A DNA stretch of 64,000 nt from contig NW_027437455.1 in NCBI RefSeq assembly GCF_964204645.1, positions 1-64,000 on the forward strand, read 5' to 3'. Below, piece after piece: positions 1 to 64,000 of the stretch. Below the pieces are notes generated by a model. It searched no databases and was not told the origin of the DNA. It saw only the letters and a list, made by a program, of their open reading frames with translations. The DNA comes from Tubulanus polymorphus (Eukaryota > Animalia > Nemertea). The position numbers and the translations under genes were made by a program. Every line of letters starts with the position of its first letter. Positions within the stretch are counted from its first letter, which is position 1.

Positions 1-3000
1 CCCCCTATCCGAAAAACGAAAATGTCGATGCGTAAAAGCGCTCAAATCGTCAGGAAAAGCACTTTTCGACCCGAAAACGTCGTTCAGCGCGAGAAAAGAC
101 GTTTTCGTATCAAATATTCCCCCTATCGGAAAAACGAAAATGTCGATGCGTAAAAGCGCTCAAATCGTCAGGAAAAGCACTTTTCGACCCGAAAACGTCG
201 TTCAGCGCGAGAAAAGACGTTTTCGTAGCAAATATTCCCCCTATCGGAAAAACGACGATGTCGATGCGTAAAAGCGCTCAAATCGTCAGGAAAGGCACTT
301 TCGACCCGAAAACGTCGTTCAGCGCGAGAAAAGACGTTTTCGTATCAAATATTCCCCCTATCGGAAAAACGAAAATGTCGATGCGTAAAAGCGCTCAAAT
401 CGTCAGGAAAGCACTTTTCGACGCGAAAACTTCGTTCAGCGCGAGAAAAGACGTTTTCGTATCAAATATTCCCCTTATCGGAAAAACGACAATGTCGATG
501 CGTAAAAGCGCTCAAATCGTCAGGAAAAGCACTTTTCGACCCGAAAACGTCGTTCAGCGCGAGAAAAGACGTTTTCGTATCAAATATTCCCCCTATCCGA
601 AAAACGAAAATGTCGATGCGTAAAAGCGCTCAAATCGTCAGGAAAAGCACTTTTCGACCCGAAAACGTCGTTCAGCGCGAGAAAAGACGTTTTCGTATCA
701 AATATTCCCCCTATCGGAAAAACGAAAATGTCGATGCGTAAAAGCGCTCAAATCGTCAGGAAAAGCTCTTTTCGACCCGAAAACGTCGTTCAGCGCGAGA
801 AAAGACGTTTTCGTATCAAATATTCCCCCTATCGGAAAAACGACAATGTCGATGCGTAAAAGCGCTCAAATCGTCAGGAAAGGCACTTTTCGACCCGAAA
901 ACGTCGTTCATCGCGAGAAAGACGTTTTCGTATCAAATATTCCCCCTATCGGAAAAACGAAAATGTCGATGCGTAAAAGCGCTCAAATCGTCAGGAAAAG
1001 CACTTTTCGACGCGAAAACTTCGTTCAGCGCGAGAAAAGACATTTTCGTATCAAATATTCCCCTTATCGGAAAAACGACAATGTCGATGCGTAAAAGCGC
1101 TCAAATCGTCAGGAAAAGCACTTTTCGACCCGAAAACGTCGTTCAGCGCAGAGAAAAGACGTTTTCGTATCAAATATTCCCCCTATCGGAAAAACGACAA
1201 TGTCGATGCGTAAAAGCGCTCAAATCGTCAGGAAAAGCACTTTTCGACCCGAAAACGTCGTTCAGCGCGAGAAAAGACGTTTTCGTATCAAATATTCCCC
1301 CCATCGGAAAAACGAAAATGTCGATGCGTAAAAGCGCTCAAATCGTCAGGAAAAGCACTTTTCGACGCGAAAACGTCGTTCAGCGCGAGAAAAGACGTTT
1401 TCGTATCAAATATTCCCCCTATCGGAAAAACGACAATGTCGATGCGTAAAAGCGCTCAAATCGTCAGGAAAAGCACTTTTCGACCCGAAAACGTCGTTCA
1501 GCGCGAGAAAAGACGTTTTCGTATCAAATATTCCCCCTATCGGAAAACGAAAATGTCGATGCGTGAAAGGGCTCAAATCTTCAGGAAAAGCACTTTTCGA
1601 CCCGAAAACCTCGTTCAGCGCGAGAAAAAACGTTTTCGTTTCAAATATTCCCCTATCGGAAAAACGACAATGTCGATGCGTAAAAGGGCTCAAATCTTTC
1701 GGAAAAGCACTTTTCGACCCGAAAACCTCGTTCAGCGCGAGAAAAGACGTTTTCGTATCGAATATTCCCCCTATCGGAAAAACGACAATGTCGATGCGTA
1801 AAAAGCGCTCAAATCGTCAGGAAAAGCACTTTTCGACGCGAAAACGTCGTTCAGCGCGAGAAAAGACTTTTCGTATCAAATATTCCCCCCTATCGGAAAA
1901 ACGAAAATGTCGATGCGTAAAAGGGCTCAAATCTTTCGGAAAAGCACTTTTCGACGCGAAAACGTCGTTCAGCGCGAGAAAAGACGTTTTCGTATCAAAT
2001 ATTCCCCCTATCGGAAAAAAGGAAAATGTCGATGCGTTAAAAAGCTAAAATCTTTCGGAAAAGCACTTTTCGACCCGAAACCTCGTTCAGCGCGAGAAAA
2101 GACGTCTTCGTATCGAATATTCCCCTTATCGGAAAAACGAAAATGTCGATGCGTAAAAGCGCTCAAATCGTCAGGAAAAGCACTTTTCGACCGAAAACAT
2201 CGTTCAGCGCGAGAAAAGACGTTTTCGTATCAAATATTCCCCCTATCGGAAAAACGAAAATGTCGATGCGTAAAAGCGCTCAAATCGTCAGGAAAAACAC
2301 TTTTCGACGCGAAAACGTCGTTCAGCGCGAGAAAAGACGTTTTCGTATCAAATATTCCCCTATCGGAAAAACGAAAATGTCGATGCGTAAAAGGGCTCAA
2401 ATCGTCAGGAAAAGCACTTTTCGACCCGAAAACGTCGTCCAGCGCGAGAAAAGACGTTTTCGTATAAAATATTCCCCCTATCCGAAAAACGAAAATGTCG
2501 ATGCGTAAAAGCGCTCAAATCGTCAGGAAAAGCACTTTTCGACGCGAAAACGTCGTTCAGCGCGAGAAAAGATGTTTTCGTATAAATATTCCCCCTATCG
2601 GAAAAAACAAAAATGTCTATGCGTAAAAGCGCTCAAATCGTCAGGAAAAGCACTTTTCGACCCGAAAACGTCGTTCAGCGCGAGAAAAGACGTTTCGTAT
2701 CAAATATTCCCCCTATCGGAAAAACGACAATGTCGATGCGTAAAAGCGCTCAAATCGTCAGGAAAAGCACTTTTCGACGCGAAAACGTCGTTCAGCGCGA
2801 GAAAAGACGTTTTCGTATCAAATATTCCCCCTATCGGAAAAACGACAATGTCGATGCGTAAAAGCGCTCAAATCGTCAGGAAAAGCACTTTTCGACCCGA
2901 AAACGTCGTTCAGCGCGAGAAAAGACGTTTTCGTATCAAATATTCCCCCTATCGGAAAAAACGAAAATGTCGATGCGTGAAAGGGCTCAAATCTTCAGGA

Positions 3001-6000
3001 AAAGCACTTTTCGACCCGAAAACCTCGTTCAGCGCGAGAAAAAACGTTTTCGTTTCAAATATTCCCCTATCGGAAAATCGACAATGTCGATGCGTAAAAG
3101 CGCTCAAATCGTCAGGAAAAGCACTTTCGACCCGAAAACGTCGTTCAGCGCGAGAAAAGACGTTTTCGTATCAAATATTCCCCCTTTCGGAAAAACGAAA
3201 ATGTCGATGCTTAAAAGCGCTCAAATCGTCAGGAAAAGCACTTTTCGACTCGAAAACGTCGTTCAGCGCGAGAAAAGACGTTTTCGTATCAAATATTCCC
3301 CCTATCCGAAAAACGAAAATGTCGATGCGTAAAAGCGCTCAAATCGTCAGGAAAAGCACTTTTCGACCCGAAAACGTTCGTTCAGCGCGGGAAGAGACGT
3401 TTTCGTATCAAATATTCCCCCTATCGGAAAAACGACAATGTCGATGCGTAAAAGCGCTCAAATCGTCAGGAAAAGCACTTTTCGACCCGAAAACGTCGTT
3501 CAGCGCGAGAAAAGACGTTTTCGTATCAAATATTCCCCCTATCGGAAAAACGAAAATGTCGATGCGTAAAAGCGCTCAAATCGTCAGGAAAAGCACTTTT
3601 CGACGCGAAAACGTCGTTCAGCGCGAGAAAAGACGTTTTCGTATCAAATATTCCCCCTATCCGAAAAACGAAAATGTCGATGCGTAAAAGCGCTCAAATC
3701 GTCAGGAAAAGCACTTTTCGACCCGAAAACGTCGTTCAGCGCGAGAAAAGACGTTTTCGTATCAAATATTCCCCCTATCGGAAAAACGAAAATGTCGATG
3801 CGTAAAAGCGCTCAAATCGTCAGGAAAAGCACTTTTCGACCCGAAAACGTCGTTCAGCGCGAGAAAAGACGTTTCGTAGCAATATTCCCCCTATCGGAAA
3901 ACGACGATGTCGATGCGTAAAAGCGCTCAAATCGTCAGGAAAGGCACTTTTCGACCCGAAAACGTCGTTCAGCGCGAGAAAAGACGTTTTCGTATCAAAT
4001 ATTCCCCCTATCGGAAAAACGAAAATGTCGATGCGTAAAAGCGCTCAAATCGTCAGGAAAAGCACTTTTCGACGCGAAAACTTCGTTCAGCGCGAGAAAA
4101 GACGTTTTCGTATCAAATATTCCCCTTATCGGAAAAACGACAATGTCGATGCGTAAAAGCGCTCAAATCGTCAGGAAAAGCACTTTTCGACCCGAAAACG
4201 TCGTTCAGCGCGAGAAAAGACGTTTTCGTATCAAATATTCCCCCTATCCGAAAAACGAAAATGTCGATGCGTAAAAGCGCTCAAATCGTCAGGAAAAGCA
4301 CTTTTCGACCCGAAAACGTCGTTCAGCGCGAGAAAAGACGTTTTCGTATCAAATATTCCCCCTATCGGAAAAACGAAAATGTCGATGCGTAAAAGCGCTC
4401 AAATCGTCAGGAAAAGCTCTTTTCGACCCGAAAACGTCGTTCAGCGCGAGAAAAGACGTTTTCGTATCAAATATTCCCCCTATCGGAAAAACGACAATGT
4501 CGATGCGTAAAAGCGCTCAAATCGTCAGGAAAGGCACTTTTCGACCCGAAAACGTCGTTCAGCGCGAGAAAAGACGTTTTCGTATCAAATATTCCCCCTA
4601 TCGGAAAAACGAAAATGTCGATGCGTAAAAGCGCTCAAATCGTCAGGAAAAGCACTTTTCGACGCGAAAACTTCGTTCAGCGCGAGAAAAGACGTTTTCG
4701 TATCAAATATTCCCCTTATCGGAAAAACGACAATGTCGATGCGTAAAAGCGCTCAAATCGTCAGGAAAAGCACTTTTCGACCCGAAAACGTCGTTCAGCG
4801 CGAGAAAAGACGTTTTCGTATCAAATATTCCCCCTATCGGAAAAACGACAATGTCGATGCGTAAAAGCGCTCAAATCGTCAGGAAAAGCACTTTTCGACC
4901 CGAAAACGTCGTTCAGCGCGAGAAAAGACGGTTTCGTATCAAATATTCCATCGGAAAAACGAAAATGTCGATGCGTAAAAGCGCTCAAATCGTCAGGAAA
5001 AGCACTTTTCGACGCGAAAACGTCGTTCAGCGCGAGAAAAGACGTTTTCGTATCAAATATTCCCCCTATCGGAAAAACGACAATGTCGATGCGTAAAAGC
5101 GCTCAAATCGTCAGGAAAAGCACTTTTCGACCCGAAAACGTCGTTCAGCGCGAGAAAAGACGTTTTCGTATCAAATATTCCCCCTATCGGAAAAACGAAA
5201 ATGTCGATGCGTGAAAGGGCTCAAATCTTCAGGAAAAGCACTTTTCGACCCGAAAACCTCGTTCAGCGCGAGAAAAAACGTTTTCGTTTCAAATATTCCC
5301 CCTATCGGAAAAACGACAATGTCGATGCGTAAAAGGGCTCAAATCTTTCGGAAAAGCACTTTTCGACCCGAAAACCTCGTTCAGCGCGAGAAAAGACGTT
5401 TTCGTATCGAATATTCCCCCTATCGGAAAAAACGACAATGTCGATGCGTAAAAAGCGCTCAAATCGTCAGGAAAAGCACTTTTCGACGCGAAAACGTCGT
5501 TCAGCGCGAGAAAAGACGTTTTCGTATCAAATATTCCCCCTATCGGAAAAACGAAAATGTCGATGCGTAAAAGGGCTCAAATCTTTCGGAAAAGCACTTT
5601 TCGACGCGAAAACGTCGTTCAGCGCGAGAAAAGACGTTTTCGTATCAAATATTCCCCCTATCGGAAAAAAGGAAAATGTCGATGCGTAAAAAAGCTAAAA
5701 TCTTTCGGAAAAGCACTTTTCGACCCGAAAACCTCGTTCAGCGCGAGAAAAGACGTCTTCGTATCGAATATTCCCCTTATCGGAAAAACGAAAATGTCGA
5801 TGCGTAAAAGCGCTCAAATCGTCAGGAAAAGCACTTTTCGACCCGAAAACATCGTTCAGCGCGAGAAAAGACGTTTTCGTATCAAATATTCCCCCTATCG
5901 GAAAAACGAAAATGTCGATGCGTAAAAGCGCTCAAATCGTCAGGAAAAACACTTTTCGACGCGAAAACGTCGTTCAGCGCGAGAAAAGACGTTTTCGTAT

Positions 6001-9000
6001 CAAATATTCCCCTATCGGAAAAACGAAAATGTCGATGCGTAAAAGGGCTCAAATCGTCAGGAAAAGCACTTTTCGACCCGAAAACGTCGTCCAGCGCGAG
6101 AAAAGACGTTTTCGTATAAAATATTCCCCCTATCCGAAAAACGAAAATGTCGATGCGTAAAAGCGCTCAAATCGTCAGGAAAAGCACTTTTCGACGCGAA
6201 AACGTCGTTCAGCGCGAGAAAAGATGTTTTCGTATAAATATTCCCCCTATCGGAAAAAACAAAAATGTCTATGCGTAAAAGCGCTCAAATCGTCAGGAAA
6301 AGCACTTTTCGACCCGAAAACGTCGTTCAGCGCGAGAAAAGACGTTTTCGTAGCAAATATTCCCCCTATCGGAAAAACGACGATGTCGATGCGTAAAAGC
6401 GCTCAAATCGTCAGGAAAGGCACTTTTCGACCCGAAAACGTCGTTCAGCGCGAGAAAAGACGTTTTCGTATCAAATATTCCCCCTATCGGAAAAACGAAA
6501 ATGTCGATGCGTAAAAGCGCTCAAATCGTCAGGAAAAGCACTTTTCGACGCGAAAACTTCGTTCAGCGCGAGAAAAGACGTTTTCGTATCAAATATTCCC
6601 CTTATCGGAAAAACGACAATGTCGATGCGTAAAAGCGCTCAAATCGTCAGGAAAAGCACTTTTCGACCCGAAAACGTCGTTCAGCGCGAGAAAAGACGTT
6701 TTCGTATCAAATATTCCCCCTATCGGAAAAACGAAAATGTCGATGCGTAAAAGCGCTCAAATCGTCAGGAAAAGCACTTTTCGACGCGAAAACGTCGTTC
6801 AGCGCGAGAAAAGACGTTTTCGTATCAAATATTCCCCCTATCGGAAAAACGACAATGTCGATGCGTAAAAGCGCTCAAATCGTCAGGAAAAGCACTTTTC
6901 GACCCGAAAACGTCGTTCAGCGCGAGAAAAGACGTTTTCGTATCAAATATTCCCCCTATCGGAAAAACGAAAATGTCGATGCGTGAAAGGGCTCAAATCT
7001 TCAGGAAAAGCACTTTTCGACCCGAAAACCTCGTTCAGCGCGAGAAAAAACGTTTTCGTTTCAAATATTCCCCCTATCGGAAAAACGACAATGTCGATGC
7101 GTAAAAGGGCTCAAATCTTTCGGAAAAGCACTTTTCGACCCGAAAACCTCGTTCAGCGCGAGAAAAGACGTTTTCGTATCGAATATTCCCCCTATCGGAA
7201 AAACGACAATGTCGATGCGTAAAAAGCGCTCAAATCGTCAGGAAAAGCACTTTTCGACGCGAAAACGTCGTTCAGCGCGAGAAAAGACGTTTTCGTATCA
7301 AATATTCCCCCTATCGGAAAAACGAAAATGTCGATGCGTAAAAGGGCTCAAATCTTTCGGAAAAGCACTTTTCGAACGCGAAAACGTCGTTCAGCGCGAG
7401 AAAAGACGTTTTCGTATCAAATATTCCCCCTATCGGAAAAAAGGAAAATGTCGATGCGTAAAAAAGCTAAAATCTTTCGGAAAAGCACTTTTCGACCCGA
7501 AAACCTCGTTCAGCGCGAGAAAAGACGTCTTCGTATCGAATATTCCCCTTATCGGAAAAACGAAAATGTCGATGCGTAAAAGCGCTCAAATCGTCAGGAA
7601 AAGCACTTTTCGACCCGAAAACATCGTTCAGCGCGAGAAAAGACGTTTTCGTATCAAATATTCCCCCTATCGGAAAAACGAAAATGTCGATGCGTAAAAG
7701 CGCTCAAATCGTCAGGAAAAACACTTTTCGACGCGAAAACGTCGTTCAGCGCGAGAAAAGACGTTTTCGTATCAAATATTCCCCTATCGGAAAAACGAAA
7801 ATGTCGATGCGTAAAAGGGCTCAAATCGTCAGGAAAAGCACTTTTCGACCCGAAAACGTCGTCCAGCGCGAGAAAAGACGTTTTCGTATAAAATATTCCC
7901 CCTATCCGAAAAACGAAAATGTCGATGCGTAAAAGCGCTCAAATCGTCAGGAAAAGCACTTTTCGACGCGAAAACGTCGTTCAGCGCGAGAAAAGATGTT
8001 TTCGTATAAATATTCCCCCTATCGGAAAAAACAAAAATGTCTATGCGTAAAAGCGCTCAAATCGTCAGGAAAAGCACTTTTCGACCCGAAAACGTCGTTC
8101 AGCGCGAGAAAAGACGTTTTCGTATCAAATATTCCCCCTATCGGAAAAACGACAATGTCGATGCGTAAAAGCGCTCAAATCGTCAGGAAAAGCACTTTTC
8201 GACGCGAAAACGTCGTTCAGCGCGAGAAAAGACGTTTTCGTATCAAATATTCCCCCTATCGGAAAAACGACAATGTCGATGCGTAAAAGCGCTCAAATCG
8301 TCAGGAAAAGCACTTTTCGACCCGAAAACGTCGTTCAGCGCGAGAAAAGACGTTTTCGTATCAAATATTCCCCCTATCGGAAAAACGAAAATGTCGATGC
8401 GTGAAAGGGCTCAAATCTTCAGGAAAAGCACTTTTCGACCCGAAAACCTCGTTCAGCGCGAGAAAAAACGTTTTCGTTTCAAATATTCCCCCTATCGGAA
8501 AATCGACAATGTCGATGCGTAAAAGCGCTCAAATCGTCAGGAAAAGCACTTTCGACCCGAAAACGTCGTTCAGCGCGAGAAAAGACGTTTTCGTATCAAA
8601 TATTCCCCCTTTCGGAAAAACGAAAATGTCGATGCTTAAAAGCGCTCAAATCGTCAGGAAAAGCACTTTTCGACTCGAAAACGTCGTTCAGCGCGAGAAA
8701 AGACGTTTTCGTATCAAATATTCCCCCTATCGGAAAAACGACAATGTCGATGCGTAAAAGGGCTCAAATCTTTCGGAAAAGCACTTTTCGACCCGAAAAC
8801 CTCGTTCAGCGCGAGAAAAGACGTTTTCGTATCGAATATTCCCCCTATCGGAAAAACGACAATGTCGATGCGTAAAAAGCGCTCAAATCGTCAGGAAAAG
8901 CACTTTTCGACGCGAAAACGTCGTTCAGCGCGAGAAAAGACGTTTTCGTATCAAATATTCCCCCTATCGGAAAAACGAAAATGTCGATGCGTAAAAGGGC

Positions 9001-12000
9001 TCAAATCTTTCGGAAAAGCACTTTTCGACGCGAAAACGTCGTTCAGCGCGAGAAAAGACGTTTTCGTATCAAATATTCCCCTATCGGAAAAAAGGAAAAT
9101 GTCGATGCGTAAAAAAGCTAAAATCTTTCGGAAAAGCACTTTTCGACCCGAAAACCTCGTTCAGCGCGAGAAAAGACGTCTTCGTATCGAATATTCCCCT
9201 TATCGGAAAAACGAAAATGTCGATGCGTAAAAGCGCTCAAATCGTCAGGAAAAGCACTTTTCGACCCGAAAACATCGTTCAGCGCGAGAAAAGACGTTTT
9301 CGTATCAAATATTCCCCCTATCGGAAAAACGAAAATGTCGATGCGTAAAAGCGCTCAAATCGTCAGGAAAAGCACTTTTCGACGCGAAAACGTCGTTCAG
9401 CGCGAGAAAAGACGTTTTCGTATCAAATATTCCCCTATCGGAAAAACGAAAATGTCGATGCGTAAAAGGGCTCAAATCGTCAGGAAAAGCACTTTTCGAC
9501 CCGAAAACGTCGTCCAGCGCGAGAAAAAAACGTTTTCGTATCAAATATTCCCCCTATCGGAAAAACGAAAATGTCGATGCGTAAAAGCGCTCAAATCGTC
9601 AGGAAAAGCACTTTTCGACGCGAAAACGTCGTTCAGCGCGAGAAAAGACGTTTTCGTATCGAATATTCCCCCTATCGGAAAAACGACAATGTCGATGCGT
9701 AAAAAGCGCTCAAATCGTCAGGAAAAGCACTTTTCGACGCGAAAACGTCGTTCAGCGCGAGAAAAGACGTTTTCGTATCAAATATTCCCCCTATCGGAAA
9801 AACGAAAATGTCGATGCGTAAAAGGGCTCAAATCTTTCGGAAAAGCACTTTTCGACGCGAAAACGTCGTTCAGCGCGAGAAAAGACGTTTTCGTATCAAA
9901 TATTCCCCCTATCGGAAAAAAGGAAAATGTCGATGCGTAAAAAAGCTAAAATCTTTCGGAAAAGCACTTTTCGACCCGAAAACCTCGTTCAGCGCGAGAA
10001 AGACGTCTTCGTATCGAATATTCCCCTTATCGGAAAAACGAAAATGTCGATGCGTAAAAGCGCTCAAATCGTCAGGAAAAGCACTTTTCGACCCGAAAAC
10101 ATCGTTCAGCGCGAGAAAAGACGTTTTCGTATCAAATATTCCCCCTATCGGAAAAACGAAAATGTCGATGCGTAAAAGCGCTCAAATCGTCAGGAAAAAC
10201 ACTTTTCGACGCGAAAACGTCGTTCAGCGCGAGAAAAGACGTTTTCGTATCAAATATTCCCCTATCGGAAAAACGAAAATGTCGATGCGTAAAAGGGCTC
10301 AAATCGTCAGGAAAAGCACTTTTCGACCCGAAAACGTCGTCCAGCGCGAGAAAAGACGTTTTCGTATAAAATATTCCCCCTATCCGAAAAACGAAAATGT
10401 CGATGCGTAAAAGCGCTCAAATCGTCAGGAAAAGCACTTTTCGACGCGAAAACGTCGTTCAGCGCGAGAAAAGATGTTTTCGTATAAATATTCCCCCTAT
10501 CGGAAAAAACAAAAATGTCTATGCGTAAAAGCGCTCAAATCGTCAGGAAAAGCACTTTTCGACCCGAAAACGTCGTTCAGCGCGAGAAAAGACGTTTTCG
10601 TATCAAATATTCCCCCTATCGGAAAAACGACAATGTCGATGCGTAAAAGCGCTCAAATCGTCAGGAAAAGCACTTTTCGACGCGAAAACGTCGTTCAGCG
10701 CGAGAAAAGACGTTTTCGTATCAAATATTCCCCCTATCGGAAAAACGACAATGTCGATGCGTAAAAGCGCTCAAATCGTCAGGAAAAGCACTTTTCGACC
10801 CGAAAACGTCGTTCAGCGCGAGAAAAGACGTTTTCGTATCAAATATTCCCCCTATCGGAAAAACGAAAATGTCGATGCGTGAAAGGGCTCAAATCTTCAG
10901 GAAAAGCACTTTTCGACCCGAAAACCTCGTTCAGCGCGAGAAAAAACGTTTTCGTTTCAAATATTCCCCCTATCGGAAAATCGACAATGTCGATGCGTAA
11001 AAGCGCTCAAATCGTCAGGAAAAGCACTTTCGACCCGAAAACGTCGTTCAGCGCGAGAAAAGACGTTTTCGTATCAAATATTCCCCCTTTCGGAAAAACG
11101 AAAATGTCGATGCTTAAAAGCGCTCAAATCGTCAGGAAAAGCACTTTTCGACTCGAAAACGTCGTTCAGCGCGAGAAAAGACGTTTTCGTATCAAATATT
11201 CCCCCTATCGGAAAAACGACAATGTCGATGCGTAAAAGGGCTCAAATCTTTCGGAAAAGCACTTTTCGACCCGAAAACCTCGTTCAGCGCGAGAAAAGAC
11301 GTTTTCGTATCGAATATTCCCCCTATCGGAAAAACGACAATGTCGATGCGTAAAAGGGCTCAAATCTTTCGGAAAAGCACTTTTCGACGCGAAAACGTCG
11401 TTCAGCGCGAGAAAAGACGTTTTCGTATCAAATATTCCCCCTATCGGAAAAAAGGAAAATGTCGATGCGTAAAAAAGCTAAAATCTTTCGGAAAAGCACT
11501 TTTCGACCCGAAAACCTCGTTCAGCGCGAGAAAAGACGTCTTCGTATCGAATATTCCCCTTATCGGAAAAACGAAAATGTCGATGCGTAAAAGCGCTCAA
11601 ATCGTCAGGAAAAGCACTTTTCGACCCGAAAACATCGTTCAGCGCGAGAAAAGACGTTTTCGTATCAAATATTCCCCCTATCGGAAAAACGAAAATGTCG
11701 ATGCGTAAAAGCGCTCAAATCGTCAGGAAAAGCACTTTTCGACGCGAAAACGTCGTTCAGCGCGAGAAAAGACGTTTTCGTATCAAATATTCCCCTATCG
11801 GAAAAACGAAAATGTCGATGCGTAAAAGGGCTCAAATCGTCAGGAAAAGCACTTTTCGACCCGAAAACGTCGTCCAGCGCGAGAAAAAAACGTTTTCGTA
11901 TCAAATATTCCCCCTATCGGAAAAACGAAAATGTCGATGCGTAAAAGCGCTCAAATCGTCAGGAAAAGCACTTTTCGACGCGAAAACGTCGTTCAGCGCG

Positions 12001-14074
12001 AGAAAAGATGTTTTCGTATAAATATTCCCCCTATCGGAAAAAACAAAAATGTCTATGCGTAAAAGCGCTCAAATCGTCAGGAAAAGCACTTTTCGACCCG
12101 AAAACGTCGTTCAGCGCGAGAAAAGACGTTTTCGTATCAAATATTCCCCCTATCGGAAAAACGACAATGTCGATGCGCAAAAGCGCTCAAATCGTCAGGA
12201 AAAGCACTTTTCGACGCGAAAACGTTGTTCAGCGCGAGAAAAGACGTTTTCGTATCAAATATTCCCCCTATCGGAAAAACGACAATGTCGATGCGTAAAA
12301 GCGCTCAAATCGTCAGGAAAAGCACTTTTCGACGCGAAAACGTCGTTCAGCGCGAGAAAAGTCGTTTTCGTGTCAAATATTCCCTCTATGGGAAAAACGA
12401 AAATGTCGATGCGTAAAAGGGCTCAAATCTTTCGGAAAAGCACTTTTCGACGCGAAAACGTTGTTCAGCGCGAGAAAAGACGTTTTCGTATCAAATATTC
12501 CCTCTATCGGAAAAATGAAAATGTCGATGCGTAAAAGGGCTCAAATCTTTCGGAAAAGCACTTTTCGACCCGAAAACCTCGTTCAGCGCGAGAAAAGACG
12601 TTTTCGTATCGAATATTCCCCCTATCGGAAAAACGACAATGTCGATGCGTAAAAAGCGCTCAAATCGTCAGGAAAAGCACTTTTCGACGCGAAAACGTCG
12701 TTCAGCGCGAGAAAAGACGTTTTCGTATCAAATATTCCCCCTATCGGAAAAACGACAATGTCGATGCGTAAAAGCGCTCAAATCGTCAGGAAAAGCACTT
12801 TTCGATCCGAAAACGTCGTTCAGCGCGAGAAAAGACGTTTTCGTATCAAATATTACCCCTATCGGAAAAACGACAATGTCGATGCGTAAAAGCGCTCAAA
12901 TCGTCAGGAAAAGCACTTTTCGACGCGAAAACGTCGTTGAGCGCGAGAAAAGACGTTTTCGTATCAAATATTCCCCCTATCGGAAAAACGACAATGTCGA
13001 TGCGTAAAAGCGCTCAAATCGTCAGGAAAAGCACTTTTCGACCCGAAAACGTCGTTCAGCGCGAGAAAAGACGTTTTCGTATCAAATATTCCCCCTATCG
13101 GAAAAACGAAAATTTCGATGCGTAAAAGCGCTCAAATCGTCAGGAAAAGCACTTTTCGACCCGAAAACGTCGTTCAGCGCGAGAAAAAACGTTTTCGTAT
13201 CAAATATTCCCCCTATCGGAAAAACGACAATGTCGATGCGTAAAAAGCGCTCAAATCGTCAGGAAAAGCACTTTTCGACGCGAAAACGTCGTTGAGCGCG
13301 AGAAAAGTCGTTTTCGTATCAAATATTCCCCCTATCGGAAAAAACGACAATGTCGATGCGTAAAAGCGCTCAAATCGTCAGGAAAAGCACTTTTCGACGC
13401 GAAAACGTCGTTCAGCGCGAGAAAAGACGTTTTCGTATCAAATATTCCCTCTATCGGAAAAACGAAAATGTCGATGCGTAAAAGGGCTCAAATCTTTCGG
13501 AAAAGCACTTTTCGACCCGAAAACCTCGTTCAGCGCGAGAAAAAACGTTTTCGTATCAAATATTCCCCCTATCGGAAAAACGAAAATGTCGATGCGTAAA
13601 ATCGCTCAAATCGTCAGGAAAAGCACTTTTCGACGCGAAAACGTCGTTCAGCGCGAGAAAAGACGTTTTCGTATCAAATATTCCCCCTATCGGAAAAACG
13701 ACAATGTCGATGCGTAAAAGCGCTCAAATCGTCAGGAAAAGCACTTATCGACGCGAAAACGTCGTTCAGCGCGAGAAAAGACGATTTCGTATCAAATATT
13801 CCCTCTATCGGAAAAACGAAAATGTCGATGCGTAAAAGGGCTCAAATCTTTCGGAAAAGCACTTTTCGACCCGAAAAACTCGTTCAGCGCGAGAAAAGAC
13901 GTTTTCGTATCGAATATTCCCCCTATCGGAAAAACGACAATGTCGATGCGTAAAAAGCGCTCAAATCGTCAGGAAAAGCACTTTTCGACGCGAAAACGTC
14001 GTTCAGCGCGAGAAAAGACGTTTTCGTATCAAATATTACCCCTATCAGAAAAACGACAATGTCGATGCGTAAAA
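1..14074 (+). repeat. 118-bp tandem satellite array, forward orientation (~119 monomers, open at window start)
   Basis: Consensus ATGTCGATGCGTAAAAGCGCTCAAATCGTCAGGAAAAGCACTTTTCGACSCGAAAACGTCGTTCAGCGCGAGAAAAGACGTTTTCGTATCAAATATTCCCCCTATCGGAAAAACGAMA, repeated head-to-tail; ends at ...GATGCGTAAAA at ~14074. Confidence 0.99.
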
Positions 14075-14400
14075 TCGTACAAACGTGTCAATTATACTTC
14101 TAAACACTTTATTTGCGGACCAGTTTATGAATTGAACGTGGGCCATAGAGCGATATATCCGCCTATGATCTCAACTTTCAATTTATTACGTAAGCTATTC
14201 GTGAACAAAATGCGGTCGGCGCACAATAGAAACTTCGCTCTATTTATTCTTTCATTACCGCCGACAAAGAGGACCGATATTTCGCAAATTGGATTCGGGA
14301 GGTTTAAACCTCCCAAGGTCAAATCACTAAAATTGTGACCTTCGTGGAGATTATCTAAAAAGCCGATGGTAATCAAATTTAGCATAACTTTTACCCAAAC
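14069..14400 (+). repeat. Left arm of a diverged ~330-bp inverted repeat bounding the unique island
   Basis: GTAAAATCGTACAAACGTGTCA (14069-14090) is the exact reverse complement of 20236-20257. Similarity continues inward through blocks such as TGATCTCAACTTTCAATT, GGCGCACAATAGAAA and AATTGGATTCGGGAGGTTTAAACCTCCCAAG. Inner boundary approximate. Confidence 0.9.
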
Positions 14401-14459
14401 GTTCAATGGCATTCCTAAGTATTTGATGAAAGTTGAGAAATCATAAGATATTCATATAA

Positions 14460-14498
14460 CCATGGACTCTAAAACCTAAATCGTATAAGAGTCTCTGA
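14460..14498. repeat. Ultra-short hairpin insertion with 5-bp direct repeat TATAA
   Basis: TATAA|CCATGGACTCT...AGAGTCTCTGA|TATAA; same terminus as 16274-16322. Confidence 0.55.
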
Positions 14499-15002
14499 TA
14501 TAAAAAAAAACTTCGCATAACGAAGAAGCAAAAATTCGAATCTGATTCATCTGTTTGGAATTGATTCTTATGAAATGGAAACAAATGCGTGAGCACCTAC
14601 TCATTCATTCAATTAACTTTGCGGCTTTACAACGGCTATTTCACTGGTTCTGCGTGATGAGATAATTCTGATTAAAGTTATTGTAATAATTTCTATATGT
14701 ATATACGTAATGATACTCTTTCTGAATAAAGGATGCACGTTATTCGAATCCCCACCATTGTTCTCTACAATGTACGTTAATCAAACTCACGATAAAACCA
14801 GATCCAAAACCATGGACTCAAAAACAAAGAATCCGTGGTCAAACATACAATTCTAATTTCCCCGTTAGTTCACTGATGCCGCCATCGAATGCAAGGATTC
14901 TAGCCAATCAGAGAGGCGCATGTACACATCCATTGGCATGTTAGTTATAGTACAACTTAGACAATAATCAAGGTTCGAGCCAATGAACTAGAATATGTTC
15001 TT

Positions 15003-15031
15003 TCAGGGAAGTGTTCATCACACTTCCCTGG
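15003..15031. repeat. Ultra-short hairpin insertion with 5-bp direct repeat TTCTT
   Basis: TTCTT|TCAGGGAAGTG ttcatca CACTTCCCTGG|TTCTT; 10-bp perfect stem. Confidence 0.55.
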
Positions 15032-16273
15032 TTCTTTCAACTAACTAGAATATGTTCTTTCATCGAATACAAATAACTCAGTAGTAGTCAGTTAGTTGAG
15101 TTTGTTTGACTTGATTTGTATTTCATCAATCAATCTATTTCATTTTATTTTAAAGTACAAACTAAACGCTTGAATTGCTTATAACACGACCAGGTATGAA
15201 TTAGAATAGATCGGCTTAATATTTCGAATGCAAATTTGGCGTTTAAGCAATCGGAAATTCGAAGTGCTTGAGAAATTTTTCAATACGCACATTACTTCGA
15301 ATAGCGATAAGTTCATTGACACATGTGACCATTGTTTTGTTACTTTCGATAGCGAGTCGAATAAGCTATGGGACAGCTAACGACAGCACAATCGCAATAT
15401 CAACAGAAGTTCATTTTATCCTACATGATGAGGCTAAATTCAGTGAAATCGATCGTGTTCTGAAATATATATTTTCCTGGATACATGTTGTTCATTGTAG
15501 CTATTCTATGCGGTTTTACATTAACCTGCTATAACATATTGACCGTTTTCAAGAACCCAAAAATTACAATTTGCTGGGAATCTGTTTTTTTTCAAAAACA
15601 ACCCAAACCCGAAATTGTGTACAGTTAGTACGCAGCGTATATAATGTCGGATTAGAGAATATTGAAAAAACTTTAAAAAAAGTTGAGTGAAGGGAAATAA
15701 GCTCAGCAGTGACAAATTGTCATTTCTACCCTTCACGTGATTAATTGATGTCCAAATATGTTCTACCGTGAAAACTCTGCATTTAGCATCAAACGAATTT
15801 TTGTATACGTATCTCAGGATGCATGCTCTTCAAAAAGGTAGCCTATTAGGAAAAAACTTACCCGGTAAAATCCTAATTTGTCCTAAACGATATTCCAACT
15901 ATTATTTTGTTAATTATTCAACTATCATCACTAACTGGGTAAGTTAGTTGAACTTACATAAAGATATATCATTAGGGACACTTCAATTTCACACCATTCA
16001 ATATCATAAGGGAACAAAATTCTTTGAAACTTGGTTAATGGTAGTTCTTAAGACTAGGTTTTGTTTCCGGAATTTACTAAATGTACCAATTCTAATAATT
16101 CACTCATTGAAGCTTCTATACATTAGAAGCGAAAGCTCGTGCGTCGAAATAAATAGTTAACCTTTAAAGTACTACTTGTCTCTTCATTTAAATTCAAAAT
16201 ATAAGTCTTTATTGATTCTTTTTTGTTGGAATATGCATAACTTTGTCTGGGCAAATTTCTATATTCTGTCAAG

Positions 16274-16322
16274 TCATGGACTCTAAAACGATTTAGACAT
16301 TAAAGCGTTTTAGAGTCCATGG
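16274..16322. repeat. Ultra-short hairpin insertion (16-bp perfect stem) with 5-bp direct repeat TCAAG
   Basis: TCAAG|TCATGGACTCTAAAACG...CGTTTTAGAGTCCATGG|TCAAG. Confidence 0.7.
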
Positions 16323-19300
16323 TCAAGGTATTTTGGCTATAACGAATATAACTAACTCCCTGGGGCAACGATGTGGCTGATGAAATGATCTCTCCCATTG
16401 TAATCCCACCATTTAATTACTCATTGTATAACAACTCTCACAATTAAGCCTCGGACTCTTAAACGAATTATGAGTGCATGCTTTAGTATAGGCTCTGATA
16501 TAGAGCATATTGTCTTGATTTAGAACATGTATGCATAAACTCTAGGCTGCAAAGAAATACGTTTTCAGCGGCTCTAATCGAGTTAAATCTTTCGTGATAG
16601 ATTAACACAGAGAGGCGGCACCCAATCGCTGCTTATTGACATTAGGCACAAGCCACTGTTATGTTCATTAGTAAAACTAATATAGAATGAATAAGTGAGG
16701 AGGGAAAATGTATAAATTAAATTTATAAATGAATTTATAAGAATTTAGCATGCATCGGAGTGCACTTAAATTGGATTATTACAAAATAACTCACTTCAAA
16801 ATTTATGATATTGTTTCATTCATATTTATTACTTTAAAGCAATTCACTTTAAGAACTTTGGTCAACAATAAGTCTGACCTGCAAATCAAATCATCGGGAG
16901 ACCAAATATTGTTTCAAAAAATTATATTGCTAATACATTCCTTAACTTAACCTTTCGCCATAAACCTACTGGATTTAGGGCCTGGGGCATTTTAGATGGT
17001 TGTAGGTAAAAATCCCCTAGGTAAAATCCTCACTTGGCGATTTTTCAAGAACATTTGAAAGCACGATATTTATTCAAACATATTCATCCACAATACAACT
17101 GCAATATATTTAACTGTGCATTGATCTCTTTTGTTGAAATAAATCTTTAAATAAATTCATAGAATAAATGAAATTAATGAACTTTTTATTCATACTATCT
17201 TTTCATAATTTTATTCATACTATCTTTTAATTCGAACTAAATAACTCTTTTTAACTTGTGGTATAGTATGCTTATGATATGGATTCGATTTACGTATCAA
17301 TATTTTCATGTTGACGGGAGCCTGATGATGGCTAATAGCATTAGCCGAAACATTGCTCGTAGAAGATTTTTTGCTGAATTCATTGTGGGATTTGTCTCGT
17401 TATTCACCATACATGGATATTGTGTATTTACTTCTCATTTTCATGTTGGTTTTGAACAACTTAAATTTTGCGATTCTAGTACCTTATTGACTTTAGATGA
17501 CAGTAATACCTTCAATTTACATGTAAAATATGATCACCGCTGAAAGTGTAATAAGGAATATATATTTACTCCAGTGACAATATTTTGATTCTAAGATTTA
17601 ATTCAATCATCTAGTCCGAGTCTGTATGGTAAAACTTCTGGCTAACCAAGAGCTAACCGAATACCGACAATAGAAGGTGGTCGCTTAAAAATTAGTTAAT
17701 TTACGCAACAGGAATCTATCTTGATTTCAAGGGCACTTCAATTAATCGTTTCAATAGTGACCACTGTAAATTAGCTAGTAGTTTAAATGACCGAATTCAA
17801 TCAACCGATTCGTATCCTAAGAATGAGAATTGTATCTAACCACAGTAGTTATTCCTCATCAAACGTTCGGTCATCATATTATACATCTATACATCATTAC
17901 TATCATCTTTAGTTAACAGAAGTGCAATTAAATCTAGAATCTATGAGTTGAGTTTTTTTAGACATAATAAATTGTGTTGATTTTATGTTAGTTAAATCAA
18001 ATATTGGGAATATTTTACCGGGGGATTTTTACTTTGGGGATAATAAGCTAAATTATTTTATATCATCGGTTTTCATTAAGAAAAATTAAAAAAAATTAAT
18101 CTTAACTACACTTATATTCCTTTTGGAGCATTAAGATTCTTTCATTGAATTAAATATGTTATTTCGTACAATAGTTCATCACAGTGCGTCATTCACGCTT
18201 AAATGTACAAAACTTCTTTACAGAGTTCAAAATATAAACCAACAATCTCATCTCAAGCATGTACTAGCGATGACGCTATGGGATAAAACCAAGTCTCGAT
18301 TCATTGCCTAAAACGTGGGTACATTCATTCAAATCAGGACTAAAATACGCTTATATGAATATCTTGCATGATATCATTTTACATTACGGGTGTCTCATAG
18401 GCCTGGTTTTACTTGTACATTGTCATCAATTGATTAAACATCCCAAGTAACTTCTTTATTTACTTATGGCTTAATCACTGGTATTCAATAGCTAGTCGGC
18501 TATAGAAAGACTAACCCGATAAAATTCCATTAACCGTTCGTCCAGAGTCGAACACTGTTCGCGCGTTAATTCGCAACGATTTTAAAGAAAGAAAATGATT
18601 GCATGAAATCTACTTTTCGTATCAATCGGCGTCCAATCTCTTAAATCATCCTAAACACAGTAGTGTAGTAGTTTGTGTCTATTTGCTTTTGCTGATGTCA
18701 TTTAACATAACAATGGAAATGTATTCGTTTATTTGGAAATTATATGAAGAAATGGAGTAATCATGTGACAAATCAAATTATTACTGCAAGGCAAAACATA
18801 GCGCACTTCAGATATATGATATGGTCTTAAAGACTTTTCATATATTAACAGTCCAGTTTAACGTCTATTGATATGAATAGTCCAGTTTTGATATGACTGT
18901 CGCAACAGTTGGAATAAAACCTATGAAATCTAGGGGCATTTATCTCATGAAATTTAGATTTGAGATAATTGTATTGTATTGTATGAGGATTAAACATTTC
19001 AATGGCTGGTGATTATTTGTGATAAAGTAATCAGTGAGATGGACTGTTGATGTAGCCTTGATTGAGGCACTCGGGTCAGATAATATTTTTAGATAAAAAA
19101 GTGCATTTGTTAAAGCAGAACACATGATTTTAAACTAAATATAAGTAGCTAAACCGTTAATTTTCATTCCTAATTTTCATCACTCCCGATTATCAAAAAT
19201 AATTCAACAGTTTGATTAACGGATAGTTGCAGTTAACAACATTTCTATCTGATAGAGAAGGTATACAGGTATACAGAGGAACAAGAAAAGAACATCCAAC

Positions 19301-19639
19301 TAGACACTGGAAAATCTTTATTCGGGTTTTTTACCGGGAGCCTTTACCTTGGGGTATATTTAACTAGGGGATTTTTACTGAAAGGGACCTTTACGGGGCG
19401 AGTTTTTACCCGATCACATCGATTATTGAATGACATGTTCGATAAAATCATGACAAAAACTGGTATCACTGGTTCAATTTGCTAATTTTCGCTATTCGGG
19501 TGGTTCTGTAGATTATTGGCTATACCGTTGGTAACTGACTAGCTATTTGTATCACTGATCGGACTGTGAAAATATAGCTTTGACAAAACCACAACGAGAA
19601 ATGAATCACATGCAATATTTTACTCGAAAACGAGCTTAA

Positions 19640-19674
19640 CCATGGAATCAGTAACGTATTTTCACAGTCCATGG
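19640..19674. repeat. Degenerate CCATGG...CCATGG hairpin insertion
   Basis: CTTAA|CCATGGA...GTCCATGG|CTGAA (4/5 flank match). Confidence 0.4.
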
Positions 19675-19924
19675 CTGAAATGACGCTGTTGAAAAAATCA
19701 ATGAGAAATACTGCCTCCGATTTTTATGACGAAAATATAGGAATAAATTCCGAACAGAATCAAATCAGGTTGTTCTTATTGGTATTGTGTATACATTTCA
19801 TTTATTAGATATTTCAAGTAATTCGTGTAATTAGGATCCAATAATGGGTTTTTCTTTCGGTTTTACGTAATTTACAACTTACCAAATATGGACTACATGG
19901 TTTGACATTAAAACCAGTGAGCTT

Positions 19925-20261
19925 TATGGTATCAAGTTCAACCAAAATTGATAACGATCGGCCTTTCGTAGAATCTCCCTGAAGGTCACAATTTTAGTAA
20001 ATTGAACTTGGGAGGTTTAAACCTCCCGAATCCAATTAGCAAAATATCGGTCCTCTATGTCGGCGACAATAAAAGTACCATGCGCGTAACTTTCTATTGT
20101 GCGCCTGCCGCGTTTTGGGCACGAGTAGCTCACGTAATCTTAATTGAAAGTTGAGATCACAGGCATATATTGAGGTCTATGGCCCACACATAACATCATA
20201 AATTGGTCAGGAAATAAATTGTTTTGTGGTATAGATGACACGTTTGTACGATTTTACACTG
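19925..20261 (-). repeat. Right arm of the diverged inverted repeat
   Basis: Reverse complement aligns by eye with 14069-14400. Contains the same 18-bp perfect palindrome GGGAGGTTTAAACCTCCC (20010-20027; left copy 14297-14314). Ends ...TTTTACACTG|TA. Confidence 0.9.
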
Positions 20262-20348
20262 TAAATTTATCATTTTTTAGGACTTAAGGACCAAATATCG
20301 GCAATATTTTTGATACAAACTGAGAAAGTATCAAAACATTTGAGAACG

Positions 20349-23300
20349 CGTTTTTTCCGATAGAGGGAATATTTGATACGAAAACGTCTTTTCTCGCGCT
20401 GAACGACGTTTTCGCGTCGAAAAGTGCTTTTCCTGACGATTTGAGCGCTTTTACGCATCGACATTGTCGTTTTTCCGATAGGGGGAATATTTGATACGAA
20501 AACGTCTTTTCTCGCGCTCAACGACGTTTTCGCGTCGAAAAGTGCTTTTCCTGACGATTTGAGCGCTTTTTACGCATCGACATTGTCGTTTTTCCGATAG
20601 GGGGAATATTTGATACGAAAACGTTTTTTCTCGCGCTGAACGACGTTTTCGGGTCGAAAAGTGCTTTTCCTGACGATTTGAGCGCTTTTACGCATCGAAA
20701 TTTTCGTTTTTCCGATAGGGGGAATATTTGATACGAAAACGTCTTTTCTCGCGCTGAACGACGTTTTCGGGTCGAAAAGTGCCTTTCCTGGCGATTTGAG
20801 CGCTTTTACGCATCGACATATTCATTTTTCCGATAGGGGGAATATTTGATACGAAAACGTCTTTTCTTGCGCTGAACGACGTTTTCGGGTCGAAAAGTGC
20901 TTTTCCTGACGATTTGAGCGCTTTTACGCATCGACATTTTCGTTTTTCCGATAGGGGGAATATTTGATACGAAAACGTCTTTTCTCGCGCTGAACGACGT
21001 TTTCGGGTCGAAAAGTGCCTTTCCTGGCGATTTGAGCGCTTTTACGCATCGACATATTCATTTTTCCGATAGGGGGAATATTTGATACGAAAACGTCTTT
21101 TCTCGCGCTGAACGACGTTTTCGGGTCGAAAAGTGCTTTTCCTGACGATTTGAGCCCTTTTACGCATCGACATTTTCGTTTTTCCGATAGGGGGAATATT
21201 TGATATGAAAACGTCTTTTCTCGCGCTGAACGACGTTTTCGCGTCGAAAAGTCCTTTTCCTGACGATTTGAGCGCTTTTACGCATCGACATTGTCGTTTT
21301 TTCCGATAGGGGGAATATTTATACGAAAACGTCTTTTCTCGCGCTGAACGACGTTTTCGCGTCGAAAAGTGCTTTTCCTGACGATTTGAGCGCTTTTACG
21401 CATCGACATTTTCGTTTTTCCGATAGGGGGAATATTTGATACGAAAACGTTTTTTCTCGCGCTGAACGACGTTTTCGCGTCGAAAAGTGCTTTTCCTGAC
21501 GATTTGAGCGCTTTTACGCATCGACATTGTCGTTTTTCCGATAAGGGGAATATTCGATACGAAAACGGCTTTTCTCGCGCTGAACGAGGTTTTCGGGTCG
21601 AAAAGTGCTTTTCCTGACGATTTGAGCCCTTTTACGCATCGACATTTTCGTTTTTCCGATAGAGGGAATATTTGATACGAAAACGACTTTTCTCGCGCAG
21701 AACGACGTTTTCGCGTCGAAAAGTGCTTTTCCTGACGATTTGAGCGCTTTTACGCATCGACATTTTCGTTTTTCCGATAGGGGGAATATTTGATACGAAA
21801 ACGTCTTTTCTCGCGCTGAACGACGTTTTCGGGTCGAAAAGTGCTTTTCCTGACGATTTGAGCGCTTTTACGCATCGACATTTTCGTTTTTCCGATAGGG
21901 GGAATATTTGATACGAAAACGTCTTTTCTCGCTCTGAACGACGTTTTCGGGTCGAAAAGTGCTCTTCCTGACGATTTGAGCCCTTTTACGCATCGACATT
22001 TTCGTTTTTCCGATAGGGGGAATATTTGATACGAAAATGTCTTTTCTCGCGCTGAACGACGTTTTCGCGTCGAAAAGTGCTTTTCCTGACGATTTGAGCG
22101 CTTTATACGCATCGACATTGTCGTTTTTCCGATAGGGGGAATATTCGATACGAAAACGTCTTTTCTCGCGCTGAACGAGGTTTTCGGGTCGAAAAGTGCT
22201 TTTCCGAAAGATTTGAGCCCTTTTACGCATCGACATTTTCGTTTTTCCGATAGAGGGAATATTTGATACGAAAACGTCTTTTCTCGCGCTGAACGACGTT
22301 TTCGGGTCGAAAAGTGCTTTTCCTGACGATTTGAGCGCTTTTACGCATCGACATTGTCGTTTTTCCGATAGAGGAATATTTGATACGAAAACGTCTTTTC
22401 TCGCGCTCAACGACGTTTTCGCGTCGAAAAGTGCTTTTCCTGACGATTTGAGCGCTTTTACGCATCGACATTGTCGTTTTTCCGATAGGGGGAATATTCG
22501 ATACGAAAACGTCTTTTCTCGCGCTGAACGAGGTTTTCGGGTCGAAAAGTGCTTTTCCGAAAGATTTGAGCCCTTTTACGCATCGACATATTCGTTATTC
22601 CGATAGGGGGAATATTTGATACGAAAACGTCTTTTCTCGCGCTGAACGACGTTTTCGGGTCGAAAAGTGCTTTTCCTGACGATTTGAGCGCTTTTACGCA
22701 TCGACATTTTCGTTTTTCCGATAGGGGGAATATTTGATACGAAAACGTCTTTTCTCGCGCTAAACGACGTTTTCGGGTCGAAAAGTGCTCTTCCTGACGA
22801 TTTGAGCCCTTTTACGCATCGACATTTTCGTTTTTCCGATAGTAGGAATATTTGATACGAAAACGTCATTTCTCGCGCTGAACGACGTCTTCGCGTCGAA
22901 AAGTGCTTTTCCTGACGATTTGAGCGATTTTAAGCATCGACATTTTCGTTTTTCCGATAGGGGGAATATTTGATACGAAAACGTCTTTTCTCGCGCTGAA
23001 CGACGTTTTCGGGTCGAAAGTGCTTTTCCTGACGATTTGAGCGCTTTTACGCATCGACATTGTCGATTTTCCGATAGGGGGAATATTTGAAACGAAAACG
23101 TCTTTTCTCGTGCTGAACGAGGTTTTCGGGTCGAAAAGTGCTTTTCCTGAAGATTTGAGCCCTTTCACGCATCGACATTTTCGTTTTTCCGATAGGGGGA
23201 ATATTTGATACGAAAACGTCTTTTCTCGCGCTGAACGACGTTTTCGCGTCGAAAAGTGCTTTTCCTGACGATTTGAGCGCTTTTACGCATCGACATCGTC

Positions 23301-26300
23301 GTTTTTCCGATAGGTTGAATATTTGATACGAAAACGTCTTTTCTCGCGCTGAACGACGTTTTCGCGTCGAAAAGTGCTTTTCCTGACGATTTGAGCGCTT
23401 TTACGCATCGACATTGTCGTTTTTCCGATAGGGGGAATATTTGATACGAAAACGTCTTTTCTCGCGCTCAACGACGTTTTCGCGTCGAAAAGTGCTTTTC
23501 CTGACGATTTGAGCGCTTTTTACGCATCGACATTGTCGTTTTTCCGATAGGGGGAATATTCGATACGAAAACGCCTTTTCTAGCGCTCAACGACGTTTTC
23601 GCGTCGAAAAGTGCTTTTCCTGACGATTTGAGGGCTTTTACGCATCGACATTGTCGTTTTTCCGATAGGGGGAATATTTGATACGAAAACGTTTTTTCTC
23701 GCGCTGAACGACGTTTTCGGGTCGAAAAGTGCTTTTCCTGACGATTTGAGCGCTTTTACGCATCGACCTTTTCGTTTTTCCGATAGGGGGAATATTTGAT
23801 ACGAAAACGTCTTTTCTCGCGCTGAACGACGTTTTCGGGTCGAAAAGTGCTTTTCCTGACGATTTGAGCGCTTTTACGCATCGACATTTTCGTTTTTCCG
23901 ATAGGGGGAATATTTGGTACGAAAACGTCTTTTCTCGCGCTGAACGACGTTTTCGGGTCGAAAAGTGCTTTTCCTGACGATTTGAGCGCTTTTACGCATC
24001 GACATTTTCGTTTTTCCGATAGTGGAAATATTTGATACGAAAACGTCTTTTCTCGCGCTGAACGACGTTTTCAGGTCGAAAAGTGCTTTTCCTGGCGATT
24101 TGAGCGCTTTTACGCATCGACATTGTCGTTTTTCCGATAGTGGAAATATTTGATACGAAAACGTCTTTTCTCGCGCTGAACGAGGTTTTCGGGTCGAAAA
24201 GTGCTTTTCCTGACGATTTGAGCCCTTTTACGCATCGACATTTTCGTTTTTCCGATAGAGGGAATATTTGATACGAAAACGACTTTTCTCGCGCTGAACG
24301 ACGTTTTCGCGTCGAAAAGTGCTTTTCCTGACGATTTGAGCGCTTTTACGCATCGACATCGTCGTTTTTCCGATAGGTTGAATATTTGATACGAAAAACG
24401 TCTTTACTCGCGCAGAACGACGTTTTCGCGTCGAAAAGTCCTTTTCCTGACGATTTGAGCGCTTTTACGCATCGACATTTTCGTTTTTCCGATAGGGGGA
24501 ATATTTGATACGAAAACGTCTTTTCTCGCGCTGAACGACGTTTTCGCGTCGAAAGGTGCTTTTCCTGACGATTTGATCGCTTTTACGCATCGACATTGTC
24601 GTTTTTCCGATAGGGGGAATATTTGATACGAAAACGTCTTTTTTCGCGCTGAACGACGTTTTCGCGTCGAAAAGTGCTTTTCCTGACGATTTGAGCGCTT
24701 TTACGCATCGACATTGTCGTTTTTCCGATAGGGGGAATATTTGATACGAAAACGTCTTTTCTCGCGCTCAACGACGTTTTCGCGTCGAAAAGTGCTTTTC
24801 CTGACGATTTGAGCGCTTTTTACGCATCGACATTGTCGTTTTTCCGATAGGGGGAATATTCGATACGAAAACGTCTTTTCTCGCGCTGAACGAGGTTTTC
24901 GGGTCGAAAAGTGCTTTTCCGAAAGATTTGAGCCCTTTTACGCATCGACATTTTCGTTATTCCGATAGGGGGAATATTTGATACGAAAACGTCTTTTCTC
25001 GCGCTGAACGACGTTTTCGGGTCGAAAAGTGCTTTTCCTGACGATTTGAGCGCTTTTACGCATCGACATTGTCGTTTTTCCGATAGGGGGAATATTTGAT
25101 ACGAAAACGTCTTTTCTCGCTCTAAACGACGTTTTCGGGTCGAAAAGTGCTTTTCCTGACGATTTGAGCGCTTTTACGCATCGACATTGTCGTTTTTCCG
25201 ATAGGGGGAATATTTGATACGAAAACGTCTTTTCCCGCGCTGAACGACGTTTTCGGGTCGAAAAGTGCTTTTCCTGACGATTTGAGCGCTTTTACGCATC
25301 GACATTTTCGTTTTTCCGATAGGGGGAATATTTGATACGAAAACGTCTATTCCCGCGCTGAACGACGTTTTCGGGTCGAAAAGTGCTTTTCCTGACGATT
25401 TGAGCGCTTTTACGCATCGACATTGTCGTTTTTCCGATAGGGGGAATATTCGATACGAAAACGTCTTTTCTCGCGCTGAACGAGGTTTTCGGGTCGAAAA
25501 GTGCTTTTCCGAAAGATTTGAGCCCTTTTACGCATCGACATTTTCGTTTTTCCGATAGGGGGAATATTTGATACGAAAACGTTTTTTCTCGCGCTGAACG
25601 ACGTTTTCGCGTCGAAAAGTGCTTTTCCTGACGATTTGAGCGCTTTTACGCATCGACATTGTCGTTTTTCCGATAAGGGGAATATTCGATACGAAAACGG
25701 CTTTTCTCGCGCTGAACGAGGTTTTCGGGTCGAAAAGTGCTTTTCCTGACGATTTGAGCCCTTTTACGCATCGACATTTTCGTTTTTCCGATAGAGGGAA
25801 TATTTGATACGAAAACGACTTTTCTCGCGCAGAACGACGTTTTCGCGTCGAAAAGTGCTTTTCCTGACGATTTGAGCGCTTTTACGCATCGACATTTTCG
25901 TTTTTCCGATAGGGGGAATATTTGATACGAAAACGTCTTTTCTCGCGCTGAACGACGTTTTCGGGTCGAAAAGTGCTTTTCCTGACGATTTGAGCGCTTT
26001 TACGCATCGACATTTTCGTTTTTCCGATAGGGGGAATATTTGATACGAAAACGTCTTTTCTCGCTCTGAACGACGTTTTCGGGTCGAAAAGTGCTCTTCC
26101 TGACGATTTGAGCCCTTTTACGCATCGACATTTTCGTTTTTCCGATAGGGGGAATATTTGATACGAAAATGTCTTTTCTCGCGCTGAACGACGTTTTCGC
26201 GTCGAAAAGTGCTTTTCCTGACGATTTGAGCGCTTTATACGCATCGACATTGTCGTTTTTCCGATAGGGGGAATATTCGATACGAAAACGTCTTTTCTCG

Positions 26301-29300
26301 CGCTGAACGAGGTTTTCGGGTCGAAAAGTGCTTTTCCGAAAGATTTGAGCCCTTTTACGCATCGACATTTTCGTTTTTCCGATAGAGGGAATATTTGATA
26401 CGAAAACGTCTTTTCTCGCGCTGAACGACGTTTTCGGGTCGAAAAGTGCTTTTCCTGACGATTTGAGCGCTTTTACGCATCGACATTGTCGTTTTTCCGA
26501 TAGAGGAATATTTGATACGAAAACGTCTTTTCTCGCGCTCAACGACGTTTTCGCGTCGAAAAGTGCTTTTCCTGACGATTTGAGCGCTTTTACGCATCGA
26601 CATTGTCGTTTTTCCGATAGGGGGAATATTCGATACGAAAACGTCTTTTCTCGCGCTGAACGAGGTTTTCGGGTCGAAAAGTGCTTTTCCGAAAGATTTG
26701 AGCCCTTTTACGCATCGACATATTCGTTATTCCGATAGGGGGAATATTTGATACGAAAACGTCTTTTCTCGCGCTGAACGACGTTTTCGGGTCGAAAAGT
26801 GCTTTTCCTGACGATTTGAGCGCTTTTACGCATCGACATTTTCGTTTTTCCGATAGGGGGAATATTTGATACGAAAACGTCTTTTCTCGCGCTAAACGAC
26901 GTTTTCGGGTCGAAAAGTGCTCTTCCTGACGATTTGAGCCCTTTTACGCATCGACATTTTCGTTTTTCCGATAGTAGGAATATTTGATACGAAAACGTCA
27001 TTTCTCGCGCTGAACGACGTCTTCGCGTCGAAAAGTGCTTTTCCTGACGATTTGAGCGATTTTAAGCATCGACATTTTCGTTTTTCCGATAGGGGGAATA
27101 TTTGATACGAAAACGTCTTTTCTCGCGCTGAACGACGTTTTCGGGTCGAAAGTGCTTTTCCTGACGATTTGAGCGCTTTTACGCATCGACATTGTCGATT
27201 TTCCGATAGGGGGAATATTTGAAACGAAAACGTCTTTTCTCGTGCTGAACGAGGTTTTCGGGTCGAAAAGTGCTTTTCCTGAAGATTTGAGCCCTTTCAC
27301 GCATCGACATTTTCGTTTTTCCGATAGGGGGAATATTTGATACGAAAACGTCTTTTCTCGCGCTGAACGACGTTTTCGCGTCGAAAAGTGCTTTTCCTGA
27401 CGATTTGAGCGCTTTTACGCATCGACATCGTCGTTTTTCCGATAGGTTGAATATTTGATACGAAAACGTCTTTTCTCGCGCTGAACGACGTTTTCGCGTC
27501 GAAAAGTGCTTTTCCTGACGATTTGAGCGCTTTTACGCATCGACATTGTCGTTTTTCCGATAGGGGGAATATTTGATACGAAAACGTCTTTTCTCGCGCT
27601 CAACGACGTTTTCGCGTCGAAAAGTGCTTTTCCTGACGATTTGAGCGCTTTTTACGCATCGACATTGTCGTTTTTCCGATAGGGGGAATATTCGATACGA
27701 AAACGCCTTTTCTAGCGCTCAACGACGTTTTCGCGTCGAAAAGTGCTTTTCCTGACGATTTGAGGGCTTTTACGCATCGACATTGTCGTTTTTCCGATAG
27801 GGGGAATATTTGATACGAAAACGTTTTTTCTCGCGCTGAACGACGTTTTCGGGTCGAAAAGTGCTTTTCCTGACGATTTGAGCGCTTTTACGCATCGACC
27901 TTTTCGTTTTTCCGATAGGGGGAATATTTGATACGAAAACGTCTTTTCTCGCGCTGAACGACGTTTTCGGGTCGAAAAGTGCTTTTCCTGACGATTTGAG
28001 CGCTTTTACGCATCGACATTTTCGTTTTTCCGATAGGGGGAATATTTGGTACGAAAACGTCTTTTCTCGCGCTGAACGACGTTTTCGGGTCGAAAAGTGC
28101 TTTTCCTGACGATTTGAGCGCTTTTACGCATCGACATTTTCGTTTTTCCGATAGTGGAAATATTTGATACGAAAACGTCTTTTCTCGCGCTGAACGACGT
28201 TTTCAGGTCGAAAAGTGCTTTTCCTGGCGATTTGAGCGCTTTTACGCATCGACATTGTCGTTTTTCCGATAGTGGAAATATTTGATACGAAAACGTCTTT
28301 TCTCGCGCTGAACGAGGTTTTCGGGTCGAAAAGTGCTTTTCCTGACGATTTGAGCCCTTTTACGCATCGACATTTTCGTTTTTCCGATAGAGGGAATATT
28401 TGATACGAAAACGACTTTTCTCGCGCTGAACGACGTTTTCGCGTCGAAAAGTGCTTTTCCTGACGATTTGAGCGCTTTTACGCATCGACATCGTCGTTTT
28501 TCCGATAGGTTGAATATTTGATACGAAAAACGTCTTTACTCGCGCAGAACGACGTTTTCGCGTCGAAAAGTCCTTTTCCTGACGATTTGAGCGCTTTTAC
28601 GCATCGACATTTTCGTTTTTCCGATAGGGGGAATATTTGATACGAAAACGTCTTTTCTCGCGCTGAACGACGTTTTCGCGTCGAAAGGTGCTTTTCCTGA
28701 CGATTTGATCGCTTTTACGCATCGACATTGTCGTTTTTCCGATAGGGGGAATATTTGATACGAAAACGTCTTTTTTCGCGCTGAACGACGTTTTCGCGTC
28801 GAAAAGTGCTTTTCCTGACGATTTGAGCGCTTTTACGCATCGACATTGTCGTTTTTCCGATAGGGGGAATATTTGATACGAAAACGTCTTTTCTCGCGCT
28901 CAACGACGTTTTCGCGTCGAAAAGTGCTTTTCCTGACGATTTGAGCGCTTTTTACGCATCGACATTGTCGTTTTTCCGATAGGGGGAATATTCGATACGA
29001 AAACGTCTTTTCTCGCGCTGAACGAGGTTTTCGGGTCGAAAAGTGCTTTTCCGAAAGATTTGAGCCCTTTTACGCATCGACATTTTCGTTATTCCGATAG
29101 GGGGAATATTTGATACGAAAACGTCTTTTCTCGCGCTGAACGACGTTTTCGGGTCGAAAAGTGCTTTTCCTGACGATTTGAGCGCTTTTACGCATCGACA
29201 TTGTCGTTTTTCCGATAGGGGGAATATTTGATACGAAAACGTCTTTTCTCGCTCTAAACGACGTTTTCGGGTCGAAAAGTGCTTTTCCTGACGATTTGAG

Positions 29301-31919
29301 CGCTTTTACGCATCGACATTGTCGTTTTTCCGATAGGGGGAATATTTGATACGAAAACGTCTTTTCCCGCGCTGAACGACGTTTTCGGGTCGAAAAGTGC
29401 TTTTCCTGACGATTTGAGCGCTTTTACGCATCGACATTTTCGTTTTTCCGATAGGGGGAATATTTGATACGAAAACGTCTATTCCCGCGCTGAACGACGT
29501 TTTCGGGTCGAAAAGTGCTTTTCCTGACGATTTGAGCGCTTTTACGCATCGACATTGTCGTTTTTCCGATAGGCGGAATGTTTGATACGAAAACGTCTTT
29601 TCTCGCGCTGAACGACGTTTTCGGGTCGAAAAGTGCTTTTCCTGACGATTTGAGCGCTTTTACGCATCGACATTGTCGTTTTTCCGATAGGGGGAATATT
29701 TGATACGAAAACGTCTTTTCTCGCGCTGAACGACGTTTTCGGGTCGAAAAGTGCTTTTCCTGACGATTTGAGCGCTTTTACGCATCGACATTTTCGTTTT
29801 TCCGATAGGGGGAATATTTGATACGAAAACGTCTTTTCTCGCGCTGAACGACGTTTTCGGGTCGAAAAGTGCTTTTCCTGACGATTTGAGCGCTTTTACG
29901 CATCGACATTTTCATTTTTCCGATAGGGGGAATATTTGATACGAAAACGTCTTTTCTCGCGCTGAACGACGTTTTCGGGTCGAAAAGTGCTTTTCCTGAC
30001 GATTTGAGCGCTTTTACGCATCGACATTTTCGTTTTTCCGATAGGGGGAATATTTGATACGAAAACGTCTCTTCCCGCGCTGAACGAACGTTTTCGGGTC
30101 GAAAAGTGCTTTTCCTGACGATTTGAGCGCTTTTACGCATCGACATTTTCGTTTTTCGGATAGGGGGAATATTTGATACGAAAACGTCTTTTCTCGCGCT
30201 GAACGACGTTTTCGCGTCGAAAAGTGCTTTTCCTGACGATTTGAGCGCTTTTACGCATCGACATTTTCATTTTTCCGATAGGGGGAATATTTGATACGAA
30301 AACGTCTCTTCCCGCGCTGAACGAACGTTTTCGGGTCGAAAAGTGCTTTTCCTGACGATTTGAGCGCTTTTACGCATCGACATTTTCATTTTTCCGATAG
30401 GGGGAATATTTGATACGAAAACGTCTTTTCTCGCGCTGAACGACGTTTTCGCGTCGAAAAGTGCTTTTCCTGACGATTTGAGCGCTTTTACGCATCGACA
30501 TTTTCGTTTTTCGGATAGGGGGAATATTTGATACGAAAACGTCTTTTCTCGCGCTGAACGACGTTTTCGGGTCGAAAAGTGCTTTTCCTGGCGATTTGAG
30601 CGCTTTAACGCATCGACATTTTCGTTTTTCCGATAGGGGGAATATTTGATACGAAAACGTCTTTTCTCGCGCTGAACGACGTTTTCGCGTCGAAAAGTGC
30701 TTTTCCTGACGATTTGAGCGCTTTTACGCATCGACATTTTCGTTTTTCGGATAGGGGGAATATTTGATACGAAAACGTCTTTTCTCGCGCTGAACGACGT
30801 TTTCGCGTCGAAAAGTGCTTTTCCTGACGATTTGAGCGCTTTTACGCATCGACATTTTCGTTTTTCCGATAGGGGGAATATTAAATACGAAAACGTCTTT
30901 TCTCGCGCTGAACGACGTTTTCGCGTCGAAAAGTGCTTTTCCTGACGATTTGAGCGCTTTTACGCATCGACATTTTCATTTTTCCGATAGGGGGAATATT
31001 TGATACGAAAACGTCTCTTCCCGCGCTGAACGAACGTTTTCGGGTCGAAAAGTGCTTTTCCTGACGATTTGAGCGCTTTTACGCATCGACATTTTCGTTT
31101 TTCCGATAGGGGGAATATTTGATACGAAAACGTCTTTTCTCGCGCTGAACGACGTTTTCGCGTCGAAAAGTGCTTTTCCTGACGATTTGAGCGCTTTTAC
31201 GCATCGACATTTTCGTTTTTCGGATAGGGGGAATATTTGATACGAAAACGTCTTTTCTCGCGCTGAACGACGTTTTCGCGTCGAAAAGTGCTTTTCCTGA
31301 CGATTTGAGCGCTTTTACGCATCGACATTTTCGTTTTTCCGATAGGGGGAATATTAAATACGAAAACGTCTTTTCTCGCGCTGAACGACGTTTTCGCGTC
31401 GAAAAGTGCTTTTCCTGACGATTTGAGCGCTTTTACGCATCGACATTGTCGTTTTTCCGATAGGGGGAATATTTGATACGAAAACGTCTTTTCTCGCGCT
31501 GAACGACGTTTTCTGGTCGAAAAGTGCTTTTCCTGACGATTTGAGCGCTTTTACGCATCGACATTGTCGTTTTTCCGATAGGGGGAATATTTGATACGAA
31601 AACGTCTTTTCTCGCGCTGAACGACGTTTTCGGGTCGAAAAGTGCTTTTCCTGACGATTTGAGCGCTTTTACGCATCGACATTTTCGTTTTTCGGATAGG
31701 GGGAATATTTGATACGAAAACGTCTTTTCTCGCGCTGAACGACGTTTTCGGGTCGAAAAGTGCTTTTCCTGGCGATTTGAGCGCTTTTACGCATCGACAT
31801 TTTCGTTTTTCCGATAGGGGGAATATTTGATACGAAAACGTCTTTTCTCGCGCTGAACGACGTTTTCGCGTCGAAAAGTGCTTTTCCTGACGATTTGAGC
31901 GCTTTTACGCATCGACATT
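20349..31919 (-). repeat. 118-bp satellite array, reverse orientation (~98 monomers)
   Basis: Reverse complement of the same monomer, from CGTTTTTTCCGATAG at 20349 to the Polinton insertion. Confidence 0.99.
21400..29567 (-). repeat. Two near-identical copies of a 4132-bp (35-monomer) higher-order unit
   Basis: Private variants and spurious ORFs recur at a constant 4132-bp offset (21750/25882, 22223/26355, 22866/26998, 23283/27415, 24583/28715). Boundaries approximate. Confidence 0.9.
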
Positions 31920-32382
31920 AGTAATAGGGGTTTAGTTGTTTCAGGCCAAAGGTCGAACGGTCGAGCTCGTAAAAAATGAAAAAACATAAAAATAATAACA
32001 ATTTCTACTTGAATTACTCGCAAAACTCATAAAAATGAAAAATAAATTCTCACACGCTCGAATTTATTTTTCATTTTTATGAGTTTCACTCCTAATTCAA
32101 GTAGAAATTGTTATTATTTTTATGTTTTTTCATTTTTACTCACCCGCCCGTTCAACCTTTAGCCTGAAACAACTAAACCCCTATTACTCTTAAAATATTC
32201 ACATATATGAATAACATTTAAATCATTGAACTTCTAAAATCAATTTTAATAAAAAATATAGTATTAAAATGGAAGCAAATAAATACTAATGCCCAACATG
32301 TAATATCGATATAGACAAGTCTCAAAAAGCAAGACACAATAAAACTATAACACATTTAGAGAATAAATTGAAATTAGAATAT
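31920..32382 (+). repeat. Left TIR (463 bp), first 269 bp self-palindromic
   Basis: Reverse complement of 49851-50313 with about five mismatches by eye; includes the pPolB upstream region and first 38 codons. Confidence 0.95.
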
Positions 32383-32520
32383 TTACAGTTATATTCAGAA
32401 CAGTTAACAAAGGGAAAGAAATTTATTGAATTATGGAATAATGATCCAAATAATGAACAATACGTTGAGGAATTTATTATCAAGGAATCGAAAGAACTTA
32501 TCAAAAGCAGCGAGGAATGA
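32269..32520 (+). pseudogene. Chimeric pseudogene: pPolB N-terminus (stop at codon 7) fused in frame to the C-terminus of an HNH-gene paralogue
   Basis: MEANKY*CPTCNIDIDKSQKARHNKTITHLENKLKLEY then LQLYSEQLTKGKKFIELWNNDPNNEQYVEE, which parallels MKLYLDQLDKAKTFVELWNSTHNEKYVEC at the end of ORF 32598-33251. Confidence 0.8.
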
Positions 32521-32597
32521 AAAAGGATGACGTTGGCCGAAGAAATGGAAGAGGATTCTAAAATGTTAATCAATTTTAATAAAAATATGTATAATAA

Positions 32598-33251
32598 ATG
32601 GAGCCGGAACAACCACAAACTATCAATATTACAAATAACACTGGCGTTATAAACATATATTACAAGAAATGTTCTAAATGTGAATTAAATAAATTAGCTA
32701 TAACAGAATTTAGTAAGCGTAAGATTAGCAAAGATGGTTTTCAAAATTGTTGTAAAACTTGTGCTAAACTATATACCAAACAATACCGAGAAGATAATAG
32801 AGAATCTTATAATGATTATATGACAGAATACATGAGAGAAAAATATAAAACAGATCTTAATTTTAGATTAAAACAATGTTTACGGTCTAGATTAACGCAA
32901 TTATTCAACAAAGAAACACATTCAGAAACACTATCTAATCTATTGGGTTGTTCAGATGAATTTCTCAAATCATGGATAATATATCAATTCGATGATAAAA
33001 TGAATATAGATAATTATGGTGAATACTTTCATATTGATCACGTGTTGCCGATTTCTAAATTTGACATGAGTGATGATTATGATAAGAAGCTAATCTGGAA
33101 TTGGAAGAATCTAAGACCTTTAGAAAAGAAAGAAAATATAATTAAATCTAACAAACTAGATATGAAATTATATTTAGATCAACTGGATAAAGCAAAGACA
33201 TTTGTTGAATTATGGAACTCAACACATAATGAAAAATACGTTGAATGTTAA
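32598..33251 (+). CDS. HNH endonuclease with N-terminal CxxC...CxxC zinc motif (large DNA virus/phage type)
   Basis: KKCSKC...CKTC; HIDHVLP...WNWKNLRPLEKKENIIKSNK HNH core. Confidence 0.85.
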   Translation: MEPEQPQTINITNNTGVINIYYKKCSKCELNKLAITEFSKRKISKDGFQNCCKTCAKLYTKQYREDNRESYNDYMTEYMREKYKTDLNFRLKQCLRSRLTQLFNKETHSETLSNLLGCSDEFLKSWIIYQFDDKMNIDNYGEYFHIDHVLPISKFDMSDDYDKKLIWNWKNLRPLEKKENIIKSNKLDMKLYLDQLDKAKTFVELWNSTHNEKYVEC

Positions 33252-33645
33252 ACGCTTAGAAAACCGGTTTCTCTCGATCTATGTCAAACCGCCTGTATGT
33301 AATTGTATTAGGTTGTTTACAAAAACATCTGTGCCGTATTTCATATTCAGTTGAATGGAGCGCACCTCATTTGAATATTGATCGAACGTGCTATTTCAGT
33401 TGAAAAGGATTAATCAATTATATTACAAAAGAAGGAACATCTGTTGCACCAGACGGTGTTTAGCTAGTGAATAACTACCAGTTATAAACGCGCAGCACAT
33501 AAGCATAGGAACGTATTGGATATTCTCTCTCAAAACACAGTTTACAGTTCTAAATCTAAATGTAAGTAAATATATTATGAAGTAGGGAAACCTTTAAACA
33601 TATTTAAGTATAGTAATTCATTTTCACGACATCTTTTAGATTAAA

Positions 33646-34112
33646 ATGGAATACAGAGATCAACCAGAAATTCCAAGTCAACCAACGGATGAGGAACTAG
33701 AAACGATAGATAGTGAAACTCAGGAATCAATAGAAATGGAGGATGAAACTCTCGTAATTGACGAACAAACTTCACAAAATTATAAGAACATTTGGACTAT
33801 CATCAAGAAATGGTGAAAACTCTGAGTGATGTAATATATAATAAACAATTACCGCGCGAACTACAATTACCAAAATTACCAGCAACGCGACTTAAATTGC
33901 TGTTGGGACTCAAATAATCGAAAACTAAGAAAATGAGTGGAGATATCAGTGCCGGTTTTGAAAGAAAACTGAGAAGAGTAGGTAGATTAATAAAATATGA
34001 AAAATTCAAAATATTAGGATTAGCATTTAGTGAAGTAGTAAGATATTTACCAGAAATTGAAGAAATGATTGGAAACAATCCAGTAATTAAAGAATTCTGG
34101 ACAAAATTATAA
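33646..34112 (+). pseudogene. Disrupted ~155-codon ORF with acidic N-terminus (one frameshift ~33785, one in-frame TAA ~33915)
   Basis: MEYRDQPEIPSQPTDEELETIDSETQESIEMEDETL...QNY / EHLDYHQEMVKTLSDVIY...LLLGLK*SKTKKMSGDISAGFERKLRRVGRLIKYEKFKILGLAFSEVVRYL...KEFWTKL*; coding-like purine bias throughout. Confidence 0.5.
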
Positions 34113-34202
34113 ATTATAACACTGAAGGTCTTTGTTATATAGATATCAAAAAATGTTATCTCGATTGTATATATCTGTTTTAATATTGTATTGTTTACTG
34201 TT

Positions 34203-34481
34203 AACTAAGTATTGCGTAATAACCGGTCCGATTGAACCGCTTTTCTATTGTTCTCCATTGTTCTACTATTGATCGTTGTTAATGGCGGCGGTTGTTCTGT
34301 ATTGATAGTTTACTGTTAACTGTGTATTGCGCAATAACCGGTCCTATTGGACCGCATTTCTATTGTTCTCCATTGTTCTATTATTGATCGTTGTTAGAAT
34401 AAAAATATAACTGTGTATTGCGCAATAACCGGTCCGATTGAACCGCATTTCTATTGTTCTCCATTGTTCTACTATTGATCG
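34203..34481. repeat. Three ~70-bp direct repeats carrying internal palindromes
   Basis: GTATTGCGYAATAACCGGTCCKATTGRACCGCWTTTCTATTGTTCTCCATTGTTCTAYTATTGATCG at ~34209, ~34324, ~34415. Confidence 0.9.
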
Positions 34482-34894
34482 CTAAAATTTACATAATAAA
34501 TATATGTGTTTATGAAATAATATTTCCACCAGTCGTTTCTTTGAATTTATTTTCAGTTTTAGGATTTATTATCGAGAATCCGAAATGACTTATCTGGACA
34601 GTTATAGTTACTGCTCCTAATAGATAGACAATAGTAGTGAGATAATCTAAATCCTAATTTAAATAAAATATAATAAAAAAACAATAACTTCAACTAGCTA
34701 GTCAATTCTATTATATTTTTAATATTTTCTTTTCAAAAAGAGAATACTTTATATTTTGAATAGATTCAAATAGAAATTCTTTAAATTCAAATAGCTAGTA
34801 TCAGTAGTCAATACTAGAATTCTTTAACTTTAACTATCTAATATCATTTGAAGAATACTTATAATACTATTCTTATTAAATTTCTCTAATATAA

Positions 34895-35500
34895 ATGACA
34901 AAGAAATCTAATAAAAATAGTATTGATATTGAAAAGACATTAGATGATTTAGGTCTAACAGATGATAATGATAATGTGGTAAATAAATGTGATAATAAAA
35001 TTGATAGTAATATTGATTATGAATACTATTTATATTGTAAGCATCATCTAGAACTATTGATTGCGAGTGGAAAAACTAAAGAGTTTATTGGTAAAACAAT
35101 AACTTTTCAAGAATTAGATAATATGAACAAAGAAAAAGTAATCAAATATTTTAAGATTTATGAAGAGTCAAGATTAGCTAGAATAAACGACTCTATAAGT
35201 GATGGTATTGTCAAATGTTATTCTAAGTTATGTAACCAGTTAATACCAATTGATGATGAAAATAAATTATATAATGATTTGAAAAATGACTATTTAGTTA
35301 TGACTGAATTACAAAAATGGGTTGGTTATGCTTCATTTCAATTAGGATCGGTTATGACATTAATTTCTACTGGAGTTATAACATTTTCGAACATCAAACC
35401 TATGGAATATAAATCAGGTAAGAACGAAACAGATGTACTACAACCAAACGTCGAAACAGAAAATGAATCAGAACAAAAATTAACTAAAATAAATGAGTGA
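34895..35500 (+). CDS. Hypothetical protein (201 aa) with a hydrophobic segment near the C-terminus
   Basis: Intact ORF with TAAATG start, overlapping the next gene; segment WVGYASFQLGSVMTLISTGVITF. Confidence 0.8.
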   Translation: MTKKSNKNSIDIEKTLDDLGLTDDNDNVVNKCDNKIDSNIDYEYYLYCKHHLELLIASGKTKEFIGKTITFQELDNMNKEKVIKYFKIYEESRLARINDSISDGIVKCYSKLCNQLIPIDDENKLYNDLKNDYLVMTELQKWVGYASFQLGSVMTLISTGVITFSNIKPMEYKSGKNETDVLQPNVETENESEQKLTKINE

Positions 35501-35840
35501 TGGAGTTAAGAAAAAGCCTAGATCCGAGAAACAAATTAAATGGGCAAGAGAATTAGGTAAAAGATCATCAGAATTAAAAAAAGCTAAGAAAAAGAAATTA
35601 TCTGATATAAATGAATCACCTGGTATTGATTCAAATAATAATCCATCTAATTCTTATAATAGTGGAAGAAATAATTACTTATATATTACAATTGGGTTAA
35701 TCACAATTATTATATTATCTGGTGTAATATATAAATCAAAATTCAAATCCGATGATAAAGATGATTCTAATGATAATAAACCTATCATACCAGAAAATAA
35801 ATCAAATGAAAATAAATCTAAAATATTATTAATGGATTAA
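35493..35840 (+). CDS. Small single-pass membrane protein with basic N-terminus
   Basis: KKKPRSEKQ...KKAKKKK; TM segment YLYITIGLITIIILSGVIY. Confidence 0.8.
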   Translation: MSDGVKKKPRSEKQIKWARELGKRSSELKKAKKKKLSDINESPGIDSNNNPSNSYNSGRNNYLYITIGLITIIILSGVIYKSKFKSDDKDDSNDNKPIIPENKSNENKSKILLMD

Positions 35841-35843
35841 AAT

Positions 35844-36932
35844 ATGATGAAAAAAGAACAATATTTAAGAGAGTTATATTATAACCCAGAAAGTGAAGTA
35901 TCATATTCAAGTGTTTCGGAATTATGGGATAAAATTAAATCTGATAAAGAAAAAATAAAATATAGTGAATTAAAATCATGGTTACAAAATCAACCCACAT
36001 ATCAAATTCATAAAAAGATGGATAAAAAATATTTAACAAGAAAAGTTATGGTTTCATATATTGACCAACAATGGCAAGCTGATTTAATTGACATGAAAAA
36101 CTTAGAAGAATATAACAAAGGATATTTTTGGATACTAAATGTTATAGATATATTCAGTAGATACGCATGGAGTATCCCGATTAAAAATAAAACTGGTATA
36201 GAAGTTACAAATTCTTTCAAATTAATATTTAAAGAAGCTATCCCAGATAAAATACAATTTGATGAAGGTAAGGAATTCTATAACAAACATTTTAAAAAAC
36301 TATTAACTGATAACGATGTAGAATATTTTTCAACACATTCAGATAAAAAAGCATCTGTTATAGAAAGATTTAATAAAACATTGAAAACTAGAATGTGGAA
36401 ATATTTCACCGCTAATGAAACATATAAATATATCGATGTGTTAGATGATTTAGTTAAAGGTTATAATAATTCTAAACATAGTTCTATAAATATGAAACCT
36501 ATACAAGCTAGAAAAGAAGAAAATTCAGAAATAGTTTGGAATAATTTATATGGAGCATTTGTTACACACGATTTCGGTGAACCTAAATTTAAAATAGGAC
36601 AACATGTTAGAATTTCTAAATATAGAAAAACATTTTATAAAGGTTATACCCCTAATTTTACAGAAGAAATATTTAAAATTAAAAAGATAATATTAACTAA
36701 ACCATTTGTTTATAAATTGTTTGATTTAAAAGATGAAGAAATATTAGGTTATTTTTATGAACAAGAATTATCATTAGTACCAAATCCAGATGAAATAGAA
36801 TACAAAATAGAAAAGGTATTGAAAACAAAAACTCTTAAAGGAAAAAAGTATTCTTTGGTGAAATATAAAGGATATGATGATAAATTTAATGAATGGATTT
36901 TATCTAGTAAAATTAAAAGAATAAATGAATAA
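35844..36932 (+). CDS. Retroviral-like (rve) DDE integrase with C-terminal chromodomain
   Basis: WQADLID, QFDEGKEF, KASVIERFNKTLK (D-D-E); VRISK...FYKGY; C-terminal EYKIEKVLKTKTLKGKKYSLVKYKGYDDKFNEWI chromodomain. Confidence 0.96.
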   Translation: MMKKEQYLRELYYNPESEVSYSSVSELWDKIKSDKEKIKYSELKSWLQNQPTYQIHKKMDKKYLTRKVMVSYIDQQWQADLIDMKNLEEYNKGYFWILNVIDIFSRYAWSIPIKNKTGIEVTNSFKLIFKEAIPDKIQFDEGKEFYNKHFKKLLTDNDVEYFSTHSDKKASVIERFNKTLKTRMWKYFTANETYKYIDVLDDLVKGYNNSKHSSINMKPIQARKEENSEIVWNNLYGAFVTHDFGEPKFKIGQHVRISKYRKTFYKGYTPNFTEEIFKIKKIILTKPFVYKLFDLKDEEILGYFYEQELSLVPNPDEIEYKIEKVLKTKTLKGKKYSLVKYKGYDDKFNEWILSSKIKRINE

Positions 36933-37536
36933 AGATTTATTTATATTTGAACCACATAATATGTTAATAACTGGAGTAACCAATTGTGGTAAAACACATT
37001 TCATATTAGACTTGTTAGAAACTATTTATAAAAATCATTTTGATAATATAATATTATTCTGCCCAACTTATGAAATGAATAAAACATATAATAGAGATAT
37101 AGTTAAGATAAAAAAGTTTATTATATTAGACCCTAAAACAGTAAAAGAAAATTTAGATAATTGTATAAAAATTACATTAGATATTTATAAAGGATCAAAT
37201 ACATTATTTATTATTGATGATTGCGCAAATTTACATGATTCTAAAATTAGAGAAAGTGAGTTATGTTATTTAGCTTTCTCTGGTAGACATTTTGGGATAA
37301 CAACTTGGGTTTTAAATCAAAAATATAATTCAATTGTTAAAGACTTTAGAGAGAATATAAGATTTCTAGTTTTATTTTATAACAAAGATAGAAAATCTAT
37401 GCAACAATCATTGGAAGAAAATCAAATTATACCTACTGAATTACATGATGAATATATGAATAAATTAAAGAATAATAAAGGTTCAAAATTATTACTGAGA
37501 TTACAATTTCCATATGAATATAAATTTATAAAATAA
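36925..37536 (+). CDS. A32/FtsK-HerA-like genome packaging ATPase
   Basis: Walker A GVTNCGKT, Walker B LFIIDD, GRHFGIT (RH motif) and NQ sensor. Confidence 0.93.
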   Translation: MNKDLFIFEPHNMLITGVTNCGKTHFILDLLETIYKNHFDNIILFCPTYEMNKTYNRDIVKIKKFIILDPKTVKENLDNCIKITLDIYKGSNTLFIIDDCANLHDSKIRESELCYLAFSGRHFGITTWVLNQKYNSIVKDFRENIRFLVLFYNKDRKSMQQSLEENQIIPTELHDEYMNKLKNNKGSKLLLRLQFPYEYKFIK

Positions 37537-37552
37537 AATCCTAATTCAAAAT

Positions 37553-38124
37553 ATTATAGAATTCACCGTATATTGATGGATGAGTGGATGAATTGGATGA
37601 ATTGGAAGAGTGGATGAATGGAAGAGTGTAATAATATATAATTTACATATGTTTTTTATTTTTAAAACAGAAAGAGTTTGATTTGAAGATGTCATATAAT
37701 AATAAATATATTTTTATAAAATAATAAAATGACAGATAATAAATGTCATATAATAATAAATATATTTTCATAAAATAATAAATAATAAAATGATAAATAA
37801 TAAAATGATAAATAATAAATATATTTTTATAAAATAATAAATAATAAAATGATAAATAATAAAATGATAAATAATAAATATATTTTTATAAAATAATAAA
37901 TAATAAAATGATAAATAATAAATGTCATATAATAATAAATATATATTGTGTTAAATTTAATAAAGAATAAAAATATTATATTTATACTCATACTATTCTT
38001 CCAATTTATGTGTTAAAAAGTAAAATATATATATTATTATACTCATCCACTCTTCCACTCATCCAATTCATCCAACTCTTCCAACTCATCCATTCATCCA
38101 TCAATATACAGTGAATTCTATAAT
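37553..38124. repeat. Internal inverted repeat (~90-100-bp arms of TGGAWGAR units) enclosing AT-rich tandem repeats, between convergent gene blocks
   Basis: ATTATAGAATTCACCGTATATTGA(TGGAWGAR)n at 37553-37640 versus its reverse complement at ~38026-38124; ATAAATAATAAAATG-type repeats at ~37690-37945. Confidence 0.9.
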
Positions 38125-38128
38125 CTTT

Positions 38129-39148
38129 TTAATTTTCATTTTCATATTTTTCTTTAAGCTTATTGTATTCTAAATTTATATCCATTTGCATTTTCTTTGA
38201 TATAATTCCTGAACGATTCTCGAGTTTATATTTATGGAATTTTACTTTTGAAAATATTTTTGGAATATAATTTTCGATTTCAGTTTTAGATGGATGTTTA
38301 TTTAAAAATTCTCTAAAATCATCATATTTAAGTTCAAATAAGTTCATTGCATAACTTACATTTGGTTTAAAGTTATCTAACTTTTTCAATATGGTAACTA
38401 TATCATTACTCGAGAAATAATCTATAAATGTTTTTCTATACCACCGATAATCTAATATATTATTATTATTAAATTTTGGATTTATAACTCTTGGATCTTC
38501 TATTACATTATCTGTACCAATATGTTTAATTGAGTATTTATGATTCAATTGTTTATCATATATTACATATTCTTTACATTTTTCACACCAAGATTTAAAT
38601 ACTTTTATTGCATGGGCTGAATCATTTCCACTTTTTGTTTTTAATTTATAATGTTTTGCCCAATTAGCCTTTGTTATACATTCATTACAGAAAGCACAAC
38701 AATTCTGATCCTCTTTACATTTATCTTTATATATATTGGCATATGTTTTTACTAATTGTAAAATATGTTCATCTTTTTTGATGTGTAATAAATAATCATT
38801 GTAATTATCAAAATCTTCTTCACAATACATACATCTGATGTTATCTTTTGGTTGAACATTTGATTTTTCTATTTTAGGTTCAATATTATCATCATTCGAT
38901 GTAGAAGGTATAACATTATCTTCTATTTTTATATCAATATTATCTTTTATTTTAGGTTCAATATTATCTTCTATTTTTATATCAATATTATTATTACGTT
39001 CAATTAAATATTCTTTGTATTGATTTAATTCATTTAATAAAAATGTTCCAATATATTCATTTATTCTTTTATAAGGTATTACATAATACAAATCATCATC
39101 GATTTCTTTATCAGCTTTGATTCTTTCATATAGTTTACCTCCTTCCAT
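38129..39148 (-). CDS. Zinc-finger protein (three C2H2/matrin-like fingers) with internal DNI(D/E)xKI repeats
   Basis: CMYC...HIKKDEH; CAFC...WAKHY; CEKC...NHKYSIKH. Confidence 0.8.
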   Translation of the reverse strand: MEGGKLYERIKADKEIDDDLYYVIPYKRINEYIGTFLLNELNQYKEYLIERNNNIDIKIEDNIEPKIKDNIDIKIEDNVIPSTSNDDNIEPKIEKSNVQPKDNIRCMYCEEDFDNYNDYLLHIKKDEHILQLVKTYANIYKDKCKEDQNCCAFCNECITKANWAKHYKLKTKSGNDSAHAIKVFKSWCEKCKEYVIYDKQLNHKYSIKHIGTDNVIEDPRVINPKFNNNNILDYRWYRKTFIDYFSSNDIVTILKKLDNFKPNVSYAMNLFELKYDDFREFLNKHPSKTEIENYIPKIFSKVKFHKYKLENRSGIISKKMQMDINLEYNKLKEKYENEN

Positions 39149-39180
39149 TTATTATATATATTTTTATTAAAGTTAAAATT

Positions 39181-40428
39181 TTAATACATAACACTATCTA
39201 ATTGAGAATTTACAATATTTAATTGCGCGTCAGATATAGTATAAATATGCATTTTAAAATTTTTGATTCCCTTTTTCTTTGTCATGAATAATTGTATTCC
39301 ATCTTTTGTATTTTGTAGTTTTTTTCCAGAACCATGTAATGAATTATCCTCTGTTGTTCTAAAATCTAACCATAATGCAAATTTATTACTGGTATAATAA
39401 TCAATTTGATTAATGTTACAATTTTCAAATGATTTTACTTTTTCATTCATAAAATGTTTTTTAATTTCTACCCATTGATCTATCATTCTCATTCCTTGAC
39501 AAAATATTTTATTCGCTATACCTTCGATAGTTATTTGTACTTTTGTTATTTCAGGATTATAATAATTGTCAACATTTATTGCACCATTAGTATACGTTCC
39601 AATGGTAAAAAATATTAATATACCTTTAATAGATCTTCTAGGAAAGTTAATATTCTCATTAATTATTTCATCATTTGCATTAATAGTTACAGTTTTAAAT
39701 TTATCAATATAATCATATAATAATGAAAATCCTTGATTGTATTGAGTTTGAATTGTTCTAGCAATATTTTCATCAGTTACTGTATCATATTCTAAACATA
39801 TATTCGATAATTTATAACTCATATCTTTATTAACGCTAGATAATACAATTTCATTTACAGGAGCAAATGTTATCTCAAATACAATATCTTCTTGAATTGC
39901 GTATTTATATAAAGGTGCATTATTATTTATCAATTCAAAGTCTAATGGAATTTTATATTTGCTTCCATATATACTTTTTATCAATTTATCTACATCATTT
40001 GTTAATATTGCGCTATTAGCTTCTGATCTTAATTTATTTTGGTTTTCTGATTGAATTCCTTGAAATATCATATTATTTCTATTTTCTTTAGTTAACCATA
40101 AATCTTTATAGTGCATAAATAAATTATAATCATCTAATGAGAAAACTGTTTCTGGACCAATCTTTATTGTTAACTTTTTAATCAAATATCTTCCAACATT
40201 ATCAACGACATAATTATTATTATTACCGATTACTTTTATATCAGCTGATAAATAAATACTGTTTGGAACATAAAAAGTATTTTGTGTTAATCTCGGAATT
40301 CTAACGTATAAAGTTTCATCGGGATTAATATTTGAAGGGTTATGAGTAATTATATGATGTGATCTTTCTGCTTTAATAGCATTAGATATTCTATGATTCT
40401 TAGAAGGATTGATATAACTCCCACTCAT
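39181..40428 (-). CDS. Major capsid protein (double jelly-roll, Polinton PY/hexon-like)
   Basis: 415 aa, beta-rich; NPSNINPDETLYVRIP, GRYLIKKLTIKIG, YKLSNICLEYD, KFALWLDFRT, LHGSG motifs recalled from invertebrate Polinton MCPs; position in the virion block. Confidence 0.82.
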   Translation of the reverse strand: MSGSYINPSKNHRISNAIKAERSHHIITHNPSNINPDETLYVRIPRLTQNTFYVPNSIYLSADIKVIGNNNNYVVDNVGRYLIKKLTIKIGPETVFSLDDYNLFMHYKDLWLTKENRNNMIFQGIQSENQNKLRSEANSAILTNDVDKLIKSIYGSKYKIPLDFELINNNAPLYKYAIQEDIVFEITFAPVNEIVLSSVNKDMSYKLSNICLEYDTVTDENIARTIQTQYNQGFSLLYDYIDKFKTVTINANDEIINENINFPRRSIKGILIFFTIGTYTNGAINVDNYYNPEITKVQITIEGIANKIFCQGMRMIDQWVEIKKHFMNEKVKSFENCNINQIDYYTSNKFALWLDFRTTEDNSLHGSGKKLQNTKDGIQLFMTKKKGIKNFKMHIYTISDAQLNIVNSQLDSVMY

Positions 40429-40448
40429 TTATTTAACAAAAAAATTAA

Positions 40449-41873
40449 TTATTTATTTTTAATCATGTTTACTAACCCAAAAATAATTGCACTTACAACT
40501 GTAATTAAAAATAAAATAATATGTTCAGCAGCAAAGTTAAGAATATTACCTGCAGATTTTAAAACAAAACCAACAATTGAAGCAATAACTCCGGGTAATG
40601 CTGCAGCAGATTTTTTAGATAGTTCCCATAAATATTTTGCTAATTTCTTTAAACCATCTTTAACTTTATCTTGTATAGAATTATTGCTTGGAGGTTTATC
40701 TGGTTTATTAGGAGTGGGAGTAGATTTCAAAGCATTTGATATTGCTAAACCAATTGTTGTAAATAACATAGTTACAGCTGTTAGAATGGAAAGAATTGTT
40801 ATTCCTTCTAATTTAAATAATAATCTTATTCTGTCTTTTAATGATATTTCAGAATCTGGTTTAATCAACAAATCTTTAAAAATAACTTTTAATCTATTTA
40901 TATTATAATCATGTGATTTTAACAATAATTTAATTTCTTCTTTTTGTAATTCTATGTTATATTCTAAATCATCAATTTCTTTTTCTAAACGTAATTCTTT
41001 TTGATTATATTCTATTTCATCAATTACTTGATGATCTAAATCAGACTTTAATTTTTCTATTTCTTTATTTTTATCAGATAATTCTTTTTCTAAAGTTCTA
41101 ATTTTTTGATCTCTTATACTTTTATTATGTGCAATTTTATCAGCTTCATTTCTTATACTAATAATTTCTCTAATTGCTTCATCAGAAAATATATTTAAAT
41201 TTTCTAATTCTTGATCTGTTGCATCAAGTAATCCATTTGGTAAAAGTTTTTCAGTTTGAACTTTATTTGATTTAAGTTTACTAGTTTTGGAAGTTATATT
41301 CTGTTCAGAAGTTGTTTCTGTTTCTAAATTATTATTGATTATCTTAAAAAATTTAGCATTTCTTTGTTTAAATTCTTTTATATTATCAGATCTTTCTTTT
41401 TCTGTAACATCAATTATAGCATCATTATTGATTTTCTTAATTCTAGATTGTTCTAATAAATTAAAAGTTGATTTTGTTATTATTTTATCACCACTTTTAA
41501 GATTTGAAATCTTAAAATAATAGTCACCTTTCAATTTCCAATAATATTCACCATTTAAAAATTTTAAATTTTTTACTAAATGATTCATACCTTTATTTGT
41601 TATATTGAATCCAGATTTTTCTAATATTGGTTTAAATTCATAAATAATTTCATTATATTTTAATTCTTTTTCTGTTATTTCTGGTACTTCATTTTCAATA
41701 CTTATCTTTGAACGTGTTTTATCAATATATTGAGGTGTAGTTAAATTAGAATTATATGCTGTTTCATTACCATCATTAAAACTTGTTTCATCAAAATCAG
41801 GTGGTTGTTCATCAGTTATACCAGGTTCATCAAAAGGATCCATTCCAATATCTTCTACACCTTCTACATCCAT
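40449..41873 (-). CDS. Coiled-coil protein with C-terminal hydrophobic/amphipathic helices (putative membrane-active virion protein)
   Basis: Acidic N-terminus, heptad region (IRTLEKELSDKNKEIEKLK), then ITILSILTAVTMLFTTIGLAI, LPGVIASIVGFVL, IILFLITVVSAIIFGLV. Confidence 0.75.
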   Translation of the reverse strand: MDVEGVEDIGMDPFDEPGITDEQPPDFDETSFNDGNETAYNSNLTTPQYIDKTRSKISIENEVPEITEKELKYNEIIYEFKPILEKSGFNITNKGMNHLVKNLKFLNGEYYWKLKGDYYFKISNLKSGDKIITKSTFNLLEQSRIKKINNDAIIDVTEKERSDNIKEFKQRNAKFFKIINNNLETETTSEQNITSKTSKLKSNKVQTEKLLPNGLLDATDQELENLNIFSDEAIREIISIRNEADKIAHNKSIRDQKIRTLEKELSDKNKEIEKLKSDLDHQVIDEIEYNQKELRLEKEIDDLEYNIELQKEEIKLLLKSHDYNINRLKVIFKDLLIKPDSEISLKDRIRLLFKLEGITILSILTAVTMLFTTIGLAISNALKSTPTPNKPDKPPSNNSIQDKVKDGLKKLAKYLWELSKKSAAALPGVIASIVGFVLKSAGNILNFAAEHIILFLITVVSAIIFGLVNMIKNK

Positions 41874-41889
41874 TTACATAATAAAAAAA

Positions 41890-43278
41890 TTAAAATTTAA
41901 AATATAATATTCCTCCGATTACAATTCCTATACAAGTTATAGCTAATTTAGTATTTTCATGGGATTTATTATCATCATTTAGTTTAATTATATCATGTTG
42001 AATTTTATCAGTTCTATTATTTTCTGATGTATTGTAATCTTTTATTTTAGAATCATTATCCAATTTAATATTCTTAGTTTTAGTTTCTGTTGATTGAATG
42101 TGTTTTTTATTTTTTTCACCTTCCATTAATTTTGGAGCAGTAATAATCTTTTTATTTATATCATTTAACCCAAATGAATTATTTATTGTTGCAGTTTTAA
42201 TTAGATTATTATAACCAATTATATTTCCCATCTTTAATACTAAATCATTAGAAATAATTAATAGATTAGGGCCTATACAATAATTAAGTCTTACATGAGA
42301 TTTATCTAAATAATTTTGATATCTTATAATGTTTTCTGGAATCGATCTATTTTTATCATTATGAATTGAATCTTCAAATAAAACTTTAAACTGGTTTTGT
42401 GTATCGAATGATGTATTCAAATTTCCAATTATCGGTGATCTTGTTTCAACTTGTGATCCTAGAATACAAATCAAATAAGTTCTAATAGATTGATTTATTC
42501 TTTCTATACCTGATTTAGTAAAACCTTCACTATTTTCTAAAATAAAATAAACCCAACCATTATTGTTTTCTTGTTTTAAATTATCATAAAATTTTGGTAA
42601 TTTATTGAAATTTAATGTTTCTAAATCCTTTGTTTCTATTTTACCATAACCTAATTTTTTATTATAGATATTATAAAAACTATTAGATGGTATGGGAAGT
42701 GCACAATATTCTGCAATCTTTTTAGGGCATGGAAGTGATCTTATTGTTCCAATTTTTATTCTAAAATCAGAATTATTTATATCTATATTAAATTCATTGC
42801 AAATTTTATAAAACTTAGATAAATTAATATTATTATCTAATTCTTTAAAATATCTAGATCCTGGTAAAGCGCACTCTAATTCATTTAATATTATTCTGAT
42901 TTGAAAGTATGTATGAAATCTAAATAAACTTTGAATTAGTTTATATTTAGAATTATTTAAATGATCATTCCAACTTATTCCACATCCTGTTGTTGCACAA
43001 TAAACAGCAAAATTTAATTGGTTCTGCCAATACTTCATATTAGATTTTAATAACCATTGTTTTTCATCTTTCAATTTTTTAAAATTAATTAAATATACAT
43101 GAAATATATTTTCCATCTTTGCATTAAAATTATTAGTTTCAGTAACGTAAATTTCTAAATTAGTTAATGAATCTAAAACTTCATTTCTATATGTAATATC
43201 TTTATTAAAATCTATTGCTGGAATATTATATTTAATTGATTTATTATATCGGAAAGTTTTTGGAAAACTATCTGCCAT
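41890..43278 (-). CDS. Conserved Polinton hypothetical protein with C-terminal membrane anchor
   Basis: 462-aa intact ORF; WQNQLNFAVYCATTGCGIS and FRFHTYFQIR motifs recalled from related elements; C-terminal LAITCIGIVIGGILYF. Confidence 0.75.
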   Translation of the reverse strand: MADSFPKTFRYNKSIKYNIPAIDFNKDITYRNEVLDSLTNLEIYVTETNNFNAKMENIFHVYLINFKKLKDEKQWLLKSNMKYWQNQLNFAVYCATTGCGISWNDHLNNSKYKLIQSLFRFHTYFQIRIILNELECALPGSRYFKELDNNINLSKFYKICNEFNIDINNSDFRIKIGTIRSLPCPKKIAEYCALPIPSNSFYNIYNKKLGYGKIETKDLETLNFNKLPKFYDNLKQENNNGWVYFILENSEGFTKSGIERINQSIRTYLICILGSQVETRSPIIGNLNTSFDTQNQFKVLFEDSIHNDKNRSIPENIIRYQNYLDKSHVRLNYCIGPNLLIISNDLVLKMGNIIGYNNLIKTATINNSFGLNDINKKIITAPKLMEGEKNKKHIQSTETKTKNIKLDNDSKIKDYNTSENNRTDKIQHDIIKLNDDNKSHENTKLAITCIGIVIGGILYFKF

Positions 43279-43295
43279 TTATATAATTTAAAAAA

Positions 43296-43730
43296 TTAAT
43301 AATTTATTAATTCTTTTAATAATTTATCTTGTTCTTCAACTGTTATATGACCATTTAAACTTATTATATAATCTAGTGTGTTCTTTAATTTATTAATTTC
43401 TTTTATATTAGATTTTATTTTTTCTTTATTACTTTTTATATTTAATTTTGAACTTATACCAGTTAAAACACTTGAACTTAATCCTAATACACCAATTGAT
43501 ATAGCTAAAGGTGTTAATGGACTGAATATTGCTAGAAATGTTATTACAGAACTAATTGTAACCGAACCACTTATAATCAAATAATATATAATTTTACTTT
43601 TTAGATATTTTTTCTTTTTTATCTTTAAGTCACTTTCAAATTCTAATATTTGTTTTTCTAAATATGTTTTTAATTTAGTTTTATTTATATCATGAGGAAT
43701 AATATCAATACTATCAACTTTATCTTCCAT
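43296..43730 (-). CDS. Two-TM membrane protein (144 aa)
   Basis: IIYYLIISGSVTISSVITFLAIF and LAISIGVLGLSSSVLTGI flanked by helical charged segments. Confidence 0.8.
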   Translation of the reverse strand: MEDKVDSIDIIPHDINKTKLKTYLEKQILEFESDLKIKKKKYLKSKIIYYLIISGSVTISSVITFLAIFSPLTPLAISIGVLGLSSSVLTGISSKLNIKSNKEKIKSNIKEINKLKNTLDYIISLNGHITVEEQDKLLKELINY

Positions 43731-43749
43731 TTATTTAGAATAAAAATTA

Positions 43750-44167
43750 CTAATTAGTAAACTTATAAGCAACAAATATAACAATAACAGTTCCACCTAA
43801 AATCCATATTATTTCATATTTCTGTTGTTCTTTACTCGGGGTATAATAATCTGATAATTTAGGTTTGTATAGATTTTTCTTTATTTGTTACTGCGTTATA
43901 TAAACTCATTGCATCATCAACTGATTGAAAATCTCTATGTGAAATCTTCTGATCATATAATTCTTTATTGATGTAATCCATATAGTTTTGTCTCTTTTCT
44001 CTATATTCTTCTGCAGCTTTATTGTATTTCTCTAACGTTAAGTTATGTCTTCTTTGTTCTCCTAATGAACTATTTTTATCAATATGTTTAAATAAATATC
44101 CACCACCAGTAAATGCTAAAGCGTTAACAATTGCCGATCCTATAATAGTTATAATTGCAGAAGCCAT
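43750..44167 (-). pseudogene. Membrane protein gene interrupted by a +1 frameshift near 43875 (annotated ORF 43859-44167 is only the 5' part)
   Basis: After ...AVTNKEK the +1 frame continues NLYKPKLSDYYTPSKEQQKYEIIWILGGTVIVIFVAYKFTN* to 43750, filling the gap up to the next gene's upstream motif and adding a TM helix. Confidence 0.8.
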
Positions 44168-44190
44168 TTATTTAGCAAAAAATTATGCAT

Positions 44191-44412
44191 TTATATGGGA
44201 GGAATATATTTTTGTTTTTCCAAATAATCAATAGTTAAATTAGATAAAGTAACTGCTAATGTTAACTTTAAAATATCATTTATATCAAATCTATCAACAT
44301 TAACACTTCCCATTTTGAATACTTTTTTTAATACCATTGAATAACCAACAGTTCCAACTGATAGTAATGCGCCATTATATAATCCAGTTATTATCCACTT
44401 ATTATCACTCAT
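44191..44412 (-). CDS. Small hydrophobic protein (73 aa)
   Basis: Two hydrophobic stretches, C-terminal DYLEKQKYIP; TAAATG start; tight packing. Confidence 0.75.
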   Translation of the reverse strand: MSDNKWIITGLYNGALLSVGTVGYSMVLKKVFKMGSVNVDRFDINDILKLTLAVTLSNLTIDYLEKQKYIPPI

Positions 44413-44769
44413 TTATTTATCAAAAAAATCACTATCATCAAAATATTTAGTTATCTTAGTGATGATTATTTCAACATTTATTTTATTACTAGTTTCATTT
44501 GTATATATTTCAATTATTATTTTTTTAATATCATCGATTATAAAATCTTCATCTAATTCATAAAATCTTAAAGATTCTCTAATTAAATTAGTAATCTTTT
44601 CTACATTTAAAGTTTCTTTATCTATTGTTGTTTCATACTCAAATGTTGTTTCATTAGAAAATACAATATTTTTGATATGTGTTATTACATCATTAATATT
44701 AAATTTCATTTCTTTCTCACGTTTAAAATCAAATCCAAAACATATACTCGGTCCAACAGTTATATTCAT
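44413..44769 (-). CDS. Hypothetical protein (118 aa)
   Basis: Intact ORF, TAAATG start, stop abuts the next ATG. Confidence 0.7.
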   Translation of the reverse strand: MNITVGPSICFGFDFKREKEMKFNINDVITHIKNIVFSNETTFEYETTIDKETLNVEKITNLIRESLRFYELDEDFIIDDIKKIIIEIYTNETSNKINVEIIITKITKYFDDSDFFDK

Positions 44770-44785
44770 TTATATATCAAAAAAA

Positions 44786-45542
44786 TTACTCTCTACATCT
44801 TATAACTAATTCATATATCACAGGAAAGTTATTTAAATCAATTAAGTATCCATTATGATTTCTTATTTCTAATTTAAAATTATTAAATTTAGGAATGCAA
44901 GGTTTAAAATCACATTCTGTTAAATTATAATTTATTTGAGTTCCAAATTGTTTAACATTTTTTTAGCGGTAAAATATTTAGTATACTAGAACTACAAATT
45001 GTTTCTTTAGTTGCTTCGAAAGTTTTTGTGGGCTCGATTAAATTGCAATAAATATAAAAGTGTGTAAAAGGTATTATATTTGGCGTAGTATCAACATTTG
45101 AATAAACTTTATTTGGATTAACTCCTAGCATTTTAGCTAATGGTTTTCTTACTATGAATTTATATTGTTCATTAGTTAACTTTATTCTTATTTTATTAGT
45201 ACTATCGATTTTATTAAATTTAATGTTAAACCCAACAGATTCACCCACTTTTAACCGAGCTCTTCTATTAATTTCTTGTGCTAATGTATCTAAATTATAT
45301 AATCCTGGTCTTAGAAATAGATGATACCATTTATCCATATTTCTATCATGAATCATAAACAATCTATGATCAAAACTTTTATCCGATATATTGTAAAAAG
45401 AATTACATAAACTTATATTAACTAATTTTAAATCTACACAATTCTTAAATTCTCTATCTAATTGTACTAATAAATTATGAGATTTATAATTTGTAAGTTT
45501 TCTAGAATCAACAAATATTCTATATTCTTTTAATTCCGCCAT
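44786..45542 (-). pseudogene. Minor capsid protein (single jelly-roll penton, ~251 aa) with a +1 frameshift in an A7 run at 44958-44964
   Basis: IFVDSR, SFYNIS, LRPGLY, LAKMLG, FYIYCNLI motifs. Removing one A restores ...LPLKNVKQFGTQINY...FKLEIRNHNGYLIDLNNFPVIYELVIRCRE*, the typical penton C-terminus, ending at 44786. Confidence 0.85.
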
Positions 45543-45559
45543 TTATTTTACATATTTTC

Positions 45560-45901
45560 TTATTCGAAATCTATTTCATGGTGTCCTTTTTCATTCTTAC
45601 CTTTGTATATGAAATAGAAATCTCCAGAACATAATTCTTCTAGATCTTCACTTGATAATCTATGAAATCTATCTGGTAAATAAGTCCTGAATTTATATTT
45701 ATTTCCTTTTAATCCTTCATATTCTAAATGAATTACTAATTTATCTCCATATTTATTAGTAATTGTAACAATATTTGTAATTAAATATTTCTTGTGAATT
45801 GTTAACTCAGTTAGTTTTTTGAATTTATAATCTACAGATTTTACATTTGTGGTATCTTTAATTCTATCTAAGAATTCATTGTGTACTTGTTTACTCTCCA
45901 T
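45560..45901 (-). CDS. Small beta-rich protein next to pPolB (possibly OB-fold/ssDNA-binding)
   Basis: 113-aa intact ORF (FKKLTEL...KYGDKLVIHL...TYLPDRF...FIYKG); function is inference only. Confidence 0.65.
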   Translation of the reverse strand: MESKQVHNEFLDRIKDTTNVKSVDYKFKKLTELTIHKKYLITNIVTITNKYGDKLVIHLEYEGLKGNKYKFRTYLPDRFHRLSSEDLEELCSGDFYFIYKGKNEKGHHEIDFE

Positions 45902-45929
45902 TTATTATACAAATTTTAATTGAAATTTA

Positions 45930-48900
45930 TTAACACGCTAGAATCCTTTTCATAATCTCATTTTCTTTTGTTTCTTCTCTTTTGAATTTTATATATTCAT
46001 CTAAATTGCAACCATAGGCGACTGTGTGGATTCCATCATCTAAAATATATCTTTTATCATCAAATGGATTTAGACTTATCTTCTCTATCTCTTCAATAAA
46101 CATTTCGTGGTACTCAGATCTTAAACATTTCATTTTATGTTTTCTAACTTCTTCATTAAATATACAATTGATGTAATCTTTAAAATGAATATTCTTTTCT
46201 ACTACACTTTTGGTTATTCCTTTTAACTTTTTAGCTTCATGTTCTTTAGTTTTATAACTATACATTTTAGATCTAATACCAATGAACTCTATCATTTCTT
46301 CACCGCCTAATTCATCCTTAAACTTCCCAGGAACTTTTTTATTATCATTGCTAAACAATTCATGATCTTTAGGATAGTTACTGAAATCAAAATGGTGTTT
46401 TAATATTTTTAAGTCTTTTGTTATGTTATCACTTTTTATCTTTAATATGTAACTGTCAGTATCTAGATATAATATTTCTATATTTTTTTCTCCAAAATGG
46501 GGTTGTAATATGTTATAGTAAAATTGATACATTAATAACTTTGATAATTCTAAAACCGATGCACCAACATAGATTGGTTTATTGAACTTCATAGAAGTTC
46601 TTTTTAATTTAACTGCTGCTAAATTTTCATCGAATATTCTATTACCTATGAATTTCGGATACGATTGCAAATGTCTAATTCTTTTACCATTACTGACTAA
46701 CTCAATGTCGTTTCTATTACGAATATTCTCACAAGTCTTACCATAAAACGCATTATTCATCAATTTAAAAAAATCCTTCTCAAAATCAGTTTTAGCTTCA
46801 GTTCTCTGTGTAGTATTAAAATCTATATATTTTTCTAACCACTTAGATTGACTAAATGAAATATATCTATGTACTTTTTTTAGAATCATTCCTTGATTCA
46901 AATAGAATTTTAACATTCTATAATGCACAACGTAATTATATTTATCTTCTTGAGTTACCATTAACTTTTCAGTATGAATATGATTATCGGGTTTAATTCT
47001 TTTTTGATAATTTGATAATTCTTCATGTTTAACAGTTTTATGTTCGGGACAATATGCTAGATTTCTAGATTTGAATTTAATATTTTCAGGGTATTCTAAA
47101 TCTACAACAAAGAAGTAACCAATATCTGAATCATCTGCAATATCTAGGATTCTTTTCTTCCAATCAAATTTATCAATTTGTAAAACTTCAGTTATTTCAA
47201 ACATCCCATAAGGTTGTGGTTCTATCATTGCCCAACCATAAAGATTATTTGCATCTATGTATAATAATTTATATCCAGGATTATCATTTACATTGAAATA
47301 TCTATCACCCAATACACCTGAAACACCTCCTCTTATAGATTTTTCAAATAATAGTAATTGATCTATATTTGTTAACAAGTCCATTTTTATATCTGTAAAT
47401 TTTAATCCACAATCCCATGTTAATCCTGGACTAGAATAACAATGACAAGGATCAATATTGAAATATTTTAGGTTTACATCTCTAAACCTTTCGAATATAT
47501 CGGTTAATAATAATACATCTGATTTTAAATATAAATCTACTAATTGTCCATGATTTTTAATTTCGAAATGATTCCAAATATTCAATGTTCTATTATAGAC
47601 TTCATCTTTAACATATTCATTTTTTATTTCATCATAGAATTGTTCTTTCAATAATTCAGTTATTTTAAAATCATTATGATTTTTATAGAAAGAATATGGA
47701 ATTGCTCCTTTATATCTCATTAATTTAAAATCATCATAATTTGGGTAATATTCTTTTAATATCTTTAATTCATCATCAACTAATGATTTAGATAAATTAT
47801 CTAATGAACTATTTAAAAATCTATATGAATCTATAAATCTTAAACAACCAAATTGGAATGATATATAATTCTCAGATGTTTTAGCTAACATTCTAAATTT
47901 ATAAGTTGGTATTTTATCTTTTGATCTATTTGAATTTAATCTTTCTATTTCATTATTAATTTCTTCTATTTTATGACACAGTTGTTTGATAAATAAATGT
48001 GCGTCATATCCTGATAGATTATGAAATATAATGGGGACAAAATTTACTTTTTTGGCTTGCAAATTACAATTCTCATGTGCAGCGCCTCTAAACTTTCCAT
48101 TCAAATGATCATGGTCTCTTACTTTTTTATCTTTATAATTAAATATCTTTTCACAATAATAACATTTATCTGCAAACGCAAATACTTCTTTATCTTCTTC
48201 TGTCATAATTATTTCTTTATTTGTATTCAATAATTTACTAAATCTTATTTCATATTCAATTAATAAGTCACAAAAATGATTGATAACATTTTCATTTCTA
48301 TAATGATAATATTCACTTTCAATTAGTTCTGGATAATCAGATTTTATATATAACCCGAAAGCAGCAGCTGATTGATGAATCATTTTAATAGTATTTGTTA
48401 TTGGTGGTTCTTCTGAATAATCACTTTCATTAGAATTTAATTTCTTTCTTTTATAATATATATCTTTTCTATCTTTATCTGTTAATTCTTTATTTAATGA
48501 TTCAAAATCTCCATATATTACAAATGGTACTTTATTTTTGTAATCATATTTTTTGAATTCTAATATTTTATCTTTTTCATTTGGTAAAACTAATTTACAA
48601 TAATCATGATTATCACATAATTGTTTATGATTTAATAATGCACCTTCAGTTCTGAATTTATGTAAACATTTTCTACATAGATATATTTTATTATCAAAAT
48701 CATTTTCTGATTTAAAAAATAAATCAATTCTTTTAATCCACATATAATGATTCTCATAATATAGTATATCTATAACATCATTTGAATCATAATCTTTTGA
48801 TAGGTATAAAGGTTCTAATGTATAATGTTTAATATTATTTCCTTTCGTATTTGGTAATTTGATTAAATCAAATACATTTATCTTTATATTATTATCTCTT

Positions 48901-49964
48901 TCTATTTTTGGAATATTTTTAATTCTAACAGGATACTTATCTATCTTATAATTATTTTCAAATTGTTTATAATGAGTTAATCTATAAGTATGTTTATTAT
49001 AATCTTCAACTGGGTGTAAACAACTTATTATAGCCCATAGAAAACATTTATCATCTTCATTTTGTATATTTATTACACCATTAGTTTTAAATGGTAGTTT
49101 AATATAACTTGTTCCATTTATACTATCATCTTTATAATATGATAAATTATTTTCATCAATTGGTTTTGATTTAGTTAACTTATTATATTTTGTGTTATAA
49201 ACATGTAAAGTTATAAATATTATCTCATCAAACATTAAACCAGATCCTTCAAAATATTTCTCTTCTATTTTAGTTTTTATTTCATTATAACATTTATTTA
49301 ATTTATCATCTATATGTTGTTTAGATATAATATGTTGTGAATGAGAATTTATATTATATATTGGTTTATCTTCAGATTTTATAAACTTTACTTTAACTGA
49401 TATACTAATTTTAGGATATTCAACATCTGTAATTATTTTTATTATTTCTTTCATATTTTCTAAATGTTTTTTATTTTCTTCTAATGTTTTTCCTTTATGA
49501 AATTTAAACTCGATAGCTGCTGGACCAATATCACTTTTAAATGCTTCGGTTATCTCTATATCTTTTTTATTATCTAATGAATTAATATAATTTCTTACAT
49601 CTTCCATATATGGTCTTTTATTGTTTAATTTATTTTTTATTCTTTTAATTGTCTTCTGTTTCTTATCGTTATCATTATCAAAATAATCTTCACCTAAAAT
49701 ATCATTATTCTTATTTCTAATATGACTTATAGATTTTAAATGTTCTTTATAATATCTTTTATCACTGAATGATTGATTACATGTATCACATTTGTATGTT
49801 TCTTTTTCATTCTTTAATTCTTCTAATTTAGTTTCTAATATATCATCCTTATATTCTAGTTTCAATTTATTCTCTAAATGTGTTATAGTTTTATTGTGTC
49901 TTGCTTTTTGAGATTTATCTATATCGATATTACATGTTGGGCAGTAGTATTTATTTGCTTCCAT
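45930..49964 (-). CDS. polB: Protein-primed family B DNA polymerase with N-terminal zinc fingers, putative vOTU-like protease region and an inserted endonuclease VII-like domain
   Basis: Exo I YGDFES, Exo II FHNLSGYD, Exo III YLKSDVLLL; Pol motifs YIDANNLYG, KLMNNAFYGK, YLDTDS; CYYC...VRDHDHLNGKFRGAAHENCN (EndoVII-like); DDKCFLWA...ENHY (vOTU-like Cys/His). Confidence 0.97.
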   Translation of the reverse strand: MEANKYYCPTCNIDIDKSQKARHNKTITHLENKLKLEYKDDILETKLEELKNEKETYKCDTCNQSFSDKRYYKEHLKSISHIRNKNNDILGEDYFDNDNDKKQKTIKRIKNKLNNKRPYMEDVRNYINSLDNKKDIEITEAFKSDIGPAAIEFKFHKGKTLEENKKHLENMKEIIKIITDVEYPKISISVKVKFIKSEDKPIYNINSHSQHIISKQHIDDKLNKCYNEIKTKIEEKYFEGSGLMFDEIIFITLHVYNTKYNKLTKSKPIDENNLSYYKDDSINGTSYIKLPFKTNGVINIQNEDDKCFLWAIISCLHPVEDYNKHTYRLTHYKQFENNYKIDKYPVRIKNIPKIERDNNIKINVFDLIKLPNTKGNNIKHYTLEPLYLSKDYDSNDVIDILYYENHYMWIKRIDLFFKSENDFDNKIYLCRKCLHKFRTEGALLNHKQLCDNHDYCKLVLPNEKDKILEFKKYDYKNKVPFVIYGDFESLNKELTDKDRKDIYYKRKKLNSNESDYSEEPPITNTIKMIHQSAAAFGLYIKSDYPELIESEYYHYRNENVINHFCDLLIEYEIRFSKLLNTNKEIIMTEEDKEVFAFADKCYYCEKIFNYKDKKVRDHDHLNGKFRGAAHENCNLQAKKVNFVPIIFHNLSGYDAHLFIKQLCHKIEEINNEIERLNSNRSKDKIPTYKFRMLAKTSENYISFQFGCLRFIDSYRFLNSSLDNLSKSLVDDELKILKEYYPNYDDFKLMRYKGAIPYSFYKNHNDFKITELLKEQFYDEIKNEYVKDEVYNRTLNIWNHFEIKNHGQLVDLYLKSDVLLLTDIFERFRDVNLKYFNIDPCHCYSSPGLTWDCGLKFTDIKMDLLTNIDQLLLFEKSIRGGVSGVLGDRYFNVNDNPGYKLLYIDANNLYGWAMIEPQPYGMFEITEVLQIDKFDWKKRILDIADDSDIGYFFVVDLEYPENIKFKSRNLAYCPEHKTVKHEELSNYQKRIKPDNHIHTEKLMVTQEDKYNYVVHYRMLKFYLNQGMILKKVHRYISFSQSKWLEKYIDFNTTQRTEAKTDFEKDFFKLMNNAFYGKTCENIRNRNDIELVSNGKRIRHLQSYPKFIGNRIFDENLAAVKLKRTSMKFNKPIYVGASVLELSKLLMYQFYYNILQPHFGEKNIEILYLDTDSYILKIKSDNITKDLKILKHHFDFSNYPKDHELFSNDNKKVPGKFKDELGGEEMIEFIGIRSKMYSYKTKEHEAKKLKGITKSVVEKNIHFKDYINCIFNEEVRKHKMKCLRSEYHEMFIEEIEKISLNPFDDKRYILDDGIHTVAYGCNLDEYIKFKREETKENEIMKRILAC

Positions 49965-50313
49965 TTTAATACTATATTTTTTATTAAAATTGATTTTAGA
50001 AGTTCAATGATTTAAATGTTATTCATATATGTGAATATTTTAAGAGTAATAGGGGTTTAGTTGTTTCAAGCTAAAGGTTGAACGGGCGGGTGAGTAAAAA
50101 TGAAAAAACATAAAAATAATAACAATTTCTACTTGAATTAGGAGTGAAACTCATAAAAATGAAAAATAAATTCGAGCGTGTGAGAATTTATTTTTCATTT
50201 TTATGAGTTTTGCGAGTAATTCAAGTAGAAATTGTTATTATTTTTATGTTTTTTCATTTTTTACGAGCTCGACCGTTCGACCTTTGGCCTGAAACAACTA
50301 AACCCCTATTACT
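49851..50313 (-). repeat. Right TIR (463 bp), outer 269 bp (50045-50313) self-palindromic
   Basis: Ends ...AAACCCCTATTACT|GACATT; reverse complement of 31920-32382. Confidence 0.95.
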
Positions 50314-53300
50314 GACATTGTCGTTTTTCCGATAGGGGGAATATTTGATACGAAAACGTCTTTTCTCGCGCTGAACGACGTTTTCGGGTCGAAAAGTGCT
50401 TTTCCTGACGATTTGAGCGCTTTTACGCATCGACATTGTCGTTTTTCCGATAGGGGGAATATTTGATACGAAAACGTCTTTTCTCGCGCTGAACGACGTT
50501 TTCGGGTCGAAAAGTGCTTTTCCTGACGATTTGAGCGCTTTTACGCATCGACATTTTCGTTTTTCCGATAGGGGGAATATTTGATACGAAAACGTCTATT
50601 CCCGCGCTGAACGACGTTTTCGGGTCGAAAAGTGCTTTTCCTGACGATTTGAGCGTTTTTACGCATCGACATTGTCGTTTTTCCGATAGGCGGAATGTTT
50701 GATACGAAAACGTCTTTTCTCGCGCTGAACGACGTTTTCGGGTCGAAAAGTGCTTTTCCTGACGATTTGAGCGCTTTTACGCATCGACATTGTCGTTTTT
50801 CCGATAGGGGGAATATTTGATACGAAAACGTCTTTTCTCGCGCTGAACGACGTTTTCGGGTCGAAAAGTGCTTTTCCTGACGATTTGAGCGCTTTTACGC
50901 ATCGACATTTTCGTTTTTCGGATAGGGGGAATATTTGATACGAAAACGTCTTTTCTCGCGCTGAACGACGTTTTCGCGTCGAAAAGTGCTTTTCCTGACG
51001 ATTTGAGCGCTTTTACGCATCGACATTTTCATTTTTCCGATAGGGGGAATATTTGATACGAAAACGTCTTTTCTCGCGCTGAACGACGTTTTCGCGTCGA
51101 AAAGTGCTTTTCCTGACGATTTGAGCGCTTTTACGCATCGACATTTTCGTTTTTCCGATAGGGGGAATATTTGATACGAAAACGTCTTTTCTCGCGCTGA
51201 ACGACGTTTTCGGGTCGAAAAGTGCTTTTCCTGACGATTTGAGCGCTTTTACGCATCGACATTGTCGTTTTTCCGATAGGGGGAATATTTGATACGAAAA
51301 CGTCTTTTCTCGCGCTGAACGACGTTTTCGGGTCGAAAAGTGCTTTTCCTGACGATTTGAGCGCTTTTACGCATCGACATTGTCGTTTTTCCGATAGGGG
51401 GAATATTTGATACGAAAACGTCTTTTCTCGCGCTGAACGACGTTTTCGCGTCGAAAAGTGCTTTTCCTGACGATTTGAGCGCTTTTACGCATCGACATTG
51501 TCGTTTTTCCGATAGGCGGAATGTTTGATACGAAAACGTCTTTTCTCGCGCTGAACGACGTTTTCGGGTCGAAAAGTGCTTTTCCTGACGATTTGAGCGC
51601 TTTTACGCATCGACATTTTCGTTTTTCCGATAGGGGGAATATTTGATACGAAAACGTCTTTTCTCGCGCTGAACGACGTTTTCGGGTCGAAAAGTGCGTT
51701 TCCTGACGATTTGAGCGCTTTTACGCATCGACATTGTCGTTTTTCCGATAGGGGGAATATTTGATACGAAAACGTCTTTTCTCGCGCTGAACGACGTTTT
51801 CGGGTCGAAAAGTGCTTTTCCTGACGATTTGAGCGCTTTTACGCATCGACATTGTCGTTTTTCCGATAGGGGGAATATTTGATACGAAAACGTCTTTTCT
51901 CGCGCTGAACGACGTTTTCGGGTCGAAAAGTGCTTTTCCTGGCGATTTGAGCGCTTTTACGCATCGACATTTTCGTTTTTCCGATAGGGGGAATATTTGA
52001 TACGAAAACGTCTTTTCTCGCGCTGAACGACGTTTTCGCGTCGAAAAGTGCTTTTCCTGACGATTTGAGCGCTTTTACGCATCGACATTGTCGTTTTTCC
52101 GATAGGGGGAATATTTGATACGAAAACATCTTTTCTCGCGCTGAACGACGTTTTCGGGTCGAAAAGTGCTTTTCCTGACGATTTGAGCGCTTTTACGCAT
52201 CGACATTGTCGTTTTTCCGATAGGGGGAATATTTGATACGAAAACGTCTTTTCTCGCGCTGAACGACGTTTTCGGGTCGAAAAGTGCGTTTCCTGACGAT
52301 TTGAGCGCTTTTACGCATCGACATTGTCGTTTTTCCGATAGGGGGAATATTTGATACGAAAACGTCTTTTCTCGCGCTGAACGACGTTTTCGGGTCGAAA
52401 AGTGCTTTTCCTGACGATTTGAGCGCTTTTACGCATCGACATTTTCGTTTTTCCGATAGGGGGAATATTTGATACGAAAACGTCTTTTCTCGCGCTGAAC
52501 GACGTTTTCGCGTCGAAAAGTGCTTTTCCCGACGATTTGAGCGCTTTTACGCATCGACATTTTCGTTTTTCCGATAGGGGGAATATTTGATACGAAAACG
52601 TCTTTTCTCGCGCTGAACGACGTTTTCGCGTCGAAAAGTGCTTTTCCTGACGATTTGAGCGCTTTTACGCATCGACATTTTCATTTTTCCGATAGGGGGA
52701 ATATTTGATACGAAAACGTCTCTTCCCGCGCTGAACGAACGTTTTCGGGTCGAAAAGTGCTTTTCCTGACGATTTGAGCGCTTTTACGCATCGACATTTT
52801 CGTTTTTCCGATAGGGGGAATATTTGATACGAAAACGTCTTTTCTCGCGCTGAACGACGTTTTCGCGTCGAAAAGTGCTTTTCCTGACGATTTGAGCGCT
52901 TTTACGCATCGACATTGTCGTTTTTCCGATAGGGGGAATATTTGATACGAAAACGTCTTTTCTCGCGCTGAACGACGTTTTCGCGTCGAAAAGTGCTTTT
53001 CCTGACGATTTGAGCGCTTTTACGCATCGACATTTTCGTTTTTCCGATAGGGGGAATATTTGATACGAAAACGTCTCTTCCCGCGCTGAACGAACGTTTT
53101 CGGGTCGAAAAGTGCTTTTCCTGACGATTTGAGCGCTTTTTCGCATCGACATTTTCGTTTTTCGGATAGGGGGAATATTTGATACGAAAACGTCTTTTCT
53201 CGCGCTGAACGACATTTTCGCGTCGAAAAGTGCTTTTCCTGACGATTTGAGCGCTTTTACGCATCGACATTTTCATTTTTCCGATAGGGGGAATATTTGA

Positions 53301-56300
53301 TACGAAAACGTCTTTTCTCGCGCTGAACGACGTTTTCGCGTCGAAAAGTGCTTTTCCTGACGATTTGAGCGCTTTTACGCATCGACATTGTCGTTTTTCC
53401 GATAGGCGGAATGTTTGATACGAAAACGTCTTTTCTCGCGCTGAACGACGTTTTCGGGTCGAAAAGTGCTTTTCCTGACGATTTGAGCGCTTTTACGCAT
53501 CGACATTGTCGTTTTTCCGATAGGGGGAATATTTGATACGAAAACGTCTTTTCTCGCCCTGAACGACGTTTTCGCGTCGAAAAGTGCTTTTTCCTGACGA
53601 TTTGAGCGCTTTTACGCATCGACATTGTCGTTTTTCCGATAGGGGGAATATGCGATACGAAAACGTTCTTTCTCGCGCTGAACGACGTTTTCGGGTCGAA
53701 AAGTGCTTTTCCTGACGATTTGAGCGCTTTTACGCATCGACATTGTCGTTTTTCCGATAAGGGGAATATTCGATACGAAAACGTCTTTTCTCGCGCTGAA
53801 CGACGTTTTCGCGTCGGAATATTTGATACGAAAACGTCTCTTCCCGCGCTGAACGAACCTTTTCGGGTCGAAAAGTGCTTTTCCTGACGATTTGAGCGCT
53901 TTTACGCATCGACATTGTCGTTTTTCCGATAGGGGGAATATTTGATACGAAAACGTCTTTTCTCGCGCTGAACGACGTTTTCGCGTCGAAAAGTGCTTTT
54001 CCTGACGATTTGAGCGCTTTTACGCATCGACATTGTCGTTTTTCCGATAGGGGGAATATTTGATACGAACGCTCTTTCGCGCCGAACGACGTTTTCGTGT
54101 TGAGCGCTTTCTGACGATTTGAGTGCTTTTACGCATCGACATTGTCGTTTTTCCGATAGGGGGAAGGATTGATACGAAAACGTCTTTTTCGCGCTGAACG
54201 ACGTTTTCGCGTCGAAAAGCGCTTTTCCTGACGATTTGAGCGCTTTTACGCATCGACATTTTCGTTTTTCGGATAGGGGGAATATTTGATACGAAAACGT
54301 CTTTTCTCGCGCTGAACGACGTTTTCGGGTCGAAAAGTGCTTTTCCTGGCGATTTGAGCGCTTTTACGCATCGAAATTTTCGTTTTTCCGATAGGGGGAA
54401 TATTTGATACGAAAACGTCTTTTCTCGCGCTGAACGACGTTTTCGCGTCGAAAAGTGCTTTTCCTGACGATTTGAGCGCTTTTACGCATCGACATTGTCG
54501 TTTTTCCGATAGGCAGATTTGAATACGAAAACGTCTTTTCTCGCGCTGAACGACGTTTTCGGGTCGAAAAGTGCTTTTCCTGACGATTTGAGCGCTTTTA
54601 CGCATCGACATTGTCGTTTTTCCGATAGGGGGAATATTTGATACGAAAACGTCTTTTCTCGCGCTGAACGACGTTTTCGCGTCGAAAAGTGCTTTTCCTG
54701 ACGATTTGAGCGCTTTTACGCATCGACATTTTCATTTTTCCGATAGGGGAATATTTGATACGAAAACGTCTCTTCCCGCGCTGAACGAACGTTTTCGGTC
54801 GAAAAGTGCTTTTCCTGACGATTTGAGCGCTTTTACGCATCGACATTTTCGTTTTTCCGATAGGGCAGATTTGATACGAAAACGTCTTTTCTCGCGCAGC
54901 GCGTTTTCTCGCGTCGAAAAGTGCTTTTCCTGACGATTTGAGCGCTTTTACGCATCGACATTGTCGTTTTTCCGATAGGGGGAATATTTGATACGAAAAC
55001 GTCTTTTCTCGCGCTGAACGACGTTTTCGCGTCGAAAAGTGCTTTTCCTGACGATTTGAGCGCTTTTACGCATCGACATTTTCGTTTTTCCGATAGGGGG
55101 AATATTTGATACGAAAACGTCTTTTCTCGCGCTGAACGACGTTTTCGCGTCGAAAAGTGCTTTTCCTGACGATTTGAGCGCTTTTACGCATCGACATTGT
55201 CGTTTTTCCGATAGGGCAGATTTTGATACGCAGAGTTCTTCGCGCCGTAACGACGTTTTCGCGTCGAAAAGTGCTTTTCCTGCCGATTTGAGCGCTTTTT
55301 ACGCATCGACATTGTCGTTTTTCGGATAGGGGGAATATTTGATACGAAAACGTCTTTTCCCGCGCTGAACGACGTTTTCGGGTCGAAAAGTGCTTTTCCT
55401 GACGATTTGAGCGCTTTTACGCATCGACATTTTCGTTTTTCCGATTGGGGGAATATTTGATACGAAAACGTCTATTCGCGCGCTGAACGACGTTTTCGGG
55501 TCGAAAAGTGCTTTTCCTGACGATTTGAGCGCTTTTACGCATCGACATTGTCGTTTTTCCGATAGGGGGAATATTTGATACGAAAACGTCTTTTCTCGCG
55601 CTGAACGACGTTTTCGGGTCGAAAAGTGCTTTTCCTGACGATTTGAGCGCTTTTACGCATCGACATTTTCGCTTTCTGATAGGGGGAATATTTGATACGA
55701 AAACGTCTTTTCTCGCGCTGAACGACGTTTTCGGGTCGAAAAGTGCTTTTCCTGACGATTTGAGCGCTTTTACGCATCGACATTTTCGTTTTTCGCATAG
55801 GGACATTTTGATACCAAAACGTCTTTTCTCGTGCTGAACGACGTTTTCGCGTCGAAAAGTGCTTTTCCTGACGATTTGAGCGCTTTTACGCATCGACATT
55901 TTCGTTTTTGGCACAGGGAATATTTGATACGAAAACGTCTTTCTCGCGCTGAACGACGTTTTCGCGTCGAAAAGTGCTTTTCCTGACGATTTGAGCGCTT
56001 TTACGCATCGACATTGTCGTTTTTCCGATAGGGGGAATATTTGATACGAAAACGTCTTTTTTCGCGCTGAACGACGTTTTCGGGTCGAAAAGTGCTTTTC
56101 CTGACGATTTGAGCGCTTTTACGCATCGACATTGTCGTTTTTCCGATAGGGGGAATATTTGATACGAAAACGTCTTTTCTCGCGCTGAACGACGTTTTCG
56201 GGCTCGAAAAGTGCTTTTCCTGACGATTTGAGGCGCTTTTACGCATCGACATTTTCATTTTTCCGATAGGGGGAATATTTGATACGAAAACGTCTCTTCC

Positions 56301-59300
56301 CGCGCTGAACGAACGTTTTCGGGTCGAAAAGTGCTTTTCCTGACGATTTGAGCGCTTTTACGCATCGACATTTTCGTTTTTCGGATAGGGGGAATATTTG
56401 ATACGAAAACGTCTCTTCCCGCGCTGAACGAACGTTTTCGGGTCGAAAAGTGCTTTTCCTGGCGATTTGAGCGCTTTTACGCATCGGCATTTTCGTTTTT
56501 CGGATAGGGGGAATATTTGATACGAAAACGTCTTTTCTCGCGCTGAACGACGTTTTCGCGTCGAAAAGTGCTTTTCCTGACGATTTGAGCGCTTTTACGC
56601 ATCGACATTTTCGTTTTTCGGATAGGGGGAATATTTGATACGAAAACGTCTTTTCTCGCGCTGAACGACGTTTTCGGGTCGAAAAGTGCTTTTCCTGGCG
56701 ATTTGAGCGCTTTTACGCATCGACATTTTCGTTTTTCCGATAGGGGGAATATTTGATACGAAAACGTCTTTTCTCGCGCTGAACGACGTTTTCGCGTCGA
56801 AAAGTGCTTTTCCTGACGATTTGAGCGCTTTTACGCATCGACATTGTCGTTTTTCCGATAGGGGGAATATTTGATACGAAAACGTCTTTTCTCGCGCTGA
56901 ACGACGTTTTCGGGTCGAAAAGTGCTTTTCCCGACGATTTGAGCGCTTTTACGCATCGACATTTTCATTTTTCCGATAGGGGGAATATTTGATACGAAAA
57001 CGTCTCTTCCCGCGCTGAACGAACGTTTTCGGGTCGAAAAGTGCTTTTCCTGACGATTTGAGCGCTTTTACGCATCGACATTTTCGTTTTTTCCGATAGG
57101 GGGAATATTTGATACGAAAACGTCTTTTCTCGCGCTGAACGACGTTTTCGCGTCGAAAAGTGCTTTTCCCGACGATTTGAGCGCTTTTACGCATCGACAT
57201 TGTCGTTTTTCCGATAGGGGGAATATTTGATACGAAAACGTCTTTTCTCGCGCTGAACGACGTTTTCGGGTCGAAAAGTGCTTTTCCCGACGATTTGAGC
57301 GCTTTTACGCATCGACATTGTCGTTTTTCCGATAGGGGGAATATTTGATTCGAAAACGTTTTTTCTCGCGCTGACCGACGTTTTCGCGTCGAAAAGTGCT
57401 TTTCCTGACGATTTGAGCGCTTTTACGCATCGACATTTTAATTTTTCCGATAGGGGGAATATTTGATACGAAAACGTCTCTTCCCGCGCTGAACGAACGT
57501 TTTCGGGTCGAAAAGTGCTTTTCCTGACGACTTGAGCGCTTTTACGCATCGACATTTTCGTTTTTCGGATAGGGGGAATATTTGATACGAAAACGTCTTT
57601 TCTCGCGCTGAACGACGTTTTCGCGTCGAAAAGTGCTTTTCCTGACGATTTGAGCGCTTTTACGCATCGACATTTTCATTTTTCCGATAGGGGGAATATT
57701 TGATACGAAAACGTCTCTTCCCGCGCTGAACGAACGTTTTCGGGTCGAAAAGTGCTTTTCCTGACGATTTGAGCGCTTTTACGCATCGACATTTACGTTT
57801 TTCGGATAGGGGGAATATTTGATACGAAAACGTCTTTTCTCCCGCTGAACGACGTTTTCGCGTCGAAAAGTGCTTTTCCTGACGATTTGAGCGCTTTTAC
57901 GCATCGACATTGTCGTTTTTCCGACAGGGGGAATATTTGATACGAAAACGTCTTTTCTCGCGCTGAACGACGTTTTCGGGTCGAAAAGTGCTTTTCCTGA
58001 CGATTTGAGCGCTTTTACGCATCGACATTGTCGTTTTTCCGATAGGGGGAATATTTGATACGAAAACGTCTTTTCTCGCGCTGAACGACGTTTTCGCGTC
58101 GAAAAGTGCTTTTCCTGACGATTTGAGCGCTTTTACGCATCGACATTGTCGTTTTTCTGATAGGGGGAATATTTGATACGAAAACGTCTTTTCTCGCGCT
58201 GAACGACGTTTTCGCGTCGAAAAGTGCTTTTCCTGACGATTTGAGCGCTTTTACGCATCGACATTTTCATTTTTCCGATAGGGGGAATATTTGATACGAA
58301 AACGTCTTTTCTCGCGCTGAACGACGTTTTCGGGTCGAAAAGTGCTTTTCCTGACGATTTGAGCGCTTTTACGCATCGACATTGTCGTTTTTCCGATAGG
58401 GGGAATATTTGATACGAAAACGTCTTTTCTCGCGCTGAACGACGTTTTCGCGTCGAAAAGTGCTTTTCCTGACGATTTGAGCGCTTTTACGCATCGACAT
58501 TGTCGTTTTTCCGATAGGGGGAATATTTGATACGAAAACGTCTTTTCTCGCGCTGAACGACGTTTTCGGGTCGAAAAGTGCTTTTCCTGACGATTTGAGC
58601 GCTTTTACGCATCGACATTTTCGTTTTTCCGATAGGGGGAATATTTGATACGAAAACGTCTTTTCTCGCGCTGAACGACGTTTTCGCGTCGAAAAGTGCT
58701 TTTCCTGACGATTTGAGCGCTTTTACGCATCGACATTGTCGTTTTTCTGATAGGGGGAATATTTGATACGAAAACGTCTTTTCTCGCGCATAACGACGTT
58801 TTCGGGTCGAAAAGTGCTTTTCCTGACGATTTGAGCGCTTTTACGCATCGACATTGTCGTTTTTCCGATAGGGGGAATATTTGATACGAAAACGTCTTTT
58901 CTCGCGCTGAACGACGTTTTCGCGTCGAAAAGTGCTTTTCCCGACGATTTGAGCGCTTTTACGCATCGACATTTTCATTTTTCCGATAGGGGGAATATTT
59001 GATACAAAAACGTCTCTTCCCGCGCTGAACGAACGTTTTCGGGTCGAAAAGTGATTTTCCTGACGATTTGAGCGCTTTTACGCATCGACATTTTCGTTTT
59101 TCGGATAGGGGGAATATTTGATACGAAAACGTCTTTTCTCGCGCTTAACGACGTTTTCGCGTCGAAAAGTGCTTTTCCTGACGATTTGAGCGCTTTTACG
59201 CATCGACATTTTCATTTTTCCGATAGGGGGAATATTTGATACGAAAACGTCTCTTCTCGCGCTGAACGAACGTTTTCGGGTCGAAAAGTGCTTTTCCTGA

Positions 59301-62300
59301 CGATTTGAGCGCTTTTACGCATCGACATTTTCGTTTTTCGGATAGGGGGAACATTTGATACGAAAACGTCTTTTCTCCCGCTGAACGACGTTTTCGCGTC
59401 GAAAAGTGCTTTTCCTGACGATTTGAGCGCTTTTACGCATCGACATCGTCGTTTTTCCGATAGGGGGAATATTTGATACGAAAACGTCTTTTCTCGCGCT
59501 GAACGACGTTTTCGGGTCGAAAAGTGCTTTTCCTGACGATTTGAGCGCTTTTACGCATCGACATTGTCGTTTTTCCGATAGGGGGAATATTTGATACGAA
59601 AACGTCTTTTCTCGCGCTGAACGACGTTTTCGGGTCGAAAAGTGCTTTTCCTGACGATTTGAGCGCTTTTACGCATCGACATTTTCATTTTTCCGATAGG
59701 GGGAATATTTGATACGAAAACGTCTCTTCCCGCGCTGAACGAATGTTTTCGGGTCGAAAAGTGCTTTTCCTGACGATTTGAGCGCTTTTACGCATCGTCA
59801 TTTTCGTTTTTCGGATAGGGGGAATATTTGATACGAAAACGTCTTTTCTCGCGCTGAACGACGTTTTCGGGTCGAAAAGTGCTTTTCCTGGCGATTTGAG
59901 CGCTTTTACGCATCGACATTTTCGTTTTTCCGATAGGGGGAATATTTGATACGAAAACGTCTTTTCTCGCGCTGAACGACGTTTTCGCGTCGAAAAGTGC
60001 TTTCCTGACGATTTGTGCGATTTTACGCATCGACATTGTCGTTTTTCCGATAGGGGGAATATTTGATACGAAAACGTCTTTTCTCGCGCTGAACGACGTT
60101 TTCGCGTCGAAAAGTGCTTTTCCTGACGATTTGAGCGCTTTTACGCATCGACATTTTCATTTTACCGATAGGGGGATTATTTGATACGAAAACGTCTCTT
60201 CCCGCGCTGAACGAACGTTTTCGGGTCGAAAAGTGCTTTTCCTGACGATTTGAGCGCTTTTACGCATCGACATTTTCGTTTTTCGGATAGGGGGAATATT
60301 TGATACGAAAACGTCTTTTCTCGCGCTGAACGACGTTTTCGCGTCGAAAAGTGCTTTCCTGACGATTTGTGCGATTTTACGCATCGACATTGTCGTTTTT
60401 CCGATAGGGGGAATATTTGATACGAAAACGTCTTTTCTCGCGCTGAACGACGTTTTCGCGTCGAAAAGTGCTTTTCCTGACGATTTGAGCGCTTTTACGC
60501 ATCGACATTGTCGTTTTTCCGATAGGGGGAATATTTGATACGAAAACGTCTTTTCTCGCGCTGAACGACGTTTTCGCGTCGAAAAGTGCTTTTCCTGACG
60601 ATTTGAGCGCTTTTACGCATCGACATTTTCATTTTTCCGATAGGGGGAATATTTGATACGAAAACGTCTTTTCTCGCGCTGAACGACGTTTTCGGGTCGA
60701 AAAGTGCTTTTCCTGACGATTTGAGCGCTTTTACGCATCGACATTGTCGTTTTTCCGATAGGGGGAATATTTGATACGAAAACGTCTTTTCTCGCGCTGA
60801 ACGACGTTTTCGCGTCGAAAAGTGCTTTTCCTGACGATTTGAGCGCTTTTACGCATCGACATTGTCGTTTTTCCGATAGGGGGAATATTTGATACGAAAA
60901 CGTCTTTTCTCGCGCTGAAAGACGTTTTCGGGTCGAAAAGTGCTTTTCCTGACGATTTGAGCGCTTTTACGCATCGACATTTTCGTTTTTCGGATAGGGG
61001 GAATATTTGATACGAAAACGTCTTTTCTCGCGCTAAACGACGTTTTCGCGTCGAAAAGTGCTTTTCCTGACGATTTGAGCGCTTTTACGCATCGACATTG
61101 TCGTTTTTCTGATAGGGGGAATATTTGATACGAAAACGTCTTTTCTCGCGCATAACGACGTTTTCGGGTCGAAAAGTGCTTTTCCTGACGATTTGAGCGC
61201 TTTTACGCATCGACATTGTCGTTTTTCCGATAGGGGGAATATTTGATACGAAAACGTCTTTTCTCGCGCTGAACGACGTTTTCGCGTCGAAAAGTGCTTT
61301 TCCCGACGATTTGAGCGCTTTTACGCATCGACATTTTCATTTTTCCGATAGGGGGAATATTTGATACAAAAACGTCTCTTCCCGCGCTGAACGAACGTTT
61401 TCGGGTCGAAAAGTGCTTTTCCTGACGATTTGAGCGCTTTTACGCATCGACATTTTCGTTTTTCGGATAGGGGGAATATTTGATACGAAAACGTCTTTTC
61501 TCGCGCTTAACGACGTTTTCGCGTCGAAAAGTGCTTTTCCTGACGATTTGAGCGCTTTTACGCATCGACATTTTCATTTTTCCGATAGGGGGAATATTTG
61601 ATACGAAAACGTCTCTTCTCGCGCTGAACGAACGTTTTCGGGTCGAAAAGTGCTTTTCCTGACGATTTGAGCGCTTTTACGCATCGACATTTTCGTTTTT
61701 CGGATAGGGGGAACATTTGATACGAAAACGTCTTTTCTCCCGCTGAACGACGTTTTCGCGTCGAAAAGTGCTTTTCCTGACGATTTGAGCGCTTTTACGC
61801 ATCGACATTGTCGTTTTTCCGATAGGGGGAATATTTGATACGAAAACGTCTTTTCTCGCGCTGAACGACGTTTTCGGGTCGAAAAGTGCTTTTCCTGACG
61901 ATTTGAGCGCTTTTACGCATCGACATTGTCGTTTTTCCGATAGGGGGAATATTTGATACGAAAACGTCTTTTCTCGCGCTGAACGACATTTTCGGGTCGA
62001 AAAGTGCTTTTCCTGACGATTTGAGCGCTTTTACGCATCGACATTTTCATTTTTCCGATAGGGGGAATATTTGATACGAAAACGTCTCTTCCCGCGCTGA
62101 ACGAATGTTTTCGGGTCGAAAAGTGCTTTTCCTGACGATTTGAGCGCTTTTACGCATCGTCATTTTCGTTTTTCGGATAGGGGGAATATTTGATACGAAA
62201 ACGTCTTTTCTCGCGCTGAACGACGTTTTCGGGTCGAAAAGTGCTTTTCCTGGCGATTTGAGCGCTTTTACGCATCGACATTTTCGTTTTTCCGATAGGG

Positions 62301-64000
62301 GGAATATTTGATACGAAAACGTCTTTTCTCGCGCTGAACGACGTTTTCGCGTCGAAAAGTGCTTTCCTGACGATTTGTGCGATTTTACGCATCGACATTG
62401 TCGTTTTTCCGATAGGGGGAATATTTGATACGAAAACGTCTTTTCTCGCGCTGAACGACGTTTTCGCGTCGAAAAGTGCTTTTCCTGACGATTTGAGCGC
62501 TTTTACGCATCGACATTTTCATTTTACCGATAGGGGGATTATTTGATACGAAAACGTCTCTTCCCGCGCTGAACGAACGTTTTCGGGTCGAAAAGTGCTT
62601 TTCCTGACGATTTGAGCGCTTTTACGCATCGACATTTTCGTTTTTCGGATAGGGGGAATATTTGATACGAAAACGTCTTTTCTCGCGCTGAACGACGTTT
62701 TCGCGTCGAAAAGTGCTTTCCTGACGATTTGAGCGCTTTTACGCATCGACATTTTCGTTTTTCGGATAGGGGGAATATTTGATACGAAAACGTCTTTTCT
62801 CGCGCTGAACGACGTTTTCGGGTCGAAAAGTGCTTTTCCTGGCGATTTGAGCGCTTTTACGCATCGACATTTTCGTTTTTCCGATAGGGGGAATATTTGA
62901 TACGAAAACGTCTTTTCTCGCGCTGAACGACGTTTTCGGGTCGAAAAGTGCTTTTCCTGGCGATTTGAGCGCTTTTACGCATCGACATTTTCGTTTTTCC
63001 GATAGGGGGAATATTTGATACGAAAACGTCTTTTCTCGCGCTGAACGACGTTTTCGCGTCGAAAAGTGCTTTCCTGACGATTTGAGCGATTTTACGCATC
63101 GACATTGTCGTTTTTCCGATAGGGGGAATATTTGGTACGAAAACGTCTTTTCTCGCGCTGAACGACGTTTTCGGGTCGAAAAGTGCTTTTCCTGACGATT
63201 TGAGCGCTTTTACGCATCGACATTTTCGTTTTTCCGATAGGGGGAATATTTGATACGAAAACGTCTCTTCCCGCGCTGAACGAATGTTTTCGGGTCGAAA
63301 AGTGCTTTTCCTGACGATTTGAGCGCTTTTACGCATCGTCATTTTCGTTTTTCGGATAGGGGGAATATTTGATACGAAAACGTCTTTTCTCGCGCTGAAC
63401 GACGTTTTCGGGTCGAAAAGTGCTTTTCCTGACGATTTGAGCGCTTTTACGCATCGACATTGTCGTTTTTCCGATAGGGGGAATATTTAATACGAAAACG
63501 TCTTTTCTCGCGCTGAACGACGTTTTCGGGTCGAAAAGTGCTTTTCCCAACGATTTGAGCGCTTTTACGCATCGACATTGTCGTTTTTCCGATAGGGGGA
63601 ATATTTGATACGAAAACGTCTTTTCTCGCGCTGAACGACGTTTTCGGGTCGAAAAGTGCTTTTCCCGACGATTTGAGCGCTTTTACGCATCGACATTGTC
63701 GTTTTTCCGATAGGGGGAATATTTGATACGAAAACGTCTTTTCTCGCGCTGAACGACGTTTTCGGGTCGAAAAGTGCTTTTCCCGACGATTTGAGCGCTT
63801 TTACGCATCGACATTGTCGTTTTTCCGATAGGGGGAATATTTGATACGAAAACGTCTTTTCTCGCGCTGAACGACGTTTTCGCGTCGAAAAGTGCTTTTC
63901 CTGACGATTTGAGCGCTTTTACGCATCGACATTGTCGTTTTTCCGATAGGGGGAATATTTGATACGAAAACGTCTTTTCTCGCGCTGAACGACGTTTTCG
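50314..64000 (-). repeat. 118-bp satellite array, reverse orientation (~116 monomers, open at window end)
   Basis: Resumes in exact register after the TSD (GACATT GTCGTTTTTCCG). A 2362-bp (20-monomer) duplication is visible at 59788/62150 and 60157/62519. Confidence 0.99.

Follow-up and report, generated by a model that had tools for sequence, protein, structure and literature searches.

In a complete Polinton/Maverick-type element of the nemertean Tubulanus polymorphus, 14 of the 16 open reading frames (ORFs) start in the same hexamer, TAAATG, and seven of these starts carry a run of T at a nearly fixed distance upstream. We think that these signals, on balance, probably serve as post-replicative promoters for the RNA polymerase of a poxvirus-type virus that co-infects the cell.

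Structure and start signals of the element

The element lies in the window, that is, the whole stretch of 64,000 nucleotides analysed (contig NW_027437455.1, positions 1 to 64,000). It is integrated and multi-copy, and its satellite setting is seen at the one insertion site in view. A pPolB polymerase, an rve integrase, terminal inverted repeats, a 6-bp duplication, a double-jelly-roll capsid protein and an A32 ATPase are all present, and the element is a member of the Polinton/Maverick group. For the adenovirus-type cysteine protease found in most Group 1 Maverick-Polintons, no Pfam or NCBIfam match was obtained among its ORFs. The first 269 nt of the left terminal inverted repeat form a long imperfect palindrome (hairpin z -28.6). 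The element and its ends are:

31914..31919, plus strand: left target-site duplication GACATT, 6 bp
31920..50313, no strand given: complete Polinton/Maverick-type element, 18.4 kb, interior about 17-32% GC, sitting in a 118-bp satellite
31920..32382, plus strand: left terminal inverted repeat, 463 nt, 99% complementary to the right repeat
49851..50313, minus strand: right terminal inverted repeat, with the pPolB start inside it
50314..50319, plus strand: right target-site duplication, 6 bp

The two ORFs that do not start in TAAATG are the integrase (TAAAAT-ATG) and pPolB (TAAAATG), as the initial annotation had reported. It had also quoted seven starts with T-runs at near-fixed spacing, and all seven were recovered on the minus strand. 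Their T-runs, 5-7 long, are separated from TAAATG by 6 nt in five starts and by 8 nt in the other two. The T-run is lacking from the remaining seven TAAATG starts, most of which have an A-run in its place (AAAAT or AAATT at -13..-9). The attribution of the T-run signal to the virion genes held for the capsid gene, but here the genes for the packaging ATPase and for the candidate minor capsid protein are of the A-run class. The genes are:

32598..33251, plus strand: 217-aa HNH-like protein, A-run class TAAATG start (weak HNH match in the L001 homologue)
34895..35500, plus strand: 201-aa conserved protein, TAAATG start
35493..35840, plus strand: 115-aa protein with one hydrophobic segment, A-run class TAAATG start
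35844..36932, plus strand: rve integrase with C-terminal chromodomain (PF00665, E 8e-9)
36925..37536, plus strand: A32-like packaging ATPase, A-run class TAAATG start
38129..39148, minus strand: 339-aa Cys/His-rich zinc-finger-like protein, A-run class TAAATG start (weak zf-U1 match in the L001 homologue)
39181..40428, minus strand: major capsid protein, 415 aa, double jelly-roll (AlphaFold pLDDT 85; Foldseek PBCV-1 capsid, E 2e-16)
40449..41873, minus strand: 474-aa coiled-coil protein with hydrophobic segments (matches in 29 ORFs of related loci)
41890..43278, minus strand: 462-aa conserved protein with a hydrophobic helix at the C-terminus, no fold match
43296..43730, minus strand: 144-aa protein with two hydrophobic segments (weak SLATT-like matches)
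43859..44167, minus strand: 102-aa ORF with a hydrophobic N-terminus
44191..44412, minus strand: 73-aa small conserved protein
44413..44769, minus strand: 118-aa protein
44952..45542, minus strand: 196-aa candidate minor capsid protein, A-run class TAAATG start (weak DUF5901 match, E 0.0013)
45560..45901, minus strand: 113-aa protein adjoining pPolB, A-run class TAAATG start
45930..49964, minus strand: pPolB, 1,344-aa ORF (EndoVII domain; many homologues, 40-57% identity, with PF03175)

The seven T-run start signals are:

40426..40445, minus strand: capsid gene (T7, 6-nt spacer, TAAATG)
41871..41890, minus strand: T7, 6-nt spacer
43276..43296, minus strand: T6, 8-nt spacer
43728..43747, minus strand: T5, 8-nt spacer
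44165..44183, minus strand: T6, 6-nt spacer
44410..44429, minus strand: T7, 6-nt spacer, the sole case in which TAA doubles as the stop of the upstream gene
44767..44786, minus strand: T7, 6-nt spacer

In the Foldseek ranking for the capsid protein, the mavirus capsid comes below the PBCV-1 and iridovirus capsids. Searches of the 462-aa protein with Atlas, PDB sequence, Foldseek and VIA-align gave no match, which does not imply a new fold, and the 113-aa protein had neither a family nor a structure match. Full-length relatives of the 102-aa ORF have 132-156 aa, so that this copy of it is probably disrupted towards the 3' end. The 196-aa protein is labelled a candidate minor capsid protein on motif resemblance. 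At least six ORFs of the element are without assignment, and we counted this against a reading by a helper virus.

The comparison with other ATGs proposed in the initial annotation came out in favour of the signal, as TAAATG is present at 14/16 starts and at 25/285 out-of-frame sense ATGs (Fisher p 3.6e-12). In-frame internal ATGs (0/71) are invalid as a control because the TAA would be a stop. The full pattern A-T5+-N5-9-TAAATG occurs at 7/16 starts and at 1/690 other ATGs, and the shuffle comparison agreed, with 8 full-pattern sites in the element against a mean of 0.75 and a maximum of 4 in 500 dinucleotide shuffles. Moreover, all 14 starts have a T at -9, counted from the T of TAAAT, compared with 19/45 non-start TAAATG sites (p 8.8e-5), while a T at -10 is found in nine of the 14.

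Conservation among related Polintons

The conservation asked for by the initial annotation was observed: TAAATG is kept across one capsid clade, without dependence on base composition. The clade was taken from a quick tree (SH-aLRT 99, starred). TAAATG is found at 45/52 starts in 15 clade loci (GC 0.20-0.44), against 0/45 in 18 AT-rich outgroup loci and 1/164 in 45 GC-rich outgroup loci. When capsid starts alone are counted, with near-duplicates removed, the values are 10/11 in the clade and 1/30 outside. The signal persists where the gene order has changed, and accessory genes, a deoxynucleoside kinase among them, carry it too. Judged from these start contexts, the signal is under lineage-specific constraint, independent of base composition.

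It could be argued that TAAATG is no promoter but acts in translation, or is a start context peculiar to the host: the in-frame stop might guard the ATG, stop and start might be coupled, or the site might be a trans-splice signal. A-rich contexts are common in AT-rich genomes, and the looser TAAA(A/T) within 3 nt of the ATG is present at 19 of the 45 AT-rich outgroup starts. However, the exact TAAATG is absent from those same starts, and a translation signal explains neither the fixed T at -9 nor a T-run at fixed distance. We therefore regard this explanation as very improbable. Two of its forms were rejected: TAA is the stop of the upstream gene in 1/14 cases, against stop-start coupling, and AG follows the T-run in 0/7 T-run starts, against a trans-splice acceptor.

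Sister loci (L017/L018 and L035) have a different motif, TTCT-N7-10-TATA, at 9/17 starts, together with a VLTF3-like gene. This motif also occurs in other giant viruses. A search of viral_contigs with the capsid protein or its alignment found no relatives.

Candidate readers of the signal

The statement that the element has no RNA polymerase is borne out, as no match was found among its 16 ORFs and none besides pPolB is large enough. In 21 further ORFs, too, a poxvirus polymerase subunit was looked for without success. TBP, TFIIB and VLTF3 were likewise without match among them. Counting against a poxvirus-type reader, the 60 nt next to the starts, those of pPolB and the integrase among them, contain no early-type promoter. 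Geometry prevents a TATA-like box that touches the ATG from serving as a Pol II TATA box.

In a helper-independent explanation, an unassigned protein of the element, perhaps the 339-aa zinc-finger-like protein or the one of 201 aa, steers host Pol II to an initiator that is private to the element and nearly leaderless. The chromodomain of the integrase points to a nuclear phase, and the sister loci pair another clade-specific motif with their VLTF3-like gene, so the lineage of the element can supply factors of its own. Nevertheless, the complete element lacks a match to the three factors searched for, and the ATG is itself inside the conserved part, leaving no room for a Pol II leader. Since the signal is used by nearly every gene, accessory ones included, none stands out as an early gene that could make such a factor. 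AATAAA sites on the coding strands are undepleted (81 observed vs 78 expected in the window, 20 of them in pPolB), although outgroups are not clearly depleted either (53 vs 57 and 16 vs 21 expected), which makes this count uninformative on a nuclear or cytoplasmic site. Depletion of TTTTTNT is weak (z -2.0 in the window and in the clade). Altogether, we find host Pol II an unlikely reader.

The signal was compared with 200 chordopoxvirus ORFs and 1,092 ORFs of other giant viruses, a sample without entomopoxviruses and egoviruses. T4-N5-8-TAAATG is found at 7/16 element starts, 24/200 chordopoxvirus ORFs and 8/1,092 other giant-virus ORFs. A matrix contrasting pox with non-pox starts, whose poxvirus set repeats orthologues across genomes, gave +0.78 for the element and its clade, -0.64 +/- 0.32 for shuffles and +2.0 for poxviruses themselves; 4 of the 14 element promoters score 0 or less. 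Position -9 from the T of TAAAT is T in 49% of the poxvirus sample (peaks at -12..-10 and -7) and invariant in the element. An 18-nt pattern derived from the element has at least 120 matches; among the matches listed, 22 are at ORF starts, of which five are poxviral (five records, each matched where the P21/A17 membrane gene starts) and five are Thy1 genes of unclassified records. Thus, the description of the promoters as poxvirus-type stands insofar as the element is closer to chordopoxvirus than to other giant-virus starts in this sample, but non-pox giant viruses often have TAAATG as well, which makes "poxvirus" a leaning and no diagnosis. None of these results points to an entomopoxvirus, the example named in the initial annotation. 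Searches for a helper with RPO132 and VITF-3 matched chordopoxviruses, fish poxviruses and the deep relatives P0281, P0283 and P0423-P0426; no entomopoxvirus was among the matches, and the sensitivity of these searches is thus limited. P0369 has no locus in viral_contigs.

Alternatively, the helper could be a non-pox cytoplasmic DNA virus of another nucleocytovirus lineage, or a linear-plasmid-type polymerase initiating at TAAA. TAAATG alone starts 151/1,092 non-pox giant-virus ORFs (14%), with 5/20 in L205 and about half (10/21) in L216, and examples with a T-run exist in L205, L089 and L114. The ASFV late promoter is likewise bipartite, and yeast linear elements combine a TAAAN initiator with poly(A) leaders (PMC6211774). 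On the other hand, the tight T-run spacing is rare outside poxviruses in the sample above, and the corresponding upstream motifs are not clearly enriched at the 16 starts (observed vs expected): asfarvirus-type TATATA 3 vs ~1.5, mimivirus early 0 vs ~0.1, CroV late 7 vs ~5.9 and yeast upstream conserved sequence 3 vs ~2.7. The last of these is ATNTGA. A baculovirus motif was not clearly enriched upstream of element genes either. We consider a helper of this kind fairly unlikely.

Proposed cycle and comparison with known systems

Under the poxvirus-type reading that we favour, the element would be silent in uninfected cells. Upon infection, a free copy would reach the cytoplasmic factory of the helper, where transcription would begin in the AAA of TAAAT and slippage would add a 5' poly(A) leader. 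With such a proposed leader, no 5' untranslated region would be needed. We hypothesize that the T-run genes (capsid, membrane-like proteins) behave as late genes and the A-run genes (ATPase, zinc-finger, replication-side) as intermediate-like genes, a two-stage scheme that is soft because the T-run and A-run classes switch between orthologues. The element is, by analogy, a candidate provirophage of a poxvirus-type virus.

It is tempting, though more doubtful, to extend this to the whole clade. These integrated Polintons might be provirophages of an undiscovered invertebrate poxvirus lineage whose late and intermediate promoters they both copy. Sister clades would have re-tuned their promoters to helpers among the other giant viruses, one of these clades having a VLTF3-like factor of its own; the promoter type of an animal Polinton would then record the virus that its lineage parasitises. 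If true, the provirophage strategy known from protists would also apply to Polintons integrated in chromosomes and to helpers of the poxvirus type, and such elements could be matched to their helpers from promoter sequence alone. The clade-wide, composition-independent signature predicts a poxvirus-type virus in the host.

Poxvirus-associated polinton-like viruses (PLVs) are already published. AHEV_PLV1/2, CBEV_PLV1 and Ca_PLV1 were proposed to parasitise poxviruses, and one of them occurs as an integrated copy in an animal (Barth et al. 2024, PMC11296320). According to the main text of that paper, the link rests on co-sequencing with occlusion bodies; compared by description, these PLVs differ from the element in their size (~12 kb), their adenovirus-type protease and the lack of an rve integrase. 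A word search of the same main text returned neither "promoter" nor "motif". In the literature searched (main texts, few subscription journals), we found no paper describing poxvirus-type promoters in Polintons.

Maverick/Polinton elements (Polintoviricetes; bioRxiv 10.64898/2026.06.19.733378, PMC11131425) share with ours pPolB, rve integrase, terminal inverted repeats, the 6-bp duplication, capsid and A32 ATPase, and may differ in the protease, not detected here; the word "promoter" is absent from the text of both sources. The yeast cytoplasmic linear elements pGKL1/2 also have a TAAAN initiator, read by a poxvirus-like polymerase to give poly(A) leaders (PMC6211774). Unlike our element, they encode that polymerase and use their upstream conserved sequence, the motif not enriched here.

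The agreement with the vaccinia late promoter claimed in the initial annotation holds, and the intermediate layout is matched too. Vaccinia late promoters consist of a T-containing core, 5-7 bp and TAAAT(G/A), with a conserved upstream T (PMC5294985), while intermediate promoters have TAAA and an upstream region that prefers A (PMC11980589). In the element, TAAAT followed by G overlaps the start codon in 14/16 ORFs and seven starts have the T-rich core upstream (spacer 6 or 8 nt). As in vaccinia, TAAAT overlaps the start codon with a T-rich core about 6 nt upstream (PMC11980589, PMC5294985), a second class has an A-rich upstream region, and each tightly packed gene has its own copy. The element may differ in its invariant T at -9 from the T of TAAAT (-10 only when counting from the first A), as the conserved T of the late promoter is given as the 10th nucleotide upstream, and it differs in the share of genes with the signal, 88% against ~40-50% in the central region of poxviruses. 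Also, its signal is known from sequence, with initiation site and poly(A) leader predicted.

The EMALE provirophages provide the precedent for promoter matching with a helper (PMC10945749, PMC8547959). Mavirus/EMALE of Cafeteria use the CroV TCTA motif where our element has TAAATG, and the capsid of the latter probably belongs to a Polinton/PLV lineage. Like the element, they are integrated and multi-copy, with rve integrase and pPolB and no RNA polymerase detected; their genes share a helper-type promoter, and related types differ in motif.

The integrated element and its surroundings

The AT-rich island at 31920..50313 of the window is flanked by 118-bp satellite and bounded by a 6-bp, perfect target duplication, which, together with the near identity of its terminal repeats, suggests a recent insertion. 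Sixteen ORFs of at least 73 aa were found in the element, and the features identified were as follows.

Main features of the element
Terminal inverted repeats, at the island ends: 463 nt each, 99% complementary
rve integrase with chromodomain, among the 16 ORFs
A32 ATPase, among the 16 ORFs
Protein-primed polymerase (pPolB), among the 16 ORFs
Double-jelly-roll capsid: modelled at pLDDT 85, with the PBCV-1 capsid as its best fold match (E 2e-16)

No RNA polymerase, TBP, TFIIB or VLTF3 was detected among the 16 ORFs, in agreement with the initial annotation, which described the element as devoid of an RNA polymerase. A bivalve capsid (39% identical) is the one relative assigned to a eukaryote, and Polinton-type elements are described as having animal hosts almost always; on these grounds an animal host is plausible. 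A conserved 462-aa protein (41890-43278) has a confidently modelled helical core, for which no structural match was found. Two small plus-strand ORFs lie outside the 16, at 33646-33816 (56 aa) and 33933-34112 (59 aa), the former starting in TAAAATG as pPolB does. Within a 1.6-kb intergenic gap, a 92-nt repeat is present in three copies (34190-34487).

At the outer end of each terminal repeat, 269 nt (31920-32188; 50045-50313) make up a long, imperfect palindrome (-106 kcal/mol, z -28.6). Each palindrome arm contains AAAAATGAAAAA twice, distant from any start codon; this sequence resembles the poxvirus early consensus. Halocafeteria elements, most of them lacking pPolB, are also reported to have palindromic repeats. 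The convergent gene blocks both end in a purine-rich sequence of ~100 nt (37535-37640; 38028-38142), the copies being in inverted orientation, possibly as a shared 3'-end signal; these repeats were not found in the 83 related loci that we fetched. Elsewhere in the window, a 6.2-kb non-satellite insert (14049-20277) has diverged terminal inverted repeats of ~340 nt, and the satellite orientation flips across it.

Raw DNA reads (1.9 Gb read) from a different sample labelled as the same species covered 39100-46000 ~55- to 1,140-fold, mostly at 90-99% identity. From these reads we infer that the element belongs to a diverged family with many copies. In four putative promoters, the T-run or the spacer varies in length by one base.

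A start signal conserved in one clade

The start signal is real, conserved and clade-specific. TAAATG is found at 14/16 gene starts and at 25/285 out-of-frame sense ATGs (p 3.6e-12), and its T-run form (A-T5+-N5-9-TAAATG, the spacer being 6 or 8 nt at the starts) at 7/16 starts versus 1/690 other ATGs. Eight T-run sites are present in the element, against a maximum of 4 across 500 shuffles. The seven starts quoted in the initial annotation are all correct in the sequence, and the comparison with other ATGs and shuffles shows the motif to be enriched at gene starts. A T stands 9 nt upstream of TAAAT in 14/14 TAAATG starts versus 19/45 non-start TAAATG sites. In the T-run block, the capsid is encoded along with four proteins that have hydrophobic segments; in the seven TAAATG genes outside it, an A-run mostly replaces the T-run, and the ATPase and a candidate minor capsid gene are of this A-run class.

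That TAAATG is a signal at the level of translation is highly improbable. Stop-start coupling was rejected, as TAA doubles as the stop of the upstream gene in 1/14 starts only, and so was a trans-splice acceptor, since no AG follows the T-runs. Other known viral motifs were not clearly enriched at the element gene starts, and a polyadenylation-signal test gave no discrimination.

A quick capsid tree (60 rows) places the window element in a clade of 15 rows (SH-aLRT 99). Starts were counted in homologous ORFs with aligned N-termini, with 15 loci in the clade (L002 excluded as a duplicate). TAAATG was found at 45/52 starts in the clade, 0/45 in AT-rich outgroups and 1/164 in GC-rich outgroups. 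Clade members at 40-44% GC retain TAAATG, and thus base composition is not the explanation. Accessory clade genes, such as a deoxynucleoside kinase, also start in TAAATG; in a close relative, the kinase gene (L003:10343-10981) has a T-run TAAATG start. Capsid, ATPase and zinc-finger genes keep their T-run or A-run class among the closest relatives; in others the class switches. A second, long-branch group (L053, L055, L056, L060; ~35% capsid identity) has TAAATG at 6/6 starts, either by independent gain or because the branch is misplaced.

Poxvirus resemblance and the source of transcription

Vaccinia late promoters have been described as having a T-containing core separated by 5-7 bp from TAAAT(G/A) (PMC5294985), and a conserved T upstream, and intermediate promoters as TAAA with an upstream region preferring A (PMC11980589). 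A TAAATG start is known from an entomopoxvirus gene (PMC3061580). In nine chordopoxvirus loci, TAAATG was present at the start of 10-12 of 21-23 ORFs, the frequency of T peaking at -12..-10 and at -7. Our second sample comprised 200 poxvirus ORFs and 1,092 ORFs of non-pox giant viruses, taken from 77 unclassified loci. T4-N5-8-TAAATG occurred at 24/200 of the former versus 8/1,092 of the latter, and plain TAAATG at 85/200 versus 151/1,092. On a pox versus non-pox matrix the element together with its clade leaned towards pox, at +0.78 (shuffles -0.64 +/- 0.32; poxviruses +2.0; others -2.5), 4/14 of the element's starts not being positive. These counts and scores place the architecture closest to poxviruses among the viruses sampled, though not exclusive to them. 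In five poxvirus records, an 18-nt element-derived pattern matches where the P21/A17 gene begins, and poxviral sequences make up 5/22 of its ORF-start matches among the at least 120 matches listed.

We consider helper-dependent transcription by a poxvirus-type virus, as proposed from sequence, the best explanation and a somewhat probable one. A non-pox helper is unlikely. The earlier proposals of an entomopoxvirus, of an inducible antiviral system and of its storage in satellite DNA exceed the evidence.

The sister clade has its own motif, TTCT-N7-10-TATA, seen in L017 and L035 and, in the group with L016, at 9/17 starts (shuffle maximum 1); the other groups of related loci lack it. It is enriched in the non-pox giant-virus loci (45/1,092 versus 9.6 shuffled), the poxvirus count being 4/200 versus 1.9 shuffled. 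A Pfam scan that took in 50/74 unassigned outgroup ORFs found VLTF3-like genes in sister elements; a profile search found none in the window or other loci.

VLTF3-like genes of the sister clade
L017:6543-7049 (also in L018): Pfam E 6e-4
L035:5082-5576: Pfam E 4e-5

The lineage is thus able to encode transcription factors itself. The alternative that an element-encoded factor acts with the host polymerase therefore stays alive, although we regard it as unlikely. The sister element L017 also has a Bcl-2 family gene (2448-2858, Pfam E 2e-18).

Comparison with known systems

Polinton-like viruses tied to entomopoxvirus occlusion bodies are already published (PMC11296320), the main text of that paper making no mention of promoters. 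Our literature search turned up no paper that describes an integrated Polinton with promoters of poxvirus type. Deep relatives of poxvirus-like RNA polymerase and VITF-3 are present in public assemblies (protein matches P0283, P0424-P0426). In protists, integrated viruses with helper-matched promoters and helper induction are established. EMALE types carry distinct promoter motifs per type (PMC10945749, PMC8547959), a parallel to the TAAATG and TTCT-N7-10-TATA clades; by this analogy, the clade-specific motifs would fit promoters that track different helpers.
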